Below are positions 1-64,000 of a stretch of DNA of 64,000 nucleotides, piece by piece. The first letter of the stretch is position 1, and every line of letters starts with the position of its first letter. The stretch is taken from positions 871-64,870 of the forward strand of contig JAHJCH010000171.1 of assembly GCA_018813065.1 (NCBI GenBank), read 5' to 3'. The notes under the pieces were generated by a model. That model was not told where the DNA came from. It saw nothing but the letters and a program-made list of their open reading frames with translations, and made no database searches. The DNA comes from Myxococcota bacterium (GTDB taxonomy: Bacteria; Myxococcota_A; Bradymonadia; UBA7976; UBA1532). The translations under genes were made by a program, and so were the position numbers.

Positions 1-597
1 TTCATCCAACCGCCCGTCTTGGGCCTCCAGCAGCGCGCGGGCGTACTCGGGCACGGCGCGGGTCTGAAAATGGGCCGCCAGGCGCCGCGCCAGGGTGCTC
101 TTGCCCGTGGATTCTGGCCCAAAGACGCAGACACGGCGTAGAAAATGGGCGCGCACCGGCGGCGGCAGATCGATCCAGTGATCCAGGGGGGCCTCACGGA
201 TGGCCGTGCCGCTGATGGGCACGGTTTGACGGCCCGGATCGAAGGGGATAAATGTGGCGCCCAGCGTCTCGGCGAGCCTTTGACCGTACGCCTCGGAGGC
301 GAACACATAATCCGGCGGGCGTGGCAGGACGCGCAGCAGACTTGCGCGCCAAATTTGCCAAAAATCGGGGCGCTCGGCGGGATCTTGCGGGTTCTCATCG
401 GTGAGATGGACCACCCGCGCGCCGCCGCAGAGCTGGCGCATCCACTCAAAGCGCAGCGCGCCGGGGATCGGCTCACGCGCGAGGGTGCCGACCACCACCG
501 TTAGCTCATCCACGAGCCCTTGAGCAAAGCGGATCAGCTGTAGATGCCCGTGATGTGGCGGTAAAAATTTGCCCAAGACCATTCCGGTGACATGCAT
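1..597 (-). CDS. NadR-type bifunctional NMN adenylyltransferase / ribosylnicotinamide kinase, 3' end cut by window edge
   Basis: Reverse-strand translation from the ATG at 597 gives MHVTGMVLGKFLPPHHGHLQLI, which carries the nucleotidyltransferase GKFxPxHxGH motif. Further on it gives VCVFGPESTGKSTLARRLA, the P-loop of the kinase domain. The frame stays open to position 1. It is absent from the ORF track because it is partial. Confidence 0.6.
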   Translation of the reverse strand, partial: MHVTGMVLGKFLPPHHGHLQLIRFAQGLVDELTVVVGTLAREPIPGALRFEWMRQLCGGARVVHLTDENPQDPAERPDFWQIWRASLLRVLPRPPDYVFASEAYGQRLAETLGATFIPFDPGRQTVPISGTAIREAPLDHWIDLPPPVRAHFLRRVCVFGPESTGKSTLARRLAAHFQTRAVPEYARALLEAQDGRLDE

Positions 598-608
598 TTT
601 TGTCAAGC

Positions 609-3329
609 TCATTCCGACGCTAAGGCCGCGCGGACATACAAATCGAGCAAGGCGGGGCTCGGTGGCGGGCAACGCAAGCCGGACTCCGCCTCGGCGCGCG
701 CCGTCTCAAAGCGCATCCCTGTTGCCTGAAAGAGATCCAGCGGGTGATCGCGGCGTGTCGCGGCCAGTCGTGCGGCGATCTCCTCAAAATCATCCGCCTT
801 CGCGTTGGCCCAAGCCTGGGCATCGACGCGGCGTATGGGGTGTCCGGCGCGGATCAAGGCGGCCTCCAGGTCTGCGAGGCCGCAGGGGACGGGGTTTGCC
901 AGATGATAGACACTCAAAGGGGCCTTGAGCGCCAAGCGGGTCATGGCCTCGGCGGCGAAGTCCACGGGGGTGATGTCCACGCTGGCCTCTACATCGGGGA
1001 TCGCGCCGCGCCGCGCCGCGCCGCGCAGGAAGACGCCCAGCCAGTCACGGCGTGGCGCGCGCCCCAGGGTCGTCGATCCGGTCAAGAGCCCCAGCCGATA
1101 GACGCTCAGCGGCGCGCCGCTGGCGCGCAGCATCACCTCCGCCGCCCACTTGGACTGGGCGTAGCCGCCAAAGACCGCGCGGGTGGCGCTGAGATCATCG
1201 GCCTCGCGGGCGAGCCCGTGGCGCTGATCCGTGGAGACGAAGACCGAGAGCGTCGAGGCGTAGTGCAGCGCCTTGGAGCGCCCCGCATAGACGAAGCGCA
1301 GGACGTTGAGGCAGCCCGCCACGTTGTTGGCGCGCAGCCGCGCGTAGTCGCGCGCCAGGTTGACCTCCGCCGCGCAGTGATAGACCGCCTCGACCTCCGC
1401 CGCGTGGCGCGGATCGAGCCCCAGATCAGGCCGCGTCAGATCACCGGCGAGGCCCATGACGCGCGATGGGTCGGGCGCGGGCAGGCCCCAGCGCGCGGCG
1501 ACCTCCTGGACACGCCACAGCGCCGCCTGATCATCCGCCGCGCGGGCGAGGCAGCGGATCTCGGTCACACCGTGGCGCGTCAAGGCGGCGAGGAGGTGGG
1601 CGCCGAGGAAGCCCGTCGCGCCCGTCAGCAAGATCACCCGAGGGGGCGAGGCCGACGCCACAAGGGGGCGGCGCAGCGCGGGGGGCAAGGCCACGTCCGC
1701 GCGCAGCGCCGCCGCTGTCATCTGATCGACGCCCCGCGCGCCCTCCGCCGCCTCGACGCGCGCCGCCATCCCCGCCAGGGTCGGCGCCTGATAGACATCC
1801 GCCGCCGACAGCGACAGCCCCGCCGCCTCGGCGGCGCCCAGCAAGGCGATGACCTGAAGCGAGTCGCCGCCCAGGGCGAAGAAGTCATCCTCGCGGCGCG
1901 GCGTAAAGCCCAAGACGGCCTGCCACAGCGCCGCAAGGCGCGCTTGAGTGGGGGTGAGCGTCTCTTCAGCGAAGACCGCCGCGTCGGGCTTGCCGCTCAA
2001 GGTCAGCGGCAGCGCGTCAAGGCTGATCCAGCGCTGGGGCACCATCCAGGCAGGCAGTGACTCGGCCAAGCGCGCCTTGAGGGTGGCCGCCGTCACCGGC
2101 GCGCGCCGCTCTATGCGTACACAAAGCTGCGCGGTGGTGCCCTCGCCCTCCAGCCCCGCCCAGGCCCGCCCGATCTCCGCCATCGCCTCCAAGCGCGCCT
2201 CGATCTCTTCAGGGGCGATGAGCCGCCCTCGGTGCTTGATCTGGCGATCCATCCGCCCGCCAAAGATGCGCGCCGCGCCGACGCGCGTCACCCGATCCCC
2301 CGTGCGATACCAGCGCCGCCCCTCATCGACGACGAAGCGATCAGCGGTCAACGCGGGCCGGTTGAGGTAGCCCCGCGCCAAGCAAGGCCCCGCCAACCAA
2401 AGCTCGCCATCGACGATCCGCTCCAGCACGCCAGGCAGCGGCGCCCCCAGATCCGGGCCTGACCAGCCCTCATCGCAGCGGACCAAGTGCGTGCAGACCG
2501 TGGCCTCCGTGGGGCCATAGACGCTGATGAGGCGCACCCGCGACGCCCAACGCCGCACCACCACCACGGGGCAAGGCGCCCCGCCGATGATCAGCGTCGT
2601 CAAGCAGGCGGGCGCGGCGGCGGGATCGAGCAAAGTCAGGAGCGCGGGGGGCAAATCCCAGTGCGTGACGCCGCGCGCGGCCAGCAGATCCATCCAAGCG
2701 GCGGGAGACGGGGGCGGATCGGGCTCGATCAGCAGCGCCGCGCCTGAGGAGAGGGCCACGCCCACATCAGAGATCGAGGCGTCAAAGCTGGGCGAGAGGG
2801 TCCACAGGGCGCGCGCCTGGGGATGGAGGCCAAAGGCCGCGGCTTGCGCCTCAAAAAGCGCGGGGAGGCCCGCGTGCGTCACCAAGACACCCTTGGGCGT
2901 GCCCGTAGAGCCCGATGTATAGATCAAATAGGCCAGGTCTTGGGCGCTCAAGGGCGCGGCCCAGGCTTCTGGGTGCGTGTCTGGCGCAAGGCGCGCCCAT
3001 TTTAGGGTTGTGTCCTCTGTGATCAAGGCGCGCGGCTGGGCATCAGCAAGGATTTCGCGCGTGCGGTTGGGCGGCGTGGCCGGATCGAGGGGCAAAAAGG
3101 CCACATTGGCCAGCCAGCAGCCCAAGGCGTTGATCAGCCACTCCGGCGAGCGCTGGAGGTGGATCGCCAAGAGATCGCCGCGCTGAAATCCCGCGCGATG
3201 TAGGGTCGCGGCGCGGCGCTGGGCGGCGTTGAGGAGGTCGCCATAGCTGAGCACCGTGTGTCCAGCGACGATCACCGCCGCCGCCCCAGGTTGGGCCGCC
3301 GCCTGGGCCAAAAAAGGGGCGAGGGTCAT
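609..3329 (-). CDS. NRPS-like A-T-R enzyme (adenylation, peptidyl carrier protein, C-terminal thioester reductase), carboxylic-acid-reductase type
   Basis: AMP-binding core LIYTSGSTGTPKGV. Carrier-protein 4'-phosphopantetheine site FFALGGDSL. C-terminal NAD(P)-binding LLTGATGFLGAHLL of a TD/SDR reductase domain. No condensation domain is present. Confidence 0.8.
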   Translation of the reverse strand: MTLAPFLAQAAAQPGAAAVIVAGHTVLSYGDLLNAAQRRAATLHRAGFQRGDLLAIHLQRSPEWLINALGCWLANVAFLPLDPATPPNRTREILADAQPRALITEDTTLKWARLAPDTHPEAWAAPLSAQDLAYLIYTSGSTGTPKGVLVTHAGLPALFEAQAAAFGLHPQARALWTLSPSFDASISDVGVALSSGAALLIEPDPPPSPAAWMDLLAARGVTHWDLPPALLTLLDPAAAPACLTTLIIGGAPCPVVVVRRWASRVRLISVYGPTEATVCTHLVRCDEGWSGPDLGAPLPGVLERIVDGELWLAGPCLARGYLNRPALTADRFVVDEGRRWYRTGDRVTRVGAARIFGGRMDRQIKHRGRLIAPEEIEARLEAMAEIGRAWAGLEGEGTTAQLCVRIERRAPVTAATLKARLAESLPAWMVPQRWISLDALPLTLSGKPDAAVFAEETLTPTQARLAALWQAVLGFTPRREDDFFALGGDSLQVIALLGAAEAAGLSLSAADVYQAPTLAGMAARVEAAEGARGVDQMTAAALRADVALPPALRRPLVASASPPRVILLTGATGFLGAHLLAALTRHGVTEIRCLARAADDQAALWRVQEVAARWGLPAPDPSRVMGLAGDLTRPDLGLDPRHAAEVEAVYHCAAEVNLARDYARLRANNVAGCLNVLRFVYAGRSKALHYASTLSVFVSTDQRHGLAREADDLSATRAVFGGYAQSKWAAEVMLRASGAPLSVYRLGLLTGSTTLGRAPRRDWLGVFLRGAARRGAIPDVEASVDITPVDFAAEAMTRLALKAPLSVYHLANPVPCGLADLEAALIRAGHPIRRVDAQAWANAKADDFEEIAARLAATRRDHPLDLFQATGMRFETARAEAESGLRCPPPSPALLDLYVRAALASE

Positions 3330-4162
3330 CGCGGTTGGATGTAATCGGGCAGGGCATCTCCCCCCGAACGGTTGTCTACACGCGGGGCACCCAGGCCCTC
3401 GGCGAAATCCCCAAGGTGGACAACGCGAAAGTCAAGGCTAAAGCGTGTCAGCCCCGTCGATTGGGGGCGCGTGGCGTGAAAATGGGCGCCGGAGAAGAGG
3501 AGATTTTCGCCGCAGCGGCAGTCAAAGCCCACGGCGGGGCCTGGATCAAAGCGATCTTGGGGGGTCTGGCCCGGATAGCGGGCCTTGAGGGCCGTGTCGT
3601 AGTCCTGCCAGCCCAGGCGATGGGCCAGGCCGCCCGCCCGCCAGCGCGTGTAGTCGAAGACCTCGGAGTCATTGGGCACCGGGCGGTCGAAGGCCGAGGG
3701 GTAGAAGACGAAGGTCTCCTCGGCGCGCAGATCAAAGAGGGGGATCCACCAGGTGATCAGGGCGTCGGGGTGGCCATACCAGGTGTCGCGGTGGGGGTAG
3801 TAGACGGGGGCCGCGCGCGGGTTGAGGTGGCCGTCATGGGCGACGACGCGCACACGCGCGGGATCAAAGGCGACGGCCTGAGGATCAAAGCCCGCGGCGG
3901 CCATCACGGCGCGCACGCGCGCTTGGTTTGTTTCGTCGAGGTAGAGCGCGCGCCGCGCCGCGCCGATGCCCTCAAAGAGCGCCTCTGGGCTGAGCCGCGC
4001 GTGGGCCTGGCGGATGGGCTCGCCGAGGACATCGCGCAGCACACGCAGCGCCGCGTCCACGAGATCGAGGCTGGCCTCATTGGGCGGGCGCTTGAATATC
4101 TGGCCTGCGTAGAGCGCGCGGCGCAGCGCGCGATGCTCGGCGGGTAGGGTGTCTTGGATCAT
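3326..4162 (-). CDS. hypothetical protein, possibly Fe(II)/2-oxoglutarate dioxygenase-like (PhyH-like); translationally coupled to the NRPS-like gene
   Basis: 278-aa ORF with a 4-bp overlap onto the downstream A-T-R gene. His/Asp-containing motifs PHRDTWYGHP and SGAHFHATRP. Family assignment is weak. Confidence 0.3.
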   Translation of the reverse strand: MIQDTLPAEHRALRRALYAGQIFKRPPNEASLDLVDAALRVLRDVLGEPIRQAHARLSPEALFEGIGAARRALYLDETNQARVRAVMAAAGFDPQAVAFDPARVRVVAHDGHLNPRAAPVYYPHRDTWYGHPDALITWWIPLFDLRAEETFVFYPSAFDRPVPNDSEVFDYTRWRAGGLAHRLGWQDYDTALKARYPGQTPQDRFDPGPAVGFDCRCGENLLFSGAHFHATRPQSTGLTRFSLDFRVVHLGDFAEGLGAPRVDNRSGGDALPDYIQPR

Positions 4163-4217
4163 CAGGGGCCTCTGTGGCGATCAGCGCCGCGCCCCGCCAA
4201 GGCAGCGCCCCATCGCG

Positions 4218-5207
4218 CTACTCAGGGACGCAGATCTCACCTTTAACGCCCGCCCAGAGCGTGCGCAATAAGACCGCCACGATCACCACGCTGGTCAGCA
4301 ATAAGAAGGTGTAGGCCATGGCTTGAAAGATCGGCAGCTTGGTCTTGGCGTAGAGCAGGAGGGTGCTGATGGTCAGGGCGTCGAGCGGGAAGGTGTAGGC
4401 CCACCAGGAGACGAAGAAGGGCAGCTTGAGGAAGCGGCCGATCAGCGTCATGAGCAGCAGGAAGGTGAACAGGCCGAAGTAGTACAAGACGCGGGCGAAG
4501 CCGTCCACCTCGCCGGTGAGCTTGACATAGGCGATGAAGCCCACGGCGGCCGGGGCGATGAGGATGAAGAGGGTGGGCCACAGCTTCTGCGGCAGCGCGG
4601 GGAGGAAGATCAGCCGGTAGAGCAAGACGGCGAAGAGGAGCCCCCAAAAGACAATCCCGACGCTGAAGAAGAACCAAGAGATCTCCACGTGGGCGTGGTT
4701 GACGCCGGTGATCGGCACCAAGATGGTGCCCACCACGGGGATAAACCACGCGGGGTTCATCGCCTCGATCTTCATCCCGCGACCCAGCCAGCGGTTGAGG
4801 ATGATCAGCGTATAGGCCAGGTGGAGCGGGGCGCCGATGAGCCAGAGGATCTTGGATATCTCGGGGTAGATCTCCAGGTAGGCGATGCTCAAGAGCAGCA
4901 GCGAGATCGAGAAGGCGGGGAAGAAGTTGATCTTGATGGGGTGGTTGAACTCGGCCTTGACCTCGCCAAAGGCCAAGGCGGCCTTGAGGAGGTAGAGCAG
5001 CGTCAAAAGGACAAACCAGCCCGAGGCGACATGGCGCAGCAGCTCACCGACGCCCCAGTGCAGCTTCATGATGTGCTCAAAGCGCAAAAAGGCGATGGCC
5101 AAGCCCACCAGCCCCATGACGGAGCCATAGAGCGTGACGGGGAGGTGGCTGAGCTTTCGAGTCGCCATAGTCAGACCTTTCATCAAGATGGCCCGCAGAT
5201 GCGCCAA
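4218..5207 (-). CDS. TDT family (TehA/Mae1-like) anion / C4-dicarboxylate transporter
   Basis: 329-aa polytopic membrane protein of about 10 hydrophobic helices. The N-terminus (MATRKLSHLPVTLYGSVMGLVGLAIAF) and overall architecture resemble the tellurite-resistance/dicarboxylate transporter family. Confidence 0.5.
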   Translation of the reverse strand: MAHLRAILMKGLTMATRKLSHLPVTLYGSVMGLVGLAIAFLRFEHIMKLHWGVGELLRHVASGWFVLLTLLYLLKAALAFGEVKAEFNHPIKINFFPAFSISLLLLSIAYLEIYPEISKILWLIGAPLHLAYTLIILNRWLGRGMKIEAMNPAWFIPVVGTILVPITGVNHAHVEISWFFFSVGIVFWGLLFAVLLYRLIFLPALPQKLWPTLFILIAPAAVGFIAYVKLTGEVDGFARVLYYFGLFTFLLLMTLIGRFLKLPFFVSWWAYTFPLDALTISTLLLYAKTKLPIFQAMAYTFLLLTSVVIVAVLLRTLWAGVKGEICVPE

Positions 5208-5277
5208 GCCCCCCGACTGTGACGGTCAGGGGCGAGCAGGGGGCGATGGGCGCCTTGAACGCTTGGGGGATGGGGGG

Positions 5278-5925
5278 CTAGAGCAGGCGGGCGACGGCGC
5301 GGACCGGCGAGCCATCGCCGCCCTTGAGCTGCAATGGCAGGCAGATCAGCTCAAAGCCGTCGAGGGGCAACGCGTCGAGCTGGGTGAGGTTCTCGATGAG
5401 CAACACCCCAGCGCTCAGCAGCGCGTGGTGGTTGAGCAGGTTGGGTGAGCCGACCGCATCGACGGAGATCATATCGACGCCGACGCCCTTGAGCCCGCGC
5501 GCGCTGAGCCAGTCCGCCGCGGCGTCTGTCAGCACAGGGAAGCCCTCGAAGTAGTCGGCCCGCCCCCAGCGACGCCACCAGCCAGAGCGCAAGATCACGA
5601 AGTCCGCGCCCTCGATTTGTGCCTCATGGGCCTTGAGGGTCGCCAGCGTGATGCTTGGCCCGGCGACGTCCACCACGCAGCCGGGGCCGATAAAGTGATC
5701 GACGGGGATCTGGTCGATCGACGCGCCGCCGGACAGCGTGTGCGCGGGCGCGTCGATGTGTGTCCCGGTATGCGTCAATAAGGTCAGCAGGTGCTCCTCA
5801 AAGCCCTGCTCGTCAAGGGTCGCCACGCGCTGAAACAGCGGTGAGGCGGTGCCTGGATAGACGGGCATCCCATCACGCAGCGTATGGGTCAGATCGAGGA
5901 GGCGCGTTGAGGTTCGCCGAATCAA
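5278..5925 (-). CDS. cyclase family protein (kynurenine formamidase-like)
   Basis: DLTHTL...GMPVYPG N-terminus and the HTGTHIDAPAH metal-binding motif typical of the putative cyclase family. 215 aa. Confidence 0.7.
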   Translation of the reverse strand: MIRRTSTRLLDLTHTLRDGMPVYPGTASPLFQRVATLDEQGFEEHLLTLLTHTGTHIDAPAHTLSGGASIDQIPVDHFIGPGCVVDVAGPSITLATLKAHEAQIEGADFVILRSGWWRRWGRADYFEGFPVLTDAAADWLSARGLKGVGVDMISVDAVGSPNLLNHHALLSAGVLLIENLTQLDALPLDGFELICLPLQLKGGDGSPVRAVARLL

Positions 5926-6696
5926 TCAATCATCCTTCTCATAGCGGACCAGGATCACTGTGATGTTATCGGTCCCACCGTTGTGATTCGCGCCATCAAT
6001 GAGGAGCTTGCAGGCTGCGTCCAGATCGGACTCTTTGTTTAAGATCGCCTCCATCTCCGGGTCGGTGAGCATCCCTGAGAGGCCATCAGAGCAGAGGAGA
6101 TAGATGTCTCCGTCCTGAGGCTTCTCCATCATCACGTCCACCTGCACAGTTTCTTTCATACCCAGGGCGCGGACGATGACGTTCTTATGTGGGAAGTTCT
6201 CGATCTCCTCCGGGGTGAGCTGGCGCATCTTGATGTAGTCATTGAGGAGGGAGTGGTCCTCGGTGATTTGAGTCAAGACCCCTTTGCGGAAACGATAGAC
6301 GCGGCTATCACCCACATGGCCGACATAGGCGGTGTCATTCATAAAGAAAACGGCCACGATCGTCGTGCCCATGCCCTTGAGCTTGCTGTCACGGGTGGAT
6401 GAGCTATGAATTTGACGATTGCTGAGCTTAATCCCCGTAATTAAACGGTTTTCTTCATAATGACGGCCCTTCTCCATTTTAAAAGGCCAGGTGATCTCGC
6501 CGTCCTCGGCGGTGGATCGGAAGAAGTCGCCGATCGTCTCCACAGACATCTGGCTGGCGACCTCACCTGAGGCGTGCCCGCCCATGCCATCGGCGACGAC
6601 GAAGAGGTTCTCCTCTCTAAAAATTTTGAGGCTGTCCTCATTATGAAGGCGCTTCATCCCCACATGAGTGTGGCCGGCAGAGGTGAGCTTCATCAC
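5926..6696 (-). CDS. PP2C-family Ser/Thr protein phosphatase
   Basis: FVVADGMGGHASGEVAS and YLLCSDGLS motifs. 256 aa, typical bacterial Stp-like size. Immediately upstream of the cyclase gene. Confidence 0.8.
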   Translation of the reverse strand: MMKLTSAGHTHVGMKRLHNEDSLKIFREENLFVVADGMGGHASGEVASQMSVETIGDFFRSTAEDGEITWPFKMEKGRHYEENRLITGIKLSNRQIHSSSTRDSKLKGMGTTIVAVFFMNDTAYVGHVGDSRVYRFRKGVLTQITEDHSLLNDYIKMRQLTPEEIENFPHKNVIVRALGMKETVQVDVMMEKPQDGDIYLLCSDGLSGMLTDPEMEAILNKESDLDAACKLLIDGANHNGGTDNITVILVRYEKDD

Positions 6697-6877
6697 GTTC
6701 CTCGGTGTAGTCTTAAACGATGGTGTTTGGGCTGAAAAAAGGCGCGGCCTGTTCGCCCTCGCGGCCCGCGCCGCGCAGAGGGCGCGCGCGCATAGGCTGG
6801 CGTAGGGGGCTCAGAGGGCGTAGGGATCCGCATAGCGCCGATCTAAGCGCGCTTTGATTCGAGACGCAATAAGTTAA

Positions 6878-8059
6878 GTGGGCTTAAAAGAGGAGGCGCG
6901 GATGCGCGTTGATCTGGGCTGGGGGCTGGAGCCGCTGCGTGTAGAGATCCCCGATGAGGCCCTCGTGCTCACCCCACCACAGGCCACCCCCTCCAACTGG
7001 AGCGCGTGCTTTGAGGCCGCCTTAGCCGCCCCGATCTATCCGGCGGGCGGCGCGGGCCTCGGCGGTCACAGGGCATTGCGCGCCCAAGCCCGAGGGCGCC
7101 GCGTGTGTGTCCTTGTCCCCGATGAGACGCGCAAGGACGTCGCCAGCCAGCTCTTGCCACGCCTGCTGCGCCACCTCCACGCCGATGATCCCGCGCGGGG
7201 GCCAGCGTCGATCAGCGTCGGCGTCGCCACGGGTAAGCACCCGCCCTGCGCCGCGCCGCCGGGCGCCTGGGTCCACCGCGCAGATGATCCAAGCCTCGTC
7301 TATGTCGGCCACACCGAGGCGGGCACCGACGTCCGCTTCCCGCGCGCCGTCGTCGAGGCCGATCTACGCATACTCCTGGGGGAGATCCGCCCACACTACT
7401 TCGCGGGCTACGCCGGCGGCGCCAAGGGGCTGTTTCCAGGGGTCGCCGGCGAGGCGGGCATCTGGCACAACCACGAGATGAAGGCGCTGGCAGGCGCGCG
7501 GCTGGGCCAGGTGGAGGGCAACCCCTGCCGCGCGGATATGGAGGCCGCCGCCGCGCTCGCTGGGCCGAGCTTTATCATCAACATCATCCGCGACGTCAGC
7601 GGCGCGCCGATCTCCGCCGTGGCGGGTGATCCCATCGCCGCCCACCGCGAGGGGGTCCGCCGCGCCGAGGCGATCTTCACCGTCGCCGCGCCGCGCCGCG
7701 CCCCCACCGTGATCGTCTCCGATCGCAGCCCCGTGACCATGAACCTCTACCAAGCCTGTAAGCTCCTGCCCCCCGCCGGGGCCATCCTGGAGGACGGCGG
7801 CCTGATCATCATGGCCGCCTCATGCCACGCCGGGATCGGCCCCGTGGAGGTGATCAATGACAAGATCTATCGCCTGGGCATCCGCCATAGCCTGCCGCCG
7901 CGCCACCGCGTCGCCCTCGTCTCCTCTCAGCCCGCCGCCGCCGTCGCGCCCACCTTCGCCGAGCACGCGCCGAGCGTAGAGGCGGCGCTGGCGGGCCGCG
8001 CCGGGCCGGTCGTGGTGCTGCCCTTCGCCGGGGATCTGGTGGTGCGCGCGGAGGTTTGA
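6878..8059 (+). CDS. LarA-like (lactate racemase family, DUF2088) protein
   Basis: EIRPHYFAGYAGGAKG matches the PHxxAG(F/Y)(S/A)GGxK signature carrying the cofactor-tethering Lys of LarA homologs. 393 aa. Confidence 0.45.
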   Translation: MGLKEEARMRVDLGWGLEPLRVEIPDEALVLTPPQATPSNWSACFEAALAAPIYPAGGAGLGGHRALRAQARGRRVCVLVPDETRKDVASQLLPRLLRHLHADDPARGPASISVGVATGKHPPCAAPPGAWVHRADDPSLVYVGHTEAGTDVRFPRAVVEADLRILLGEIRPHYFAGYAGGAKGLFPGVAGEAGIWHNHEMKALAGARLGQVEGNPCRADMEAAAALAGPSFIINIIRDVSGAPISAVAGDPIAAHREGVRRAEAIFTVAAPRRAPTVIVSDRSPVTMNLYQACKLLPPAGAILEDGGLIIMAASCHAGIGPVEVINDKIYRLGIRHSLPPRHRVALVSSQPAAAVAPTFAEHAPSVEAALAGRAGPVVVLPFAGDLVVRAEV

Positions 8060-9645
8060 CGCGCCCTGCCCTGGGCTATAGCCTGCGCTGCATGAACAGC
8101 ATCGCTTGTGCGCTGACGATCGCGCTCAGCCTGGCCCTCATCGCCTGCGGCGCGCCCCCCAAGGGCCCCTCCCCGGCGCTGATGCGCGCCTTCGGCCAAG
8201 CGGGCTTAGCGGCGACGGCGGGCCGCCTGGATCAAGCCGCCGCGCTCTACGATCAGGCCACGCGCGTCTCGCCCACGGCGGTGGAGGCTTGGCTGGCGGC
8301 GGCGGAGGTCTACGCCCTGCTGGATCGCTGGGTGGAGGCGCGCGCCCGCGCTGAGCAGGCGCGTCGGCTTGAGGGGGAGACGCCCAGGGTCGTTCAAGCC
8401 CTGGGCGCCGCGCTGCGCCGCCTGGACGCGGAGGAGGAGGCCGTGGCCCTCTATGAGCGCGCGATCCAGACTCACCCCGATGATCCCCTGGCCTGGGAGG
8501 CCCTGGGCGCGCTGGCGCTCAAGCGCGAGGCCTGGGAGGAGGCGGCGCGCATCTTCGCTCGCTTGACGCAGATCACCCCCCATCAAGCCACCTATTGGCT
8601 CCAACGCGCCGAGGTGGATTTGCAGCGCTACCAGCTCCTCAGCGCCGCCGAGGCCTTTGAGCGCGCGCTCAACCTCGACCCCGACTATCACGCCCTCAAC
8701 CACCGCGTCCTCGCCATCGGGCTACAGATGGGCGATCTCACCATGGCGCGCCGGGCCATGCACCGCCTCCAGCCCAACCCGCTCATCGCCGATCTGACCC
8801 TGGCGGGGCTCCTCCTCAAGCGCGGCGATCCCCTGGAGGCCTACAACGCCCTTGAGGCCCACCTCAATGACTGGCCGGAGCACCACAGCGCGCGGCTCAA
8901 TCAAGCGCGCGTCTTGGCGCGGATCGGTCAAGACGAGGAGGCCATCGCGCTGTTGGCGGAGATCCCCAAGGGGGCGCCGCAGCGCGCCCAAGCGCAGCGA
9001 TTGATCGTGGAGCTTCAGCTGCGCGGCGGCGAGGTCGAGGACGCCCTGGCCCTGATCGAGCGGGCGCGGGCGCGCCGCGATGGGCTGGACTGGGCGCGCC
9101 TGCACGCCCAAGCCCTGATGGCCTCGGGGCGCCTTGAGGCGGCCGAGGGGGTCATCGAGGCGGGGCTTGAGCGCTGGCCGACGCGCGCGGACTTCCACCT
9201 CCTGCGCGCCCAGCTCGCCCAACGGCACGGCGATCAAGCCTCGGCGCTGGAGCGGATGCACGCCGTGCTGGAGATCCACCCCAATCACCCCCAGGCCCTC
9301 AGCTACATCAGCGGGATCTGGGTGGAGGCGGGGGTCAACCTCGACGAGGCCGAGCGGATGATCCGCGCCGCGCTGCGCCAAGCCCCCGAGGACCCTGCGA
9401 TCAATGACACCCTGGGGCGGCTCCTCTTTCGCCAGCGGCGGCTCAAGGAGGCGGCGGAGGTCTTGCGCTTCGCGCTCTCTCACGCGCCGGGGGAGGTCAA
9501 CATCATCGCCCACCTCGCCGAGGTGCTGTGGGCCTCGGGGCAGGGCGATGAGGCTCGCCGCTACCTGAGCCGGGCGCTGCACCTGGCAGATGATCAAGAG
9601 ACGCGGCGCGCCATCGAGGCGCGCCTGAAGAGGCTTACACCATGA
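8056..9645 (+). CDS. TPR-repeat lipoprotein
   Basis: Lipobox LALIACG after a hydrophobic leader. Multiple 34-residue TPR-like repeats (AWLAAAEVYALLDRW..., ALGAALRRLDAEEEAVALYERAIQTHPDD...). TTG start overlaps the upstream stop. Confidence 0.7.
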   Translation: MTRPALGYSLRCMNSIACALTIALSLALIACGAPPKGPSPALMRAFGQAGLAATAGRLDQAAALYDQATRVSPTAVEAWLAAAEVYALLDRWVEARARAEQARRLEGETPRVVQALGAALRRLDAEEEAVALYERAIQTHPDDPLAWEALGALALKREAWEEAARIFARLTQITPHQATYWLQRAEVDLQRYQLLSAAEAFERALNLDPDYHALNHRVLAIGLQMGDLTMARRAMHRLQPNPLIADLTLAGLLLKRGDPLEAYNALEAHLNDWPEHHSARLNQARVLARIGQDEEAIALLAEIPKGAPQRAQAQRLIVELQLRGGEVEDALALIERARARRDGLDWARLHAQALMASGRLEAAEGVIEAGLERWPTRADFHLLRAQLAQRHGDQASALERMHAVLEIHPNHPQALSYISGIWVEAGVNLDEAERMIRAALRQAPEDPAINDTLGRLLFRQRRLKEAAEVLRFALSHAPGEVNIIAHLAEVLWASGQGDEARRYLSRALHLADDQETRRAIEARLKRLTP

Positions 9646-10409
9646 GACGCGCGCTGCTGCTCCTCTCCGCCACGCTGGCGGCCTGCTCTGGGGGGCAGCC
9701 GCGCCCCGATGACTTCCAAGCCGATCCCGCCGCGCACCTCCAGCGGCTTGACGCGCGCGCCGCGCAGATACGCAGCCTCACGGCGGATCTGGCGGTGGAG
9801 TACAAGGAGGACGGGGAGCGCGTGCGCTTGACAGAGATGATCGCGCTCAAGGCCCCCGATCACCTGCGGGTGGACCTGATCTCGCCCTTCGGTCAGCCGC
9901 TCTTGACCCTGGTCAGCGACGGCCAGACGCTGTCGATCTATGATCAGCGCGCGCGCCGCTTCTACCGAGGGCGCTCCAGCCCCCAAGCGTTGGGCAAGCT
10001 CTTGCCGCTGCGGCTGACGCCAGAGGAGCTGGTGGCCTTGATGCGCGGCGGGGTGCCGATCATCTCCCACGCGCGGGGCGAGGTCACCTGGGACGGGGCG
10101 GTGGGGCGGACGCTGCTCCGCCTTGAGGGCGCCGAGGGCTGCGCGCTGGGCGCCTGCCAGACCATCGCCTTTGAGCCAGAGCGCCATCGCGTCACCGCGC
10201 TCCACGTCACCCAAGCCGGTCAAGCGCGCTACAGCGCGCGGATGGGCGACTATCAAGGCGGCGACGCCCTCCCACGGCGGATGCGCTTTGAGGGCGAGGG
10301 GATCGTGGTGGACGTGGAGATCAAGGAGGCGCGGATCAACCCCACGCTGCCAGACGCCGCCTTTGCCCTTGAGCCCCCCAGGGGCATCACGGTTGAGCCG
10401 CTTGAGTGA
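9642..10409 (+). CDS. lipoprotein, LolB/LolA-like fold (DUF4292-like)
   Basis: Signal peptide plus lipobox LAACSG. Translationally coupled to the TPR lipoprotein, an arrangement common for DUF4292 proteins. No catalytic motif. Confidence 0.4.
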   Translation: MRRALLLLSATLAACSGGQPRPDDFQADPAAHLQRLDARAAQIRSLTADLAVEYKEDGERVRLTEMIALKAPDHLRVDLISPFGQPLLTLVSDGQTLSIYDQRARRFYRGRSSPQALGKLLPLRLTPEELVALMRGGVPIISHARGEVTWDGAVGRTLLRLEGAEGCALGACQTIAFEPERHRVTALHVTQAGQARYSARMGDYQGGDALPRRMRFEGEGIVVDVEIKEARINPTLPDAAFALEPPRGITVEPLE

Positions 10410-10472
10410 ACCTATTGCGTGATCATCGGCTCCTTTTCTGATAGATGGGGCTCCTTTTAAGAGGAGCCGCCC

Positions 10473-11345
10473 TTGCTGATCGATCTACACACCGCCGTCA
10501 ACGCCCACAGCCCCGCCGATCTCGCCGTCGCTGTCGCCCAAGCGGGCCTGGGCGGCGCGGTCCTCGTCGATACCCATCAAGCCCACCGGCTGCCCGCCTA
10601 CAAGGCGGCGCTGGAGGCCGCCGGGCTGCTGGCCTTCGTCGGCGTCAAGCTCCAGCTTGAGCGTGGCGATCTCCTCCTCATCCCCAGCGACGCCTCGGCC
10701 TCCGCGTTCACGCGCGGCTGGGCGCCCCCCAACGGCTACACCTGGCCCATCGCCGAGGCGCTCAAGGCCATCGAGGGCTTCGACGGCGCGGTCATCGCCA
10801 GCCACCCCTACTACCGCGACGGCGTCGATCCGCTGGGGGATCGGATCTACGCCATCAAGCATATCCACGCCGTGGAGTGTACCTACGGCGAGGGCGTGAC
10901 GCGCTGGGACGCCTTGGCGCGGGAGGCCTGCCAGCTGCGCGGCTATACGGAGATCGCCAGCTCGGGCGGCGAGGCGCGGCGGCTGGGGCTGGCGGCGATG
11001 GTCTTCGCCGATCAGGTCGAAGGCCAAGCGGATCTGGTCAAGGCGCTGACCACCCAGGCGTGCTGGCCGGTGGAGTTCGAGGCCAGGGGCGCCGCCCGCG
11101 CCCGCCCAGAGCTGGAGGCCCCGCCGCCGCCGCGCGTGAGGGACGAAGGCGAGGACGATGACCGAGGCGAGCGCCGCCCGCGCCGCGACGATGACCGAGG
11201 TGAGCGCCGCCCGCGCCGCGACGATGACCGAGGCGAGCGCCGCCCGCGCCGCGACGATGACCGAGGCGGGCGTGGCGAGCGTCGCCCGCGCCGCGATGAT
11301 GACCGCAGCGCGCAAGGCCCACGTCGCCCGCGCCGCGACGCCTAA
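10473..11345 (+). CDS. PHP-domain-like protein with C-terminal highly charged DDDRGERRPRR tandem repeats
   Basis: N-terminus LIDLHTAVNAHSPADL resembles a PHP phosphoesterase start. The last 70 aa are encoded by about 4.5 copies of a 36-bp repeat. Confidence 0.45.
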   Translation: MLIDLHTAVNAHSPADLAVAVAQAGLGGAVLVDTHQAHRLPAYKAALEAAGLLAFVGVKLQLERGDLLLIPSDASASAFTRGWAPPNGYTWPIAEALKAIEGFDGAVIASHPYYRDGVDPLGDRIYAIKHIHAVECTYGEGVTRWDALAREACQLRGYTEIASSGGEARRLGLAAMVFADQVEGQADLVKALTTQACWPVEFEARGAARARPELEAPPPPRVRDEGEDDDRGERRPRRDDDRGERRPRRDDDRGERRPRRDDDRGGRGERRPRRDDDRSAQGPRRPRRDA

Positions 11346-11387
11346 CCCCACACCCTCGCCGCGCCCTCACGCCAAGAACCGACGACC

Positions 11388-13274
11388 ATGCACACCCACG
11401 ATCCCCTCAAAGAGAACCGCACTCCGCGCTATGGTGAGCTGAATCGGGCGGACTACGCCGCCTTGGGGCTTATGGTGGGCCTTGAGGTCCACCAGCAGCT
11501 CAAGACCACACGCAAGCTCTTTTGCCGTTGCCCTGCCGGTCACCGATTTAACAGTCACGACGCCGAGATACTCCGTCATATGCGCCCCACGCTCTCTGAG
11601 ATGGGCGAGTACGACGGCACCGCCTTGATGGAGTTTAAGACCCGCAAGGAGATCATCTATCGCATCCGACGCGAGACGGTCTGCACCTATGAGATGGACG
11701 ACGCGCCGCCCTTTGAGATCGATGATGACGCCCTCGATGTGGCCCTACAGATCTCCGCGCTCTTGGGGCTGCGCCTGGTAGACGAGCTGCACATCGCCCG
11801 CAAGCAGTACCTCGACGGCAGCATCCCGGCGGGCTTTCAGCGCACAGGCATCCTGGGCATCGACGGCGCGATCCCCTTCAAAGAGGGCCGCGTCGGCGTG
11901 CGCCAGCTCAGCATCGAGGAGGACTCCTGCCGCGAGGTCAGCGACGAGGGCCATACGCGGATCTATCGCGCGGATCGGCTGGGGACGCCGCTGATCGAGG
12001 TCGTCACCGAGCCGGATATGCGCACCCCCCAGGACGGCGCGGCGGTCGCCCAGCTGATCCGCGATCTGGTGCGGGCGACGGGGCGAGTGCGCACCCACGC
12101 TGGCGGCGCGCGCCAGGACGTCAACGTCAGCGTGCGGGGCGGGGTGCGCAATGAGATCAAGGGGGTGGACAGCTACAAGCTGATGCCTGAGCTGATCCAC
12201 AACGAGGCGCTGCGCCAAGCCAACCTGCTGCACGTCCGTTCGCTGCTCCAGGCGCGAGGCGCCATCGCCCCGACCGCGCCGGGGGTGGAGGTCACCGCGC
12301 AGCTGCGTCAGACGCCATGCGACTTCTTGCGCGAGGCCATCCACGGCGGCGCGGCGGTCCACGCCGTGGCCTTGCCAGGCTTCGAGGGGTTGCTCAGCCA
12401 CCCGATCCAGCCGGGCGTGACCTTCCTCAAGGAGATCGCCGACCGGGTGCGCGTCATCGCCTGCCTGGATCACCGCCCCAACCTGATCTGCTCAGAGGAC
12501 AGCGGCCCCAACATCAGCTCGGGCGAGTGGGGGCGGGTGCGCCGGGCGCTGGGGGCCAAGCGCGCTGAGCCGATTTTGCTCGTCTGGGGGCCGGAGCGCG
12601 ACTGCCGCACGGCCACGCAGGAGGTCCTCAACCGCGCGGCGGAGGCGCTCATCGGCGTGCCCTCGGAGACGCGACAGGCCTTCGCCGACGGCACCACGGG
12701 CTTTGAGCGCATCCTGCCAGGCCCCGAGCGGATGTACCCCGACACCGACTTGCCGCCGATCACGATCACGCCAGCGCGGATAGCCCGGCTCAAGGCGGGC
12801 CTGCCTGAGCCGCCCTGGGCGCGGCGCGAGCGGCTCTTGAGCGTCGGCGTGGGCCTCGATCTCGCCGAGCGGCTGATCCGCCACGCCGCCTATGACCTCT
12901 TCTGGGCGCTCTACGATGAGCGGGGCGAGGCGATCAGCGCCCAGGGCTTAGCCTCCTTGCTCCTGGATCGCCGCTGCGACAACCCCGCCGAGATCAGCGC
13001 CTTGAGCTGGTGGCGCGCCCAACTCGACGCGCTGCAAGCGGGGCGGATCATCCCCGAGGCGCTGTGGATGAAGGGCGAGGTGTCGCCCGAGGCGCTCGAC
13101 GAGGCCGCCGCGCGAGATCTCTTCGAGGCGCTGCTGGGCTCGGCGCCAGCGCCCCTCAACCTGGAGGCTGAGGAGGCCGCCTTGATGGGCGCCTTGATGA
13201 ACAGCCCGCTGCGTGGCCGCGCCCGTGGCCGCCTGATCCGACAATGGCTCCGCCAAGCCCTTGAGGCCCGATAA
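11388..13274 (+). CDS. gatE: archaeal-type glutamyl-tRNA(Gln) amidotransferase subunit E (GatE)-like
   Basis: GLEVHQQLKTTRKLFCRCP N-terminal signature and GARQDVNVSV...EIKGV cradle motif of the GatB/GatE family. It lacks the GatB CPVC zinc motif. The 628-aa length fits the GatE insertion architecture. Directly followed by a GatD-like gene. Confidence 0.6.
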   Translation: MHTHDPLKENRTPRYGELNRADYAALGLMVGLEVHQQLKTTRKLFCRCPAGHRFNSHDAEILRHMRPTLSEMGEYDGTALMEFKTRKEIIYRIRRETVCTYEMDDAPPFEIDDDALDVALQISALLGLRLVDELHIARKQYLDGSIPAGFQRTGILGIDGAIPFKEGRVGVRQLSIEEDSCREVSDEGHTRIYRADRLGTPLIEVVTEPDMRTPQDGAAVAQLIRDLVRATGRVRTHAGGARQDVNVSVRGGVRNEIKGVDSYKLMPELIHNEALRQANLLHVRSLLQARGAIAPTAPGVEVTAQLRQTPCDFLREAIHGGAAVHAVALPGFEGLLSHPIQPGVTFLKEIADRVRVIACLDHRPNLICSEDSGPNISSGEWGRVRRALGAKRAEPILLVWGPERDCRTATQEVLNRAAEALIGVPSETRQAFADGTTGFERILPGPERMYPDTDLPPITITPARIARLKAGLPEPPWARRERLLSVGVGLDLAERLIRHAAYDLFWALYDERGEAISAQGLASLLLDRRCDNPAEISALSWWRAQLDALQAGRIIPEALWMKGEVSPEALDEAAARDLFEALLGSAPAPLNLEAEEAALMGALMNSPLRGRARGRLIRQWLRQALEAR

Positions 13275-14656
13275 TGAGCGACGATTACAAAGGCTACCGA
13301 GGCGCCACCTTGGAGGCGCTGCGCCGCTTTGAGGCGCGGGTCTGGAGCGAGGTGCGGGTGGAGACGGAGGCGGGGGCCTTTGAGGGGCTGATCCTGCCGC
13401 GCAGCGAGACGGCCGACGCCGATCACCTCGTGCTCAAGCTGATCTCGGGCTACAACGTGGGGGTCCACCACGCCCGGATACTCAACATCGAGGTGAGGGG
13501 CCGCAAGGTCGCCGACTACAAGATCCCCGAGAAAGAGTTCCCCAAGGACGCGGGCAAGCCTCGGGTCAAGCTCTTTGGCACGGGTGGCACCATCGCCAGC
13601 CGGCTGGACTACCGCACGGGGGCGGTGATCCCCGCCTTCTCGCCGGGCGAGCTTTACGGCTCGGTCCCTGAGCTTGCGGACGTCTGCAACCTGGAGACAG
13701 AGAAGCTCTACGGGGTGTTCAGCGAGAACATGGGGCCAGCGGAGTGGCAGGGGACGGCGCGGGCCATCGCCCAAGCGATCAAGGAGGGCGTCGATGGCGT
13801 GGTCATTGGCCACGGCACAGACACGATGCACCACACCGCCGCCGTGCTCTCCTTTATGCTCCAAGACAGCCCCGTGCCCATCGTCATGGTGGGCAGCCAG
13901 CGCTCCAGCGACCGCCCCTCCAGCGACGCGGCGTTAAACCTGATCAACGCCGTGCGCGTGGCGGGGCACAGCGACATCGCCGAGATCATGGTCTGCATGT
14001 TTGGCCCCACCAGCGACCGCTACGATCTGCTCCATCGTGGCACGCGGGTGCGCAAGATGCACTCCAGCTACCGCTCGACCTTCAGGACCATTGGAGACAT
14101 CCCATTGGGGCGTGTAGACGCCGACGGCGTCCAGGCGTTCCGTCAGGACTATAAGCGGCGTCGATCAGACAGAGAGGTCAAGCTCAACACCGCCTTCGAT
14201 GATCGTGTCAGCATCGTTTACTACTACCCCAATATGAAGCCGGACATCATCGACAGCCTGATCGAGCAGGGATACAAGGGGATTGTTATCGCCGGGACGG
14301 GCTTAGGTCACGTCAACAAGCCGCTCTATCCGGCCTTGGCGCGGGCGCGAGCGGCGGGCGTGGCCGTCTACATGACGGTGCAGACGCTATGGGGCTATGT
14401 GCAGATGTATGTGTATGAGACGGGCCGTGAGCTGATGGACTTGGGCGTGGTGCCCTGCGCGAACATGTTGCCCGAGGTGGCCTACGTCAAGCTGGGCTGG
14501 GCGCTGGGACAATCTCAGGATCTGGAGGAGGTCAAGCGCATCATGTTAACCCCCATCGCCAGCGAGATCACCCCTCGTGAGCCACACGACGGCTACCTTG
14601 TCTTTCAAGGCGGCGTCCCTGAAGTCAATCGGTTTATCTCTCATCACTGGAAGTGA
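13274..14656 (+). CDS. gatD: glutamyl-tRNA(Gln) amidotransferase subunit D (GatD)-like: asparaginase-type domain with N-terminal extension
   Basis: L-asparaginase motifs KLFGTGGTIAS and VIGHGTDTM. An about 90-aa N-terminal extra domain, as in GatD. Start overlaps the gatE stop (ATGA). Confidence 0.65.
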   Translation: MSDDYKGYRGATLEALRRFEARVWSEVRVETEAGAFEGLILPRSETADADHLVLKLISGYNVGVHHARILNIEVRGRKVADYKIPEKEFPKDAGKPRVKLFGTGGTIASRLDYRTGAVIPAFSPGELYGSVPELADVCNLETEKLYGVFSENMGPAEWQGTARAIAQAIKEGVDGVVIGHGTDTMHHTAAVLSFMLQDSPVPIVMVGSQRSSDRPSSDAALNLINAVRVAGHSDIAEIMVCMFGPTSDRYDLLHRGTRVRKMHSSYRSTFRTIGDIPLGRVDADGVQAFRQDYKRRRSDREVKLNTAFDDRVSIVYYYPNMKPDIIDSLIEQGYKGIVIAGTGLGHVNKPLYPALARARAAGVAVYMTVQTLWGYVQMYVYETGRELMDLGVVPCANMLPEVAYVKLGWALGQSQDLEEVKRIMLTPIASEITPREPHDGYLVFQGGVPEVNRFISHHWK

Positions 14657-14688
14657 GCGGCGCGTGATGCGTCAAGGTCATCGACCTT

Positions 14689-16044
14689 TTACTTCTTCTC
14701 TGCGTTAAAAGCATACCAATCGATCCGCCGCGTCGCGTACATCACCCCGGACAAGATGCCTGAGAGCCCCAAGGCCCCCAAGAGGAGCGAGTGACTCTCC
14801 GAGCGCAACAAGACATACAGGAAGCCATAGAGTCCGAGGAGAAAGCCGCCCATCAATAAGGCCTTGCGACGCTGACCCAGCACCGCCGCGCTGTAACCGG
14901 AGATCAACAGCGTCGAGGACAGCGTGGCGATCAGATAAGCGACACCAAAGGCCATATGCTCCGAGAGCGCCAGCAGGTTGAGGTAGAAGAGCGCCACAGC
15001 GAAGCCCACCAATGTGTACTGCAAGGGGTGAATCCGCAGCCGCCCAAAAAGCTCAAAGAGGAAGAACACCAGGAACGTGAGAAAGATAAACAAAAACGAA
15101 TACTTAATCGATCGCGTGCTCTGCTGATAGGCGCTGGTGGGGAACATCAGCTCCACGCCAAAGCCGCCGCCCATCAGCTGACTGTTGAGGCCATGCTCAG
15201 AGCGCCACTGCTGAGGATAGCCGCGCGCCAACTCCAGCACCGTCCAGGCCGCCGTAAACCCCTCGGCGCTGATCTCACGCCGCGTCGGCAGGTAGGCGCC
15301 GTTAAAGCTCGGCGTCGCCCAGGGCGACTTCAGCTCGACGCGTGTCTCACGACCATGCGGCAGCAGGTGGAGCTGCTCGCTGCCCGTCAAGCGCAGATCA
15401 AAGCTGAAGTCTGTGTGCGAGCGCCCCGCGATCTCCGCGATCCCCTCGGGCTTGAGCTGCAAGACGCTGTGAAGCCCCGGGATGGTCTTGACCACCGGCC
15501 CAAGCGCCGTCTCCGGCCCCTCCCCCCAGCGGATCATCGGCGTCTCACGGATTCCAATCGGGTGTGTGATCGGCAAGGAGAGGAAGGCTTGCTCCCAGAT
15601 GATGTCCTCTGGCGCCACGTCCAGCGCCTCAAACTTGGGGGCCAGGAAGCGGCCGCTGAGCTTGAGCTTGGCCGCATAGACGAGCACCTTGAAGATCCCG
15701 CGATAGCGCACCTCTGGGCTCAGCTCGCCGCTGATGTTGAGGCTGTCGGGGAGGAAGTGAGCCTGCTTGATGCTCACCGTATCCTCCTGGCGGGTCGTGC
15801 CATCGTCAAACCTCAGTGTGCGGTAGCTGTGCTCGCGATAAGGCACCGTCAGGAGCAGCCCGCCGATGATCTGTTGACCGCCCATCGTGGCGCTGATCTC
15901 ATTAAAGACTTGGTATTGCTGGCTCATCCGCTCATTGATCAAGCCGCTGATCATCTCCGTGGGGATGAGCAACAGCAGCAGCAGGAAGCCGATCGTGATG
16001 ATCTTGAAGGTGAGGGAGTTCTTTACGCGCTGGGCGAGGCTCAT
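14689..16044 (-). CDS. creD: CreD family inner membrane protein
   Basis: N-terminal TM plus LLIPTEMISGLINER motif characteristic of CreD. Large periplasmic region followed by a C-terminal cluster of TM helices. 451 aa. Confidence 0.7.
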   Translation of the reverse strand: MSLAQRVKNSLTFKIITIGFLLLLLLIPTEMISGLINERMSQQYQVFNEISATMGGQQIIGGLLLTVPYREHSYRTLRFDDGTTRQEDTVSIKQAHFLPDSLNISGELSPEVRYRGIFKVLVYAAKLKLSGRFLAPKFEALDVAPEDIIWEQAFLSLPITHPIGIRETPMIRWGEGPETALGPVVKTIPGLHSVLQLKPEGIAEIAGRSHTDFSFDLRLTGSEQLHLLPHGRETRVELKSPWATPSFNGAYLPTRREISAEGFTAAWTVLELARGYPQQWRSEHGLNSQLMGGGFGVELMFPTSAYQQSTRSIKYSFLFIFLTFLVFFLFELFGRLRIHPLQYTLVGFAVALFYLNLLALSEHMAFGVAYLIATLSSTLLISGYSAAVLGQRRKALLMGGFLLGLYGFLYVLLRSESHSLLLGALGLSGILSGVMYATRRIDWYAFNAEKK

Positions 16045-16158
16045 AGGCGCTCCAATTGAGGTTGCCGGGAGCTTAGCGACAGGGCGTGGCTTTGGCGTGC
16101 GGGAGATGTGGAGAGATCAACGCGGGCGTGTGCAGTTGTCGTGCAAGCCCCTCGGCCT

Positions 16159-19100
16159 TCAGTCCTGGGTGACGTGGAGGCGGAAGGCGCCGTGATAGGG
16201 GCCTTCAACGCTGGGCTGCTCAACCAGATCGGCCATCAACGCGGGCAGCAGCTGGGCGGGGGTCAGCGCGGAGACGACGGTGTAGATCGTCAGCGGGAGG
16301 TGGACGCCCTGGGCGAGGATCTCCACCTCATCAAAGCCGTCGCGGATGTTGTAGCGGATCTGGCCCAGCTCGCTGATCTGGCTGGGCACCATGAAGTGCA
16401 GCGCGGGGACATCGCGCGTGGGGCCGTCATGGGTCTGGACATAGGGAAAGGCCGCCAGCGGCGTGACGTGCTCGCCACGGATGACCCGCGTCACCGCGCC
16501 TGAGCCGAGGTTGCCCAGCAGGCGCGCCGTGACCGGGCGCGGGTCATTGGGCTGCTCGGGCCTCAGCTGTATCCGCCAGACCTGTGGATGGGGGAAGTCG
16601 CTGTGGGCGCTGAAGCGATAGTCGCCCGCCGCGCCGCTGATCTCGCCGTCCTCGGGCAGATCCAGCGCGCCAGAGACGTGGCCGTCATAGATCACGCTGA
16701 TGTCGCCGTAGCAATCAAAGGCATCGCCGCCGTCATTGTTCCAGCCATTGCAGCCCTCAAAGTCATGTCGGATCTCCACGGGCTGAATAGGCGGCTCGTT
16801 GCCCTCGGGGATCAACACCGGCTCCTCGGGGAGCGTGATCGCCTCATTAAGGCTCGTCAACGCCAACGGCGCCCCGCCATCGACGAAGATGAAGTACTCG
16901 CCGGGCTCGATCTCGGCGCTGATCTCCTCACCGGCGACGTGTGTGCAGCCCAGCGTGGTGGCGCCGGACTCGCAGTCGGCGCGCACGGAGAGGATCGCGG
17001 GGTGATCGGTGCCCTCAGCGTCCAGCCAGACCCGCAGCGTGCCTGACTCTGCGGCCACATAGCGATAGACCCGCTCAGGCTGACCGCCGCCGCCACAGCT
17101 GGCCTCATATTGATCCGCGTCCCCCTCGGCGGTCTGGCCCTCGACCCTGTCGCTGCGCAGCGTCTCCACCGTCACGCCCTCGCGGCAGAGGCTCTCCTCA
17201 GTGAGATCACCCGGCGCCAAGCAGCCTGGATCGGCGGGATAGTCGGTCAGCCCGTCGCCGTCATCATCGATCCCGTTGACGCAGGCGGGCGTCTGGGGTG
17301 GATCAGCCTCGTCATCATCCTCGCCGCTGCCGCAGCCCAGATCATCGAGGTCGATGAGCCCATCCCAGTCATTGTCCACGCCGTCGGCGCAGCGAGGCAG
17401 GACAGGGCCGGGGTTGGTCTCATTGGTATCGGCGGCATAAGCGCAGCCCGGATCATCGGGGAAGTCCGTGCGACCGTCGCGATCATCATCGCGCTCATTG
17501 GCGCAGATGGGCCGCCCTGGCGCGTCGGCCTCATCGGGATCGGCGGCGTAGGTGCAGCCTGGATCAAACGGGAAGTCCACGCGCCCATCCTCGTCATTAT
17601 CCTCGCCGTCGCCGCAGGCGGGCAGGATCGCGGGGTCCACCTCGCTGGCGTGGCCCGCCGCGAAGCAGCCTGGATCCCAGGGGAAGTCGATCCGGCCATC
17701 GCCGTCATTGTCCTCGCCGTCGCTGCACGCGGTCACGGCCTCGCCCTCGCCGCGATCACCCATGCCCGCGCAGCCTGGATCAAACGGGAAATCGATCAGC
17801 CCATCGCGATCATCATCGAGGCGGTTGCTGCACTCGGGGGTTGGGCGGCGATCGATCTCGTCATCATCGGCGGCGGCGAAGCAGCCTGGATCCCAAGGGA
17901 AATCGATCAGGCCGTCGGCGTCATCATCGAGGCCGTTGAGGCAGGCGGGCGGCGCCTCTGGATCAGCTTCGTCATCATCGCCCAGCGTCTCGCAGCCCGG
18001 ATCGGCGGGGTAGTCAATGCGCCCATCCTCGTCATCATCGCGACCGTTGCTGCACGCCACCTCGACGCCCGTCTCATCGCCCTCATCCTCATCCTCTCGT
18101 GAGGCGCAGCCCGGATCATCGCCGTCGATGGCGCCATCGCGGTCATTATCGAGGCCATCATCGCAGCCTGGATCGAGGCGCTCGACCTCCACCGTGAGCT
18201 TGAAGGGGCCGCCGGTGCCCACGCTGGTATCGACGAAGATCCAGTAATCGCCCACCGCCGCCTGCTCCAGCGTAAAGCGACCGTTGGTGCTGCCCGCCCG
18301 AGAGCCATCATCGCAGCGCAGCTCGCTTTGAGCGTCATCGCAGGCGCGGCGGATATAGAGCGTGGTGGGGGTCGTCGTCTCTGGATGAGCGGTGTTAAAG
18401 GTCAGCCGGGCGTTATAGGGGTTGTGATAGTAATAAATCACCTCAGGCTTAGAACGCCCACCGCAGCTGCCCTCATGAGCATCGGTCGCGCCCTGAGTCA
18501 CCTTCGTCTCCCCATAAACCGCCTCATCATCGAAGAAATACTCGTGAAAGGCCACGCCATCACCGCAGGCGTCCAGCTCGGAGGTAGAAGCGGCGCTGAG
18601 GCAGCCAGGATCGAGCGGATAATCCACGCGCCCGTCGCCGTCATCATCCTCATCATTGGCGCAGGCGGGCGTGGGGCTGGGTGTGCGCTCATCGCGATCG
18701 CGTGGGGACTCACAGCCAGGATCGGTGGGATAATCGACGCGCCCATCCTCATCATCATCACGGCGGTTGAGGCACTCCGCCAAGGGCACCTCGGTGACGG
18801 TCAGCTCGACGGGCCCGCCGATCCCGGCCACGCCATCGATGAAGATGTAATAGTCATCTGGGGCCAGATCAGCCACCTGCAAAACGTGGCCGGGCACGAG
18901 GGGCGCTTGATCCTCACGCTGGCAGGCCACCTCGGCGCGGGTGGAGAGGCAATGGACCCGGCGGAGGTAGAGCGTGGTGGGCACATCTGTCTCGCCGATC
19001 GTGCTGATCTCAAGGCGCTCAACGGCGCGGGTGAGGCGATAGAGCACCGCCACCTCGGGGCTGCCTCGCCCGCCGCAGCTGCCATTGGTATTAAAGACCC

Positions 19101-20010
19101 CTCGGGCGGTATCGAGCCGGATCGGCTCACCGTCAAAGACGCGCGGGGGATCATAGACATCGCCGCAGGCGCCGCGCTCGCTGAAGTCCGAGGCCGCCGC
19201 GCAGCCGTCATCATCGGGATAATCGATCTTGCCATCGCGGTCATTATCGAGGCCGTCAAAACACTCAGGCTTAACGCCCTTGTCCAGCTCCTCGCGATCC
19301 CCTGCCCCTGCGCAGCCGGGATCATCGGGATAATCGATCAGCCCATCGCCGTCATCATCGAGGCCGTTGATGCACTCTGGCGGCCTGGGTGGGTCCTCCT
19401 CGCTGGTGTCCCCTGCGGCGCTGCACCCTGGATCGAGGGGGAAGTCCACGACGCCGTCCTCATCATTATCGATGGCGTCGAGGCAAGCGGGCGGGTTGTC
19501 CTCATCCTCATCGCCCTCCTCGGCGTCGGCCACCGAGCTGCACCCTGGATCGATCTCATCGATGGCGCCGTCGCGGTCATTATCGAGGCCGTCATTACAC
19601 TGCGGCGTGACAGGGGGGTTGAACTCATCCTCATCGACGCTCGACGCGCAGCCGGGATCATCGGGGAAGTCGGTGAGATCATCGAAATCGTTATCGATCC
19701 CGTCATTACACTGAGGCGGCTCGCCCTCGTCCGTGTCCTCGCCATCAACGCAGCCTGGATCTTGGAGATCGATGAGGCCGTCGCCGTCATTATCCCGCAG
19801 ATCGCGACAAGCGGGCGCGGGCGCCTCGCTGCCAGCCTCGCCCGCTTGACCGGCGTCGCCGCCACCGCCTGTGAGGCCTACACCGCCACCGCCACCACCG
19901 CCGCCGACGAGGACATCCGCCTCGGCGTCGGGGGCTGAGCCCTCGTCGCTGTCACAGCCCAAGAAGAACAGGGCCGAGAGGGCGATGACCCCAAACCAAC
20001 GCAGCTCCAT
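16159..20010 (-). CDS. giant secreted lipoprotein (1283 aa) with about 17 MopE-type C-x-DG-x-DND-x-DG-x-D...DPGC metal/Ca-binding repeats and three PPC-like beta-sandwich domains
   Basis: Lipobox FFLGCDSD. Gly run GGGGGGGGVGLTGGGGDAG. Repeated 35-40-aa units such as PQCNDGIDNDFDDLTDFPDDPGCASS. Three PPC-like inserts (EISTIGETDVPTTLYLRR...DDYYIFIDGVAGIGGPVELTV, and two more). An about 250-aa unique C-terminal domain. Confidence 0.75.
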   Translation of the reverse strand: MELRWFGVIALSALFFLGCDSDEGSAPDAEADVLVGGGGGGGGVGLTGGGGDAGQAGEAGSEAPAPACRDLRDNDGDGLIDLQDPGCVDGEDTDEGEPPQCNDGIDNDFDDLTDFPDDPGCASSVDEDEFNPPVTPQCNDGLDNDRDGAIDEIDPGCSSVADAEEGDEDEDNPPACLDAIDNDEDGVVDFPLDPGCSAAGDTSEEDPPRPPECINGLDDDGDGLIDYPDDPGCAGAGDREELDKGVKPECFDGLDNDRDGKIDYPDDDGCAAASDFSERGACGDVYDPPRVFDGEPIRLDTARGVFNTNGSCGGRGSPEVAVLYRLTRAVERLEISTIGETDVPTTLYLRRVHCLSTRAEVACQREDQAPLVPGHVLQVADLAPDDYYIFIDGVAGIGGPVELTVTEVPLAECLNRRDDDEDGRVDYPTDPGCESPRDRDERTPSPTPACANDEDDDGDGRVDYPLDPGCLSAASTSELDACGDGVAFHEYFFDDEAVYGETKVTQGATDAHEGSCGGRSKPEVIYYYHNPYNARLTFNTAHPETTTPTTLYIRRACDDAQSELRCDDGSRAGSTNGRFTLEQAAVGDYWIFVDTSVGTGGPFKLTVEVERLDPGCDDGLDNDRDGAIDGDDPGCASREDEDEGDETGVEVACSNGRDDDEDGRIDYPADPGCETLGDDDEADPEAPPACLNGLDDDADGLIDFPWDPGCFAAADDDEIDRRPTPECSNRLDDDRDGLIDFPFDPGCAGMGDRGEGEAVTACSDGEDNDGDGRIDFPWDPGCFAAGHASEVDPAILPACGDGEDNDEDGRVDFPFDPGCTYAADPDEADAPGRPICANERDDDRDGRTDFPDDPGCAYAADTNETNPGPVLPRCADGVDNDWDGLIDLDDLGCGSGEDDDEADPPQTPACVNGIDDDGDGLTDYPADPGCLAPGDLTEESLCREGVTVETLRSDRVEGQTAEGDADQYEASCGGGGQPERVYRYVAAESGTLRVWLDAEGTDHPAILSVRADCESGATTLGCTHVAGEEISAEIEPGEYFIFVDGGAPLALTSLNEAITLPEEPVLIPEGNEPPIQPVEIRHDFEGCNGWNNDGGDAFDCYGDISVIYDGHVSGALDLPEDGEISGAAGDYRFSAHSDFPHPQVWRIQLRPEQPNDPRPVTARLLGNLGSGAVTRVIRGEHVTPLAAFPYVQTHDGPTRDVPALHFMVPSQISELGQIRYNIRDGFDEVEILAQGVHLPLTIYTVVSALTPAQLLPALMADLVEQPSVEGPYHGAFRLHVTQD

Positions 20011-20105
20011 CGGTCACTCCAAACCGTCCGCAGAATCGGGAGAGGATAAGAGATCGCGCCGAGGATTTCATGGTTTCCGGCGCATGAGGGCTCTATCCTG
20101 CCGCT

Positions 20106-21302
20106 ATGTACTGGTTGACCCTCAGCGGGCTTGGCCTCTTGGCCGCCCTGACCCTCATCAACCTCCTCAAGACCTTGAAGGGGGATGATGTCTCCGCCGC
20201 CTGGCGGCTCGACAAGGACAGCCCCCTCGATCCGCTGCCCGAGCCACCGCCGAGCCTCTCCATTGTGATCCCTGCGCGGGACGAAGCGGCCAACATCGAC
20301 GCCTGCCTCACGGCGGCCTTCGCCGTGGACTGGCCGGGCGCCTTGGAGGTCATCGTCTTAGACGATCGCTCCAGCGACGGCACCGGCGAGATCTTGGCGC
20401 GCTGGGCTGCGCGTGAGCCGCGCTTAAAGGTATTGGAGGGCATCGAGCCGCCGCCGGGCTGGATGGGCAAGCCGCACGCCCTACATCGCGCCCAAAGGGC
20501 CGCCTCTGGAGAGTGGCTCCTCTTCCTTGACGCCGACGTCGTCATTGATCCACTTGGGCCGCGCCGCCTGATAGGCCGCGCTTTGGCGCAAGGGGCGGAG
20601 ATGGCCTCGGGCCTAGGCGCCTTAGAAGTGCAGAGCTTCTGGGAGCGTGTGATCCAGACGCGGATGGGGGCGATCATCGCCTTGGGCAACCCGCTGCAAG
20701 AGGTCAACGATCCTGACAAGCCCCAGGCGCTCGCCAACGGCCAATGCCTGCTCTTTACGCGGACCGCCTATGATCGGCTTGGGGGCCACGAGGCCATCTA
20801 CAACAGCGTGCTTGACGACGTGGACTTCGCCAAGCGGGCCAAAGCCGAGGGGGTGTGCTTCCGGCTCTACTTTGCCCCGGCGGTCTTCTCCTGTCGGATG
20901 TACACGGGCCTGGCGGAGATCTGGTCGGGCTGGACGAAGAACCTCTTTCCGGCCCTGGGCTATCGCCTGAGCGTGACGGCGTGGGTAACAACATTTCTCT
21001 TTATTTTCACATTGTTACCCTTTGTGCTTGTGCTCAAAAACGGCATCATCTGGGTCATGGGCGGGGCGATCAACGCGCCGCACCTGATCTTGGAGTTGCT
21101 CACCGCCGGGGCGCTCCTGCTGATGGACGCGGTGGGGCATCACCGCAACGGCTATCGTTGGGGGCTCTTTTGGACCTTCCCATTAGGGATGCTCTTTGTG
21201 TTGTTGATCTTTTTAAACAGCGCATGGCGCATCACTTCGGGGCGCGGGGCGGTCTGGAAGGGTCGCGTGGTGGAGGCAGGGCGCAAGCCCAAGGTGGATT
21301 AG
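20106..21302 (+). CDS. GT2 family glycosyltransferase with C-terminal transmembrane region
   Basis: SIVIPARDEAANI (GT-A N-terminus), DxD-like LDDRSSDG, then four or more hydrophobic helices. Divergent from the giant lipoprotein gene. Confidence 0.7.
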   Translation: MYWLTLSGLGLLAALTLINLLKTLKGDDVSAAWRLDKDSPLDPLPEPPPSLSIVIPARDEAANIDACLTAAFAVDWPGALEVIVLDDRSSDGTGEILARWAAREPRLKVLEGIEPPPGWMGKPHALHRAQRAASGEWLLFLDADVVIDPLGPRRLIGRALAQGAEMASGLGALEVQSFWERVIQTRMGAIIALGNPLQEVNDPDKPQALANGQCLLFTRTAYDRLGGHEAIYNSVLDDVDFAKRAKAEGVCFRLYFAPAVFSCRMYTGLAEIWSGWTKNLFPALGYRLSVTAWVTTFLFIFTLLPFVLVLKNGIIWVMGGAINAPHLILELLTAGALLLMDAVGHHRNGYRWGLFWTFPLGMLFVLLIFLNSAWRITSGRGAVWKGRVVEAGRKPKVD

Positions 21303-21382
21303 GCGTTTTTTAGCTTGGATTAAGTTTGATTAATCATAAAAAAACTTAAAAGAATATGCGAATTGTGTTTGTTCCTGGGGCC

Positions 21383-23170
21383 TTATTTCTTAGTGTCAAC
21401 TTCTCCCTTACCACTGGGCTTAGTGAATGCCTCTGGGCCTCGAATCATGATATAAATCACGTCTCCCATGGCCAGGTACTTGATCGGTCCGGGCTCGGCG
21501 TTTAGTGGAAGAATCTCGCCAGAGATTTTTCCCTTCACAGCGAGTTGATGAACGATGTTATCTCCTGCTTCGTTGTTTAGAATCACTGTTAGTGTGTATC
21601 CATAGGGTTTGTCTTTGGGTTCATCACCAGGCGAAGTGAGCTTCACCAACTCAAAGCGCTGACCACGACGAAGAATAAGCGGCTTGTTCTTGTCGCCAAA
21701 TTCCATCTTGGATTCGATAGCGATTGGGGGAGTGAGAAGCTCGGGCGTTTTGCTGGGGTCGGTCTGCGTGGCCTTGCCCAAAACGAAGTTCAGCACCTTA
21801 ACGAAATTCTCGTGCGCGTAGCGATCCACCTGCACAGAGCGCACGACCCAGGTCGGTGGGCTCTGCGTGGTAATCACCATCTGCGACTCGGCGATTGCCT
21901 TCCTTGTCTTCAGACCTCGTACGCCAATATCCCGCGCCTTGTCCACGAAAGCATTGCTCAGGCGATAGAGTTCAAAGCCGACGGGAACTTCGATGTCACC
22001 CTTCCTTTGCCAGACCATGGAATTCTCGTCGACTTGGTGGTAAGAGCTACTACTTTCATAGTTACCGCTCGCACCAGCCTTGAAAACCCCGAAAACGTTG
22101 GCATTGGCACTGCCGCCAGTTTTCATCGATTCACTGCGTTGCACATCGGATTTTTTTTTCATATCGTCCAAAAAGTTGTTAATTTTACTGGGTTGAAGGC
22201 CATTTTTGGTCAAGTTCTGCGTATCCATCCGGCCCCAAACGTCTTCGTCTTCAAAAAAAATCGTTTCGCCCTTGAAGGCTTCCTGTGTCAGAGCATCGAG
22301 TTGCCTGATGATAGGGTGTGACATGTTGGGGTCGCCCATGATCCGCATTTCTCCCCGAACGTGATTACGTGCGCGGTCGATGATTTCATCAAGCTGCTTG
22401 CGTGTCACGTAGGGCGGTTTTGCTTCTTTAATGTTTCCGGCGATTACTGGACCCTGAACTTCCATTTCATTATGAATTGCCTGGAGAAACTGCGTCTGAA
22501 GTGTAAGGGTCGACTCCCATTCGATGCTTTCTCCGAATACGCGCTGAATGATGCGGAATCGAAGACCACCTTCATCCTGGATCCACTTTATGAACTGCCC
22601 TTTAAGATCCTCGGAAACCAAAGCGTCGATTTCAAGCGTTCTTCCAGAGGGAAAGCGCTCTTCGACAGGTTTAAAACGAATCTCATCTTTAAGGTTTGGC
22701 GTGATGTCTTGGACCTGAACTGATAGGATGTCCGCTGGATTTACGTTAGCTTCGGTGATATTGGGTTTTATCCCGTGGAACCGAAGCTGCTCAGCAATTT
22801 TACTGCGGGTTCCTTGAGGATTTCGAACTAGAGTAAGAACTAGCCTAATTTTACCTGATCCATTTTTATCAAAGGTTGTCTTGACCTCACGGATATCAAC
22901 TTTTCCATTATTATCGAGTGCGAAGTGATACGGTGCGATATAGACCACATTGTCTGGATTGCCGGGCATTTCATAGACCTGGATTTCCAGTCCGTCGATA
23001 CCGACGGTTGCAAGCCATGAACCGACAACACGTGTTTGTGCGGCGAAGTCCTCAATAGGAATTTCATCCTTGGGGGCTCCTTCCTGTGCGCGAAGCGCCG
23101 AACCATCCTGAAAAATGGGGAATGCAAGCGCAAAAGCGCTCAAGTTTTGCCAGAATTGGCTCAGTTTCAT
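21383..23170 (-). CDS. hypothetical secreted protein, no recognisable domain, in low-GC island
   Basis: 595-aa uninterrupted ORF in DNA of about 48-50% GC, against about 70% in flanking DNA. N-terminal signal-peptide-like MKLSQFWQNLSAFALAFPIFQDGSALRA. No known catalytic motif found by eye. Confidence 0.55.
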   Translation of the reverse strand: MKLSQFWQNLSAFALAFPIFQDGSALRAQEGAPKDEIPIEDFAAQTRVVGSWLATVGIDGLEIQVYEMPGNPDNVVYIAPYHFALDNNGKVDIREVKTTFDKNGSGKIRLVLTLVRNPQGTRSKIAEQLRFHGIKPNITEANVNPADILSVQVQDITPNLKDEIRFKPVEERFPSGRTLEIDALVSEDLKGQFIKWIQDEGGLRFRIIQRVFGESIEWESTLTLQTQFLQAIHNEMEVQGPVIAGNIKEAKPPYVTRKQLDEIIDRARNHVRGEMRIMGDPNMSHPIIRQLDALTQEAFKGETIFFEDEDVWGRMDTQNLTKNGLQPSKINNFLDDMKKKSDVQRSESMKTGGSANANVFGVFKAGASGNYESSSSYHQVDENSMVWQRKGDIEVPVGFELYRLSNAFVDKARDIGVRGLKTRKAIAESQMVITTQSPPTWVVRSVQVDRYAHENFVKVLNFVLGKATQTDPSKTPELLTPPIAIESKMEFGDKNKPLILRRGQRFELVKLTSPGDEPKDKPYGYTLTVILNNEAGDNIVHQLAVKGKISGEILPLNAEPGPIKYLAMGDVIYIMIRGPEAFTKPSGKGEVDTKK

Positions 23171-23638
23171 TGATTAGAGTCCCCTTTCGATTTGAATGTG
23201 CCTTTTAAAGGACCTTAAAAATGGCCCTTCGGTATAAGGAGGATAAGGTAACTATAAAGTCCGCCTTAATCAGTCGATTTTTCAACCCTATCCCCGTCAA
23301 AACTTTTTCTGACGAATCGAAGATAGACTTCCCTACTCCCCACTTCAAGCAAAACTCTCGGCCGTGCAGTACTTTGCCATCAACAAACACAATGGATGCG
23401 TCTGCGCAATCGCGGACACAATCATCAACAGTCCGGTCACTTTTTGTAAGCCCTTGAAACTAAAGGTTTCTCATTTCGAGTGAACACGATGGCCATTCTA
23501 ATGATTTCAAGGGGTTACGCGAAGAGGCTGCCCTTGACCCAAAAAAGTGACCGGAGTATTGAACCAGAGCAGTTGGCCAGCCGGAGCAACTGGCCTCCAT
23601 GTGCTCTTTTGGGGCGCCATCTATCCCCGCTGTGGGTG

Positions 23639-24061
23639 CTACTCAGCGCAGGTGTACTCGAAGCGCTGGCTGAGGGCGGGGGACTCACCATCGCTCAACA
23701 GGAAGTCATAACGATCAATCTGTTTGACACGGCCCTCATCGTCATAAGCGATCTCGGTCTTCCTCACGGGTGAGTCTTGATTGAGGAGGTCGAGATCGTA
23801 CTCCTCAAGGATCTCCAACTTGCGGTTCTGATCGTAGCGCATCTGGTAGATCATCGTCGGCTCGTCCGTCCCGTGGGTGGCAAGGTTGTAGCGCTCGCTG
23901 CGACACGCGCCAAAGGCGGCCCCCGCCGAGGACTCGGCGAGCAGCACCTTGAGGCGCGTGACCTCCAGGCGCAGATCGTTGATCTCATTGCTGGACGCCG
24001 TGCCTTGGCCGACGCAGCCCGCCGCGAGCATCAATGGGAGGAGCAGTGTAAGTGATCGCAT
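23639..24061 (-). CDS. small lipoprotein, unknown function
   Basis: Signal peptide plus lipobox LMLAAGC. 140 aa. Lies between the island ORF and the kinase genes. Confidence 0.45.
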   Translation of the reverse strand: MRSLTLLLPLMLAAGCVGQGTASSNEINDLRLEVTRLKVLLAESSAGAAFGACRSERYNLATHGTDEPTMIYQMRYDQNRKLEILEEYDLDLLNQDSPVRKTEIAYDDEGRVKQIDRYDFLLSDGESPALSQRFEYTCAE

Positions 24062-24171
24062 CGGCCCTCACTTGTGGTGTGTTTACGCTGAAAGCCCGCG
24101 GATTATCCGAGGTGCGTCTATCTAACACATGGCGAGGTCTCTCGCTATTTTTTTTAACGGGTTCGCTCGGA

Positions 24172-25173
24172 TCAACTCGCGCCGTATAAATCCGGGCACA
24201 GCTCACGCATATACGTCTCCAGCATCATGATTGTTGGACCATAACCTTTGCGATAAATGTGATACTCAAGGGCCATCGCCAGCTCATCGGTGCTCTCATA
24301 GCGATTTTTAGGGTCTTTATCGAGCATACGAGAGAGCAGCTTGCGCAGACGACGAGAGACAAACTTCGGGAGGGCATCCCAGTCTACCCAGCCCTGAGAT
24401 GCAGCCACAAGCGGGCTTCTAAACCACGGTTTGCGCGCACGTTGCATCGCGAGTAGCTCGAAAAGAACTAATCCAAGCGAGTATTGATCTGATCTATGAT
24501 CTAATACCTGCCCTTTTGCTTGCTCAGGTGACATATAGGCGACTTTGCCCCAGGGCCAACCATTCTCAGATTTAATAAGCATACGATTTGCTGCGGTCGC
24601 GATACCAAAATCACCCAGTTTAGGTAGGCCTTCTGTTGTGATAAGCGTATTATTCGGGCATACATCACGATGTACAATCTTTAGTGATTCACCTTGCGCG
24701 TTGCGCCTCGAATGTGCATGAGCAAGCCCTCTCGCGATTCGACTTACAATAAAGACCGCGAGTTCTTCTCCTAAATGTTTATCTTTGTGTCTTTGGATAA
24801 ATTCAGCGAGAGATAGCCCATGTACATATTCCATCACAATGTAATAGCCGCCCTGGTATCGATTGAGCTGGTATATCTGGATGATATTTTCATGGACAAG
24901 GTTTGCGACTAATTTTGCTTCTGTAACAAATAGAGATACAAAGACTTGGTCATCAGATAGCTTTGGTAAGAGCTGCTTAATGGCAACACGCTTCTCGAAG
25001 CCATTTGCGCCGCAGTGTATTGCTTCGCATACCGTGCCCATACCACCTTGCGCTATTTTTCTGACAATACGATAAGCGCTTTTTTCATTTATCTCACTTT
25101 TAAATTGATGAGATATGTCTTTTAGCTCCGGTGGATTCTGTTCATTTGGGCTCATTGATGACTTATTCTTCAC
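24172..25173 (-). CDS. Ser/Thr protein kinase (Hanks type) with atypical catalytic loop HRDVCPNN
   Basis: Gly loop GGMGTV, VAIK, HRDVCPNN (canonical is HRDLKPxN), DFG, SPE motifs. 333 aa. Reduced GC (about 50%). 11-bp overlap with the upstream kinase gene. Confidence 0.7.
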   Translation of the reverse strand: MKNKSSMSPNEQNPPELKDISHQFKSEINEKSAYRIVRKIAQGGMGTVCEAIHCGANGFEKRVAIKQLLPKLSDDQVFVSLFVTEAKLVANLVHENIIQIYQLNRYQGGYYIVMEYVHGLSLAEFIQRHKDKHLGEELAVFIVSRIARGLAHAHSRRNAQGESLKIVHRDVCPNNTLITTEGLPKLGDFGIATAANRMLIKSENGWPWGKVAYMSPEQAKGQVLDHRSDQYSLGLVLFELLAMQRARKPWFRSPLVAASQGWVDWDALPKFVSRRLRKLLSRMLDKDPKNRYESTDELAMALEYHIYRKGYGPTIMMLETYMRELCPDLYGAS

Positions 25174-26368
25174 TCGATGTGGTCATTTTTACTTTTACAG
25201 GCACTTCTTGTTTGTTTAACTCGTCTTTTTGGGCCATTTTGTAGTTGAAGAATAAAACAATGATTGCAATCAACGCGATCAGAATGACCGCGATGATCTT
25301 AATTCTTAAAAGACGCGATTTCTTCTTGTTCTTTTGGATCAAGAACATAATTGACTCTTGATCAAGGGGCGCGTCGGTCTTCTCTCCTCGCCCAAAGCGC
25401 GCGCCGTCCTCTTGAACCGTGTCGCTCAGCTCATCCACAGGCGGCGGCGTCGGTGGCTTGGGGCGCCGGCTCAGCGCGGCGTTGACCTCGGCGATGGCCT
25501 GGGAGTCTTGGATGATCCGATCGATGGCCTCAAGCATCTCCTTGGCGGTCGGGTAGCGATCATCGGGGTTCACCGCGCAGGCCTTCTTGATCACCTTGCC
25601 CAGCTTGGTCTTGCTCAGCGCCCGGTCGATGGGGATCGGCCTCTGCTTGGCGTCGTAGACGACGATGGGGTTGGGATCGGCGAAGACGCGCTCGCGGATC
25701 AGCGACTCAAGCAGGACGACGCCGATGGCGTAGACGTCGCTCTCGGGGCGAGGCTCGATGAAGTCCTTAAACTGCTCCAGGCCCATGTAGGCAGGGGTGC
25801 CCAAGGCCACGCCGCCCTTGGTGATGTTGTCATAGCCCGTGTCGCGCAGGGCTTCTTGTACCCCGGCGATGCCAAAGTCGAAGACCTTGGCGTTCCGCCG
25901 CACCCCGCTGCCCGAGATCATGATGTTTTGAGGCTTGAGGTCACGGTGGACGATCCCATGGCCGTGGGCCTCGGCGACGGCCTCCAGCACCTGGGAGATC
26001 AAGCGCAGGACCTCCTCGACGCTGAGCGCCTCTTGGCCGAGGAGGATCGACAGCTCTTGGCCCTCGATCAGCTCCAAGGCCATCCAAGGGCCCTCATCAT
26101 AGCCCGCGTCCAGCAGCCCCACGACGTAGGAGCTGCGCAGCTTGCCCAAGAGCGCCATCTCACGCAGGAAGCGCTGCTCTTGCTCCGCCTCGAAGCCCTC
26201 ATAGTCCACATCCGGTAGCGATAGCCGCTTGATCGCCACGATCTGGTTGGTGGATCGCTGCCTGGCCCGATAGACCGCGCCAAACCCGCCTCGGCCCAGC
26301 TCATCCAAGAGCTCATAGCGGTCATTGAGGAGGGCGCGGAGGTTTTCAAGGCTTTCGGGTGCGCTCAT
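25163..26368 (-). CDS. Ser/Thr protein kinase with C-terminal transmembrane anchor
   Basis: GRGGFGAVY, AIK, HRDLKPQNIMI, DFG, and a C-terminal TM helix IIAVILIALIAIIVLFF. Start taken at MSAPESLENL; the ORF track extends to 26455. The last about 70 codons are AT-rich. Confidence 0.7.
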   Translation of the reverse strand: MSAPESLENLRALLNDRYELLDELGRGGFGAVYRARQRSTNQIVAIKRLSLPDVDYEGFEAEQEQRFLREMALLGKLRSSYVVGLLDAGYDEGPWMALELIEGQELSILLGQEALSVEEVLRLISQVLEAVAEAHGHGIVHRDLKPQNIMISGSGVRRNAKVFDFGIAGVQEALRDTGYDNITKGGVALGTPAYMGLEQFKDFIEPRPESDVYAIGVVLLESLIRERVFADPNPIVVYDAKQRPIPIDRALSKTKLGKVIKKACAVNPDDRYPTAKEMLEAIDRIIQDSQAIAEVNAALSRRPKPPTPPPVDELSDTVQEDGARFGRGEKTDAPLDQESIMFLIQKNKKKSRLLRIKIIAVILIALIAIIVLFFNYKMAQKDELNKQEVPVKVKMTTSSEE

Positions 26369-26417
26369 GTCTCGCTCACGGTGATGATCTGCGCGCCAAG
26401 ATAGACCGCCTCGACGC

Positions 26418-27614
26418 TTAAAGCGAGCCCTCGGCGTCGCGCGCCTCCGCCCCAAAGGCCCGCTCCAGCCGCCGCAGCGCCTCCTCCAAGATCGGGCGAC
26501 CCATGCCGACGTTCATGCGCATAAAGCCCAGCCCCTCAGGGCCATATTGTTCGCCTGGGGTGAGCGCCAAGCCCGCCTCATGCAGCGCGCGGCGCTGGAT
26601 CTCGGCGGGAGGCAGCCCCAGTCCGCGCATATCGAGCCACAAGAGGTAGGTCGCCTCGGGCGGCGTCAGCGTGACGCCGGGGAGGCGGGCGCGCGTGAAG
26701 GCCGCCGCGCGCTGAATGTTGCCTCGGAGGTGGTCGATGAGCGCCTGATACCACGCCTCGCCCTCGCGGTAGGCCACCTCCAGGCTCACCAAGCCAAAGA
26801 GGTTGGGGCCGTGGAGGTACTGCGCCTCGATGATCCGCCCCAGCCGCGCTCGCAGCCCCGCGTCGGGGGTGATGGCGTAGGCCGCCATCAAGCCCGGCGT
26901 GTTGAAGGTCTTGCCCGGAGAGGAGAGCGTGACGCTGCGCGCCGCCAACTCGGGGCTGTGATGGGCCACTGGCGTGTGTGGGTGCTCGGCGAAGACCAGA
27001 TCGGCGTGGATCTCATCGCTGACGATGATCAGCTCGTGGGCTTGGGCGATCTCGGCGATGATGTCCAGCTCCGCCGCGCGCCAAACACGCCCCGTGGGGT
27101 TATGCGGGCTGCACAAGAGCAGCAGGCGCGTCGAGGGGGTCAACGCCGCCTCCAAGGCCCCGCGATCCAAGCGGTAGCGCCCCGCCTCCAGGCGCAGCGG
27201 CGCCCTCTGTAGGGTCCGACCATTGCGCGTGATCACGCCCGTGATGGGATCGTAGACCGGCGTAAACGTCACGACGCCCTCGCCGGGCCGCGTCAGGGCC
27301 TGCACGCACAGCGCGAGGCCCTGCACGACGTTGGGCGTCAGCGTGATCCAGTCGCGCGACACCGCCCAGCCGTGGCGCCGCCGCTGCCAGTCGATGATCG
27401 CCGCGTAGATGTCCTCATGGGCCAGCGTGTAGCCATAGATCGGGTGGGCCGCGCGGGCGATCAGCGCCTCGGTCAGCGCGGGCAGCGTCGGCAGGTCCAT
27501 GTCGGCGACCCACAGCGGCAGCGCGTCCTCGACGCCGAACTTGGCGGCGCGTAGATCGTACTTGACGCTGTGGCTGCCCCGCCGATCCACCGGCGCGTTG
27601 AAGTCAAAGCCCAC
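26418..27614 (-). CDS. class I/II aminotransferase, MalY/PatB-type C-S lyase (cystathionine beta-lyase-like)
   Basis: N-terminus MGFDFNAPVDRRGSHSVKYD typical of PatB/MalY. PLP-fold length 398 aa. SxxK-region consistent with the fold. Confidence 0.7.
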   Translation of the reverse strand: MGFDFNAPVDRRGSHSVKYDLRAAKFGVEDALPLWVADMDLPTLPALTEALIARAAHPIYGYTLAHEDIYAAIIDWQRRRHGWAVSRDWITLTPNVVQGLALCVQALTRPGEGVVTFTPVYDPITGVITRNGRTLQRAPLRLEAGRYRLDRGALEAALTPSTRLLLLCSPHNPTGRVWRAAELDIIAEIAQAHELIIVSDEIHADLVFAEHPHTPVAHHSPELAARSVTLSSPGKTFNTPGLMAAYAITPDAGLRARLGRIIEAQYLHGPNLFGLVSLEVAYREGEAWYQALIDHLRGNIQRAAAFTRARLPGVTLTPPEATYLLWLDMRGLGLPPAEIQRRALHEAGLALTPGEQYGPEGLGFMRMNVGMGRPILEEALRRLERAFGAEARDAEGSL

Positions 27615-27618
27615 GCCC

Positions 27619-28395
27619 TCACCCGCCCTCGGTCGTGATCACGCCCTCGAAGACGCGCTCAGCGGGGCCACGCAGGCGCGGCGCGGCGACGCCGCCGCTG
27701 ATCCACAGCCGCCCGCCCGGCAAGCGCACCCGCACCGACGGATCGAGGCGATCCTCAAGCCACCCCGCGCAGGCCGTCGCCGTCGCTGCGGTCCCGCAGG
27801 CCAGCGTAGCCCCGCAGCCGCGCTCCCAGACCAATAGGTTGACGTGCGCGGGGCCTAAGATCGTGGCGAAGGAGACGTTGACCCCCTTGGGGAACATGGC
27901 GTGGCGCTCGATCTGCGGCCCCCAGCAGCGCACATCGGCCTCTGACCACGCCCCGAAGAGGACAAAGTGGGGGTTGCCTGTGCTGATCCGCCGCCCTTCA
28001 AAGACCCGCCCTTCGATCTCTATGCTCGCCTCGCCGAGATCCCGCGCCGAGGGCAGCGCGATCTCCACGTCCTCGGGCCTCACCCACGCGCGGTGTGGCC
28101 CCGCGTCGGTTTGAATCACCTCCACGGGCTCGCCCACCTCGTCGAGGTAGCGCGCCACGCAGCGCAGCCCGTTGCCGCACATCTCCGGGCGGCTGCCGTC
28201 GGCGTTGATCACCGCCATCCGCGGCCCATCGAACACCAAGAGCAGGCCATCGGCCCCGATCCCAAAGCGGCGATGGCACAGCCGCGTCGCCTCCGCCGCG
28301 TCGATGGCCGTTGTACCCGCCGGATCTCCCCGCAGATCCAAGAGGATGAAGTCATTGCCGATGCCTTGATATTTGAGAAACCGTCGTCGCGCCAC
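27619..28395 (-). CDS. dapF: diaminopimelate epimerase
   Basis: FLKYQGIGNDFILLD N-terminal signature plus the second catalytic Cys region (MCGNGLRC). 258 aa. Confidence 0.8.
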   Translation of the reverse strand: MARRRFLKYQGIGNDFILLDLRGDPAGTTAIDAAEATRLCHRRFGIGADGLLLVFDGPRMAVINADGSRPEMCGNGLRCVARYLDEVGEPVEVIQTDAGPHRAWVRPEDVEIALPSARDLGEASIEIEGRVFEGRRISTGNPHFVLFGAWSEADVRCWGPQIERHAMFPKGVNVSFATILGPAHVNLLVWERGCGATLACGTAATATACAGWLEDRLDPSVRVRLPGGRLWISGGVAAPRLRGPAERVFEGVITTEGG

Positions 28396-28485
28396 GCCAA
28401 AGCCTTGAAGCCGCTGTCCATCCGTGGGATCAGGGCACCTTTTGGAGATGAGGTCAGCGTGAAGCTATCAGACATCCGTGATTTT

Positions 28486-29253
28486 ATGGATATCCCCCGC
28501 GAGGAGGGCGCTCAGTTCGGCCCCTTTGAGGCGGGGATCCTCTTGGTGGCGACCTTGGGCTTGACCGTGATGCAGTTCGGCGGCTCGGAGATGGTCTTCG
28601 CCGATCTCTTCGGGCGTCACTTCGGGGTGCAAGAGGAGCAAGCCTTCTACTTCAACTCGATCCGCAGCCACCCGTGGTATCCGCTGATGAGCCTCCTGCA
28701 CTGGGTGGCCTTGTGCGTGCTGGGCTACCTGCTCATCCCCGCCCTCTTCCTCAAGCTGACGCGGCGACGCCTGCGCGATTACTACCTCAGCTTCAAGGGC
28801 TTCACGCAGCACTTTCGGATCTACCTCGCCCTCTACCTGATCGTGATCGTGCCCGTGATCGTCGTCTCCTTCAGCGAGGACTATCAGCGCATCTATCCGT
28901 TCTACGTCCACGCCAACCGCAGCGCCTTTGATCTGATCGTCTGGGAGCTGGCCTATGGTCTTCAGTTTTTGGCCCTGGAGTTCCTCTTTCGCGGGTTTAT
29001 GTTGGAGGGGCTGCGCCGATTTATGGGGGTCGGCGCCGTCTTCGTGATGGTGATCCCTTACTGTATGCTCCACTACCCCAAGACGCTCAGCGAGAGCCTG
29101 GGGGCGATCATCGCCGGCGTCGCGCTGGGGGTGATGGCCATGCGCTATCGCTCCATCTGGGGCGGGGTCTTTTTGCATTGGATGGTGGCGATCTCCATGG
29201 ATCTGCTCAGCCTGCTCCAGCAAAACGCGCTGCCGAAGTCGCTGTGGCCCTGA
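28486..29253 (+). CDS. CPBP family intramembrane glutamic endopeptidase (CAAX protease-like)
   Basis: EFLFRGF (EExxxR) motif and HxxxN/H-containing TM helices. Start set at the internal ATG; a GTG at about 28459 is also possible. The long upstream extension of the ORF overlaps dapF on the other strand and is rejected. Confidence 0.65.
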   Translation: MDIPREEGAQFGPFEAGILLVATLGLTVMQFGGSEMVFADLFGRHFGVQEEQAFYFNSIRSHPWYPLMSLLHWVALCVLGYLLIPALFLKLTRRRLRDYYLSFKGFTQHFRIYLALYLIVIVPVIVVSFSEDYQRIYPFYVHANRSAFDLIVWELAYGLQFLALEFLFRGFMLEGLRRFMGVGAVFVMVIPYCMLHYPKTLSESLGAIIAGVALGVMAMRYRSIWGGVFLHWMVAISMDLLSLLQQNALPKSLWP

Positions 29254-29285
29254 GCGAACCCTGAGCTTAAGAGGAGGGCTTCGCC

Positions 29286-30374
29286 ATGATGTTGATCGAG
29301 CAGCGGCTGCGCCGCGCCGCCCATGAGCGGGTCGCGCCGGGCTTCGCGTTTGGGCTGATCGCCGGCGATGATCCGCCGCGCCGCGCCTTCGTGGGGCGCC
29401 ACCAGCCCGATGGAGGCCTCGCCGTCAGCGCCGAGACCTGGTTTGATCTGGCCTCATTGACCAAGCCGTTGACCACGCTGACTTGGGCCTTGCGGCTGAT
29501 CGACGAGGCGCGCCTCGATCTGGAGGCGCCGATCGGTGATCTGATCGAGGTCGCTGATCCTGCCCTGGCCGCCGCCCCGCTGTGGCGCCTCCTCAACCAC
29601 TCCAGCGGCCTGCCCGCCCACCGCCCGTACTTCGAGGGCTTGGGGCGCGCCGCCCTGCGCGCGGGGCAGCTCAGCTCAGCCCGCGCCATGATCCAGCGCC
29701 TCGCGCGCGGCGCCGCCCTAGAGCAGCCGCCCGGCGCCCGCGAGGTCTATAGCGATCTGGGCTTTATGCTCCTGGAGCAGATCTGCGCGCGGGCGGATCG
29801 CCCCTTGGAGGTGGCGTGGTCCACCTTGCCGGGTCATGGGGCCGAGGCCTTGTCTTTTCGTCCGCTGAGGGGCACGGCGCCGCAGCGCGATGAGGCCTGC
29901 GCGGCGACGGAGCGGTGCCCTTGGCGCGCGCGGCTCCTCCAAGGGGAGGTCCACGATGATAACTGCTGGACGATGGGTGGGATCGCCGGGCACGCGGGCC
30001 TCTTCGGCCGCCTGGATGACGTCCTCTCCCTGGCCTCTGCTTATCTGCGGGGGCTGCGCGGCGACGGCGCGGCGCTGGGGTTGCGCGCCTCAACCCTCGC
30101 CGCGCTCCTCGATCCCCGCTGGATGCACCCACGCGGCAGCTTCGCCCTGGGCTGGGACACCCCCACCCCAGGCCGCTCCACCTCCGGCGCGCGCTTCAGC
30201 CGCCGCGCTGTGGGGCATTTGGGCTTTACAGGCACCTCAATCTGGATCGATGTAGAGCGCGCCGTGGTCATGGTCCTCTTGACCAACCGCGTCTCGCCGA
30301 GCCGCGTGGGCCTTGAGGGCATCCGTGCGCTGCGGCCTCAGATTCACGATCTCGCCTGGGAGGAGCTGGGGTGA
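29286..30374 (+). CDS. serine hydrolase, beta-lactamase (class C / PBP4-like) family
   Basis: SxxK motif in FDLASLTKPLTT. 362 aa. HSSG and GHxG-like motifs are present. Confidence 0.7.
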   Translation: MMLIEQRLRRAAHERVAPGFAFGLIAGDDPPRRAFVGRHQPDGGLAVSAETWFDLASLTKPLTTLTWALRLIDEARLDLEAPIGDLIEVADPALAAAPLWRLLNHSSGLPAHRPYFEGLGRAALRAGQLSSARAMIQRLARGAALEQPPGAREVYSDLGFMLLEQICARADRPLEVAWSTLPGHGAEALSFRPLRGTAPQRDEACAATERCPWRARLLQGEVHDDNCWTMGGIAGHAGLFGRLDDVLSLASAYLRGLRGDGAALGLRASTLAALLDPRWMHPRGSFALGWDTPTPGRSTSGARFSRRAVGHLGFTGTSIWIDVERAVVMVLLTNRVSPSRVGLEGIRALRPQIHDLAWEELG

Positions 30375-31165
30375 TGGAGTTTATGGCTGAGCTGGGCGTG
30401 GCCCGTCAGATCGCCGAGTCGGCGGGGCGCCTCATCGCCGCCGCCTGGGATCAGGGCCGCGCGGTGTCCTTTAAGGGCGAGGTGGACTTGGTGACGGAGA
30501 TCGACCTCGCGGCGGAGGCGCTGATCGTGGAGGGGTTGTCGCGGGCCTGCCCACAGGATCGGATCGTGGCCGAGGAGGGCGGTGGGCGCCGAGAGGCCGC
30601 CGCGCGCACCTGGTATGTCGATCCCCTCGACGGCACCACCAACTTCGCCCACGGCTTCCCGCAGCTCTGCGTCTCCATCGCCCTGGTCGATGCGACGGGG
30701 GTCGCCTTGGGCGTCGTCCACGAGCCGCTGCGGCGGTGGACCTTCTATGCCACGCGCGGCGGCGGCGCTTTTCGCGACGGGGCGCCGCTCAAGGTCAGCC
30801 AGACGCCGCGCTTAGAGGGCGCGCTTTTGGCCACGGGCTTCCCTTATGACCGCCGCCAAAACCCAGACAACAACGTCGATCGCCTCGCCGCCTTCCTCAA
30901 GCGCGGCCAGGGGATCCGGCGGGCGGGCTCAGCGGCCTTGGATCTGGCCTTCACCGCCGCAGGCTGGCTCGATGGCTACTGGGAGGATCGCCTCAGCCCT
31001 TGGGATCTGGCGGCGGGGCTGTGCTTGGTGCAGGAGGCCGGTGGGCGGGCGACGGGCTGGGGCGGGGCGCCGCCTGATCTCCTCAAGGGCGCGCTCATCG
31101 CCAGCAACGGTCACATCCACGAAGAGATGCTCCAGGTGATCGCTGATGTTCAACGCGGCGGCTGA
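30371..31165 (+). CDS. inositol monophosphatase family protein
   Basis: WYVDPLDGTTNFAHGFP (DPxDGT metal-binding motif) and WDxAAG motif. 264 aa. Confidence 0.8.
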   Translation: MMEFMAELGVARQIAESAGRLIAAAWDQGRAVSFKGEVDLVTEIDLAAEALIVEGLSRACPQDRIVAEEGGGRREAAARTWYVDPLDGTTNFAHGFPQLCVSIALVDATGVALGVVHEPLRRWTFYATRGGGAFRDGAPLKVSQTPRLEGALLATGFPYDRRQNPDNNVDRLAAFLKRGQGIRRAGSAALDLAFTAAGWLDGYWEDRLSPWDLAAGLCLVQEAGGRATGWGGAPPDLLKGALIASNGHIHEEMLQVIADVQRGG

Positions 31166-31733
31166 GGCGGCGGGGCTGGCCGCCCGCGTCGATGAGGCCC
31201 GCCTCGCCGCCTTCTTTGAGCTGCGCGCGCGCTGGGCCAAGACCCACAACCTCTCCGGCCCCCAGGCCCTCAGCGCGCCGCTGACCGACTGGCTTGACGC
31301 CTGCGCCGTGTGGCCCAACCTCCGCGATGATCTGGAGCTGATCGACGTCGGCTCAGGCTCCGGGGTGCCCGGCCTCTGCCTCGCGTGCTTGGAGCCTGAG
31401 CGCCCCATCCACCTCATCGAGCCCAGCGTCAAGCGGGTGGCCTTCCTCAAGAGCGCGATCTATCAGCTGGGGCTCAAGGCGACCCGCGTCACCCGCGCTT
31501 GTTGGCCGCTGACGCCGGATCGCCCGGCGCAGGTCATCAGCCGCGCGGTGGTCGATCCGGCGCGCTGGCCGGATCTGGCCTTGGAGGGCGGTGAGGCGGT
31601 TGAGGCGGTGCTGCGGATGTTGGCGGCCAAGCGCCCCACCTGGTCGCCGACGCGCTTCGCCTTGGCTGCTGCCTTGGACTATGACCTCCCTGGCCACGGC
31701 GCGCGCCGCGTCGAGCGCTGGGATCGCGGCTAG
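31146..31733 (+). CDS. rsmG: 16S rRNA (guanine527-N7)-methyltransferase
   Basis: SAM-binding LIDVGSGSGVPGL motif. 195 aa. GidB-like length. Confidence 0.75.
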   Translation: MFNAAAEAAGLAARVDEARLAAFFELRARWAKTHNLSGPQALSAPLTDWLDACAVWPNLRDDLELIDVGSGSGVPGLCLACLEPERPIHLIEPSVKRVAFLKSAIYQLGLKATRVTRACWPLTPDRPAQVISRAVVDPARWPDLALEGGEAVEAVLRMLAAKRPTWSPTRFALAAALDYDLPGHGARRVERWDRG

Positions 31734-32419
31734 GCGGCCTCGACCTGCCGTGCCCGCAGCCAGGACATCAAGCGCTTGGTCAGCAAGGGCGTAATCCCCA
31801 ACAGCGTGAAGGCCAGGAGGAGCCGTGGGGAGAGGATCCCCGACGGCCCCTTGAGCTGCGCCAGCGCCGTCCCCGCGTTGACGAACAAGATCGTGCCCAG
31901 CAGCATCCCCAGCTGGCTCACCCAAGCGAAGGTCCACACGCGCATACGCGTCAGCCCCAGCGCGAGGTTGATGATAAAGAAGGGGAAGACGGGCGTCAGC
32001 CGCAGCCCAAAGAGGTAGAGGGCGCCCTCACGGGCGACGCCCTCATCGATCAGCGCCAGCCGCTCGGGCCAGCGCCGCGCCACGGCGTCGCGCAAGAGCC
32101 AGCGCGCGCTGAGGAAGGCGAGGGTGGCGCCGAGGGTCGAGGCGAAGGAGACGAGCGCCACGCCCAGGGGGAGGCCAAAGAGCGCGCCAGCCAGCAGCGC
32201 CAAGGCGCTGGCCCCAGGCAACGACAGCCCCGTTGTGAGCGTATAGACCATGAAGAAGATCAAGGCGGCGGCGATGGGGTGGGCGGCCTTGAGCGTCAGG
32301 AGCGCGGCGCGCCGCGCCGCCAGCCCCTCGAAGGTGAGCAGGTGATGAAGATCAAAGGCGAAGAAGGCGCCGATCAGCAGCGCCAGCCCCATGAGGAGCG
32401 TGATGGATCTGCGGGTCAT
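31730..32419 (-). CDS. TVP38/TMEM64 (DedA-like) family membrane protein
   Basis: Polytopic. FFMVYTLTTGLSLPGASALALLAGALFG matches the DedA/SNARE-associated family core. Start chosen at MTRRSITLL; the ORF track extends upstream. Confidence 0.6.
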   Translation of the reverse strand: MTRRSITLLMGLALLIGAFFAFDLHHLLTFEGLAARRAALLTLKAAHPIAAALIFFMVYTLTTGLSLPGASALALLAGALFGLPLGVALVSFASTLGATLAFLSARWLLRDAVARRWPERLALIDEGVAREGALYLFGLRLTPVFPFFIINLALGLTRMRVWTFAWVSQLGMLLGTILFVNAGTALAQLKGPSGILSPRLLLAFTLLGITPLLTKRLMSWLRARQVEAA

Positions 32420-32450
32420 GTCACTTGATGGGGATCGGGGTGGGCGTGGA

Positions 32451-33947
32451 TCAGGGGTGCTCAAAGAAGGCGCGCAGGCTAGAGGCGCGGTGGGTTTGGC
32501 GCAGCTTACGGATGGCCTGGGCCTCGATCTGGCGGATGCGCTCACGGGTCAGATCGAAGACCTGGCCGACCTCCTCCAGCGTGTGATCGCTGCGCACGCC
32601 GATGCCGAAGCGCAGCCGCAGGACCTTGGCCTCGCGGGGGCTGAGCGTGTCGAGCACGCGAGCTGTCTCTTCGCTCATCAGCGTCTGCGTGGTCATCTCC
32701 GAGGGCGAGGGCAGGTTGGTGTCCTCGATAAAGTCCCCCAGCTGGCTGTCATCGTCGCCGACGGGCGTCTCCAAGGAGACCGGCGGGCGGCTGATCTTAA
32801 AAGCGCGGCGGACCTGCTCAGGGGTCATGTCCAGGCGCTCAGCGATCTCCTCGGGCGTCGGCGCCCGCTCCAGCTCCTGGCCCATCTGCCGCGCGGTGCG
32901 CGTGATCTTGTTGATCGTCTCGATGAGGTGTACCGGGATGCGGATGGTGCGGGCCTGATCGGCGATGGCGCGGGTGATGGCTTGACGCACCCACCAGGTG
33001 GCGTAAGTGCTGAACTTATGCCCCCGGCGATACTCAAACTTATCGACGGCGCGCATCAGCCCGATGTTGCCCTCTTGGATGAGATCCAAGAAGTGCAGCC
33101 CGTGGTTGAGGTAGCGCTTGCCGATGCTGACGACGAGGCGGAGGTTGGCCAAGATCATCTCGCTCTTGGCCCGCTCCAGGTTACGCACATCGCGCCGCAG
33201 CCGCGCCACGACCGCCTCAAGCTCGTCGATGGGCATCCCTACGCGGCTCTCCAGTTCTTTGATGCGCTGGAGGCGCTTAGAGGCGGTCTGCACCAGCTCA
33301 GACCACTGAACCTCATCGAGGCCCGCTGCGGGGTTCGGCGGCGCTGAGCCACACAGGACATCGACGCTGACCCCCGCCATGGTCTCGCACTCCTCGATGA
33401 AGCGCCGCCAATCACGGATCTCGTCGCGGGTGGAGGTGAGCGTCTCAACGATGCCCTCGATGACGCGCCAGTTGACGTTCATCTGAACGACCAGATCACG
33501 CAGCTCTTGATCGTAGTCACGGTTCTTACGGCGGGCGGTCTTGGTCACGCGCTGGGCGCTGCGCAGCCGCGCGCGGGCGACGCTGCGGATCTCTAAGGCG
33601 ATGGCCTCCACGCGCTCGATCCCCGTCAGGCCGTTCTTGGGATCAGGCTCTTGGTTTGAGCTGCCGTCGAGCACCTCACGGAGGTTGTAGACGCCCTTGC
33701 GGATTTTGCGCGGCAGCCCCACCAGGGTGTAGACGCCCATCTGCGTTGACAAGATGCCATCCAGCACCCCCTCGCGGGCCTCCTCGATGCGCTTGGCGAT
33801 CTCCACCTCCTCTTCCCGCGACAGCAGCTTTACGCCGCCGATCTTGGAGAGGTACATGCGCACGCTGTCGAGCTCGCTCTCAGTGGGGCTGGAGCGCTCA
33901 GGCTTCAACCCGGGCGCTGAATTGACCTTGGCTTTCTTCTTTGGCAT
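32451..33947 (-). CDS. rpoD: RNA polymerase sigma factor RpoD (sigma-70)
   Basis: Region 2 [53 protein letters not shown]. Region 4 present. Start taken at MPKKKAKV. Confidence 0.85.
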
Positions 33948-34302
33948 GGTCGCCCTCCGAGTTGAAAATCCGGGGCCGTTCCTGCAACCTCCGCACCAGC
34001 GCGAAGCTCGACGGATCAGGTTGAACACTTGAGGGGAGGGGGTGGCCCCGAGGGCGAAATCTATGACAGGGCTGTCATACCCGCGCAATCCTTTCATTAT
34101 CAAAAAGACGCGGAGGGTATAAGCGTCCCCACAATCTAGGGAAAAAGGGAAGGCAGGACAAAGAATAAGGGGGCCGAGGCCACCTCAGCCCCAGGTTTTG
34201 CGGCCTTATGCTCGGATTAAATCTTTGTATTTTAAAGCGAATTGATAAAATGGCGCGGCGCCAATCGGCGCGCGACGAAAAAAAGAATAATGCAGCCCGT
34301 CG

Positions 34303-35265
34303 GTGAGCGAGTGTTTTATGGATCAGCCCCTCTCCCCCAGCGCGATCAACTCAGTGATGCGGTTTGAGGACCCTCACCGCTTCTTGGCCTTCTATGATCA
34401 GCAGCTCTGCAAGCAGGTGGCGGGGATCACCCATCACGCGGCCGTGGCGGTCGGGGTGGAGGTCGTCATCTCGCTACACTTGCCGGGGGTAGACGAGCCG
34501 CTCCAGGTGATGGGCATTGTCCGGGGCGTTCAAGCGCAGCCCAATCAGAGCCATGGCCTTAAGGTGAGCCTGTACCTCGATCCCAAGGCGCAGGCGTGGC
34601 TCAAGGCGTTCGTCACAGGCCTGCGCAGCGCGTTGAGCTTTCAGCCGCCGCGCCCCACGACGGGCAGCCTGCCGCGCCCCACGACGGGCAGCCTGCCGCA
34701 GCAGCCCACGCCGTCCATTGGTAACCCGCTCCAGGTCCTCATCCGCGTCGATGGGATCTTGGACACGGGCAACTACTACGAGATCCTGGGCGTCGAGGCC
34801 GACATCTCCGAGGCCGATCTTCAAGCGCACTTCCACGCGCTGACCCGGCGAATTCACCCTGATCTCTTTCACGGCGAGAGCGCCTCGACGTTGGCGCTGG
34901 TCAACCGCGCCTATCGGCGCGTCAACGAAGCCTATAGCGTGCTCAAGAGCCCTGAGCGCCGCCGTGTCTATGATCAAGGGCTCAAGGAGAGCCAAGGTCA
35001 ACGCCTGCGCTTGAGCCAAGAGGACATGGAGCAGGTGGCGCGTCGCAAACAGCGCAGGCGAGGCGAGACGGGCACGGGGGATTATTACTGGCGGGTCGCC
35101 AAGGCGACGCTCAGCCAAGCCCGTGGGCACAGCGACGCCGTGGCCCCCGCCCTCTATGAGGCCGCCTGTCTGCTGCGCACCGCCATGGCCTTTGAGCCCG
35201 AGAATGAGCACTTTCGAGGCGCCTTGGAGCAGATCACCATGCGCTTGGCGAACTTCGGTTATTGA
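34303..35265 (+). CDS. DnaJ (J-domain) protein with N-terminal PilZ-like region
   Basis: J domain YYEILGVEADISEADLQAHFHALTRRIHPDLF with HPD. Internal 24-bp direct duplication encoding PRPTTGSL twice. Confidence 0.6.
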   Translation: MSECFMDQPLSPSAINSVMRFEDPHRFLAFYDQQLCKQVAGITHHAAVAVGVEVVISLHLPGVDEPLQVMGIVRGVQAQPNQSHGLKVSLYLDPKAQAWLKAFVTGLRSALSFQPPRPTTGSLPRPTTGSLPQQPTPSIGNPLQVLIRVDGILDTGNYYEILGVEADISEADLQAHFHALTRRIHPDLFHGESASTLALVNRAYRRVNEAYSVLKSPERRRVYDQGLKESQGQRLRLSQEDMEQVARRKQRRRGETGTGDYYWRVAKATLSQARGHSDAVAPALYEAACLLRTAMAFEPENEHFRGALEQITMRLANFGY

Positions 35266-35575
35266 CCGACGTCGATTTTCTATTTGACATCAACGCGATC
35301 GATTTAAAGAATAAGCGCGCGATATCCCCGAGATGGATCATTTCAAAGATAATCACTGCACTCATTTTAAGGAGAGACGCCTGCTCGGCAGCCAACGCGC
35401 CGTAGTCAGGCTTTAAGCGCGGGTGATTCCACGCCCGCGCCTACAGAGCGGGTTCATTTCATGGCGCCCTGCCACACGTTGAGCTTCACAGAATCTTTGA
35501 GACTTTGTCCTGTAATGTGATTTGCTCGATGTGTTTGGTTTGTGTGTTCCAGAGCCACGCTCTACCCCAAGGATT

Positions 35576-35600
35576 AAGGGTTCGAATCCCTTCCGCCCGA
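35576..35600 (+). other. tRNA 3'-end-like fragment (T-arm plus 3' acceptor strand); no matching 5' half found
   Basis: AAGGG-TTCGAAT-CCCTT is a canonical T-arm. It is followed by 7 nt CCGCCCG plus a discriminator A. No complementary 5' acceptor strand (CGGGCGG) occurs within 100 nt upstream. Confidence 0.3.
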
Positions 35601-35950
35601 CTCTCGGGCGGTGGCGAAATTGGAAGACGCACTGGGCCACTCATCCCAGCTCCTACCCACAAACAGGGATCACTGTTTTGGAAAAAACCTGAGTGGGTCG
35701 GCGGTGATCACGCTCAAGCGTCTCTTCGGAGATCCTGGGCGCGCTCCGGGTCGATGGGCGCCTTGATCTCAGCCTCGTCGCGCAGCGGTGAGGCCCAGAT
35801 CTGCGGCCACCTTCAACCCCAGCGCGCCTCGTGATCCAAGCGCGCGGCGCGTCGCCTCGTGGCGCGTCGCCCGCGACGATCGGGCGTGGCGCCGTCGGCC
35901 TTTGTTTGCTTGTCTACCCATCCAGCGCGGCGCGCGCGAATCAGGAGGCG

Positions 35951-37252
35951 ATGATGCCTAAGTTTAAGATCGAGCTGCATGAGCGCGCCGTCGCCCTCCG
36001 CGACGGCCTCCCCGAGCGCTTCTTGGGCCCTGGCGAGCATCGCCTCGGCGGCCTGTGGGGCGTCGCGTACACCCTTGAGCGCTTTGACACCCGTCAGCCG
36101 CTCTTTGAGGCCAGCCCTCCCATCCGCGCGTTGCTGCCCAAGGACAGCTTCGCGGAGATCCGCGTCGGCGAGCGGGAGCGCGGGGTGCTCTACCGCGAGG
36201 GCCACCCCATCAAGCGCCTTGAGCCAGGCTACCATCGCTACTGGCGGCTCGATCCCACGGTGGAGGTCAAGCTCATCAGCCTCGACGAGGCGCCGCCGCG
36301 GTCCGCCGCGGTCCGCGCGCTGCTGGACAAGGACAGCTGGGCGGAGGTGACCGTCGGCGATGATGAGCGCGTCATCCTCTATAAGAACGCGCAGCCGCAG
36401 TCGGTCCTCCAGCCCGGCTTCTACCGCTACTGGACCTTGGAGCCGACCTTGGAGCTGAAGCGGCTATCCGTGCTTGAGCCGCTGATCGAGGATGAGCGCG
36501 TCCTCAACCTCCTGCCCAACGATCAGGTCACGCGCGCGCTCATCGCCCAGCACCAGCGCGGGCTGCTCTATCGCCAGGGGCGGTTTGAGCAGGTGCTCGA
36601 TCCAGGCCGCTACGCGTTTTGGAGCACGCCCAAGGCGCCGACCTCGATCCGTGTGTTGGATATGCGCCGTCAGATGCTGGCCGTCAGCGGCCAAGAGCTG
36701 ATGACGCTGGATAAGGTCACGCTGCGGATGTCGTTGATGGCGGAGTGGCGCCCGCTTGATCCCGCGACCCACGCCCACATCGCCGCCGAGCCCAAGGAGC
36801 TGCTCTACAGCATGATCCAGCTCGCCGTGCGCGACTATGTGGCCAGCCAGACGCTCGATCAGCTGCTTGAGGGCCGCGACGCGCTGACGAAGTACCTCTT
36901 GGAGCGCACACGCCCAGAGGCGGCGCCGGTGGGCATCGAGGTGCAGCGTGTGGGGCTCAAGGACATCATCCTGCCCGGCGAGATGAAGCTCCTGTTTAAC
37001 CAAGTGATCGAGGCGGAGAAGCGGGCGACCGCCAACGTGATCCTGCGCCGCGAAGAGGCGGCGGCGACGCGGGTGATGGCCAACGCGGCGCAGCTCATGG
37101 CAGAGCGCCCCACCTTGATGCGCCTCAAGGAGCTGGAGACCCTCAAGGAGATCGCCAGCCAGATCGACAAAATCCAGGTCGTCATCGGCGGAGATCAGAT
37201 CAAGGGGCTCCTCCCCAGCCTGAAAGCCTCATCCGCTGATGATCGTGGCTAA
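35951..37252 (+). CDS. SPFH/band-7 (slipin/stomatin-like) protein with three tandem partial N-terminal SPFH-like segments
   Basis: C-terminal KDIILPGEMKLLFNQVIEAEKRATANVILRREEAAATRVMANAAQLMAERPTLMRLKELETL is typical of band-7 proteins. Three about 40-aa repeats (GVLYREGHPIKRLEPGYHRYWRL, VILYKNAQPQSVLQPGFYRYWTL, GLLYRQGRFEQVLDPGRYAFWST). AGGAGG RBS 8 nt upstream of the ATG. Confidence 0.7.
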   Translation: MMPKFKIELHERAVALRDGLPERFLGPGEHRLGGLWGVAYTLERFDTRQPLFEASPPIRALLPKDSFAEIRVGERERGVLYREGHPIKRLEPGYHRYWRLDPTVEVKLISLDEAPPRSAAVRALLDKDSWAEVTVGDDERVILYKNAQPQSVLQPGFYRYWTLEPTLELKRLSVLEPLIEDERVLNLLPNDQVTRALIAQHQRGLLYRQGRFEQVLDPGRYAFWSTPKAPTSIRVLDMRRQMLAVSGQELMTLDKVTLRMSLMAEWRPLDPATHAHIAAEPKELLYSMIQLAVRDYVASQTLDQLLEGRDALTKYLLERTRPEAAPVGIEVQRVGLKDIILPGEMKLLFNQVIEAEKRATANVILRREEAAATRVMANAAQLMAERPTLMRLKELETLKEIASQIDKIQVVIGGDQIKGLLPSLKASSADDRG

Positions 37253-37258
37253 TCGAGC

Positions 37259-38005
37259 TTGACGATGCCCCTCTCTCATTGCCCGAAGTGCGGTTTTAAC
37301 CCGTTGCCGCCCTCCACGCCCAGCTGCCCTCAATGCCAAGTCATCTTCGCCAAGGCGCGCCCGCCCATCGTCTTCGTCGATCCCCCGCGTCGCTTTGAGC
37401 GCCAACGCGCTTGGCTCAAGGCGATGCTCTTTGAGCTGGAAGAGGACAAGGTCAACCCCTACTTCTTCGCGGGGCGCGCCCTCGTCTACGTCACCTTCCT
37501 CGCCTGGGGCCTCTACTTCGTCACCCGCACCCTCTCCAGCGGCGAGGTGATGCGGAGCTGGTGGCATGGGGTTGATCTCGTCTTTCATGAGGCGGGGCAC
37601 ACGATCATGGGGATGCTCTTTGGCGAGTTCATCATGTTCCTCGGCGGCTCCCTCTTTCAGCTGCTCGTGCCCTTCGTCGTCGCCATCGCCTTCCTGCGCC
37701 AGCGCGATCCCTTCGGCGCCTCGATTGGCCTGTGGTGGGTGGGGCAGAGCCTGATGGATCTGGCGCCATACATCGGCGATGCGCGGGCCTTGGAGTTGAT
37801 GCTGCTCGGCGGCGGCACGGGCAAGGAGATCGAGGGCCATGACTGGGAGTATCTGCTGGGCAAGCTCGGCCTCCTGCGCTATGACCGCGTGTTGGCCTAC
37901 GCCGCCCACTACATCGGCGCGGCGCTGATCCTCTTGGCCTTAGCTTGGGGGGGCTGGATGCTCTATAAGCAGTCGCGCCGCCTCGGCGTGGACGTCAACG
38001 CCTAG
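37259..38005 (+). CDS. membrane protein with N-terminal zinc-ribbon and HExxH (HEAGH) motif; putative membrane zinc metalloprotease
   Basis: CPKCG...CPQC ribbon, four or more TM helices, and HEAGHTIMG in a membrane segment. Sits 6 bp after the SPFH gene. Confidence 0.45.
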   Translation: MTMPLSHCPKCGFNPLPPSTPSCPQCQVIFAKARPPIVFVDPPRRFERQRAWLKAMLFELEEDKVNPYFFAGRALVYVTFLAWGLYFVTRTLSSGEVMRSWWHGVDLVFHEAGHTIMGMLFGEFIMFLGGSLFQLLVPFVVAIAFLRQRDPFGASIGLWWVGQSLMDLAPYIGDARALELMLLGGGTGKEIEGHDWEYLLGKLGLLRYDRVLAYAAHYIGAALILLALAWGGWMLYKQSRRLGVDVNA

Positions 38006-38030
38006 CCCCGACGCTCAACGAAAACCACGC

Positions 38031-39219
38031 TCAACGAAAAGCGTCGAGGCCGCCAAAAGGCCCCAAGGCGCGATCAAAGACGCCCAGCGTAAAGGCGATG
38101 GCCAGCCCATAGTTGGTCATGGGCACGCCCGCCTCGGCGCAGCGCAGCTGGCGGGCGAGGACCGCCCTGCGGTTCCAGACGCAGCCGCCGCAGTGAACCA
38201 CCAAGGCGTAGGGGCTGAGGTCCTCGGGGAAGTCACGGCCGGACTTGACCTCGATCTCCAGCGCGCCGCCCACATACTGGCGCAGCCAGCGGGGGATCTT
38301 GACCCGCCCGATGTCCTCGGTGATGGGGTGATGTGTACACGCCTCGGCGATGAGCACCTGATCGCCGCTCTTGAGCTGATCGATCGCCAACGCGCCGCGC
38401 ACGAGGCCGCCCAGATCCCCCTTCATCCGCGCGAAGAGGACAGAGAAGGAGGTCATGGGGATCTCCGGCGGGGTGTCGGCGGCGACCTTGAGGAAGGCCT
38501 GAGAGTCGGTGACCACCAGCGCTGGCGGGGCCTTGAGGTTGGTCAGCGCGTGGCGCAGCTCGCGCTCCTTGGTGACGAGGCAGTAGGCGTCGCCGTCGAG
38601 CGCGTCGCGGATGGCCTGCACCTGCGGCATGATCAGGCGGCCCTTGGGCGCCTCCTTGTCGATGGGCGTCACCAGCACCACGCAGGCCCCCGGCGAGACC
38701 AGATCCGAGAGGACGGGCGGGGGGGTGAGCGCCGCCTCGGGGGCCAGCTCGATGAGCAACGCCCGCGTCGCGCCGATCCCCTCGCCCGTGCGCGTGGAGG
38801 TGATGGCGTGCTTGCGCTTGAGCGCCTCCCCCTCAGCGCGTTGGAGATCGGCCTTGTTGTAGATCGCCGCCCAGGGGGCGCCTTGGGCGTCCAGCGCGGC
38901 GGCGAGGCCCGCCTCAAAGGCGCCCCAAGCGCCGCCCTCGGTGACGATCAGCGCCACATCACAGCGCGCCAACGCCGCGCGTGTCCGCTCCACGCGCAGC
39001 GCGCCCAGCGCGCCCTCGTCGTCGATCCCCGCCGTGTCGATGAACAGCACGGGGCCGAGCGGGGCCAGCTCCATGGTCTTCTCGATCGGATCGGTGGTCG
39101 TGCCCGCCACGTCCGAGACGATGGCCACGTCTTGACGCGTCAGGGCGTTGAGCAACGAAGACTTGCCGACGTTGCGGCGGCCAAAGAGGCCGATATGAAG
39201 GCGCAGGGCCTTGGGCGCT

Positions 39220-39227
<8 letters not shown>
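38031..39227 (-). CDS. hydF: [FeFe]-hydrogenase maturation GTPase HydF
   Basis: P-loop GRRNVGKSSLLNAL. C-terminal CxH...HCxxC cluster motifs (EACTHH, VVHCGGC). 398 aa. Confidence 0.8.
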
Positions 39228-40630
<1,403 letters not shown>

Positions 40631-40638
<8 letters not shown>

Positions 40639-42040
40639 AGAGATCCCGCGCGCCGCCTTGGATGATCTGCGCCAGGCGCGCCTCGGCGGCCTCCCGTCCC
40701 GTCTTCATCAAGGCCAGCTCCGCTTGGATCAGCGCGTGACCCGCCGCCTTTGTGCGCGGCGTGGCGTAGTCTTCGAGGTACTCAGCCAAGGTAAAGAGGG
40801 CGTTGGGGCCGCAGAACCGCTTAATGAAGCCTGGCTGGGCGAAGGACATAAAGTGCTCGCCGACCCGGCCCAGGCGATAACAGGCCGTGCAGAAGCTGGG
40901 CAGGTAGCCATCCTCCAGCAGCTCCGCCATCACCTCATCGAGGGGGCGCGTGTCGCCCACCTCGAACTGCTCGCGCTCTAGGCGCTGTGCGCCCTCGGCG
41001 GTGTAGCCCCCGATCTCGATGCGCGTGCCCGCGTCGATCTGGGAGACGCCCAGGGCCATGACCTCGCGGCGGATCTCGGGCCGCTCTCGCGCCGTGAGGA
41101 TCAGCCCCGTGTAGGGCACGGCCAGGCGCAGCACGGCGACGAGGTGCTTGAAGTCCTCATCGGAGACGGCGTGCTCGAAGTGGCCATCGACGCCCGAGGC
41201 GCGCTGGATGCGCGGGAAGCTGATGGTGTGCGGCCCGACGCCCAGCGTGGTGTTGAGCACATCGGCGTGCTTGACCAGCGCCAGCGTCTCAAAGCGCCAA
41301 TCGTAGAGCCCAAAGAGCGCGCCGATGCCCACGTCATCGCAGCCGGATTGGATGGCGCGGGTGGCGCTGTCGAGCCGCCAGTGATAGTCCGACTTGGGCG
41401 TGTTGCCGGGGTGAACCTGGGCGTAGGTGGCGTGATGATAGGTCTCTTGAAAGACCTGGTAGGTGCCGATGCCCGCCTCGTGGACGCGGCGATAGCCCGC
41501 CTCATCCAGCGGCGCGGCGTTGATGTTGACGCGGCGGATCTCGCCGTTGCCCTCGCGGATCTGATAGACGCGCTGGACGGCCTCAGCGATGAACTCGGCG
41601 TCATAGCGCGGGTGCTCGCCGAAGACGAGGATGAGGCGCTTATGGCCGCCTCGGATCAGCGCCTTGACCTGGGCCTCAAGCTCATCGGGGTTGAGCGTGG
41701 CGCGCACGGCCTCCTTGTTGGAGCGGCGGAACGCGCAGTAATGGCAGTCGTTACGACAGAGGTTGCCGACGTAGAGCGGCGCGAAGAGGACGACGCGGTT
41801 GCCATAGACGGCGTCCTTGAGCGCCCGAGCGGCGGCGGCGACGCGCTGGCGCTGATGCGGGCTTGAGGCGGCGAGGAGGACGGCGGCCTCCTCCATCTTG
41901 AGGGGTGTCTTACTCGCCGCCCGCGCCAAGATCTCGTCGAGCCGCAGATCGGAGGGCTCTGGGAGGGCGCAGAGGGCGTGGATTTGATCCTCATTGATAA
42001 AATCGTGGGCGCTCGGGCTGAGCGCGCGGGGGAGCTTCAT
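40631..42040 (-). CDS. hydG: [FeFe]-hydrogenase maturase HydG (radical SAM tyrosine lyase)
   Basis: Radical-SAM CRNDCHYC (CX3CX2C) and C-terminal CTAC...C auxiliary-cluster motif. 469 aa. Confidence 0.8.
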
Positions 42041-43077
42041 CGTGCGTGACCTTTACCGAGGCCAACTCGGCGACCGAGCGCCTGGATGTTGGCCCTGATC
42101 TCCGCCTCGGTCTCCGCGCGCGCCACCTCAACCCGGCCTTTGGCGGGGTAGATCTCGTAGTCGCGGCGGTATTGGAGGGGGGTGATGTTGGGCATGACTA
42201 CGTTGGCGCCCCAGTGGAGCCCGTGAGCGCGCCCTTGACGGCGGTTTATTGTCGCGAGGGCGGTGGTGCTGGGGATGTGAGCGCGTGGGCGCATGTGCCG
42301 CGCGAGGGCCAACACCTTGAGGGTCATGGCCTCAGAGGCCGGGACCTGATCCACGGCGGCCTCAAAGGCGTGGGGATCGCGCCCCAAGGGCGTTTCGGGG
42401 TGGGCAACCCACGGCCCGAGGCCGATCATATGCAGCTCAAGCTCGCGTAAAATCAGGATATCTCGTACCAGGTCCGCGTACGTCTGCCCCGGCGCGCCGA
42501 CGAGCATCCCGCTGCCGATCTGATAGCCCATCGCCGCCATGGATCGCAGCTGCGCGAGGCGATCTTGGCCCTCGGGGTGGGCGGGATGGAGCCGATCGAA
42601 CAGGGCAGGACGGCTGGACTCGAAGCGCAGCAGGTAGCGATCGGCGCCCGCCTCGCGCCACACCCTCAAATCCGCGTCCGGGCGCTCCCCGAGGCTGAGC
42701 GTGATCGCCAAATCATGGCGCGCGCGCGTCGCCGCGATGAGATCACGGACCCACTCGACGTCGAGCGCGGGGTCTTCCCCGGCTTGGATCACCATCGTGC
42801 CGTAGCCGCGCCGCTCGATCTCCGCCGCGCAGGCCAAAATTTCGGCGTGGCTCATGCGATAACGGGTGATTCGACGCCCCGCGCGCAGGCCACAGTAGAG
42901 GCAAGCCCGCTTGCAGTGGTTGCTGATCTCGACGAGGCCGCGCAGATAGACGACGGGGCCGATCTCGCGCAGCAAGTGGGCCTCAGCGGAGGCGCGCAGG
43001 GCCTCCAGGCGGGGCGGCGCCTCCTCGCGCAGCCACGCCTCAACGGCGGCGGCGTCCAGCGTGGCGGGATCGATCAT
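42037..43077 (-). CDS. hydE: [FeFe]-hydrogenase maturase HydE (radical SAM)
   Basis: CKRACLYC radical-SAM motif near residue 55. 346 aa. Biotin-synthase-like. Confidence 0.8.
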   Translation of the reverse strand: MIDPATLDAAAVEAWLREEAPPRLEALRASAEAHLLREIGPVVYLRGLVEISNHCKRACLYCGLRAGRRITRYRMSHAEILACAAEIERRGYGTMVIQAGEDPALDVEWVRDLIAATRARHDLAITLSLGERPDADLRVWREAGADRYLLRFESSRPALFDRLHPAHPEGQDRLAQLRSMAAMGYQIGSGMLVGAPGQTYADLVRDILILRELELHMIGLGPWVAHPETPLGRDPHAFEAAVDQVPASEAMTLKVLALARHMRPRAHIPSTTALATINRRQGRAHGLHWGANVVMPNITPLQYRRDYEIYPAKGRVEVARAETEAEIRANIQALGRRVGLGKGHAR

Positions 43078-44198
43078 GCGGTGGCGCTCTTGAGCGTGAG
43101 GGTGAAGGCGCTGCCGACATCGGGGGCGCTCTCGACGCGCACGTCGCCGTCATAGAGCTGGGCGATCTTCTTAAGGATCGACAGGCCCAGGCCGCTGCCG
43201 TCGATGCCGCGCGTCTGTTGGGTCTTGATGCGCACGAACTCCCCAAAGAGCTTGGCGACCTCCTCGGGGCTCATCCCGATCCCCGTGTCCTTGACGGTGA
43301 GCGTGACGCCGCCCTCGACGGGCGCGATGTGGACATCGACGCGCCCCCCATCACGGTTGTACTTCACCGCGTTGGAGATCAGGTTGTTCAGCGCGATATC
43401 CAGCTCGCCGCGATCTGCCCGCAAGGGCACCGTGGCGGGGGCGTGGAGGTGGATCTCGATGCCCCTCGGGGTGGCCGTGGGCTTCATCGTCTCAATCGAC
43501 ATCTCCGCCACCTCGCGCAGATCCAGATCCGTGAGGGTGCGCTGCTTGCGCCCTGACTCCAGGCCGGTGAGATCGAGGAGATCGTAGATGAGCTTACGCA
43601 TCCCCGCGCTGCGGGTGAGCATACGCTCGACCAAGCGCAGGTAGGCGCTGAGATCATCGCCCAGCGTGCGATCTTGCAACAGGTTGAGGTGCCCCTCGAT
43701 GGCCGCCAGCGGGGCCTTCAGCTCATGGGCCAGCACGGAGATAAACTCAAAGCGCACTTGGCGGCGCTCGCGCTCCAAGCGCGCGGCGTGGCGGCGGGCG
43801 ATGAGGTGCTTGGTGGCCCGGCGCACCACCGCGCGGACCTCCTCGGGGGTGAAGGGCTTGGCCAGCACGTCATAGGCGCCGCGCTTGGTGGCCGTGATCG
43901 CGGTGGGGATCGTGGCGTAGCCGGTGATCATCACCACCAGCGGGTCCTCGGCGGGGTTGAGGGACTTCAACATCTCCAGCCCGGTCATCCCCGGCAGCTT
44001 GACGTCGAGGAGCATGAGATCCGTCCGCTCGGCGCCGAGGTGATCCAGCGCCACCTCGGCGCTGTCGGCCTCATGGGCTTGGAAGCTGAACTCGCCGTGC
44101 TCTGGGATCTCGACGCAGAAGCCGCGCAGCGCGCGCATCACCCCCCGCCGCATCCCCAGCTCATCATCTACGATCAAGATCCGCAGCGGCTCCATCAT
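43074..44198 (-). CDS. hybrid response-regulator/histidine kinase (REC - HisKA - HATPase)
   Basis: REC domain with phospho-acceptor in LMLLDVKLPG. H-box VLAHELKAPL. N-box/G-box NLISNAVKY and GIDGSGLGLSI. Confidence 0.75.
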   Translation of the reverse strand: MMEPLRILIVDDELGMRRGVMRALRGFCVEIPEHGEFSFQAHEADSAEVALDHLGAERTDLMLLDVKLPGMTGLEMLKSLNPAEDPLVVMITGYATIPTAITATKRGAYDVLAKPFTPEEVRAVVRRATKHLIARRHAARLERERRQVRFEFISVLAHELKAPLAAIEGHLNLLQDRTLGDDLSAYLRLVERMLTRSAGMRKLIYDLLDLTGLESGRKQRTLTDLDLREVAEMSIETMKPTATPRGIEIHLHAPATVPLRADRGELDIALNNLISNAVKYNRDGGRVDVHIAPVEGGVTLTVKDTGIGMSPEEVAKLFGEFVRIKTQQTRGIDGSGLGLSILKKIAQLYDGDVRVESAPDVGSAFTLTLKSATA

Positions 44199-44216
44199 CG
44201 CGCCTCCTCGCTGGCC

Positions 44217-44588
44217 TCAGCGTAAAACCTGGCTCAAGGCGCGCTCGATCTGCTCAAAACGCACAGGCTTATCCAAGATCAGATCGGCCTTGACCCAAGG
44301 GCCGCGTTCAAAGGTGAGGCCGGCCTCATGGGCGACGCCCGTGACCATGATCACGGGCACCGAGGGGTAGCGCGCCTTGATGCGCCGGGCCAGCACGAGG
44401 CCGTCGTCCATCTGCGCCATCATCAAGTCGATGATGGCCACGTCCGGCGCGCGCTGGGCCAAGCAGGCGTCGGCGGCCTCAAGGCCATCGGCGGCGCAGA
44501 CGCTGTAGCCCTTGGCCTTGAGCTGAAGCTCCATCTGGAGCAGGAAGTCTTCATCGTCATCGACCAGGAGGACGTGGGTGGGGTTCAT
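44217..44588 (-). CDS. stand-alone receiver (CheY-like REC) protein
   Basis: 123 aa. VLLVDDDEDF, AIIDLMM (acceptor Asp), IMVTG, KP motifs. Confidence 0.75.
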   Translation of the reverse strand: MNPTHVLLVDDDEDFLLQMELQLKAKGYSVCAADGLEAADACLAQRAPDVAIIDLMMAQMDDGLVLARRIKARYPSVPVIMVTGVAHEAGLTFERGPWVKADLILDKPVRFEQIERALSQVLR

Positions 44589-44597
44589 GGCTCTCTC

Positions 44598-46592
44598 TCA
44601 AGGATCGGTTGAAACAACGAGTCTGTACGGCGTGGGGAGATCGATCTTAAAGGTCGTGCCGGTCGGACCCTGGGCGGGATCGGCGTTGGAGCGCACGGAG
44701 ATCTGGCCGTGGTGCATCTTGACGATGCCGTAGCTCACCGAGAGCCCCAGGCCCGTGCCCTTACCCACCGGCTTGGTGGTGAAGAAGGGCTCAAAGATCT
44801 TCTTGCGGGTCTGCGGATCGATGCCCGAGCCGGTGTCCTCGATCTCAAAGATCAGCTCATCGTCTTCGCCGCGCGCCCGCAGGTAGAGGCCGCCGCCTTG
44901 GGGCATGGCGTCTACGGCGTTGCGGGCGAGGTTAACGAGCACCTGGAGGATCTGATCGCGATCCAGCTCCGCCTCCAGGCCAGCGGGGCAGTCGATAAAG
45001 GCGCGGATCTTGGGGTTGACCTCCAAGGAGAGCACCGTCGCCTCGAAGAGATCGCAGATCCCCGTCCAGCGACGCTCCACCTTCTTCTGTCGCGCGAAGT
45101 CGAGCAGCCCTGAGACGATCTTCTTACAGCGATCCGCCTGCTCGGCGATCATCACCAGGTCTTCACGCAGCGGCGTCTCCTCCTCAGCCTCATCCAGCAG
45201 CAGGTGGGCATACATCAGCACCACGCCGAGGGGATTGTTGACCTCATGGGCGATGCCCGCCGCCAGCTGCCCCATGCTCGCCAGCCGCTCCGAGTGCATC
45301 AGCGCCTCTTGCGTCTCGGCGAGGGCGGAGTTGGAGCGGGTCAGATCATCGACGGTCTTGTGGAGCTGATCGATGGTAAAGGGCAGGCACATCTCCGGCT
45401 CGGCGAGGCCCTTAAGGATCGCCAAGGCGTGCTCTCGGCAGGTGTCATAGCCGCAAGCGCCGCAGTTGAGCTCATCGCTGGGGCCGTGCTTGCCCATGCG
45501 GCCCAAGACCTTGATGACGTTGTCCTCGCTGTCCACCAAGATCCGCTGATCTTGCGCGATAAAGCGCTGGGTGAGGGGGATGTCGAGGCAGCCCTTGAGC
45601 TGATCGAGGGCCTCGGCGGTGTCTTGACAGACCTGGCGGGCGTACTTGCTCAGCAGCGCGCGGCGACGAAAGCGCGGCGCGCGCGTGGTCATGCCAGGCC
45701 CCATCAAGCAGCCGTTGCAGCAGAGGACGTCGAGCAGCCGCGCGTCAAGGCTGCCCTCCTCAAACTCGCGGATGGCCTCGACGAACTCGCCGCGCCCCTC
45801 AGCGGAGACGAGATCGCCCGAGAGGAGGTCTTGATCCAGCGCGGCGGCGCGCAGGAGGCCGCCGCTGAGGGGGAAGATGGTCCCCAAGCCCGAGCGCGGC
45901 GGATCAAAGGCCGAGGGGGGCGCGGCGTGGAGGTCGATCCCGCGCGCGTCGAGGGCGGCGCGCAGCTCTTTAAAGGTGATCGCCGCCTCGATCTCCCCCG
46001 ACTCGACGGCCTCGGCCTTTTTGGCGACGCATGGGCCGATAAACGCCACCCGCTGCGGGCGCGGATCGAGGCGCCGCGCCGCGCGCGCCATGGCGATCAT
46101 CGGAGACACGATCGGCGCCAGCGCGCCGATGAGATCCGGGTGGTAGTGGGTGACATAGGAGACGACGGAGGGGCAGGCCGTGGCGATATATCGCCCCTCT
46201 GGGTGCGCCATGATCAGATCACGATAAGCCACCGCCACCAGATCGGCGCCGAAGGCCACCTCCATCACCTTGTCAAAGCCCATCGCCCTCAACGCGCCGA
46301 CGATCTGCGTCGGTGAGGCGTCGCTGAACTCCGCCGGGAAGCTCGGCGCGATCATGGCGACCTTGAGATCAGGGCCGCTGAGCAGCGCGTCGAGGGCGGG
46401 CAGGCCGTCGATCACCTGCTTGGCGCCCTGGCTGCACACCTGCACGCAGTGGCCGCAGCCGATGCAGCGGGCGGTGATCACCTCGGCTTGGCCTCGGGCG
46501 ATGCGGATCGCCTTGGCGGGGCACTCGCGCACGCAGGTGTAGCAGACCCGGCAGCGGTCCTTGATCGTGGTGATGAGGGCGTAGGGGTCCAT
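44598..46592 (-). CDS. sensory [FeFe]-hydrogenase-like (HydS-type) H-cluster domain fused to histidine kinase
   Basis: Two 4Fe-4S ferredoxin motifs ([23 protein letters not shown]). H-domain motifs [11 protein letters not shown] (L2) and [12 protein letters not shown] (L3), with a degenerate L1 IATACPSVV. An extra 4-Cys motif CGACGYDTC...C. Then His[10 protein letters not shown] and HATPase [18 protein letters not shown]. Confidence 0.7.
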
Positions 46593-48307
46593 TAGCGCAG
46601 TATATCTCGGGGGGCGTAGTGGGTATGCAGCAGCGCGTGGCTGATCTCTCCGCCCGGCGCGCCCAGGTGCGCGGCGTAGAGCGCTTGGATCTGCGGGTTC
46701 TCATGGGCGGTGCGCAGCGGCGCGTCCTTGTCTACGGCGTAGAGGGCCGCCGCGCGGCGCTCGATGGCCTTGAGATCGAGCCCCGTTGGCTGCCCCCCCC
46801 CGTTAATGCAGCCGCCAGGGCAGCTCATGATCTCGATAAAGTGCAGATCATCTCGCCCCGCGTCCAGCTCCTCCAGGAGACGCCGCGCTTCCCCGAGGCT
46901 GCTGACCACGGCGACGCCCATTTGATGCTCGCCGACCTGGATTTGGGCCTCCTTGCGCAGCGCTTGGCCCCGCGCGGCCTTGAATATCTGGCCGGGCAGC
47001 GGCGCGCCAGCGATGATCTGGTGCGCGGTGCGCACCGCCGACTCCATTACGCCGCCCGAGGCGCCAAAAATCTTGCCCGCGCCGCTGCGCTCACCGAAGG
47101 GCATATCGGGTTCATCGCCGGGGAGCGTCGCCAGATCAAGGCCACGCATACGGATCAAATCGATCAGCTCACGGGTGGTCAGTACATAGTCGATGTCAGC
47201 GCGGCCATCGCGGCCCATCTCGGGGCGCTCCGCCTCAAACTTCTTGGCCGTGCAGGGCATCACCGCCACGCTGACGATGTCATCCGCGGCGATCCCCTCG
47301 GCGGGGGCGTAGATCGCCTTGATCACCGCCCCCAGCATCTGCTGCGGGCTCTTGCAGGTGGAGAGGTGCGCCAGGCGGTGGGGGTAGAACGTCTCGACGA
47401 ACTTGATCCACGCCGGGGAGCAGCTGGTCATCATCGGCAGGGCGCCGCCGGTGGTGACGCGGTGGACCAGCTCATGGGCCTCCTCCATGACCGTGAGGTC
47501 AGCGGAGTAGGCGGTGTCAAAGACGCGATCAAAGCCGAGGCGGCGCAGCGCCGTCGTCAACGCTGGCGCGCAGTCGCCCTTGACGTTGAAGGCCTCGCCG
47601 ATGGTGACGGAGACGGCCGGCGCGTGCTGGATCACCACCGTCTTTTGAGGATCGGCGAGGGCGGCCATGACCTGCTCGGCGTGGCTGTGCTCATGCAGCG
47701 CGCTGGTGGGGCAGACACGGACGCACTGGCCGCAGTAGACGCAGCTGGAGACGTTGAGCCCTTGCTCAAAGGCCGTCTCCACCCGCGCTTTGGCCCCACG
47801 CCCCACGAAGTCGATGGCCGAGACGCTCTGGATCTCCTCGCAGACCCGCACGCAGCGCCCACAGAGGATGCACTTGTCCGGCTCGCGGATCATGGCGGGG
47901 CTGGAGAGATCGAGGGGCTTGAACTCACGCGCGCCGTGGTAGCGGCGCTGGCGCACGCCCAGCTCAAAGGCGATGTCTTGGAGATCGCAGCTGTGGTTAC
48001 GCGGGCAGTAGAGGCAGTCATCGGGGTGATCGGCGAGCAGCAGCTCGACGATCGTCTTGCGGGCCTCCACCGCGCGCGGCGAGTGGGTCTGCACCCGCAT
48101 CCCCTCGCTGACCTGCAACGCGCAGCTGGGCGCCAAACGCTGCTGGCCCTCGATCTCGACGACGCAGAGGCGGCAGGCGCCCGTCGGGGTCATCCCTTCG
48201 AGGTGGCAGAGGGTGGGGACACGCACGCCCTCGGCCCGCAGCACGTTGAGCAGGTTGGCGGCGGGGGCCGCCTGGATGTCTCGGCCATTGATGTTGAGGT
48301 TGATCAT
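46592..48307 (-). CDS. hydA: [FeFe]-hydrogenase catalytic subunit HydA (group A, multi-cluster form)
   Basis: N-terminal 2Fe-2S domain (MINLNINGRD...CH), FeS4 domains (CILCGRCVRVC, CVYCGQCVRVCP). H-cluster motifs MTSCSPAW (L1 variant), MPCTAKKFE (L2), EIMSCPGGCINGGGQP (L3). Start at MINLNING; the upstream 103 codons of the track ORF are rejected. Confidence 0.8.
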   Translation of the reverse strand: MINLNINGRDIQAAPAANLLNVLRAEGVRVPTLCHLEGMTPTGACRLCVVEIEGQQRLAPSCALQVSEGMRVQTHSPRAVEARKTIVELLLADHPDDCLYCPRNHSCDLQDIAFELGVRQRRYHGAREFKPLDLSSPAMIREPDKCILCGRCVRVCEEIQSVSAIDFVGRGAKARVETAFEQGLNVSSCVYCGQCVRVCPTSALHEHSHAEQVMAALADPQKTVVIQHAPAVSVTIGEAFNVKGDCAPALTTALRRLGFDRVFDTAYSADLTVMEEAHELVHRVTTGGALPMMTSCSPAWIKFVETFYPHRLAHLSTCKSPQQMLGAVIKAIYAPAEGIAADDIVSVAVMPCTAKKFEAERPEMGRDGRADIDYVLTTRELIDLIRMRGLDLATLPGDEPDMPFGERSGAGKIFGASGGVMESAVRTAHQIIAGAPLPGQIFKAARGQALRKEAQIQVGEHQMGVAVVSSLGEARRLLEELDAGRDDLHFIEIMSCPGGCINGGGQPTGLDLKAIERRAAALYAVDKDAPLRTAHENPQIQALYAAHLGAPGGEISHALLHTHYAPRDILR

Positions 48308-48320
48308 CTCGTCGTCCCTC

Positions 48321-50285
48321 TCAGCGCGCGACCGCCACCGCGTCGAGGCGGCAGGCGTCCAGGCAGGCGCCGCAGCCAATGCAGCGCTCCTCGATGATGT
48401 AGTGGGGGTTCTTGCGGCTGCCGAGGATGGCGTCGGTGGGGCAGGCCTTCTTGCACAGCGTGCAGCCCACGCAGGCCTCCTCGATGATGCTGTAGCGCTT
48501 GAGGGCCTCGCAGGCCCCAGCGGGGCAGCGGCGCTCAAAGACGTGGGCCTCATACTCATCGCGGAAGAAGCGCAGCGTGCTGAGCACCGGGCTGGGCGCG
48601 GACTGGCCGAGACCACAGAGGCTGGTGTCGGCGATCACACCCGCCAGCTTCTCAAGCTGGGCGACGCCCTGCATCCGGTGCAGCGCGTCGAAGCCCCCTT
48701 CTTGGCCCCGACGGCGGGTGATCTGCTCCAAAATCTCCAGCATTCGGCGCGTGCCCTCACGGCAGGGGATGCACTTGCCGCAGCTCTCGCGCTGGATGAA
48801 GTCCATAAAGAACTTGGCAACATCCACCATGCAGGTGTCTTCGTCCATGACGACGAGGCCGCCCGATCCCATCATGGCCCCCACGGTCTTGAGCGACTCG
48901 TAGTCCACCTCAATGTCGAGGTGCTGCGTGGGGATGCAGCCGCCCGAGGGGCCGCCGATCTGCGCCGCCTTGAAGGCCTTGCCGTTGGGGCAGCCGCCGC
49001 CGATCTCCATGACGATCTGGCGCACGGTCGTGCCCATCTCCACCTCGACGAGCCCGGTGTGCTTGACCTTGCCCGAGAGCGCGAAGACCTTGGTGCCCTT
49101 GCTGCTGGCGGTGCCCAATGCGGCCATCTCTGCGGCGCGATCAGGCAGGATGTCGGGGAGGTTGGCCAGCGTCTCGACGTTGTTGATGATCGTGGGGCAG
49201 TTGAAGAGCCCACGCGAGGCCGGGAAGGGGGGCCGCGGCCTCGGCATCCCTCGCTTGCCCTCGATGCTGTGGATCAGGGCCGTCTCCTCGCCACAGACGA
49301 AGGCGCCAGCGCCCTCCTTGACGTAGACGTCGAGGTCAAAGCCCGAGTCCATGATGTTGGCGCCGAGCAGGCCCCAGGCCCGCGCTTGGTCTAAGGCGCG
49401 CCGCAGCCGCGCGATGGCCAGCGGGTACTCGGCGCGGATGTAGACGTACGCCTTGGTGGCGCCGATGGCGTAGGCGGCGAGGGCCATGCCCTCGATGAGC
49501 CGGTAGGGATCGCCCTCGATGACGGCGCGGTCCATAAAGGCGCCCGGATCACCCTCGTCGGCGTTGCAGATGAGGTACTTCTGATCGGCGCCCTCTTTGA
49601 GCGCGAAGCGCCACTTGACGCCCGTAGGAAACCCACCGCCGCCGCGCCCACGAAGCCCGCTCTCGATGACCGCCTCGCAGGCCTCCTCCGGGGTGCGCTG
49701 GTGGATCGTGTCGGCCAAGGCGCGAAAGCCCCCATGGGCGATATAGGCGTGGATGTCCACCGGATCGATGATCCCGCAGCGGCTGAGCACGCGGCGATGT
49801 TGGGCGCGGAAGAAGGGGTGGACGCTGATGGGCAGCGCGTCGCGGCGCGGCGGCGTGGAGGGCGGCGCGTCGTATTGACCCAACACCTCACCGTAGAGCT
49901 GATCGCGATCCAGCAGGGCGTCGAGGATCGGCTTGACCTTGTCGTGGGTGACGTGGGCGAAGGAGACGCGTGGCTGGCCCGGGCGCTGCGCGTCCAGGAT
50001 CGGCTCGGCGGAGCAGAGGCCGACGCAGCCGACCTCGATGATGTCCGCCTCGATCCCCCGCGCCTTGATCTCACGCTTGACGGCCTTGAGCGTCTCGCCC
50101 GCGCCCGCGCCCAAGCCACAGGTGCCCGCGCCGATGTAGAGGGTGAGGCGCTCGACGGCCTCGCGCTTCAAGGCCACGCCTTCGCCGCTGTACCAGCTCT
50201 CGCGCGCTTGGGCGTCGCTGCGGGGGCCAAACAGGCGCCAACTCAGCGTGCCCTCCATGGGGTGCAGCTGTGCTCGCTCACTCAT
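48321..50285 (-). CDS. hydB: hydrogenase NADH-binding flavoprotein subunit HydB (NuoF-like, with thioredoxin-like 2Fe-2S and 2x[4Fe-4S] domains)
   Basis: FMN/NADH site GAGAFVCGEETALIHSIEGKRG. SLBB and 4Fe-4S (ESCGKCIPCREG). C-terminal ferredoxin CVGCTLCKKACP / CIGCGACLDAC. 654 aa. Confidence 0.8.
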   Translation of the reverse strand: MSERAQLHPMEGTLSWRLFGPRSDAQARESWYSGEGVALKREAVERLTLYIGAGTCGLGAGAGETLKAVKREIKARGIEADIIEVGCVGLCSAEPILDAQRPGQPRVSFAHVTHDKVKPILDALLDRDQLYGEVLGQYDAPPSTPPRRDALPISVHPFFRAQHRRVLSRCGIIDPVDIHAYIAHGGFRALADTIHQRTPEEACEAVIESGLRGRGGGGFPTGVKWRFALKEGADQKYLICNADEGDPGAFMDRAVIEGDPYRLIEGMALAAYAIGATKAYVYIRAEYPLAIARLRRALDQARAWGLLGANIMDSGFDLDVYVKEGAGAFVCGEETALIHSIEGKRGMPRPRPPFPASRGLFNCPTIINNVETLANLPDILPDRAAEMAALGTASSKGTKVFALSGKVKHTGLVEVEMGTTVRQIVMEIGGGCPNGKAFKAAQIGGPSGGCIPTQHLDIEVDYESLKTVGAMMGSGGLVVMDEDTCMVDVAKFFMDFIQRESCGKCIPCREGTRRMLEILEQITRRRGQEGGFDALHRMQGVAQLEKLAGVIADTSLCGLGQSAPSPVLSTLRFFRDEYEAHVFERRCPAGACEALKRYSIIEEACVGCTLCKKACPTDAILGSRKNPHYIIEERCIGCGACLDACRLDAVAVAR

Positions 50286-50751
50286 CTCCCACCTCCATCT
50301 CTCTGGCGCGCGCCAAGAGCGCAGCGGCGTCCTCCGCCTTGACGTCGCCGAAGAAGGCGCCGTCGATGGCGACCACCGGGGCGAGGCCGCAGGCGCCGAT
50401 GCAGGCGACGACCTCTAAGCTGTACTCGCCGTCCTTGGAGGTCTGATCAGGCTCGATCTTGAGCGCCCTTTGGATCCCCGACAGCACCGCCGCCGAGCCC
50501 TTGACGTGGCAGGCCGTGCCTCGGCAGACCTGGACGTGGTGGCGCCCCGGCGGGGTCAGCCGGAACTGGTTGTAGAAGGTCGCCACCCCATAGATCTTGC
50601 TGGTCGGCAGCTTGAGGTGCTGGCCTACGGCGATGACCGCCTCCGTAGAGAGGTAGCCCTCCTTGGCCTGCACGGCTTGTAAGATGGGGATGAGCGCGTC
50701 ACGCCGCGCTTGTGGGTAGCCTTCAAGGACAGCTTGAACCGCGTCGGTCAT
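50278..50751 (-). CDS. hydC: hydrogenase 2Fe-2S subunit HydC (NuoE-like)
   Basis: CRGTACHVKG...CIGACGLAP thioredoxin-like [2Fe-2S] motifs. 157 aa. Confidence 0.75.
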   Translation of the reverse strand: MTDAVQAVLEGYPQARRDALIPILQAVQAKEGYLSTEAVIAVGQHLKLPTSKIYGVATFYNQFRLTPPGRHHVQVCRGTACHVKGSAAVLSGIQRALKIEPDQTSKDGEYSLEVVACIGACGLAPVVAIDGAFFGDVKAEDAAALLARAREMEVGDE

Positions 50752-51392
50752 GAGCGCTGCTCCTGCGTGGCGGCGAAGAAGGCCGCCTTCTCAAGAGACA
50801 TGGTGATGTCTACGTCTTCAACATGAATGGATGGGGGGAGATCGAGGTGTGACGGGGCGAAGTTAAGCACCGCGCGGATGCCCGCCTTGATCAGCCTCGG
50901 CCCCAGCGTGGCGACCGCCTCGCCAGGCAGCGTCAGGATCACGATCCGCGCCGCCTCCCTCTCCAAGATGGCCTCAAGCTCATCAAGGGGATAGCAGCGG
51001 CAGCCATGGATCACGCGCCCGATCTTGTGTGGATCGATGTCAAAGGCGGCGACGAGCTGGAGCGTGGGGCGGCGCCCCTGGAAGTAGGACAGCAGCGCGC
51101 GCCCCAGGTTACCGACGCCGATGAGGGCGACGGCTTGGGGCTCGGCGGGCGCCAGTTGCGCGTTGATCGCGCGCAGCAAGGCCTGGACTTCATAGCCCCG
51201 CGCGCCCCCCGCGACCTCAAGGTGCATCAAATCGCGGCGCGCTTGGGAGGCCGTCACCCCCGAGCGGCGCGCCAGATCGCTGGAGAGGATGTAGCGCTGC
51301 TCCGTGCGCGACAGCGCATCAAGGAGCCTGCGGTAGAGGCTCCAGCGACCCACTGTTTTTTGGGACACGTCAGGGTGCATGGCGCGTAACAT
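50748..51392 (-). CDS. rex: redox-sensing transcriptional repressor Rex
   Basis: Winged-helix KTVGRWSLYRRLL and Rossmann ALIGVGNLGRALL. Start taken at MLRAMHPD; the track ORF extends to 51428 through the operator. Confidence 0.75.
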   Translation of the reverse strand: MLRAMHPDVSQKTVGRWSLYRRLLDALSRTEQRYILSSDLARRSGVTASQARRDLMHLEVAGGARGYEVQALLRAINAQLAPAEPQAVALIGVGNLGRALLSYFQGRRPTLQLVAAFDIDPHKIGRVIHGCRCYPLDELEAILEREAARIVILTLPGEAVATLGPRLIKAGIRAVLNFAPSHLDLPPSIHVEDVDITMSLEKAAFFAATQEQRS

Positions 51393-51417
51393 TCCGTAAT
51401 TGATTAACTTTTTCTCT

Positions 51418-51435
51418 CTGTGATTCAATTCACAG
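51418..51435 (-). promoter_or_regulatory. Rex operator (cTGTGAttcaatTCACAg) immediately upstream of rex-hyd operon
   Basis: Near-perfect match to the Rex box consensus TTGTGAA-N4-TTCACAA, about 26 bp upstream of the proposed rex start on the transcribed side. Confidence 0.55.
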
Positions 51436-51738
51436 GCACTGTTTACTCGCCTCGCCGTGCCGAGTCAAGCTAAACGAGATTTTTTTCTCCTTTAACGCCG
51501 AGGTGAGGCTGTACATCGCCGCGTGGGCGAGGTAGGGCGAGGTAAAGGCGAGATAAAAAAAGCGCTTCAGACGCGGGGCCCGTATGCCTCTTGCCAAAAA
51601 AAAGATCCTCAGGTGTTTTTTTTAAAGCAAAGAGCGCGGCGAGGCGTTGGGGGCGCCGCTTTCACCCGGCCGAACCTGGAGGGTTTGTCCGCATCGGGTG
51701 CCAAGCACCCATCACCTCAAGAGAGGAGAGCTGCTTTG

Positions 51739-53778
51739 ATGAAGAAGTGGACGTTCACGCTCGCAGGCGCCGCTGGCCTGCTGCTCAGCGCGGGCCTGGC
51801 CTGCGCAGGTCAAGATACGGGTAAAATTCACGGCAAGGTCACCTCCGCTGGCGCGCCCCTCAGCGGCGCGACCTGTCAGATCAAGGCGCTGTCCAAGGTC
51901 GCCAAGACCCGGCCCAACGGCGCCTTCGGCTTCAGCGGGATCCCCGTCGGCGCCCACAGCTTGACGTGCAGCAAGGGCGGCTACCTCAGCGCCACGCAGC
52001 AGGTGCAGGTCAAGGCCGGGGAGACCACCCAGGTGAGCTTCAGCCTCGCCGCCCATAAGGCCACTGGGAAGAAACAAGCGCAGACCGAAGCAGAGGCCCC
52101 CGCTTCGGCGGCGCCCGTCGCCGCTGAGCCCGCGAAGCGCGACGCCAAGCCGCGCGTCGCTGAGCGTCGCAGCCGCAAGGAGAGCCGCTCCGCGCCCAAG
52201 ATGATGAGGGCGTCGGGCGGCATCGGGCGTGGCTATGCCCTGGGCGCCGCAGCGCCCAGCCCCAGCGTGCGCATGGCCGCCCCGATGGCGATGGCGCCGC
52301 CGCCCCCACCCCCCGGCGCTTATATGATCGCCAACGGCGACGCGCCGAGCCCAGAGGCCAACCGCGAGGGCTATGACGCCATCAAGGAGAATGACTTTCG
52401 GGCCACCAGCAAGGAGCCCCTCTCCACCTTCTCCATCGACGTAGACACCGCCGCCTACGCCAACGTCCGCCGCTTCTTAAATCAAAGCCGCTTGCCTCCG
52501 GCGGGCGCGGTGCGGATCGAGGAGCTGATCAACTACTTTAACTATGAATACCCCGGCCCTGAGAGCGAGCCGTTCTCTATCAACACCGAGATCTCTACGG
52601 CGCCATGGGACCCACGTCATCGCTTGGTTCACATCGGTTTGCAGGGCAAGAAGGTCAACATTCAAGCGCTGCCGCCTTCAAACATGGTCTTCCTCATTGA
52701 TGTCTCTGGTTCGATGTTCAGCGCGAATAAGCTGCCGCTGCTTCAAGCTGGTTTTAAGCTCTTAGTTCAAAATATGAGGCCTGTCGATCGCGTCGCGATT
52801 GTGGTCTATGCGGGCGCGGCGGGGATGGTTCTGCCTTCGACTCCTGGTAAAGAGCGTCAGAAGATCATCGACGCCCTCGATGGCCTGCGCGCAGGTGGCT
52901 CTACCGCTGGCGGGGCCGGGATCAAGCTGGCTTACAAGGTCGCGCAGGAGAACTTCATCAAGGGCGGTAATAATCGCATTATCTTGGCTACCGATGGTGA
53001 CTTTAACGTCGGTCAATCCAGCGATGATGAGCTGATTAAGCTGATCGAAAAGAAGCGTAAGTCCGGGGTATTCCTGACGATTCTTGGCTTTGGAATGGGA
53101 AATTATCAAGACGCGAAGATGCAAAAGCTGGCCGATAAAGGGAACGGGAATCACGCCTATATCGACAGCATCCTTGAGGCCAAGAAGGTCTTGGTCAGCG
53201 AGATGGGCGGCACCCTCTTTACCATCGCGAAGGATGTAAAGATTCAGGTCGAGTTTAACCCCACTAAGGTTAAAGGCTATCGTTTGGTTGGCTACGAGAA
53301 TCGCGTGATGGCAAACCAAGATTTTAATGATGATAAAAAAGACGCTGGTGAGTTGGGCGCAGGTCACACTGTCACTGCGCTGTATGAGATTATCCCCGCA
53401 GGCTCAGATGAGGCCGTGCCCGGCGTTGACGCGCTGAAGTATCAAAAGACACAGCTCAGCGACGCGGCAGGATCGAATGAGCTGATGACCATCAAGCTGC
53501 GCTATAAGGCGCCCGATGGCGACACCAGCAAGCTGATCACGCACCCGCTCCTCGACAGCGACGTCGCCCTGGCCGGGACCTCGGACAACTATCGCTTCTC
53601 CGCCGCCGTGGCCATGTTCGGCATGATCCTGCGCGACTCCAAGCACAAGGGGCAGAGCACCTGGGAGCAGGTCGAGTCGCTGGCGACGGGCGCCAAGGGG
53701 AAGGACAGCGAGGGCTACCGCGCGGAGTTTATCCAGCTGACGAAGAAGGCCGCGCTGTTAAAGCAGATCGAGAAGTAA
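51739..53778 (+). CDS. von Willebrand factor A domain protein (YfbK-like) with N-terminal carboxypeptidase-regulatory-like domain
   Basis: Signal peptide. GKIHGKVT...TQVSFSL beta-sandwich. Ala/Pro-rich linker. VWA MIDAS VFLIDVSGSM. C-terminal DUF3520-like region. Start at MKKWTF. Confidence 0.7.
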   Translation: MKKWTFTLAGAAGLLLSAGLACAGQDTGKIHGKVTSAGAPLSGATCQIKALSKVAKTRPNGAFGFSGIPVGAHSLTCSKGGYLSATQQVQVKAGETTQVSFSLAAHKATGKKQAQTEAEAPASAAPVAAEPAKRDAKPRVAERRSRKESRSAPKMMRASGGIGRGYALGAAAPSPSVRMAAPMAMAPPPPPPGAYMIANGDAPSPEANREGYDAIKENDFRATSKEPLSTFSIDVDTAAYANVRRFLNQSRLPPAGAVRIEELINYFNYEYPGPESEPFSINTEISTAPWDPRHRLVHIGLQGKKVNIQALPPSNMVFLIDVSGSMFSANKLPLLQAGFKLLVQNMRPVDRVAIVVYAGAAGMVLPSTPGKERQKIIDALDGLRAGGSTAGGAGIKLAYKVAQENFIKGGNNRIILATDGDFNVGQSSDDELIKLIEKKRKSGVFLTILGFGMGNYQDAKMQKLADKGNGNHAYIDSILEAKKVLVSEMGGTLFTIAKDVKIQVEFNPTKVKGYRLVGYENRVMANQDFNDDKKDAGELGAGHTVTALYEIIPAGSDEAVPGVDALKYQKTQLSDAAGSNELMTIKLRYKAPDGDTSKLITHPLLDSDVALAGTSDNYRFSAAVAMFGMILRDSKHKGQSTWEQVESLATGAKGKDSEGYRAEFIQLTKKAALLKQIEK

Positions 53779-53786
53779 ACCCGCCC

Positions 53787-54251
53787 TTGCTCTATCCCCT
53801 CCGCCTCACCGCTGATGATCTCAGCGGCCTCTCAGATCACCCCCCCCGCTGGCAGATCGTCCACGAAGGGCGAGGGTATGTGCGCCGCTTGTCCAAGGCC
53901 GAGGCGTCGGCGGCCCTCCGTCAGCTCCAGGCCGCCCCCCTTATCCTGGGCGCCTCCAATCGCGGCCTCCTCTACGCGCCGTTTATGGGGTTGGGCGTCA
54001 TCGAGCACCACGCCAAGGTGATCACGCTCCTCTTCGATGTGGAGCCAGACTCAGGCGATCTGAGGTGGTTTCACAGCATGCTCAGCTTGTCATTCCTGTA
54101 TTTAACGCTCAAGCACCCTGAGATTTTGCAGGTCCGCCTGCCTTTAAGCTGGCAAGCACTGGGAGAAGTGCCGCAGCTGGGCGGATTTGACGTGCTGGCG
54201 CAGGGCTTTAGCTGTCTGCTGCGACGCAGCGACGCGCCTTGGCGCCCTTAG
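53787..54251 (+). CDS. hypothetical protein
   Basis: 154-aa ORF with good local codon bias. No recognisable motif. Confidence 0.3.
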   Translation: MLYPLRLTADDLSGLSDHPPRWQIVHEGRGYVRRLSKAEASAALRQLQAAPLILGASNRGLLYAPFMGLGVIEHHAKVITLLFDVEPDSGDLRWFHSMLSLSFLYLTLKHPEILQVRLPLSWQALGEVPQLGGFDVLAQGFSCLLRRSDAPWRP

Positions 54252-55011
54252 CGCGCCAACGACGCCACGCGCGGCGAACGCCGCTCCTTAACAGCAGCCA
54301 AGAGATCGGCAAGAGCACACGCAGCACGCGGATGCCAGAGCGCTCATCCCCATAGATCGGCGTGACGGGTCGATCGACGACACAGGCGTCGATCTCGGCC
54401 AGCTTGGCCAGCAGATCATTGGGGAAGCCATAGCGGGGGTAGATCTCAGCGAGGGGCAGCGCGGCGAGCGCGCGCGCCTTGAGGGCGGTGTAGCCACACT
54501 GAGAGTCGCGCAGGTGAAGGTAGCCGGTGGAGAGCCGCGTGAGGTAGGTCAGCGCGAAGTTGCCGATCACCCGGACCCAAGGCATCCGCCGCAGCAGCTC
54601 GGGGTGGCCGAGGCGATCCCCCTTGGCGTAGTCGGCCTCATCCTCCACCAGAGGATCGAGCAGCCGGGGCATCTCTTGAGGGTCCATCTGCGCGTCCGCG
54701 CCGACGACGACGATGATGTCCACGCCAAGGCCCAGGGCGTGGGCATAGCCGGTGAGGATGGCTTGGCCCACGCCGCCGTTGCGCGCGTGGCGCAGCACCT
54801 CCAGCCCCGCTCGCCGCGCGCCTAAGGCGACCGCGTGGGTTTCATCCTCGCTGGCGTCATCAACGACGATGATTCGATCCACGAACGGGGGCAGCCCCCT
54901 CAGCGTTTGAGGGAGCAGCCGCGCCTCGTTGTACGCAGGGATGACCACCGCCACGCGCTGCTCTCGATACATCTTCACTCCACAGCTCCGGCGGGCCTCT
55001 ATCAGATTCAC
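54208..55011 (-). CDS. GT2 family glycosyltransferase (DPM/GtrB-like)
   Basis: VAVVIPAYNEA and VVDDASEDET (DxD) motifs. 267 aa. Confidence 0.65.
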   Translation of the reverse strand: MNLIEARRSCGVKMYREQRVAVVIPAYNEARLLPQTLRGLPPFVDRIIVVDDASEDETHAVALGARRAGLEVLRHARNGGVGQAILTGYAHALGLGVDIIVVVGADAQMDPQEMPRLLDPLVEDEADYAKGDRLGHPELLRRMPWVRVIGNFALTYLTRLSTGYLHLRDSQCGYTALKARALAALPLAEIYPRYGFPNDLLAKLAEIDACVVDRPVTPIYGDERSGIRVLRVLLPISWLLLRSGVRRAWRRWRAKGAKARRCVAADS

Positions 55012-55114
55012 GCCCCGCTGACCAGCCTCGCCGTGTCCTGGGCCTGGCGTGAATCTACGTCAACTTGATCAAGATCAAGGCGCGACGTCGAGGCGCATCG
55101 CAGAGATGTAGAGT

Positions 55115-55333
55115 TTGTTGATGATGTCACGCTTCGTGGCGCTTGAGGCTCTGGCGCGGGTACACGAGGTGGTTGAGATGCTCAGGGTCTTTATCGCCGC
55201 GCTCGTCGGGGGCGCGGTGGGCTACGGTTATTATCGCGTGGTGGGTTGCCGCACCGGCGCTTGCCCAATCACCGCCAATCCTTACACCGCGATCGCCTAT
55301 GGTGTGCTCATGGGGCTCCTTTTCAGCCGATAA
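55115..55333 (+). CDS. small membrane protein with GCxxGxCP motif
   Basis: 72 aa. One or two TM segments. VVGCRTGACPITANP. Weak. Confidence 0.3.
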   Translation: MLMMSRFVALEALARVHEVVEMLRVFIAALVGGAVGYGYYRVVGCRTGACPITANPYTAIAYGVLMGLLFSR

Positions 55334-55434
55334 GAAAAAAACGATATCGAGACTCATATCTCGATTTAAAACTTGCGGACACGCTCAAACAAGGTTATCT
55401 GCAACAAACAAATCCCATTTTGAGGAGGGGATCA

Positions 55435-56628
55435 ATGAACAAGCTGGCCTCATATCTCGCGTTCTTCATGGTGGCGGGGCTCGCCAGCCACGCCAGCGCG
55501 CTTGACTTATATGAAAAAGATGATAAGACCTTAAAAATCATCGGACTTGTCCAGCCTCGCATGGACATGAACCTTGATTCCACACCCGTCGCTGGCTCTG
55601 GCGATGAGAAGGGACCATTGACCACAGACTTTTATATTCGTCGTTTTCGTTTAATTACTGAAGCAAACATTCATAAAAACATTCAAGTTCGCTTTAATCT
55701 GCACTCTAATGACATTGGTTTACCAGGCAAATATAATCCTGCGATGTTCGTTGGCGATGCTTACATCGAATACAAGGCATCGAAGAACCTCTTGATCAAC
55801 TTTGGTATCCTCAAGCTGCCCTTCCTTCGCCACATGATGCAGGGCGCGGCGGGCCTGCACGGGATGGACTTCCACGGCTTTATCCTTAAGGAGCCTGCGG
55901 GCGTGAAGGGCGCGATGACCAACCTGCCCCACCGCGATAACGGCATCATGTTCCGTGGCCTCCTCGCCAACAAGAAGATCGACTATCGCATCGCCATCGT
56001 CGATGGCTGGGAGTACAACCCGGGCGTCGCCGCTGGCGCCGACGGCTCGGGCGGCGCGCCGGCGCATAACGAAGAGGACATGCCCCGCATGGTCGGGCGC
56101 ATCGCCTACAACCTCTTCGACGCGACCCCCGAGTACTACCTCGCTGGCACCTACCTGGGGAAGAAGAAGGTCGTCTCCTTCGGCGTGAGCTTTGATCTCC
56201 AGCCTGGGGTGGGCGGTGATGATGGCAAGAAGATGTACAGCGCCTTCGGCGGCGATCTCCTCGTCGATCTCCCCATGGGCAAGAATGGCCTCACCCTGAC
56301 CGGCAACTTCGGTAAGTTCGGCGAAGGCGGCCCGATGCCTGGTGATAAGGGCGGTATGGGGATGTGGGCGGATCTGGGCTATCGCATTGGTAAGATCGAG
56401 CCCCTCTTTGCCTTCGAACAGTACATCCCTGATAACGAAGAGGAGAAGAATCACAAGGGTGAGCACCAGGCGATGCTCTTTGGCTTAAACTATTGGGCCA
56501 AGGGCCACGCGTTTAATATCAAGGCCCAGTTCGGTATGGTTAAGGATGGCGTGGGTACGGGTGATGGTGAGGAGTTTGAAGGGAAGTTTAAGAAGCACCT
56601 GTTCATTCAAAGCCAAGTAAGGTTCTAA
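55435..56628 (+). CDS. outer-membrane beta-barrel protein (porin-like)
   Basis: Signal peptide MNKLASYLAFFMVAGLASHASA. Alternating amphipathic strands. C-terminal aromatic (…QSQVRF). GAGGAGGGG RBS. Followed by a rho-independent terminator. Confidence 0.5.
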   Translation: MNKLASYLAFFMVAGLASHASALDLYEKDDKTLKIIGLVQPRMDMNLDSTPVAGSGDEKGPLTTDFYIRRFRLITEANIHKNIQVRFNLHSNDIGLPGKYNPAMFVGDAYIEYKASKNLLINFGILKLPFLRHMMQGAAGLHGMDFHGFILKEPAGVKGAMTNLPHRDNGIMFRGLLANKKIDYRIAIVDGWEYNPGVAAGADGSGGAPAHNEEDMPRMVGRIAYNLFDATPEYYLAGTYLGKKKVVSFGVSFDLQPGVGGDDGKKMYSAFGGDLLVDLPMGKNGLTLTGNFGKFGEGGPMPGDKGGMGMWADLGYRIGKIEPLFAFEQYIPDNEEEKNHKGEHQAMLFGLNYWAKGHAFNIKAQFGMVKDGVGTGDGEEFEGKFKKHLFIQSQVRF

Positions 56629-56656
56629 TTTAATTTAATCAAAGCTTTTGGATGCT

Positions 56657-56682
56657 GAACCGCCCTTGTGGCGGTTTTTTTA
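56657..56682 (+). terminator. rho-independent terminator (GAACCGCC-cttgt-GGCGGTT-TTTTTT), bidirectional between convergent genes
   Basis: Perfect 7-bp GC-rich stem, 5-nt loop, then a 7-T run. It sits 25 bp after the OMP stop codon. The T-run overlaps the stop of the convergent GGDEF gene. Confidence 0.6.
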
Positions 56683-57294
56683 TGCCCGACACGCCCCCAC
56701 GCGATCTCCGCCGCGCTGCTTGGCATTATTGAGCGCGATGGCCGCGCGGCGCAGCGCCCCGCTGAGCGGCTCGCCGTTCAAGATCTCCGTCACCCCCAGC
56801 GAGACAGTGCGCGGCGCCAAGCCCCAGACACCACGACTTGTGCGATGGCGTACCTCATCACAGAGGCGCTGGGCCACGCGCACGGCGCTGTTGAGGCGCA
56901 CATCATGAAGGAGGATCGCCAACTCGGCTGGAGAGACGCGGGCGATCAAGTCCTGCTCATAGAGGCTGCACTGGACGCGGTGCGTGATGTAGGCGATGGC
57001 CCGCTCTAAGCCGTGATCGTCGTCGAGCTGGAGCGCGAGCAAGGATCGTGGGGCGCGCGTCGCCTCCCGCTGGGCGGCCACCACCCGCTCAAAGCCCGCG
57101 CGGTTGAGCACCCCCGTCAGCGCGTCAAAGGCCCGCGTGGCGTCTAAACCCGAAGGCCACCTCAGGCGCGCGCTCATCGCCGTCAAGGCGCGCCACGCCT
57201 CAAAGGTCGCTTCGCCGTGGGGCGCCTTGAGGCTGGGCGTCGCCTCGATCTCCGCCTTGGTGCTCAGCATTTGACCCTCCTCCTCTGCGTCCAT
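56680..57294 (-). CDS. degenerate GGDEF-domain protein
   Basis: LTGVLNRAGFERVV (GGDEF N-terminal signature), but the GG(D/E)EF position reads SPAEL. Likely non-catalytic. Confidence 0.5.
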   Translation of the reverse strand: MDAEEEGQMLSTKAEIEATPSLKAPHGEATFEAWRALTAMSARLRWPSGLDATRAFDALTGVLNRAGFERVVAAQREATRAPRSLLALQLDDDHGLERAIAYITHRVQCSLYEQDLIARVSPAELAILLHDVRLNSAVRVAQRLCDEVRHRTSRGVWGLAPRTVSLGVTEILNGEPLSGALRRAAIALNNAKQRGGDRVGACRA

Positions 57295-57451
57295 CGACTC
57301 TCTCAGAGCCCAAGACAGAGATCAAAGGTCGATTAAGGGTGAGGGCGCAGCGGCGTGGAGGGTGTGGGGGACGCGGATGATATTTTTTTGAGCTTTGTCT
57401 CAGCGGGCATCCCTCGACGATGCCCGTAAAGGCTCGTCGATGTTGCCAAAC

Positions 57452-57982
57452 TCAGCGAAAGCTAAACTGAATTTGGTAGTCGCAGAGGTAGAAGACGTCG
57501 CCGTCCTCGATGCGCTTGTGCTCTACCCGGTTGCCGTCGAACTCGATCCCGTTGGTGCTGCCGAGGTCTTTGATGAAGTAGCTGCCGTTGCGGTAGACCA
57601 CCGCGCAGTGTTTGCGCGAGATGTTGCCATCTCGGATCGTGAGATCCGTGACCTGGCTGCCTCGGCCGATGATGTACTTCTCTTTGTCGATCTTGTGCCG
57701 CTGGCCGTTGAACATCAGATAGATGCTGGGCCTGGGCGGGGCGGCGGCGGGGGCCTCGGGTAAGGGCGGCGGCCGATGAGGTGACTCCACCTTCAACTCA
57801 GGCTGCGCCGTGTTCGTCGCCGCCATGGAGTAGTTGCGGCTGCGCGCATAGTGCCGCATGGACTCATTGATGAGGTAATCCATGGAGCAGCCGAGATCGC
57901 GTCGCATCACCTCGAAGAGCTCCCAGAGATAGTCACGGCAATAGAAACTGCGCAACGTCTTGCGGTTGTGATCTGCGGTCAT
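57452..57982 (-). CDS. FHA-domain protein
   Basis: YIIGRGSQVTDLTIRDGNISRKHCAVV...GSTNGIEFDGNRV classic FHA motifs at the C-terminus. 176 aa. Confidence 0.7.
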   Translation of the reverse strand: MTADHNRKTLRSFYCRDYLWELFEVMRRDLGCSMDYLINESMRHYARSRNYSMAATNTAQPELKVESPHRPPPLPEAPAAAPPRPSIYLMFNGQRHKIDKEKYIIGRGSQVTDLTIRDGNISRKHCAVVYRNGSYFIKDLGSTNGIEFDGNRVEHKRIEDGDVFYLCDYQIQFSFR

Positions 57983-58153
57983 CCTCTTCCCTGGTCACGC
58001 GGCTGAGCCTTGGGGGGTGTACCACAGGTCGCGGCGCGGATCGAAGACTTGTGCGGCCTGCGCGTGAAAATCAAGGGCGCCGCGCCGCCCAGGCTGGCCC
58101 TGCGCGCGTCAGGGTGCTAAACCCGCCTCTTTATTTTCGCCTCTGGAGTTGAA

Positions 58154-58963
58154 ATGCGCCGCCTCAACGCTTGCTTAACGCTCCTCCTCCTCGCGCCGAT
58201 CGCCGCGCTCAGCGCGCCGACCTCCGCGCCGACCTCCGCGCCGACCTCCGCGCCAACCAGCGGCCCCTCCAGCGCCGATGTCATCGCCCCTGTCCTCGCC
58301 GCGCTGGCCTGGCGCGACTTCTCGGCGACGATCTCGATGCGCGTCAGCCGCGACGGCAACAAGCTCAAGCAGATCCAGCTCAAGATGCTCGATGATGAGG
58401 AGGGCCAAGCCATGCGCTTAGACTTTGAGCGGCCCACCAAGCTGCGCGGGATGAAGTTCCTCGCCCTGGCGCGGCGCGACGGGATCGACAGCTGGGCCAT
58501 CTACCTGCGGATGCTGCGCCGGGTCATGAACGTCCCCCTCGATGGCAGCAACGTGATGGTCCGCGACATGGTCAACCTTGGCTTCTTCAAGCCCCGCCCT
58601 GAGCTGCTTGAGTTCAGCGACACGGGAGAGCGCGTCACGCTGGAGGGCGGTCAAGGCTGCCGCGTCATCGCCGCGCAGCCCAAAAACGAGGCGGCCCGCC
58701 GCCAGCTCGGCTTTGAGCGCCTGACCCTCTGCGTCGATGAGGCCCACCGGGTCGCCCGCCGCACCTTCTTCGAGGCCCAACGCCCCATCCGCCAGCAGAC
58801 CACCCTGAGCTTCCACGAGGGGCCAGGCGGCCCGCTGCCCAAGCAAATCCGCGCCGTCGATCTCGACAGCGGTGAGATCACCGAGGTGTTCCTCAGCGCC
58901 ATCCAGGTCAACACCAAGCTGCCTCGCCGCCTCTTTAGCCGAAGGGCCATTAGCCGTAAATGA
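58154..58963 (+). CDS. LolA-like outer-membrane lipoprotein-sorting family protein with APTS tandem repeat
   Basis: Signal peptide. (SAPT)x4 encoded by a 12-bp repeat. Overall LolA-like beta fold is inferred only from length/composition. Weak. Confidence 0.4.
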   Translation: MRRLNACLTLLLLAPIAALSAPTSAPTSAPTSAPTSGPSSADVIAPVLAALAWRDFSATISMRVSRDGNKLKQIQLKMLDDEEGQAMRLDFERPTKLRGMKFLALARRDGIDSWAIYLRMLRRVMNVPLDGSNVMVRDMVNLGFFKPRPELLEFSDTGERVTLEGGQGCRVIAAQPKNEAARRQLGFERLTLCVDEAHRVARRTFFEAQRPIRQQTTLSFHEGPGGPLPKQIRAVDLDSGEITEVFLSAIQVNTKLPRRLFSRRAISRK

Positions 58964-60273
58964 GCCGCCTGATCCTCGCCTCGCTGCTGTGGGCGCCCCT
59001 CGCCTATGGGGAGATCGGCCCCAACCTGACGGGCTACCTCAACGTCTATGACTACCTGGATCACAGCGGGCTGATCGCCCCGCTGCTGGATCATCACGAG
59101 GCGGCGGACGCGCTGGTTCAAGATCGCGGGGGCTTTCGCCTCCAGCTGCGGCTCGATGATGAGATCAGCGAAGGGATCGCCTTCGACGTCAGCTTAAACT
59201 TCGAATATGACGCCGTCGTCGCCCAACGCCAGCCCACGGATCGCCCCCAAGACGGCTTTCGCGTCTATCCCAAGGAGGGCTTCATCGATCTGGTGGGCTT
59301 GGGCGGCTTCGACGTGCGCGCGGGGCGTCAATACCTCTTCTGGGGGCGCTTTGAGTGGGGAGGGGTCCTTGATCTGCTCGCCCCTTGGGACTTCAACACC
59401 ATGGGTGCAGAGAAAGAGAACTTTCGATTGGCCGTAGACGCCTTGAATGTGCGCTACACGCTCGATCAACTTAACCTCACGGCCTTGGTCCTGCCTTACT
59501 TTCAGCCCACGCGCATGGCGCTCAAGCTCCCAGAGAAGATCGGGCCGCTCGACGTGATTCAAAATGACGCGCTCTTGCCCAGCGGCGCGGTCCAACATAT
59601 GGAGACGGCGCTGCGGCTTCAGCTTGAGGGCGCGCGCAGCCTCCTGGGGCTGATCTGGTATCGAGGCTATGACCGCATCTTCTCAATGAACACACAGACC
59701 CTCATCGAGCCTGGTCAGTTTACAGGGACGATGATCTTCACCCCGGAGTATCACCCTCTTGAGGTCTTCGGCCTCGAAGGTGAGTGGGTCAGCGGCCCTG
59801 TGGTCTTTAAGATGGAGGCGGGCCTGAACCTCACGGACGATCCTCAAGGTGATGATCTTACGGTGAGCAATCACAACATCGCCTGGATGCTCGGGGCGGA
59901 CTGGGAGATCAACGGGGATCTCTCCCTCAACCTCCAATATGGTCAAACGCACCTGCTCGACTATGACCGACAAGCAGAGTACGAGGCCCGCGCGGCCCTC
60001 GGGGAGCCTGATCCTTATGTTGAGCGCACCGTACAGAGCCGGATCATCACGCGTATTCGCTATATGCTGACAGATCAGCTCAAGCTGCAAATCATGGCGC
60101 TGGTCAACGCGCCGGATACAAACTTGCTTGGGTTAAGCTTCTTCTCTTGGTCACCGCTGCCGGATATCCAGATTTATCTTGGGAGCATTTTGTTCCGAGG
60201 GATAGAAGACACCACGTTTGGCCGCTTAGAAGGACAAAGCCGGCTCTTTTCTGAGCTTAAAGTGCTATTTTAA
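58960..60273 (+). CDS. putative outer-membrane beta-barrel protein (DUF1302-like partner)
   Basis: Signal peptide. C-terminal …LKVLF. Translationally coupled to the LolA-like gene. Confidence 0.35.
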   Translation: MSRLILASLLWAPLAYGEIGPNLTGYLNVYDYLDHSGLIAPLLDHHEAADALVQDRGGFRLQLRLDDEISEGIAFDVSLNFEYDAVVAQRQPTDRPQDGFRVYPKEGFIDLVGLGGFDVRAGRQYLFWGRFEWGGVLDLLAPWDFNTMGAEKENFRLAVDALNVRYTLDQLNLTALVLPYFQPTRMALKLPEKIGPLDVIQNDALLPSGAVQHMETALRLQLEGARSLLGLIWYRGYDRIFSMNTQTLIEPGQFTGTMIFTPEYHPLEVFGLEGEWVSGPVVFKMEAGLNLTDDPQGDDLTVSNHNIAWMLGADWEINGDLSLNLQYGQTHLLDYDRQAEYEARAALGEPDPYVERTVQSRIITRIRYMLTDQLKLQIMALVNAPDTNLLGLSFFSWSPLPDIQIYLGSILFRGIEDTTFGRLEGQSRLFSELKVLF

Positions 60274-60282
60274 GAGGGATTT

Positions 60283-61086
60283 ATGCGCATCATACTGCTA
60301 CTTACGCTTTTATCGCTGGCGAGTTGCACCAGCGATGATATTCAGCAAAAACCACAAGAAACAGGCATAATTCAGCTGACTGTACGCTACGATCAGCCCC
60401 CGCCAGCGGGCGCGATCATCTCAGCGGCGATCTTTGAATGCCCCTTCACCATGCCTCCGCTCGCCACACCGGCCTTTACGCCCACAGCCTTCCCCGCCAC
60501 GGGTGATCTGGAGGGCGTGCCCGTGGGGGACCACTGCCTCTACGTTTACCTCGATGTAGACCCCAACGACGGCCCAGACCCCAAGTTTGACCTTGATCCG
60601 ATCAACGCGCTGCCTGAGGGGGCGATGTCGATCCCCTTCAGCTTGGCCGAGGGGCAGACCTTGCCCCTTGAGGTCGAGCTTTACCTCAAGGGGGGCGGTG
60701 GTCGTGGTCGCGAAGAGGACAGCGGGGTGGCGTCGGACATGGGCGTGGTCGATCCAGCGGCCCCAAGCGTGGAGGTCACGATCGACTGCGCCGCCTGCGA
60801 CAGCGACGCGGACTTGATCTTCTACGGCGCCCCAGGCGCGGTGATCGGGATGCCCAGCTACTACCACGCCTTCTCCCAGCCCACCTTCCCCTTCACGGCC
60901 ACGCTCAGCGGCAGCGCCAACGTGATGGGCGCTGCGGTGGACTGGGCGGAGGGGGAGGCGACCTTTGAGGCGTATCAGGACACAACCCCAGGGGGGATGC
61001 GCGCGGAGGCGGGGGAGCCGCGCTCAGCCCCGGTGACCTTGAGCCTGAAACCGGGGCTCAACGCGGTGCGGTTGACCTTAGAGTAG
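60283..61086 (+). CDS. lipoprotein, unknown function
   Basis: Lipobox LSLASCTSD. 267 aa. Confidence 0.4.
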   Translation: MRIILLLTLLSLASCTSDDIQQKPQETGIIQLTVRYDQPPPAGAIISAAIFECPFTMPPLATPAFTPTAFPATGDLEGVPVGDHCLYVYLDVDPNDGPDPKFDLDPINALPEGAMSIPFSLAEGQTLPLEVELYLKGGGGRGREEDSGVASDMGVVDPAAPSVEVTIDCAACDSDADLIFYGAPGAVIGMPSYYHAFSQPTFPFTATLSGSANVMGAAVDWAEGEATFEAYQDTTPGGMRAEAGEPRSAPVTLSLKPGLNAVRLTLE

Positions 61087-61512
61087 CTCGGAGGCCATCA
61101 AGGCCAGCGCCGTATAGAAGCTCGTCGGTGTCGGCCGCTCGACATAGACCAAGGCCCCTCGCCCAGCCTCGAAGATCACGTCCAGGCCTTGACCGCGCGC
61201 TTGAATCTGAGTTGGCCGCCCCTCCCCGCTCCACAGCAAGATCCCCACGCTGAAGTCCACGTCACGCGGCGGCCGCGCGCCGAAGAGGGCCGTGAAGGCG
61301 GCCGCGTCGCGGAGGATGTGGAGGGATCTCGGCGCGTGTTCGGGGGGGGCGAAGCCCTCGATCTGCCGAAAGGCCAGGGCGCGGGGGGCTTGACCTTCGC
61401 CCATCAGATCAACGCGCACGACGCCCTGCCCTTGGGGGGCCTGAGCGGAGGCGGTGAGGCTGAGGAGGCTGAGGAGGCTGAGGAGGCTGAGGAGGCGAAA
61501 AAGGCGAGGCAT
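61078..61512 (-). CDS. hypothetical secreted protein with (LLS)n signal region
   Basis: Start at MPRLFRLLSLLSLLSLLSLTASA; the signal peptide is built from a 9-bp repeat. 144 aa. Confidence 0.35.
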   Translation of the reverse strand: MPRLFRLLSLLSLLSLLSLTASAQAPQGQGVVRVDLMGEGQAPRALAFRQIEGFAPPEHAPRSLHILRDAAAFTALFGARPPRDVDFSVGILLWSGEGRPTQIQARGQGLDVIFEAGRGALVYVERPTPTSFYTALALMASELL

Positions 61513-61746
61513 CTTAGCAACCCTTGTGCGTGATTCGGCGCGGCCCGTAGGCAAGCACCGCGCCAAGGTCGAAGGACGCCAAGCGGCGCGCCCATACGCT
61601 CGCAAGTGTATAATTATTAAGGATAATTATTTTTCTAAAGGGGGAGTGGCTTGGCGGCTATCTAGCCACCCTCGCGGCCCCTGGTCGAGTGACCACCCCG
61701 CGCTCGACGCGGCGCTGGGCTGAGGGCGAACCACAAAGGCCCAGCC

Positions 61747-63402
61747 TCACTCGTTGCCGTAGGTCAAGGCCTCACGCACCGCGCGCAGCAGCGTTGAGCG
61801 GGTGTAGGGCTTTTGGAGGTAGCAAGCAGGGCCGCCATCGCGCAGGCCCGCTAAGGCCTCCTCGCGGTCATAGCCGCTGGAGAGGATCACGGGCAGCGCG
61901 GGGCGTTGGGCGTGGACTCGCTTAAAGACCTCGATGCCGTTGAGCCCAGGCATGGTCAGATCGGAGATGACCAAGGAGAGCTGATCCTTGAGCTGCTCAA
62001 AGAGGGCCAAGCCCTCAAAGCCGTCTCGGGCGACGTGGATCTCAAAGCCGAGCGGGCGCAGCGCCTTGGACAACACCGTACGCACCACCGGCTCATCGTC
62101 GATGATCAAGGCTGCGCCCTCGCCATGGATCACCGCGGGCTCAGCCTGAGGGTGCGGCGTCATCGTCGGAGCCGCCGCGTCGCTGAGGGGCAGATAGACG
62201 CGCAAGCGGGTGCCCTGCCCCGCCTCGCTCTCCACCACCAAGAAGCCCTGATGACCTCGGACGAAGCCCAAGACCATCGCCAGCCCCAGCCCGCGCCCGG
62301 TGGCCTTGCTGGTGTAGAAGGGATCAAACATCCGCGCGCGCGCTTGAGGCGTCAAGCCGGGGCCTTGATCTTGAACCTCCAGCAAGGCGTAAGAGCCAAG
62401 ATGCCCTTGCGTGCTGGGGTGGCGCGTCTCCAAGCAGGCCTCATCCACCTCCACGCGGCGCGCCCGCAGGGTGACCTGCGCTTGGCCGTGACTGGCCTCC
62501 ACCGCGTTCTTGACGAGGTGAAGCGTGGCCTCATGGAGCTGAGCGAGGTCGAGGTTGACGGGCAGCGGCGCCGCGCTGAGATCCCAGCTCAAGCGCTCAA
62601 GCGGCGCCAGGGCCTGGAGGCGCGGGGCGAGCTGACGCAGCGCGGCGGGGAGGTTGAGGATCTCGCGCTGTAGGCGCGCCCGGCCAGCGTAGGCCAACAT
62701 CTGCGCGGCCAGATCCGCCGCTCGCTGTGCCGCGCTCAAGATCAGCTCAACGTCCTGGCGCAGCTCGGAGCCAGGCGCCAAGCTCTCCATGAGGAGGCTG
62801 GCGTGACCTTGAACGCCGACGAGCAAGTTATTGAAACCATGGGCGATGCCGCCCGCCATCAGGCCCAGGCTCTCCAGCTTATGCGCTTGGTTGAGGCGCG
62901 CTTGTAGGGCCTCGCGCGCCGCGCGCTCCTGCTCCCATACCGTGACATCGGTACAGGTTCCGATAATCCGCGCTCCGGGCGTATCACGCGCCACCATGCG
63001 ACCGCGCCCTAAGATCCAGAGCGTCGAGCCCGACGGGCGGTTGACCCGAAAGACGCTGTGATAGGTGGGCGTCTCACCGCGCACATGGGCCATCAGCTGC
63101 GCCTGCACCCTGTCGATGTCCTCTGGGTGAATGCGGCCAAAGACCTCATCCCCGGAGGGGGACGGGGCCGAGGGTGAAAAGCCAAATAGCTCGGCGCTGC
63201 GCGCACATAAGCGCGTCTCATTCGAGGAGGGCAGCCACTCCCAGATGCCATCAGAGACCGCGTCGAGGGCTAAGCGAAGCTGCGCGTCTGAGGCCAACGG
63301 TTCAAGGCGGGGGGGGTGATAAGGTCGCATCTCGATTGCCCGATCGATGATCTCAAAGCGAAGAACACGCGGCGCAGGGCGAGGCCGCGTGGGCGCCACC
63401 AT
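61747..63402 (-). CDS. hybrid sensor kinase (PAS - HisKA - HATPase - REC)
   Basis: PAS-like N-terminus. H-box IAHGFNNLL. HATPase GRGLGLAMV. C-terminal REC ALIIDDEPVV...LVISDLTMPG. Confidence 0.75.
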   Translation of the reverse strand: MVAPTRPRPAPRVLRFEIIDRAIEMRPYHPPRLEPLASDAQLRLALDAVSDGIWEWLPSSNETRLCARSAELFGFSPSAPSPSGDEVFGRIHPEDIDRVQAQLMAHVRGETPTYHSVFRVNRPSGSTLWILGRGRMVARDTPGARIIGTCTDVTVWEQERAAREALQARLNQAHKLESLGLMAGGIAHGFNNLLVGVQGHASLLMESLAPGSELRQDVELILSAAQRAADLAAQMLAYAGRARLQREILNLPAALRQLAPRLQALAPLERLSWDLSAAPLPVNLDLAQLHEATLHLVKNAVEASHGQAQVTLRARRVEVDEACLETRHPSTQGHLGSYALLEVQDQGPGLTPQARARMFDPFYTSKATGRGLGLAMVLGFVRGHQGFLVVESEAGQGTRLRVYLPLSDAAAPTMTPHPQAEPAVIHGEGAALIIDDEPVVRTVLSKALRPLGFEIHVARDGFEGLALFEQLKDQLSLVISDLTMPGLNGIEVFKRVHAQRPALPVILSSGYDREEALAGLRDGGPACYLQKPYTRSTLLRAVREALTYGNE

Positions 63403-63452
63403 AGCGGAGATTTAAGAGGGAGATAAGGGGAAGCGCTGCGCCGCGCGGGCGG

Positions 63453-63881
63453 CTAGCCTTCGACGTGCAGGGTGTAGTGATTGAGCTTGAGGCCGACGAC
63501 CTTGAGGGTCACCTCGCCGCCGCCTTGGACCTCCACCGCCTCCTCATCCCCCGTGCCATCTGAGCGGCCGATCTCTTGGCCATCGCGGTAGACGAAGAGA
63601 TCAACATCGCCGTCGCGGTGGGTGAAGCGCGCGATGATCTTGTAGGGGCCAGCATCGGGCAGGGTCAGGCTGTAGTGATCGGGCGAGCTGGGGCAGGCGA
63701 CGAGGCCGCCCTCGATGAGAGGCGCGTGGCCCAAGCGGGCGGGGCGATCGGGCGTGTCATTGGGCTCAAAGCCGTCATCGTCCTCACAAGGCGTCGCCTC
63801 GACGTCGCCTTCGCCAGAGAGGGGGAAGCAGACCTCTGCGGTCCGCGCGCTGGCGCCGGAGCCGCCGATGTAGCGATCCAC
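63453..63881 (-). CDS. PPC (pre-peptidase C-terminal)-like domain protein, possibly truncated or frameshifted at 5' end
   Basis: DHYSLTLPDAGPYKII...DGDVDLFVY...LKVVGLKLNHYTLHVEG resembles the PPC beta-sandwich. GTG start. The reading frame is open upstream to an in-frame stop near 63962, and there is no signal peptide. Confidence 0.35.
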   Translation of the reverse strand: MDRYIGGSGASARTAEVCFPLSGEGDVEATPCEDDDGFEPNDTPDRPARLGHAPLIEGGLVACPSSPDHYSLTLPDAGPYKIIARFTHRDGDVDLFVYRDGQEIGRSDGTGDEEAVEVQGGGEVTLKVVGLKLNHYTLHVEG

Positions 63882-64000
63882 CTCGCGCGCCTCGGTGTTG
63901 GGCAGATCCGCGCAGCCGTGGTTGACGCTCTCGGGCTTGGGGAGGCACAGCCCTGGGCTGAGATCACCCGGCGAGGCCGCCGCGCAGAAGGTGCTGGCGT

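Follow-up and report, generated by a model that had tools for sequence, protein, structure and literature searches.

A conserved bacterial clade of archaeal-type GatE-GatD pairs, represented by a locus from a Myxococcota bacterium

Why would a bacterium carry the two genes of an amidotransferase that is regarded as archaeal? GatDE has been cited as an archaeal signature protein since 2000. Models for the evolution of Gln and Asn decoding, in which two amidotransferases were present in LUCA and bacteria inherited GatCAB only, were built on an archaea-only GatDE. In the literature the enzyme is called restricted to Archaea, reviews up to 2022 included (PMC2330236, PMC2811023, PMC8007984, PMC8762117, PMC9499178), and a review on SepRS/SepCysS lists it as exclusively archaeal (PMC8762117). 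An earlier note on a 64-kb stretch of DNA from a Myxococcota bacterium, referred to here as the window, pointed to an archaeal-type GatE-GatD pair in a bacterial context and proposed horizontal acquisition or an alternative function.

Both open reading frames were found on the plus strand where that note had placed them. The gatE gene (11388..13274) encodes 628 amino acids, assigned as the kinase/amidotransferase (tRNA-binding) subunit of GatDE, and gatD (13274..14656) encodes 460 amino acids, assigned as the glutaminase/asparaginase (ammonia-donating) subunit. On direct reading of the plus strand, the TAA stop codon of gatE (13272-13274) and the ATG of gatD (13274-13276) share one base in a TAATG overlap (13272..13276), and the pair is predicted to be translationally coupled. 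Gene adjacency and this overlap were seen for the pair, and a complex of GatD with GatE is putative. In all related bacterial loci with sufficient upstream DNA gatE lies directly 5' of gatD, and the two genes are also adjacent in an Asgard contig, from Sigynarchaeota. No other conserved neighbor was found, the next best cluster being present at 10 of 81 loci. The absence of a conserved neighbor combined with the kept gatE-gatD order fits a self-sufficient housekeeping enzyme. Two fused forms were noted: P0393 joins GatD to archease, and P0242 joins GatE to GatD, unless it is a merged gene call; neither says anything about the substrate. A terminator-like hairpin with a T-rich tail is located at 14674..14688 on the plus strand, where gatD and creD converge. 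It is the sole consensus match in 10300-15000 and is weak evidence, because shuffled versions of the region yield 1.6 +/- 1.7 matches and the hairpin is therefore no better than chance. An Rfam scan returned no matches and a promoter scan no promoter-like sites.

The proposed identity of the two proteins held up when they were scored against GatB, GatE and GatD models, as they exceed the curated NCBIfam equivalog cut-offs for GatE and GatD, respectively, and fall below those for GatB. On NF003107 GatE reaches 485.8 bits (cut-off 456), and on TIGR00134 it reaches 421.4 bits (cut-off 319.55), whereas six GatB models give 79-129 bits against cut-offs of 315-680, the best being 129.3 against 338. 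Residues 22-627 of GatE align end to end with residues 2-617 of Methanothermobacter thermautotrophicus GatE (2d6f_C, E 3e-96), and the alignments to 2d6f_C and to Pyrococcus abyssi GatE (1zq1_C) continue through the insertion domain. The Pfam GatB_N match runs from residue 29 to 464 over 275 profile positions, which indicates a large insertion. Alignment to archaeal GatE places the Mg2+ ligands of the cradle domain at H35, E177 and E204. The ligands in M. thermautotrophicus GatE, H15, E157 and E184, are needed for kinase and transamidase activity (PMC2330236). All 119 sampled clade members have H35, E177 and E204. An AspRS-like insertion at about residues 290-420 is assigned from alignment, an AlphaFold model and Foldseek, and a helical and YqeY-like tail at about residues 460-628 from alignment and the model. 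The AlphaFold model has a pLDDT of 82 and a pTM of 0.80, with the insertion at a pLDDT of about 90 and the tail modeled as a helical bundle. In Foldseek searches the best matches of the model are the GatE structures 1zq1_C and 2d6f (E 1e-43 to 1e-40, TMt 0.73-0.78); GatB structures follow at E about 1e-22, and AspRS structures appear among the weak trailing matches, consistent with a GatE-specific insertion.

The tail of GatE is its least conserved region across the clade. Pfam GAD and GatB_Yqey were not detected in the window GatE; its tail does align to M. thermautotrophicus GatE as far as residue 617, and an orthologue (L087) has a GatB_Yqey tail that Pfam detects. The KxGKxK motif of the GatB tail is missing from every one of the 119 clade GatE proteins. 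The GxxAxG string of the M. thermautotrophicus GatE tail is missing from 111 of the 119, and it was dropped as a discriminator since Asgard GatE lacks it too. GatE is also without the CPVC motif, as had been noticed earlier; its N-terminal Cys motif is FCRCPAG.

GatD scores 519.2 bits on NF003217 (cut-off 310) and 518 bits on TIGR02153 (cut-off 324). Pfam identifies GatD_N (PF18195) at residues 23-74, Asparaginase (PF00710) at residues 97-291 and Asparaginase_C (PF17763) at residues 311-424. The motifs quoted in the earlier note are present, GTGGTIAS at residues 102-109 and HGTDTM at residues 180-185. The catalytic residues, taken from the published list for GatDE (PMC2330236), are the Thr nucleophile and Thr-Asp-Lys triad T106, T182, D183 and K261, and these are invariant in 120 of 120 clade members. 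The best PDB sequence matches are GatD of P. abyssi (E 6e-127) and of M. thermautotrophicus (E 2e-118).

Could these matches, the bacterial setting or the integrity of the genes be misleading? It is hardly credible that the pair was misidentified and consists of a long bacterial GatB (628 residues) and an ordinary type-I asparaginase (460 residues). The cradle is common to GatB and GatE, GatD has the asparaginase fold, and GatD does score above the broad type-I asparaginase subfamily model TIGR00519. However, all six GatB models fail, GatE is preferred over GatB by about 20 orders of magnitude in fold matches and by about 70 in sequence matches, the GatD_N domain is present, and stand-alone asparaginases in the PDB match only at E 4e-42 or weaker. 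The HMM, Pfam, PDB-sequence and Foldseek results rule this identity out. The family assignments of both proteins are far beyond chance, and the pair at 11388-14656 is an archaeal-type GatE-GatD pair. That an archaeal fragment was fused to bacterial DNA in assembly, or put in the same bin, is equally hard to credit. The general point that the carriers are all metagenome-assembled genomes (MAGs) is what speaks for it. Against it, the same contig carries bacterial hallmark genes on both sides of the pair within the 64 kb: RpoD (32451-34103), DapF (27619-28395), CreD (14689-16044) and two LolA-like genes (9642-10409 and 58154-58963), besides a PP2C phosphatase, PknB-like kinases and HydEFG. The bacterial context described in the earlier note is thus borne out. 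The GC content of gatE-gatD is 0.69-0.70, the same as its surroundings, and uniform over the junctions. Independent assemblies, two Myxococcota MAGs (GCA_018820805.1 and GCA_018824465.1) and an SRA run, contain the identical locus. Orthologues lie on bacterial contigs of 1-3.8 Mb, among them the Krumholzibacteriia contig CAXXKE010000005.1 (1.24 Mb) and contigs of 3.2-3.8 Mb with P0477; one orthologue (L081) lies beside a bacterial tmRNA, and identity to the archaeal proteins compared is only 34-52%. An assembly or binning artefact is effectively refuted by the flanks, the GC content and the independent assemblies, and the pair sits in a real bacterial genome. A decaying, non-functional relic of a transfer is very improbable. 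Nothing specific favors it, and conservation speaks against it: neither reading frame is broken, the operon structure is kept, the catalytic residues do not vary among about 120 sampled members, and mean pairwise identity across phyla is 82% for GatD and 67% for GatE. These values place the bacterial GatDE clade, as judged from its sequences, under what appears to be strong purifying selection.

The pair is not a peculiarity of one genome. In a collection of species-representative genomes, 562 stretches match, and the best 80 of the 562 are all from bacterial MAGs. GatD relatives at 73-80% identity, with gatE preceding, are present in hundreds of bacterial MAGs. The carriers include Krumholzibacteriia, Ignavibacteria, Kapabacteria, KSB1, Calditrichia, Bacteroidota, Aminicenantes and Myxococcota. 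The window pair thus appears as a member of a large, well-conserved bacterial GatDE clade that spans several phyla and hundreds of MAG species. In a query with the GatD of 'Ignavibacterium sp.' (ten clusters), all named clade members were MAGs and no cultured carrier was among them; the GatD relatives included neither I. album nor M. roseus. Another bacterial GatD lineage, more divergent than this one, always adjoins AsnA.

Where did the bacterial proteins come from? A neighbor-joining tree of GatD, rooted with an asparaginase outgroup, was computed with 200 bootstraps. Monophyly of the bacterial GatD lineages is recovered in 97% of replicates. These lineages are nested inside archaeal GatD and are sister to a Sigynarchaeota-containing group in 84%; the Asgard label of this group comes from one named sequence. 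For the three groupings tested, the outgroup joined the bacterial lineages in 0, 0 and 1 of the 200 replicates, a share of 0.5% or less. Thermococcus, Pyrococcus, Methanothermobacter, Desulfurococcaceae and Ranarchaeia are named elsewhere in the tree. Pairwise identities of GatE do not set the Asgard protein apart. This nesting of bacterial GatD within the archaeal proteins, with an Asgard group as its neighbor, indicates that the transfer from archaea to bacteria was an old one. The horizontal acquisition suggested by the earlier note is therefore supported as to archaeal origin, but it would not be recent or confined to this genome, given that GC matches the surroundings and that hundreds of MAG species carry the pair.

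One element of GatE has been replaced in the bacterial clade. Archaeal GatE has a short, conserved, positively charged loop, (K/R)V(K/R)RGLG, near the A1-U72 pair of the tRNA (PMC2811023). M. thermautotrophicus, P. abyssi and Sigynarchaeota GatE keep this form. The window GatE loop has the same length and reads RVRTHAGG, which does not fit the archaeal form, and VRTGxGA is found in 104 of 119 clade members and in L081. The first pair of tRNA(Gln) is U1-A72 in bacteria and A1-U72 in archaea. Replacement of the archaeal first-base-pair loop across the clade suggests adaptation to bacterial tRNA(Gln). With a loop of non-archaeal type and a tail that is the least conserved region, tRNA specificity may differ from that of the archaeal enzyme. 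No tRNA(Gln) gene was found in the window or near any of 89 loci. Genes for gatCAB, GlnRS, GluRS and AsnRS were not found within the 64-kb window either, in which essentially all sizeable ORFs were annotated.

The reading that we prefer, with a probability of roughly 0.7, is that the locus encodes a functional GatDE, made from a coupled operon, that would convert Glu-tRNA(Gln) to Gln-tRNA(Gln), and that its clade descends from an old archaeal transfer. The steps are modeled on the archaeal enzyme. By analogy, GatDE would be heterodimeric and assemble as alpha2-beta2. GatE would bind Glu-tRNA(Gln) and phosphorylate the gamma-carboxyl of the tRNA-bound glutamate at the Mg2+/ATP site formed by H35, E177 and E204. 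GatD would hydrolyze Gln or Asn with its asparaginase-type Thr nucleophile and Thr-Asp-Lys triad. The ammonia would pass to GatE through an intramolecular tunnel, and the activated intermediate would be amidated to Gln-tRNA(Gln). The clade would have come out of Archaea, with Asgard proteins as its nearest named relatives, and would since have been maintained within bacterial lineages.

A second reading keeps the chemistry and changes the job. GatDE may be kept beside GlnRS and/or GatCAB and act on another mischarged tRNA (e.g. Asp-tRNA(Asn), or one tRNA(Gln) isoacceptor), or in a conditional or non-translational tRNA-dependent amidation. A 2014 survey reported that nearly all delta-proteobacteria, as well as Bacteroidetes, have GlnRS (PMC3927822). 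GatDE could be redundant there, which would weaken the simple housekeeping reading, and for the carrier phyla GlnRS and, in many cases, gatCAB were reported (PMC3927822). The clade-wide replacement of the archaeal loop, the diverged tail and the failure of Pfam to detect GAD and GatB_Yqey in the window GatE point the same way, and the GatD lineage beside AsnA hints at a link to asparagine metabolism. However, the GatE-specific insertion domain is retained, and in archaeal GatE this domain is held to fit ND-GluRS and to exclude ND-AspRS (PMC2943598). There is also no conserved accessory gene by the pair that points to another pathway. We consider another job possible but unlikely. It is doubtful, too, that the bacterial enzyme is a distinct, bacteria-adapted lineage that, in many genomes of the FCB group, Acidobacteriota and Myxococcota, exists alongside GlnRS and/or GatCAB and serves in a specialized role (a tRNA specificity altered as the changed loop suggests, one isoacceptor of its own, or an Asn/Gln-linked route used under certain conditions) and not as a simple replacement of the canonical pathway.

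A functional GatDE at this locus can be compared with several known systems. Archaeal GatDE from M. thermautotrophicus (2D6F) and P. abyssi (1ZQ1) has the same two subunits, domain order and length, and identical GatE Mg2+ ligands and GatD Thr and Thr-Asp-Lys residues. It differs in that identity to the window proteins is only 34-38% for GatE and about 46-52% for GatD, the window host is a bacterium, the loop is (K/R)V(K/R)RG in archaea and VRT(G/H) in the window and clade, and Pfam GAD and GatB_Yqey fail to recognize the diverged insertion and tail of the window GatE. Bacterial GatCAB, composed of the GatB kinase subunit, the GatA amidase and GatC, carries out an overall reaction like that proposed here, and GatE and GatB are paralogues with a cradle domain and YqeY-type tail in common (PMC2330236). 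However, the window pair has no GatA-type amidase or GatC and uses an asparaginase-fold protein as ammonia donor, and its GatE has an insertion domain that GatB lacks, is without the GatB KxGKxK motif and fails the GatB HMMs. Stand-alone type-I L-asparaginases (Thermococcus kodakarensis 5OT0, E. coli AnsA) have the fold and catalytic residues in common with GatD residues 93-436, but GatD has the extra GatD_N domain, a GatE partner and matches to GatD that are better by about 85 orders of magnitude in E-value. SepRS/SepCysS in uncultured bacteria (PMC8762117) involves other enzymes and another amino acid, and it is a precedent for an archaeal-signature route of indirect aminoacylation that was later found in bacteria.

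The window proteins are already deposited at NCBI as GatE and GatD of a Myxococcota bacterium. The novelty lies in recognizing and interpreting the pair and not in detecting it, as annotation pipelines already name these genes correctly. Full-text literature searches, whose scope did not extend to subscription-only papers, found no description of bacterial GatDE, and a prior description is possible. The view of GatDE as restricted to Archaea does not hold for the window, which is bacterial, or for the best 80 of the 562 matches. With a conserved GatDE clade spread over hundreds of bacterial species, the archaea-only premise no longer stands. The clade also offers a natural experiment in which a tRNA-recognition enzyme would have been re-fitted to the tRNA(Gln) of the other domain, with U1-A72 in place of A1-U72. 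Do the carriers use GatDE instead of GlnRS and GatCAB, or in addition to them? This is the question that the bacterial clade now raises.

The gatE gene (11388..13274, + strand, 628 aa) and the gatD gene (13274..14656, + strand, 460 aa) match exactly the reading frames described in the earlier note. The two overlap in the sequence TAATG, where the TAA stop of gatE and the ATG of gatD share one base, a classic layout for translational coupling. The motifs quoted for GatD are present at residues 102-109 (GTGGTIAS) and 180-185 (HGTDTM), and the CPVC motif is absent from the 628-aa protein, as claimed, with FCRCPAG there instead. GatE passes the curated NCBIfam GatE equivalog models NF003107 (485.8 bits, cut-off 456) and TIGR00134 (421.4 bits, cut-off 319.55) and none of the six NCBIfam GatB models (best 129.3 against a cut-off of 338). 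Its Pfam GatB_N match is drawn out across residues 29-464, which indicates a large insertion inside the match. GatD passes both NCBIfam GatD equivalogs (519.2 vs 310; 518 vs 324), and Pfam finds GatD_N, Asparaginase and Asparaginase_C on it.

Among PDB sequences, the GatE proteins of M. thermautotrophicus (E 3e-96, covering window residues 22-627 against 2-617) and P. abyssi (E 2e-95) align end-to-end with the window GatE, and GatB chains reach E 2e-25 at best. GatD matches P. abyssi GatD (E 6e-127) and M. thermautotrophicus GatD (E 2e-118); the top stand-alone asparaginase match has E 4e-42. GatE was modelled with AlphaFold2 on the basis of 51 clade sequences (mean pLDDT 82, pTM 0.80), and the top Foldseek PDB matches of the model are the GatE chains 1zq1_C and 2d6f_C/D (E 4.5e-43 to 1.5e-40, target-normalised TM 0.73-0.78). 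GatB chains come next, at E ~1e-22, trailed by weak AspRS matches that are consistent with the GatE-specific AspRS-like insertion. The HMM, PDB and Foldseek results thus rule out a bacterial GatB for the 628-aa protein, and the GatD equivalogs, the GatD_N domain and the PDB E-values rule out an ordinary asparaginase for the 460-aa protein. The archaeal-type GatE-GatD pair that had been proposed from the sequence therefore stands.

In M. thermautotrophicus GatE, His15, Glu157 and Glu184 are essential by mutagenesis and form the Mg2+ site (PMC2330236). GatD residues T106, T182, D183 and K261 are invariant in 120 of 120 sampled GatD sequences of the main bacterial clade, the GatDE group that contains the window pair. 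In this clade GatD is much better conserved than GatE (mean pairwise identity 82% vs 67%). The least conserved part of GatE is the tail, residues ~560-628, which retains a YqeY-type C-terminal signature; Pfam GatB_Yqey recognises one GatE orthologue. Unlike GatB, clade GatE never has the KxGKxK motif in its tail. The best-supported reading is that the window pair is a working GatDE, since the catalytic sites are intact, the GatE-specific insertion and tail are kept, the operon is coupled and purifying selection is strong. In such an enzyme GatE would act as a kinase on tRNA-bound Glu, GatD would free ammonia from Gln or Asn, and GatE would amidate the intermediate to give Gln-tRNA(Gln). The substrate of bacterial GatDE is presumably Glu-tRNA(Gln).

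The gene content of the window is bacterial throughout, and RpoD and two LolA-like proteins bear out the bacterial setting with sigma-70 and Lol hallmarks noticed earlier. Upstream of gatE are an NRPS-like reductase, TehA, a PP2C phosphatase, a LarA-like protein, a TPR lipoprotein and a LolA-like protein. Downstream of gatD are CreD, then a glycosyltransferase, PknB-like kinases, DapF, RpoD and HydE/F/G, as well as an [FeFe] hydrogenase with NuoE/F-like subunits, sensor kinases and the second LolA-like protein. GC over gatE-gatD is 0.69-0.70, the value of the neighbourhood. An identical GatD occurs in the same gene context in two Myxococcota MAGs (GCA_018820805.1, GCA_018824465.1) and one SRA assembly, and a chimera is ruled out by this recurrence. 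Identical proteins are deposited at NCBI as GatE and GatD [Myxococcota bacterium]. No tRNA genes or Rfam matches were found in the window, and no match to a sigma-70-like promoter was found near gatE-gatD; the single terminator-like hairpin after gatD is within chance expectation.

Several other features of the window were observed. A 290-aa ORF (10473-11345, +) stops 42 nt 5' of gatE, matches nothing in Pfam or NCBIfam and ends in five tandem RRPRRDDDRGE-like repeats; its layout with gatED is the same in two sister MAG contigs and is not conserved in other lineages. A 1283-aa protein (16159-20010, -) has a signal-peptide-like N-terminus, no Pfam match and many repeats of the Cys/Asp-rich module C.DG.DND.DG..D..DPGC. 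The stretch 21383-26455, with a GC of 0.50-0.52 against 0.65-0.71 elsewhere in the window, is possibly a foreign island; it contains a 595-aa ORF that matches no family, and two genes for PknB-like Ser/Thr kinases that lie next to each other. The hydrogenase cluster (38031-50751, -) encodes the maturases HydF, HydG and HydE, with an aspartate ammonia-lyase gene among them, a sensor kinase with an [FeFe]-hydrogenase-like domain at its N-terminus (44598-46592), and an [FeFe] hydrogenase large subunit whose partners are NuoF-like and NuoE-like, in a bifurcating-type layout (46592-50751).

The main result beyond the earlier note is the wide distribution of GatDE in bacteria. Homology searches with GatE and GatD saturated at at least 8000 candidates. 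The best 120 matches (54-60% identity for GatE, 76-90% for GatD) come from metagenomes, many on contigs of 0.1-3.8 Mb, and the named ones are bacterial MAGs (Krumholzibacteriota, Planctomycetota, Gemmatimonadales, 'bacterium'). When GTDB species were scanned, each represented by a single genome, 562 pattern-matched stretches proved to encode a GatD relative. The best 80 of these are 80 distinct loci, all from bacterial MAGs (73-79% identity), labelled Krumholzibacteriia, Ignavibacteria/Ignavibacteriaceae, Melioribacteraceae, Kapabacteria, KSB1, Calditrichia, Bacteroidota/Cytophagia, Aminicenantes/Acidobacteriota, Desulfaltia and a second Myxococcota; several more of the 80 carry submitter labels of doubtful reliability ('Fibrobacteraceae', 'Eubacteriales', 'Hyphomicrobiales'). 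Among the carriers looked up, none was cultured or RefSeq-named. Wherever a locus has sufficient upstream DNA, gatE lies directly 5' of gatD; no neighbours are conserved beyond the pair, the next commonest cluster being found in 10 of 81 loci. ARAGORN gave tRNA-like matches longer than 90 nt at two loci, L026 (9732-9823, inside or next to gatE, tRNA-Val, anticodon aac) and L035 (5553-5643, anticodon undetermined), both probably false positives. A tree of 49 loci built on GatE plus GatD shows grouping mostly by lineage (KSB1; Aminicenantes-type; Ignavibacteria/Kapabacteria/Melioribacter), and the window copy clusters with Krumholzibacteriia and with the one other copy from Myxococcota. This pattern fits long residence with occasional cross-phylum transfer.

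The origin of the bacterial proteins was approached with a GatD query against 1.84 billion 50%-identity representatives and a neighbour-joining tree (133 sequences, 332 columns, 200 bootstraps). The sample comprised 120 full-length representatives, eight main-clade members (P0412 and P0477 being of Ignavibacteria type), the GatD part of the P0242 fusion, which is its C-terminal half, and two PDB GatD sequences, with two stand-alone archaeal asparaginases as outgroup. The main bacterial clade was recovered in 87% of replicates. All lineages whose context is demonstrably bacterial group together in 97%; they are the main clade, P0241 (61% identity, near an LPS heptosyltransferase, a ZnuA ABC system and tmRNA), P0242 and P0243/P0280 (near type IX secretion-tail proteins). 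The sister of this group (84%) is a set of four sequences whose only named member is the Sigynarchaeota (Asgard) protein P0246, and the Sigynarchaeota contig has the gatE-gatD arrangement seen in bacteria. Thermococcus, Pyrococcus, Methanothermobacter, Desulfurococcaceae and Ranarchaeia sequences lie elsewhere in the tree, and for the three groupings tested the number of replicates, out of 200, in which the outgroup adjoined these groups was 0, 0 and 1. We conclude from neighbour-joining of this one subunit that bacterial GatD is nested within archaeal GatD, which implies an old archaea-to-bacteria transfer and agrees with the horizontal acquisition suggested earlier. The window GatE is 34%, 35% and 38% identical to the Sigynarchaeota, M. 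thermautotrophicus and P. abyssi proteins, which share 40-54% among themselves; at the sequence level these values show a long bacterial stem without special Asgard affinity.

A second bacterial lineage of GatD, which diverges much further (52% and 38% identical to the window protein), occurs at loci L082 (502-3829), L083 (421-3748) and L089 (5671-12657). AsnA (aspartate-ammonia ligase) is encoded within ~1 kb after the divergent GatD in all three, directly in L089, where two unrelated genes separate gatE and gatD. Among GatD relatives there are two apparent fusions, P0242 (943 aa, truncated GatE and GatD) and P0393 (606 aa, GatD and archease); each could be real or could come from gene calls that were merged.

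In place of the GatB 3(10) turn that reads U1-A72, GatE carries a short loop that is conserved and positively charged (PMC2811023), and archaeal GatDE recognises A1-U72 (PMC2330236). The archaeal loop is RVKRGLGT in M. thermautotrophicus, KVKRGLGT in P. abyssi and KVRRGLGV in Sigynarchaeota, whereas the bacterial clade has VRTG(S/A/P)GA(A/G), with the pattern [GE][LR]VR[TS][GH] in 104 of 119 GatE sequences. The window loop is RVRTHAGG and that of L081, a divergent bacterial lineage, is VRTGYGTA. The simplest explanation for the rebuilt loop at the first base pair would be an adaptation to bacterial tRNA(Gln).

No gatCAB or GlnRS gene is present in the 64-kb window. According to a 2014 whole-genome survey, nearly all delta-proteobacteria and Bacteroidetes have GlnRS, and Ignavibacterium album has both GlnRS and gatCAB (PMC3927822). 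If the GatDE-bearing MAGs have GlnRS, they would not need GatDE to make Gln-tRNA(Gln), and a specialised role or a changed function, which we consider unlikely at present, would become attractive. Databases already name these proteins GatD and GatE. Papers of 2008, 2009, 2021 and 2022 describe GatDE as exclusively archaeal or as an archaeal signature protein, and no description of the bacterial clade was found in the full-text literature outside subscription. Bacterial GatDE overturns this often repeated statement about its distribution and lends itself to clean experiments.

Follow-up and report, generated by a model that had tools for sequence, protein, structure and literature searches.

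A low-GC tract in a Myxococcota chromosome as a probable mosaic of horizontal acquisitions, with a proposed role for its secreted protein

A tract of about 4 kb in a high-GC Myxococcota chromosome encodes a putative secreted protein, a lipoprotein and a small Ser/Thr kinase, and a sequence-only reading of the 64,000-nucleotide stretch analysed here (the window, whose positions are used throughout) had proposed it to be recently acquired cargo of unknown function. The locus thus raises the questions of whether these genes arrived together and what the secreted protein might do.

Composition and boundaries of the tract

Sliding GC dropped from 0.63-0.69 to 0.40-0.55 across approximately 21.2-25.4 kb, and maximum-likelihood binary segmentation placed the outer change points at 21298, 4 nt before the last base of the GT2 stop (21302), and at 25366, within the gene of a 430-aa kinase (kin430). 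The tract had earlier been located at 21303 to 25330, with recovery of GC inside the next kinase gene, and both observations hold, as do the coordinates given for the open reading frames. The background of 70% GC that accompanied them is right in describing a GC-rich chromosome and slightly high in level, which is about 65-70% (window mean 0.648, with the majority of genes at 0.64-0.72). Other genes of the window are mildly GC-poor, for example at 5926-6696 and 55246-56628. The main features of the tract are the following.

21303..21382, no strand: AT-rich spacer of 80 bp, GC 0.325, at the left tract edge (change point 21298), between the convergent GT2 and orf595 stops
21383..23170, minus strand: orf595, a predicted 595-aa Sec-type secreted protein; GC 0.49, GC3 0.53 (sequence, homologues)
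23171..23638, no strand: non-coding region upstream of orf595, 468 bp, GC 0.47
23425..23562, minus strand: imperfect hairpin of 138 nt, with 21-nt inverted arms (19/21 complementary) separated by 96 nt (folding)
23639..24061, minus strand: 140-aa lipoprotein with lipobox LAAGC, between two low-GC patches; GC 0.60, GC3 0.79, B = 0.24 (sequence, composition)
24172..25173, minus strand: kin333, a stand-alone Hanks-type kinase of a PVC (Lentisphaerae-like) small-kinase family; GC 0.46, GC3 0.42; the NCBI start at 25155 gives 327 aa (Pfam, homologues, tree)
25163..26368, minus strand: kin430, a Hanks kinase anchored in the membrane; the annotated start gives 401 aa and a TTG at 26455 gives 430 aa; codons 1-315 are native (GC3 0.86)

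With the 41 other ORFs of the window as codon-level reference (GC3 0.835 ± 0.054, minimum 0.668), orf595 (GC3 0.529, z = -5.7; Karlin codon-usage distance B = 0.617, z = +5.9) and kin333 (GC3 0.424, z = -7.7; B = 0.831, z = +9.5) were the only outliers by composition and codon usage. The drop in GC is therefore real and extreme in these two genes, but it does not persist throughout, as had been assumed: it is interrupted by the lipoprotein gene, whose GC, GC3 and B all lie within 1.2 sd of host genes and which is native in composition. The call of a lipoprotein was itself correct, the LAAGC lipobox being present, and the protein had no family match in Pfam, NCBIfam, PHROG, PADLOC or PDB-sequence searches. 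The tract accordingly consists of two patches, the first (approximately 21298-23640) comprising orf595 and its upstream spacer of GC 0.47, and the second (approximately 24100-25366) comprising kin333 and the final 70-85 codons of kin430. The AT-rich non-coding stretch previously noted before orf595 exists, at 468 bp rather than 430 bp, and includes a hairpin that occurs once in the window, with a folding energy of -49.7 kcal/mol (z = -3.2). No integrase or transposase was found in the tract, and neither patch was marked by a tRNA gene or flanking direct repeats, in line with the earlier failure to see integrase, transposase or repeats. The lack of such marks at either patch leaves no visible insertion mechanism and weighs against acquisition.

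Origins of the two patches

Two features refine the description of the kinase pair.

24649..24672, minus strand: catalytic loop of kin333, HRDVCPNN, with Cys for the canonical Lys of HRDxKxxN, a substitution kept family-wide
25163..25366, minus strand: low-GC 3' end of kin430, coding for the juxtamembrane segment, the TM helix and the C-terminus and forming the right tract edge

The kin333 protein matched Pkinase (PF00069; E = 6e-39) and carries both signatures, HRDVCPxN and GYGPTVVTLE, of a small-kinase family that is tightly conserved. Its best homologues (55-66% identity) are named almost only Lentisphaerae, Kiritimatiellaeota or Verrucomicrobiota, PVC bacteria accounting for 11 of the 12 named top homologues, and none of the best 120 matches bears a Myxococcota name. 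In a neighbour-joining tree kin333 nests among Lentisphaerae sequences, beside Lentisphaerae RIFOXYB12. Since the closest homologues sit in contigs of 0.62-0.66 GC, the low GC of a PVC donor is an assumption.

In the window kin333 and kin430 are separated by an operon-like gap of about 8 nt, and kin333 also adjoins a kin430 homologue in contig L005. The two kin333 copies share 78% identity, and kin430 and its homologue share about 78% in the kinase domain, 67% over a 356-residue match and 65% over the whole alignment; from this similar divergence, the acquisition of kin333 appears to predate the split from the L005 lineage, which suggests that it is not recent. The order of the two kinase genes in L005 is opposite to that in the window, so shared ancestry requires a rearrangement. 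The low-GC tail of kin430 is orthologous to the high-GC tail of L005 and recoded toward K, I, N and F codons (Smith-Waterman score 79 versus 24 ± 4.6 for shuffles, with 0 of 2000 reaching 79), and the right boundary is for this reason not an insertion junction.

The surroundings of orf595 relatives differ. The closest homologues are compositionally native in contigs of 0.44-0.49 GC (L001 and L010), and relatives in two other genomes (L017 and L011) are compositionally atypical. Members of the family are found in mobile regions, adjoining AbiE toxin-antitoxin modules, and distant ones lie amid integrase, resolvase, Tn3 transposase, AbiE, ParB and T4SS coupling-protein genes. Two close homologues adjoin HtrA-type or M48 peptidase genes, and outside the window no homologue adjoins a kin333-type kinase.

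A foreign origin of both orf595 and kin333 is supported by these sequence comparisons, and that part of the proposal of recently acquired cargo stands, through codon usage, the PVC affinity of kin333 and the setting of orf595 relatives; the part that implied a single recent island does not, given the native lipoprotein gene, the orthologous kin430 tail and the kin333 shared with L005. One block of orf595, lipoprotein and kin333 from one low-GC donor would account for the contiguity of the tract, the shared strand of its four genes and the sharp outer boundaries. It is nevertheless quite improbable, as it would have to accommodate the native gene in its middle, a right boundary inside the orthologous tail of kin430, a kinase shared with the L005 lineage that never accompanies orf595 homologues elsewhere, the different phyletic affinities of orf595 and kin333, and the joint absence of integrase, tRNA and flanking repeats. 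We also consider it quite unlikely that the genes are ancestral, their low GC being maintained by a local mutational bias or by selection, for instance for low expression or for the binding of nucleoid proteins. The orthology of the AT-rich and high-GC kin430 tails does indicate in-place or allelic change rather than insertion, the L005 copy of kin333 is also below its contig in GC (0.53 versus 0.62), and mildly GC-poor genes occur elsewhere in the window; ancestry is opposed by the nesting of kin333 in Lentisphaerae-labelled sequences with no Myxococcota name among the best 120 matches, by the extremely sparse, patchy and mobile-element-associated orf595 family, and by codon-usage distances of +6 and +9.5 sd, far beyond the native spread. 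An assembly or binning chimera, with reads of a lower-GC organism in a Myxococcota contig, would fit a metagenome-assembled genome with abrupt compositional steps. It is extremely unlikely: the window, GCA_018824465.1 and Logan SRR2544004, which were assembled independently of one another, all show identical junctions, an intact kin430 ORF crosses the right boundary and is homologous to its orthologue on both sides, and the native lipoprotein gene separates the patches.

The orf595 protein and its family

The following parts of orf595 were distinguished.

23087..23170, minus strand: predicted signal peptide, approximately aa 1-28, ...GSALRA/QEG (read from sequence)
21791..23038, minus strand: family core, approximately aa 45-460, a beta-rich N-terminal domain and a central sheet with helices; TRxQ motif (T256, R257, Q259) and P396
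22055..22132, minus strand: Gly/Ser/Ala-rich loop of alternating residues, aa 347-372; family consensus FSFSGSASASFxGFGGSASA
21431..21778, minus strand: C-terminal beta-sandwich module, approximately aa 465-580

Only 2 homologues turned up in a set of 5.8 billion clusters, and 51 in a set of 1.84 billion cluster representatives; by these searches the family is very rare and unannotated. One alignment spans the full length of orf595 (39% identity, E = 2e-121), and because homologues align full-length, orf595 is a real gene. The signal-peptide-like N-terminus is visible in the sequence, as first described, and N-terminal hydrophobic leaders occur in most of the 51 members. Members share a core of about 400 aa followed by a swappable C-terminal module. 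In orf595 and its closest relatives this is a small beta-sandwich; distant members carry a phage tail collar domain or an FGE-sulfatase (C-type-lectin-like) domain in its place. The collar lies at approximately 450-520 in the four members studied in detail and was detected in 9-10 of 51, and the FGE-sulfatase lies at 450-684 in one member. The loop is predicted to be disordered, with helices on both sides, in the AlphaFold model (pLDDT 79.3); across the family it is enriched in small residues (0.43 versus 0.33 in whole proteins), and its hydrophobic moment at beta periodicity is high (mean 92nd percentile within each protein).

The absence of a recognisable motif was borne out, as orf595 itself had no match in Pfam, NCBIfam, PHROG, PADLOC or PDB sequences, and Foldseek found no PDB match for the predicted structure, pore-forming toxins included. 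Its sole significant structural match was the Medusavirus stheno T3 protein A0A7S7YF07 in BFVD (E = 5.5e-10, probability 1.00, 442 aligned columns).

The earlier suggestion of a phage-related protein was not supported. An ancestry as tail-fibre or receptor-binding protein, or as prophage remnant, could draw on the collar domain of distant members, which matches T4 gp12 and PHROG tail-fibre families, and on a giant-virus protein as the only structural match, but it is very unlikely: orf595 itself lacks a collar domain and a PHROG match, neither the 50,697 phage genomes nor the 72,556 plasmids gave a tblastn hit, IMG/VR held no relative (two alignments, close and distant), no phage genes lie nearby, and a Sec signal peptide is normally missing from structural virion proteins.

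It is unlikely that orf595 is a secreted enzyme with a novel fold, for instance a lyase or hydrolase whose substrates would be polymers of prey or matrix, its C-terminal modules then binding carbohydrate or other ligands. A Sec signal, a core of catalytic size and a variable binding module likewise characterise secreted proteases and glycoside hydrolases, two close homologues lie beside peptidase genes, and the T-R-x-Q motif is near-invariant. However, T256, R257 and Q259 are the only well-conserved polar residues, the best remaining columns being F, L, G, P and A, with no conserved acid, base or nucleophile set; the Asp present at position 324 in 84% of the family is Gly in orf595; and no Pfam or NCBIfam enzyme family was detected in the core region of any of the 51 members.

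Proposed history and relation to known systems

We consider it moderately probable that the tract is a mosaic of at least two separate horizontal acquisitions in a chromosome of about 65-70% GC, not one mobile island, and propose the following scenario for its two patches. Patch 1 would be a single-gene insertion of orf595 with its AT-rich upstream region, the donor lineage having an inferred GC of about 45-50%. The protein would be exported via the Sec pathway, its C-terminal module would bind a surface ligand on another cell, and its core would act without catalysis, most likely by membrane insertion of the Gly/Ser-rich amphipathic loop, or by adhesion, making orf595 a bacteriocin-like or pore-forming-toxin-like factor of antagonism or predation. 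A toxin, effector or adhesin role is plausible, and orf595 is a candidate for it; weighing against the proposed function, a Sec signal peptide alone leads only to the periplasm of a diderm, none of the neighbouring genes that resemble immunity factors is conserved, the loop is short (about 25 residues) and there is no Pfam match to MACPF, aerolysin or ETX-type domains. In patch 2, kin333, a soluble Ser/Thr kinase of small size whose family is typical of Lentisphaerota and other PVC phyla, would have been gained by an ancestor common to the L005 lineage and have stayed adjoining the membrane kinase kin430. Because low GC runs into the orthologous kin430 tail, homologous recombination with a lower-GC allele would explain this edge, rather than illegitimate insertion. 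The find is commonplace horizontal transfer in which one of the genes moved represents an unstudied protein family.

The tract resembles horizontally acquired gene islets without mobility genes: GC3 and codon usage deviate strongly, the boundaries are sharp, the non-coding DNA at its flanks is AT-rich and the cargo has foreign phyletic affinity. It differs from them in comprising two patches of differing origin and age, with one boundary inside an orthologous host gene; unlike a classical genomic island, it carries no integrase and is not marked by a tRNA target or direct repeats.

Secreted beta-pore-forming toxins and bacteriocins that are targeted by C-terminal domains include the aerolysin/ETX-MTX2, MACPF/CDC and Bacteroidales BSAP toxins. 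They share with orf595 a single gene, Sec export, a modular C-terminal binding domain, carriage in mobile regions, a Gly/Ser-rich alternating loop predicted to be flexible and no catalytic residue set. The likeness is one of analogy, since orf595 has no sequence or Foldseek similarity to these toxins and its loop is short. The Medusavirus protein shares 13% sequence identity with orf595, with low TM-scores (0.26 and 0.36); at 417 aa it is short, and being itself uncharacterised it carries no functional information for orf595. With phage T4 gp12 and tail collar proteins (PF07484) the family shares a collar receptor-binding domain in the C-terminal slot (from approximately residue 450) of 9-10 distant members, which suggests a surface-binding module in this position. 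The differences are that orf595 and the relatives closest to it have an unrelated small beta-sandwich there, that the family core is without phage homologue, and that the proteins carry Sec signal peptides.

Like Hanks-type Ser/Thr kinases such as PknB/Stk1 (PF00069), kin333 has the glycine loop, VAIK Lys, HRD Asp, catalytic Asn, DFG and SPE. It departs from them in consisting of the kinase domain only (about 320 aa), without TM, PASTA or sensor domain, in the catalytic-loop Lys to Cys replacement (HRDVCPxN) across its family, and in a C-terminal GYGPTVVTLExYLR segment specific to that family; the closest relatives of kin333 are PVC bacteria rather than Myxococcota.

Composition and boundaries of the low-GC tract

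GC content averages 0.648 over the window, with most genes at 0.64-0.72, and in a sliding profile drops from 0.63-0.69 to 0.40-0.55 across about 21.2-25.4 kb. Likelihood segmentation placed the outer change points of this tract at 21298 and 25366, the former at the stop codon of the GT2 gene (ending at 21302) and the latter at about codon 334 of the 401-codon kin430. The tract and its right-hand margin hold the following features:

21383-23170, minus strand: orf595, the gene of a 595-aa secreted protein
23425-23562, minus strand: 138-nt imperfect hairpin
23639-24061: lipoprotein gene (140 aa)
24172-25173, minus strand: kin333, the gene of a small Hanks-type kinase
25163-26368, minus strand: kin430, the gene of a membrane-anchored Hanks kinase

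Codon usage was referred to the 41 other ORFs of the window (GC3 0.835 ± 0.054, minimum 0.668). Host-deviant composition and codon usage, as expected of genomic islands, was found for orf595 and kin333.

Table. Codon usage of genes in and beside the low-GC tract (z-scores in brackets).
Gene; GC3; Karlin B
GT2; 0.825 (-0.2); 0.285 (+0.5)
orf595; 0.529 (-5.7); 0.617 (+5.9)
Lipoprotein gene; 0.794 (-0.8); 0.242 (-0.2)
kin333; 0.424 (-7.7); 0.831 (+9.5)
kin430 (whole); 0.791 (-0.8); 0.270 (+0.2)

Since the lipoprotein gene is native in codon usage (GC 0.60) and GC3 steps within kin430 from 0.86 in codons 1-315 to 0.54 in codons 316-401, the tract is not uniform and consists of two low-GC patches, one at about 21298-23640 with orf595 and its 468-bp upstream spacer of GC 0.47, the other at about 24100-25366 with kin333 and the kin430 tail. 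Two genes foreign in composition and phyletic affinity thus lie on either side of a native lipoprotein gene. Inside the low-GC orf595, an approximately 80-codon stretch (codons 401-480, window 21730-21970) has a host-like GC3 of 0.70-0.80, for which local amelioration, gene conversion or amino-acid composition could account. Elsewhere in the window, a PP2C phosphatase gene (5926-6696, minus strand) is mildly GC-poor (GC 0.54, GC3 0.72), and a 460-aa porin-like ORF (55246-56628, plus strand; GC 0.54) has the lowest GC3 outside the tract, 0.67. In a different 460-aa ORF (13274-14656, plus strand), asparaginase domains occur together with a GatD N-terminal domain (PF18195, E = 2e-13); this architecture is usually that of archaeal GatD and is therefore unexpected in a Myxococcota genome.

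The product of the 140-aa ORF fits the lipoprotein pattern [LVI][ASTVI][GAS]C, its segment MRSLTLLLPLMLAAGC holding the lipobox LAAG/C (cleavage at the slash). The hairpin, in the spacer between this gene and orf595, has 21-nt inverted arms (19/21 complementary) around 96 nt, a folding energy of -49.7 kcal/mol (z = -3.2), a single copy in the window and no match in Rfam, and could represent what is left of a MITE-like element, a terminator, an insulator or a regulatory RNA. A second lipoprotein-like ORF (LFFLGC; 16159-20010, minus strand; 1283 aa), with no real Pfam match, carries at least 10 strict and about 20 looser copies of an acidic motif of 21 aa with Cys at either end, CxxGxDDDxDGxxDFPxDPGC, which resembles calcium-binding DxDxDG repeats and is interspersed with three larger repeated modules.

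Pfam searches of the ORFs at 16-29 kb detected no integrase, transposase or recombinase in or beside the tract, and the ORF list added no candidates. The 64 kb contain zero tRNA genes that could mark a tRNA or tmRNA insertion site, the repeats detected, of 14-31 nt, are at chance level and none of them flanks the tract, Rfam gave no match within it, and a promoter and terminator scan remained at chance level. As a genomic feature, the tract is not a classical genomic island but a case of ordinary horizontal transfer with no recognisable mobility machinery. That it arose by chimeric assembly is very unlikely, because its junctions are common to three assemblies and because the right-hand boundary is spanned by an ORF, kin430, whose homology to its orthologue extends to either side of it; the locus recurs at 99-100% identity in GCA_018824465.1 and in the Logan assemblies SRR2544004 and SRR2544012. 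Searches for close relatives of the locus returned only matches at or below 38% identity for the adjacent aminotransferase among GTDB representatives, and a best match of 42% for kin430 in JGI metagenomes. The sole related contig, L005, covers the kin333-kin430 side and not the orf595 side.

The small kinase and its membrane-anchored neighbour

The kin333 product consists of a Hanks kinase domain alone (Pkinase, PF00069, E = 6e-39, 134.5 bits vs a gathering cutoff of 31.7) with a GGMGTV G-loop and the VAIK, HRD, N175, DFG and SPE motifs. In its catalytic loop, HRDVCPNN (residues 168-175), Cys (residue 172) replaces the canonical Lys (HRDxKxxN), and the form HRDVCPxN is found in at least 90% of aligned family members; in this specific sense, the sequence-only reading was right to call the kinase atypical. 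The alignment, very tightly conserved, has a C-terminal signature as well, LEYxIYxKGYGPTVVTLExYLR. We defined this unnamed family of small stand-alone kinases by alignment, as full-length identity of at least 53% together with the two signatures. With both signatures and 53-78% identity to 23 family members, kin333 is nested in the clade. Its best 120 homologues (308-402 aa, 53-78% identity) include 12 named by organism, 11 of them from Lentisphaerae, Kiritimatiellaeota or Verrucomicrobiota (PVC), one from Rhodothermales and none from Myxococcota, and a neighbour-joining tree rooted on kin430 placed kin333 among Lentisphaerae-labelled sequences. On PVC contigs the small-kinase gene is compositionally native (0.62-0.63 GC in 0.64-0.67 GC DNA), and the family with the catalytic-loop Cys seems to be characteristic of Lentisphaerota and further bacteria of the PVC group. 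Judged by its sequence, kin333 is a member of the Hanks superfamily and of the unnamed PVC subfamily, and these comparisons identify it as a PVC-type kinase common to a related lineage.

A role of kin333 and kin430 as anti-phage defence kinases (PD-T4-6, MADS Mad6 or BREX PglW) was rejected. NCBIfam scores were far under the cutoffs (for example, 124 vs 460 for MAD6), the PADLOC PD-T4-6 models matched the two kinases to the same degree, as they would match Hanks kinases in general, and none of the PD-T4-6, MADS or BREX partner genes is present.

The closest homologue of kin333, at 78% identity, lies on L005, a 3.2-kb contig of about 0.60-0.62 GC, where it is directly followed by a kin430 homologue (L005 871-3260 compared with window 24172-26368). 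The latter, an ORF that had been considered as a possible orf595 homologue, is about 78% identical to kin430 in the kinase domain, with values of 67% for a 356-residue match and 65% for the alignment as a whole. The window and L005 lineages, about 22-35% diverged, therefore have the two kinase genes side by side, in opposite order, kin430 preceding kin333 in the window and the kin333-like gene preceding its partner in L005. The L005 copy of kin333 is also GC-poor for its contig (0.53 vs 0.62, lowest in the 5' half), with a GC3 of 0.61 vs 0.42 in the window. The simplest reading is that kin333 was acquired once, from a PVC donor, before the window and L005 lineages split, and that uneven amelioration and local rearrangement would have followed. 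A transfer preceding the split would not be recent, and the pairing in the L005 lineage thus speaks against the earlier description of the tract as one recently acquired island, which is better replaced by a mosaic of two acquisitions differing in age and source. For kin333, this would be a cross-phylum move of a small PVC-type kinase into Myxococcota, where it was kept beside a membrane kinase. On L006, a PVC contig, the small-kinase gene and that of a 736-aa kinase share a 4-nt overlap, and the PVC-type kinase may work as the partner of a larger one. A 637-aa ORF downstream of a Lentisphaerae kinase (contig L008) proved unrelated to orf595.

The low-GC tail of kin430, which encodes the juxtamembrane segment, the transmembrane helix and the C-terminus, aligns with the high-GC tail of its L005 homologue. 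The two have the motifs SIxFL, LR, AL-AI and PVKV in common, with a Smith-Waterman score of 79 vs 24 ± 4.6 for shuffled sequences (0/2000 reaching 79), and in the window the codons of the tail have shifted towards Lys, Ile, Asn and Phe. Because the tails are orthologous, the right boundary is not an illegitimate insertion junction; it looks instead as if homologous exchange with an allele of lower GC had ended there.

The secreted protein and its family

The orf595 product, deposited as "hypothetical protein KKB55_18245 [Myxococcota bacterium]" (exact protein look-up), is encoded by an intact ORF with a plausible ribosome-binding site, AAGGGGA, and a predicted Sec-type leader. It matched nothing in Pfam, NCBIfam, PHROGs, PADLOC or PDB sequences, in line with the sequence-only reading, which had recognised no motif in it. 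Only two homologues, both full length (39% and 35% identity), were found in 5.8 billion clusters, and searching 1.84 billion cluster representatives with a profile gathered 51 proteins, of which 15 had E ≤ 1e-10; a large protein search with the 51-sequence alignment returned nothing beyond three known close homologues. Family members are mostly 500-640 aa long and most start with a predicted signal peptide, and nearly all of the 20 relatives looked up were single-sequence metagenome clusters with no informative name. The protein belongs to no described family, and none could be shown to work in the way it does. Its own family is a very rare, unstudied secreted one, which could prove new if characterised and is small enough for experimental characterisation. 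The donor of orf595 would have had about 45-50% GC.

Table. Context and composition of orf595-family genes (protein and contig; surroundings; gene GC vs contig GC).
P0124, L010; integrase, resolvase, AbiEi/AbiEii, Tn3 transposase and rve genes around; 0.44 vs 0.46, native
P0147, L017; adjoins AbiEii/AbiEi, SSB, ParB and a T4SS coupling-protein fragment; 0.49 vs 0.58, atypical
P0128, L011; followed by a weak paralogue; 0.60 vs 0.54, atypical
P0002 and P0003; adjoin HtrA-type and M48 peptidase genes
Family gene on L001; 0.48 vs 0.49, native

At L010 11921-14488 and L017 11752-13406, in mobile-element regions, a distant family gene either adjoins an AbiEi/AbiEii toxin-antitoxin pair or lies near one, an association seen in 2/6 contexts examined. 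No neighbour is conserved among the relatives, so the orf595 gene appears to act alone.

In alignment, the family has a core in common at about residues 45-450, with the motifs VTRxQ, LSxYxFxxxDLxPDxI, ASASFxGFGGSxS and KGWxFxxxGxxxVPKSLxVY, and diverges beyond about residue 450. There, 9-10 of the 51 members have a Collar domain (at about 450-520 in the four examined closely), one has an FGE-sulfatase domain at 450-684 and one a weak ricin-lectin match, while orf595 and its nearer relatives end in a small beta-sandwich that matched nothing. These observations place orf595, as a secreted protein, in a rare family of modular build that travels on mobile DNA. The family Collar domains match T4 gp12 and PHROG tail-fibre families, as they would if orf595 were a phage-derived receptor-binding protein. 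The data disfavour that origin: Collar is confined to distant members, and the family had no match in phage and plasmid collections (tblastn) and no relative in IMG/VR with either close or distant alignments. Having itself no Collar (PF07484) or PHROG match, orf595 was rejected as a phage tail fibre or collar protein, and the earlier suggestion of a phage-related protein is not upheld.

An AlphaFold model built with three sequences was unusable (pLDDT 40); remodelling with the 51-sequence alignment gave pLDDT 79.3 and pTM 0.64. The model shows a beta-rich domain at the N-terminus, a sheet with helices in the centre, a loop without order at residues 347-372 and the C-terminal sandwich. Foldseek against the PDB gave no match, PDB profile searches with the whole family or the C-terminal module returned just collar-domain or chance matches, and Pfam at E ≤ 10 revealed no recurrent core domain in the 51 members. 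The core is confidently modelled and matches nothing in the PDB, and the C-terminal slot accepts phage-type receptor-binding domains. In BFVD, the only significant Foldseek match was A0A7S7YF07 of Medusavirus stheno T3, an uncharacterised and so uninformative protein of 417 aa (E = 5.5e-10, 13% identity). Nucleocytoplasmic large DNA viruses may thus have the fold of the family as well.

Possible function and likeness to pore-forming toxins

Hydrophobic residues, Gly and Pro make up almost all conserved columns of the family; among polar residues, strong conservation is confined to T256, R257 and Q259, and an Asp found in 84% of members is Gly in orf595. This pattern argues against a conventional enzyme. 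We infer that the core acts without catalysis and that the C-terminal slot is a surface-binding module. Rival accounts are an enzyme with a novel fold and an adhesin or structural envelope protein.

The loop at 347-372 is a conserved alternating Gly/Ser/Ala-rich segment of about 25 residues with low pLDDT, in which G, S, A, T and N are over-represented. Small residues make up a fraction of 0.43 in the loop vs 0.33 in whole proteins, and its hydrophobic moment at beta periodicity ranks on average at the 92nd percentile within each protein. Insertion of this loop into membranes, in the manner of a bacteriocin or pore-forming toxin, is the function we favour, tentatively; it would fit a predatory lineage. 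The swappable C-terminal module (novel beta-sandwich, phage tail collar or FGE/C-type-lectin-like) would dock as a receptor-binding module on the target cell, and the conserved core would then insert the Gly/Ser-rich hairpin and breach the membrane. On the widest version, which we consider rather unlikely, orf595 and its about 50 relatives would form an unrecognised Sec-exported, mobile-element-borne antagonism family with a new fold, working by such docking and breaching and acquired horizontally by a bacterium of a predatory lineage. A toxin or adhesin, if that is what orf595 encodes, would be a new family among interbacterial weapons, and docking with hairpin insertion, if true, would define a bacteriocin or pore-forming toxin class that is new.

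No sequence-family or fold match to a beta-pore-forming toxin domain (aerolysin/ETX-MTX2, MACPF/CDC) was detected in orf595, and its likeness to such toxins is one of architecture only. Pore-forming toxins carry an amphipathic insertion hairpin rich in Gly, Ser and Thr, and orf595 has in its alternating loop a segment that is suggestive of one, and only suggestive.

Follow-up and report, generated by a model that had tools for sequence, protein, structure and literature searches.

A histidine kinase carrying a sensory-type [FeFe]-hydrogenase domain in a Rex-associated HydABC operon of a Myxococcota bacterium

Results

Organization of the operon

The window analyzed here, a 64-kb stretch of DNA from a Myxococcota MAG, carries a tightly packed operon of 11 genes in the order rex-hydCBA-hydS-HK-REC-REC-HK-hydE-hydG-aspA-hydF, preceded by a Rex box (Table 1). 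The rex product scores 170.6 bits against the Rex model NF003995 (cut-off 126). In the list of open reading frames the gene starts at TTG 51428; however, ATG 51392 is the likely start, as it fits the family length and keeps the operator free. The Rex-box pattern occurs at just one site in the window and is matched exactly in 18 of 80 related loci, with nearly all matches lying tens of bases from the rex start and mostly a few tens upstream of it. The hydA product contains the motifs TSCSPAW (P1), MPCTAKKFE (P2) and EIMSCPGGC (P3), is recognized by Fe_hyd_lg_C (283.7 bits), Fe_hyd_SSU and NF040763 (761.7 bits), and matches T. kivui HydA1 (PDB 8a6t) with an E-value of 2e-161. An aspA-like gene occupies the same position in eight related loci.

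Table 1 Features of the operon and domains of the fusion gene, in window coordinates.
Feature	Position	Strand	Description
Rex operator-like palindrome	51419..51434	(-)	TGTGAATTGAATCACA; 27 nt upstream of likely rex ATG
rex	50748..51392	(-)	Redox (NADH/NAD+)-sensing repressor; Put_DNA-bind_N + CoA_binding
hydC	50278..50751	(-)	NuoE-like [2Fe-2S] subunit; PF01257, E 1e-48
hydB	48321..50285	(-)	NuoF-like FMN/NADH subunit, C-terminal 2x[4Fe-4S]; Complex1_51K, NADH_4Fe-4S, Fer4
hydA	46592..48316	(-)	Catalytic group A [FeFe] hydrogenase, HydABC type
hydS-HK	44598..46592	(-)	Sensory-type [FeFe]-hydrogenase domain fused to histidine kinase, 664 aa
hydS-HK, 2x[4Fe-4S] ferredoxin-like domain	46422..46565	(-)	N-terminal, aa 10-57; Fer4 dicluster (Pfam)
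hydS-HK, H-domain	45696..46361	(-)	aa 78-299; Fe_hyd_lg_C (Pfam), CpI alignment
hydS-HK, accessory cluster motif Cx2Cx4Cx16C	45381..45470	(-)	C-terminal, aa 375-404; PF04060 FeS (Pfam)
hydS-HK, HisKA + HATPase_c	44631..45275	(-)	aa 440-502 and 544-654 (Pfam)
Single-domain REC	44217..44588	(-)	123 aa; Response_reg, 5e-19 (Pfam)
REC-HK	43074..44198	(-)	374 aa; Response_reg + HisKA + HATPase_c (Pfam)
hydE	42037..43077	(-)	Maturase; TIGR03956, 287.7 bits (cut-off 254.6)
hydG	40631..42040	(-)	Maturase; TIGR03955, 480.3 bits
aspA	39220..40638	(-)	Aspartate ammonia-lyase-like, between hydG and hydF; NF008909, 593.6 bits
hydF	38031..39227	(-)	Maturase GTPase, final operon gene; TIGR03918, 531 bits
Terminator-like hairpins	38027..38097	(-)	hydF 3' end, overlapping its last codons

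The first-pass annotation had described overlapping stops and starts throughout the hydS-HK/REC/REC-HK module. Such overlaps exist at the two outer junctions, i.e., between the hydA stop and the hydS-HK start (TAATG) and between the REC-HK stop and the hydE start (ATGA), whereas the inner junctions are spacers of 9 and 18 nt with GAG-rich, RBS-like sequence. Within 51700-37600, the minus strand has no terminator-like site other than the hairpins at the end of hydF. Junction spacing and terminator-like sites thus support co-transcription of the module with the enzyme and the maturases in this window, in line with the original proposal.

Domain architecture of hydS-HK

Pfam searches confirmed the architecture first read from the translation, i.e., a ferredoxin-like domain, an H-domain, a C-terminal four-cysteine motif and a HisKA/HATPase kinase without PAS domain, and every motif quoted for this gene is present. 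The H-domain matches Fe_hyd_lg_C with an E-value of 4e-41 (141.7 bits, cut-off 22.1). No PAS domain was detected by Pfam in the whole 664-residue product, and there is no room for one, since the lone unassigned stretch ahead of the DHp helix comprises about 35 residues. All eight ferredoxin cysteines (14, 17, 20, 24, 43, 46, 49 and 53) and the four of the accessory cluster (C377, C380, C385 and C402) are kept in 74 of 74 orthologues. The Cx2Cx4Cx16C arrangement of the latter is shared with the M2e and M2f sensory enzymes (PMC8163306). An AF2 model of the protein reached a pLDDT of 83.7, with values above 90 across the H-domain. In Foldseek searches this model matched [FeFe] hydrogenase structures (E 1e-18), the match to holo-hydrogenases spanning about 430-460 aligned columns, and also the ZraS kinase core.

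The H-cluster site

The H-cluster ligands of hydS-HK were mapped by HMMER alignment to CpI, and their conservation was scored in the 74 orthologues. All four cysteine ligands are present (C140, C188, C292 and C295, corresponding to CpI C300, C355, C499 and C503), as are K191 (K358) and E194 (E361). In CpI numbering, the four cysteines, K358, E361 and P324 are invariant among the orthologues, and the A230-P231-S232 motif and the bridging C503 are likewise invariant across phyla. The L1 motif ATACPS, previously taken to be degenerate, in fact retains the [4Fe-4S]H ligand C140; the proton-relay cysteine C299 alone is lost, its position being occupied by A139. Two further substitutions are G186 for M353 and L290 for M497. 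At the C299 position none of the 74 orthologues has a cysteine, E279 is replaced by Tyr in 66, S319 by Ala in 62, and M353 by Gly in all of them, a residue pattern that fits groups C and D as described (PMC8163306). The interpretation of the N-terminal half as a genuine H-cluster domain of the HydS-like, sensory kind is therefore supported; it keeps the ligands and has lost the proton pathway.

Kinase and receiver partners

The predicted phospho-acceptor H449 lies in the motif AHEVNNPL and is invariant in the 74 orthologues. The N, G1 and G2 boxes are present in the HATPase_c domain, and the kinase boxes are kept in 73-74 of the 74. The core aligns to FixL-type kinase cores (E 1e-31), its nearest models being AtoS (179.6 bits), ZraS and NtrB. 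These residues support a complete kinase that is predicted to be catalytically competent. As in the FixL/NtrB/AtoS/ZraS HisKA-type cytoplasmic kinases, the sensor is followed by a helix and the DHp domain; there, however, the inputs are haem-PAS, GAF or periplasmic domains, in place of the hydrogenase domain found here.

The receiver and receiver-kinase genes that follow hydS-HK were confirmed, and both retain all residues for phospho-chemistry. In REC these are D10, D11, the phospho-acceptor D54, T83 and K107, kept in 33 orthologues. REC-HK, whose kinase core is nearest to PhoR/PnpS in profile searches, has D65, H158, N276 and the G1, F and G2 boxes; the catalytic residues are kept in 61-62 of 62 orthologues and the F box in 59. 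The module had been interpreted as a multi-step phosphorelay. Profile searches found no HPt or Spo0B-like domain among its products, which argues against a canonical phosphorelay, and REC-HK owns an ATP-binding domain, which points to a kinase-to-kinase cascade or a branched system instead of a His-Asp-His-Asp relay. From its sequence, the module looks like a two-kinase cascade. As noted at first, the module has no DNA-binding output domain. No output domain turned up elsewhere in the operon or the 64-kb window, and none recurs among the neighbours in the 80 loci.

Distribution and synteny

The first-pass annotation was aware of no characterized H2-sensing phosphorelay of this architecture. 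As a claim of novelty this does not stand, since searches of other genomes showed that the fusion is widespread: it recurs in at least 74 of them, which span more than 12 phyla, and its architecture is common to 120 protein clusters. Of 69 loci from more than 12 phyla, 53 encode HydA upstream and 60 encode REC-HK downstream of the fusion gene, and in 55 a single REC lies next to it. The placement between hydCBA and hydE/G/F holds in this window, but it is lineage-specific, a maturase gene lying within 6 kb downstream in only 12 of 50 loci. Four loci from Hydrogenedentota and Elusimicrobiota (L005, L009, L030 and L078) encode proteins with 49-56% full-length identity to hydS-HK in identical gene order.

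Discussion

Relation to known systems

hydS-HK is one member of a fusion family that is widespread and already catalogued from genomes (HydDB group C; 'BfuT'). In its relevant part, an Elusimicrobia survey of 2020 describes the same fusion in the company of Rex and of group A hydrogenases of the trimeric type (bioRxiv 10.1101/765248). The corresponding passages of a Hydrogenedentota survey of 2024 name it BfuT, assign it to HydDB group C3 and consider that it may form part of the hydrogenase complex, as its 'T' subunit (PMC11406978). Both propose for the fusion the function that we favour below, and neither set of passages describes the conserved REC and REC-HK partners. The fusions presented there share with ours the domain order, the slot directly 3' of hydA in a HydABC cluster and a nearby Rex; unlike them, the Myxococcota module is sandwiched by hydCBA and hydE-hydG-aspA-hydF. 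The family is thus named, and its description in print comes from genome surveys. HydDB itself includes putative histidine-kinase-linked sensory [FeFe] hydrogenases, its classes being C1 'histidine kinase-linked', C2 'chemotactic' and C3 'phosphatase-linked', all putative, so that the idea of sensory [FeFe] hydrogenases signaling by way of histidine kinases has a class of its own there (PMC5037454). The C1 kinase is usually a separate neighbouring gene, whereas it is fused in hydS-HK, and fused forms are classed as C3 in the passages of PMC11406978. For [FeFe] HydS proteins in general, neither H2-dependent signaling nor interaction partners have been established (PMC13104023).

Thermotoga maritima HydS (group C, M2f) resembles hydS-HK in its N-terminal 2x[4Fe-4S] domain, the retained ligands, the loss of C299, the Gly at M353, the C-terminal Cx2Cx4Cx16C motif and its genetic association with a group A enzyme (PMC8163306). 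TmHydS, however, carries a PAS domain at its end and lacks a kinase, whereas hydS-HK continues from the cluster domain straight into HisKA/HATPase_c; at the M497 position, TmHydS has Ser and hydS-HK Leu. Thermoanaerobacter mathranii HydS (group D, M2e) likewise lacks PAS, has the same accessory clusters and Leu at M497, and its gene adjoins one for a histidine-kinase-like ATPase (PMC8163306). It differs in having Ser at M353, an M2e hallmark, where hydS-HK has Gly, in lacking a kinase fusion and in adjoining an AraC-type regulator. In the regulatory-hydrogenase system of HydDB [NiFe] group 2b, HoxBC-HoxJ-HoxA (HupUV-HupT-HupR), a slow H2-binding hydrogenase acts through a histidine kinase on hydrogenase expression (PMC5037454). 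This logic matches that proposed for hydS-HK, but neither the fold of the sensor nor its metal site is related. In the [NiFe] system, the kinase is a protein distinct from the sensor and joined to it via a PAS-like domain of HoxJ, and the output is a known NtrC-type DNA-binding regulator; no output domain is encoded near hydS-HK.

A candidate H2-sensing kinase

Considering domain architecture, ligand and catalytic-residue conservation, fold, operon structure, cross-phyla synteny and the Rex box, we favour, with a probability of roughly 0.65, the reading that hydS-HK is a cytoplasmic sensor kinase with a sensory-type [FeFe] hydrogenase input, signaling H2 to REC and REC-HK. HydE, HydG and HydF of the same operon would install the [2Fe] subcluster. 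By analogy to TmHydS and TamHydS, H2 binding or oxidation at a slow H-cluster without proton pathway would shift its state, and this change may reach the DHp helices by way of the C-terminal cluster domain and then the helix of residues 403-424. A simple redox relay through the C-terminal cluster is unlikely, since that of TamHydS stays unreduced under 1 atm H2 (PMC13104023). The signal would then toggle autophosphorylation of H449 or the kinase/phosphatase balance. Anatomy and synteny suggest that the phosphoryl group could go to D65 of REC-HK and thereby gate this second kinase, which is PhoR-like (H158), to D54 of REC, or to both, and REC might serve as terminal effector or phosphate sink; the cassette encodes no DNA-binding regulator as final target. 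The HydABC operon would thereby combine a substrate-side sensor, Rex (NADH/NAD+, conserved operator), with a product-side sensor, HydS-HK (H2). The built-in kinase would make the signaling output of [FeFe] H2 sensors directly testable.

An H-domain acting as general redox or electron-flux sensor instead (ferredoxin/NADH pool, or O2 or CO, via the N-terminal clusters), perhaps in a HydABC-docked regulatory 'T' subunit whose kinase reports the state of the enzyme, appears unlikely but deserves consideration. The N-terminal clusters are invariant and are the usual route of electron entry and exit (PMC13104023), hydS-HK nearly always lies straight after hydA, with translational coupling here, the BfuT passages of PMC11406978 treat the protein as a subunit, and Rex makes redox sensing a theme of the operon. 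Yet C503, K358, P324, A230-P231-S232 and E361, i.e., the needs of the [2Fe] subsite, are invariant and would be superfluous for a plain Fe-S sensor, the maturases are co-transcribed here, and in the characterized relatives TmHydS and TamHydS, H-cluster binding goes along with reactivity towards H2 (PMC8163306).

We regard as quite improbable that the H-domain is Narf-like or vestigial, holding only [4Fe-4S] clusters and no [2Fe] subsite, with the kinase answering another cue (for example O2, iron or the integrity of the clusters). L1 does deviate from the consensus TSCCPxW, neither M353 nor M497 is kept, and in the passages of PMC11406978 the P1-P3 motifs are scarcely detectable in group C1 sequences. 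However, the ligands, K358 and E361 are kept in every orthologue, the fold matches holo-hydrogenases over the roughly 430-460 aligned columns given above, and TmHydS and TamHydS, also substituted at M353, M497 and C299, assemble H-clusters (PMC8163306).

That hydS-HK is chiefly a low-activity catalytic hydrogenase, fused and linked by chance to an unrelated two-component unit, is hardly credible: TmHydS and TamHydS do keep measurable H2 turnover (PMC8163306), but hydS-HK has no proton pathway, its fusion with intact H-box and ATP-binding boxes persists in at least 74 genomes and more than 12 phyla, and the high-activity HydABC is encoded directly upstream.

An H-domain fused to a histidine kinase

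The hydS-HK gene lies in a GC-rich window (about 0.65-0.70), and its product has a 100% identical counterpart at NCBI, which derives from a 'Myxococcota bacterium' MAG and is labelled merely '4Fe-4S dicluster domain-containing protein'. Pfam searches resolved the protein into ferredoxin-like, hydrogenase (H-domain), FeS and kinase segments, with no PAS family at E <= 0.01 and no space for one between residue 404 and the DHp helix. The AF2 model has a mean pLDDT of 83.7, with values above 90 over residues 60-240, in the H-domain part. Comparison of the model with solved [FeFe] hydrogenases by Foldseek gave E-values of about 1e-18 over about 430-460 alignment columns, the best figures being E 9e-19 to CbA5H and a target-normalised TM-score of up to 0.68 to DdHydAB, and a hydrogenase fold is predicted from the model. 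The C-terminus matched the ZraS kinase core in Foldseek, and FixL, AtoS, ZraS and NtrB are the nearest kinase cores. Among the PDB sequence matches of hydS-HK, no group C/D hydrogenase was found.

To map the active site, hydS-HK was aligned with HMMER to the reference hydrogenase CpI and to HydA from HydABC complexes whose structures have been solved. The Fe_hyd_lg_C match, the four H-cluster cysteines and the lysine equivalent to K358 together point to a genuine H-domain. The L1 motif ATACPS had been called degenerate in the first-pass annotation. However, the alignment to CpI rules out a missing ligand, because C140 aligns to C300 and only the relay residue Cys299 is replaced. Loss of the proton-relay cysteine is the signature of the putative sensory group C/D enzymes (PMC8163306), and the further loss of proton-pathway residues is likewise what would be expected of a sensory HydS. 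The accessory motif C377-x2-C380-x4-C385-x16-C402, with its spacing read off the sequence, matches exactly the Cx2Cx4Cx16C motif of M2e and M2f enzymes (PMC8163306). In combination with the N-terminal 2x[4Fe-4S] segment, this motif suggests assignment to the sensory HydS proteins.

Conservation was assessed in an alignment of 74 full-length hydS-HK orthologues from species-representative genomes. Eight ferredoxin cysteines, the four H-cluster cysteines, the four C-terminal cysteines and H449 are invariant (74/74), as are K358, E361 and P324, and the C299 position is occupied by T, S, A, P or N but never by Cys. The N (N554/N558), G1 (D586-x-G588-x-G590) and G2 (G612/G614/G616) boxes are kept in 73-74 of the 74 proteins; with the H-box histidine, they predict a HisKA-type kinase. 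A Narf-like domain lacking the H-cluster cysteines had been named as the finding that would overturn the annotation, but all four are present throughout the set. The conservation thus argues against a vestigial or Narf-like H-domain and against a dead kinase.

The protein differs from both reference HydS types. TmHydS of Thermotoga maritima (group C, M2f) belongs to a type defined by a C-terminal PAS domain, which hydS-HK lacks. The type of TamHydS from Thermoanaerobacter mathranii (group D, M2e) is defined by replacement of M353 with Ser/Thr and by the absence of any domain past the cluster, whereas hydS-HK has a glycine at this position (74/74 orthologues) and a kinase core past the cluster.

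Features of the window and of the hydS-HK protein. L-numbers denote related loci from other genomes; residue equivalents are to CpI, from the HMMER alignment.
Feature	Position	Strand	Basis or remark
PP2C phosphatase	window 5926-6696	(-)	Pfam
GatE-like and GatD-like genes	window 11388-14656	(+)	GatB_N catalytic domain, 628 aa; GatD_N + asparaginase domains, 460 aa
Low-GC island	window about 21300-25200		GC 0.50-0.52 vs about 0.65-0.70 in flanks
Ser/Thr protein kinase	window 24172-25173		Pfam
Ser/Thr protein kinase	window 25163-26455		Pfam
hyd operon	window 51392 to 38031	(-)	11 ORFs: rex, hydC (NuoE-like), hydB (NuoF-like), hydA, hydS-HK, REC, REC-HK, hydE, hydG, aspA-like, hydF
aspA-like gene	window 39220-40638	(-)	NF008909, 593.6 bits; same placement in L007, L010, L022, L026, L054, L069, L071, L075
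REC-HK	window 43074-44198	(-)	374 aa
REC	window 44217-44588	(-)	123 aa
hydS-HK	window 44598-46592	(-)	664 aa
hydA	window 46592-48316	(-)	P1 motif TSCSPAW
Predicted Rex operator	window 51419-51434		TGTGAATTGAATCACA
GGDEF protein	window 56680-57294	(-)	Pfam
FHA-domain protein	window 57452-57982	(-)	Pfam
PAS-HisKA-HATPase_c-REC hybrid kinase	window 61747-63402	(-)	Pfam
Fer4 dicluster	hydS-HK aa 10-57		Pfam
Fe_hyd_lg_C	hydS-HK aa 78-299		Pfam, 141.7 bits vs gathering score 22.1; profile positions 4-245 of 245
PF04060 FeS	hydS-HK aa 375-404		Pfam
HisKA	hydS-HK aa 440-502		Pfam, 54.3 bits
HATPase_c	hydS-HK aa 544-654		Pfam, 85.5 bits
Y123	E279		proton pathway gone
A129	R286		proton pathway gone
A139	C299		proton relay gone
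C140	C300		[4Fe-4S]H ligand
A159	S319		proton pathway gone
G186	M353		substituted
C188	C355		[4Fe-4S]H ligand
K191	K358		kept
E194	E361		kept
L290	M497		substituted
C292	C499		[4Fe-4S]H ligand
C295	C503		bridging Cys
Second HydS-like gene (Bacteroidales)	L059:3183-5042	(-)	619 aa
Second hydrogenase cluster	about 2-10 kb downstream of hydS-HK		L021, L022, L026, L046, L047, L050, L060, L061, L066, L067

Receiver partners and possible wiring of the circuit

The two genes that follow hydS-HK encode a single receiver (REC) and a receiver-kinase (REC-HK). Residues D10, D11, D54, T83 and K107, which are involved in phospho-chemistry, are kept in REC (33 orthologues). For REC-HK, residues D11, D12, D65, T92, K114, H158 and N276 as well as the G1 and G2 boxes are kept in 61-62 of 62 orthologues; for the F box, the number is 59 of the 62. 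Both REC and the N-terminus of REC-HK contain an acidic pocket, a phospho-acceptor Asp and the Thr/Ser and Lys switch, and are therefore predicted receivers. The kinase core of REC-HK is PhoR/PnpS-like and belongs to a HisKA subfamily other than that of HydS-HK.

A multi-step phosphorelay had been proposed for these three genes, but profile searches of the three proteins found no HPt family, and the second histidine (H158) belongs to a full kinase with its own HATPase_c rather than to a phosphotransfer module. Hence, the module is not a phosphorelay of the ArcB/BvgS/Spo0 type. Its domain content, two complete kinases and two receivers, is that of a cascade or of a circuit with branches instead of a canonical His-Asp-His-Asp relay. 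Covariation between DHp and receiver interface columns (mutual information with APC, 50 loci, phylogeny uncontrolled) exceeded that of the shuffled pairing for all four kinase-receiver combinations, with z of 5.7-11.3. By small differences in this phylogeny-uncontrolled set of 50 loci, HydS-HK with the receiver of REC-HK ranked top, and the kinase of REC-HK scored higher with the single REC than with its own receiver.

The first-pass annotation had noted that no DNA-binding output domain was present. This holds across the 64-kb window, as no DNA-binding response regulator was detected when 43 ORFs from outside the operon were searched with Pfam. When 489 unassigned ORFs from the 80 related loci were clustered, no neighbour family recurred; the largest cluster covered 5 loci.

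The hyd genes read as one operon under probable Rex control

Junctions between the operon's ORFs either overlap by 1-8 nt or leave gaps of at most 18 nt, and the sole terminator-like hairpins of the coding strand are those at the hydF 3' end. The rex product matches the Rex profile NF003995 with 170.6 bits, and a Rex-type palindrome lies 27 nt 5' of the ATG at which rex probably starts. Eighteen related loci share this pattern, almost always no more than tens of bases from the start of rex. With a Rex protein and an upstream predicted operator, the genes read as a single operon under probable Rex control.

A sigma-54 scan (TGGCAC-N5-TTGCW, <=2 mismatches) returned 11 matches against 29.9 expected, none promoter-like at the operon 5' end; the one match inside the operon, at 46421, is on the plus, i.e., non-coding, strand. 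The scan thus gives no support for an NtrC-type output at the hyd operon. A sigma-70 consensus scan found nothing in the operon region, this consensus being uninformative for a Myxococcota genome, and Rfam and tRNA scans found nothing in the window.

The aspartate ammonia-lyase-like (aspA-like) gene follows hydG and precedes hydF, overlapping both, a placement shared by eight related loci. A role in H-cluster maturation, e.g., as nitrogen donor, is speculation.

In HydA, a serine of the P1 motif takes the place of the [4Fe-4S]H ligand C300 of CpI. Where hydA immediately precedes hydS-HK (56 genes), it encodes TSCSP in 36 cases and TSCCP in 15. The serine is not new: A. woodii HydA1 (HydABC structure 7q4v) reads TSCSPGW, and the residue is remarked on in PMC11406978.

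A conserved cassette attached to hydCBA

Among the matches listed in a protein search, 120 clusters (90% identity level) each show 56-60% identity, coverage of at least 96% and identical Pfam architecture; named clusters among them include Planctomycetota, Phycisphaerae, Sedimentisphaerales, Latescibacteria and Eisenbacteria. A species-level scan with one genome per species confirmed at least 590 relatives, some of which may match by the kinase only. From these, 80 loci matching nearly the whole query were kept. They derive from Myxococcota, Planctomycetota, Hydrogenedentota, Desulfobacterota, Bdellovibrionota, Acidobacteriota, Actinomycetota, Verrucomicrobiota, Fibrobacterota, Bacteroidota, Ignavibacteriota, Elusimicrobiota, Melainabacteria, Spirochaetota, Chloroflexota, Clostridia and KSB1.

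Synteny was counted by ORF calling and phmmer with the window proteins, considering loci with sufficient flank. REC-HK lies downstream of hydS-HK in 60/69 loci, a single REC adjoins it in 55/69 and hydA is directly upstream in 53/69; Rex is found upstream in 23 of 58. These counts make the hydS-HK/REC/REC-HK module a conserved cassette that accompanies hydCBA. Its location ahead of the maturase genes and behind hydCBA, on which the first-pass annotation had remarked, is real in the window but lineage-specific, with a maturase gene within 6 kb downstream in only 12 of 50 loci. The gene order of the window recurs in Hydrogenedentota and Elusimicrobiota loci of the set.

Ten loci from Ignavibacteriota, Bacteroidota and Thermoleophilia have a second hydrogenase cluster, arranged as single REC, HydC', short HydB' (about 400 aa), HydA' (about 640 aa) and a 6TM PilS-like histidine kinase. 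REC-HK carries an extra PAS domain in these lineages (REC-PAS-HisKA-HATPase_c, about 490 aa). Single-domain receivers recur beside hydrogenase operons without DNA-binding output. The Bacteroidales locus L059 has a second, divergent HydS-like gene upstream of hydC, whose product contains Fer4, H-domain and FeS motif and no kinase domain. This agrees with the statement in PMC11406978 that some Bacteroidota have two bfuT genes.

Relation to previously described proteins

HydDB distinguishes three putative sensory [FeFe] groups, C1 ('histidine kinase-linked'), C2 and C3 (PMC5037454). According to PMC11406978, equivalent Hydrogenedentota proteins are assigned to C3 (best match WP_006928132.1); these sensory hydrogenases, which include a histidine kinase domain and are encoded downstream of bfuA, are named 'BfuT' and occur also in Caldithrix abyssi and some Bacteroidota. 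An Elusimicrobia survey describes a fusion protein related to Ignavibacterium album and Caldithrix abyssi proteins (bioRxiv 10.1101/765248). Our literature search turned up no kinase-fused form that has been characterised biochemically and no characterised [FeFe] H2-sensing kinase. The fusion is thus of a known kind, biochemically uncharacterised. Of the first-pass annotation, the observation itself is confirmed and the sensor-kinase is supported, whereas the canonical phosphorelay is not; the claim of novelty falls, the architecture being in print and widespread. The 2026 TamHydS paper lists the partners of sensory HydS proteins as still unidentified and regards finding them as the key open step (PMC13104023).

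A possible route from H2 to phosphorylation

In the mechanism we propose, the H-cluster, installed by the co-transcribed HydEFG, would react slowly with H2. A conformational change would then pass from the cluster domain via helix 403-424 to the DHp helices, where it would set H449 phosphorylation. Conformational change is considered likelier than a redox change of the C-terminal cluster, because this cluster is not reduced by H2 in TamHydS (PMC13104023). The phosphoryl group would proceed to D65 of REC-HK, which would gate the second kinase, to D54 of the single REC, or to both, and the output would lie outside the cassette or consist in a protein-protein interaction. Jointly, Rex and HydS-HK would let the operon sense NADH as well as H2, one on each side of the HydABC reaction. 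The cassette travels with hydCBA across phyla, and none of about 70 loci includes a transcription-factor output. HydS-HK, REC-HK and REC might be imagined as a self-contained H2-responsive circuit with a protein-protein terminal step, in which phosphorylated REC directly gates the bifurcating HydABC, or Rex; we regard this as an unlikely reading with a probability of roughly 0.15. If true, H2 would feed back post-translationally on its own producing enzyme, and the circuit would provide the first direct proof of an [FeFe] hydrogenase domain acting as H2 sensor.

[quoted passage not shown] The kinase-fused form has a built-in read-out, H449 autophosphorylation, and the two genes that follow encode its likely first partners, so that the sensing hypothesis could be tested directly by assaying the kinase for H2 dependence. 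hydS-HK thereby gives direct experimental access to the question of whether 'sensory' [FeFe] hydrogenases signal. New here are the residue map, REC-HK and REC as conserved partners, and an operon combining Rex as substrate-side with HydS-HK as product-side candidate sensor. If such an [FeFe] switch from H2 to phosphorylation worked, synthetic H2 biosensors would gain a compact component.

Other genes in the window

Signalling genes of the window outside the operon are limited to the hybrid kinase, the GGDEF and FHA proteins, the two Ser/Thr kinases and the PP2C phosphatase; for the hybrid kinase, GGDEF, FHA and PP2C genes, no tie to the hyd operon is evident. The low-GC island contains ORFs of 595 and 140 aa with no Pfam match, adjoined by the first of the Ser/Thr kinases, and may have been horizontally acquired. 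The adjoining GatE-like and GatD-like genes represent an archaeal-type Glu-tRNA(Gln) amidotransferase pair in a Myxococcota MAG.
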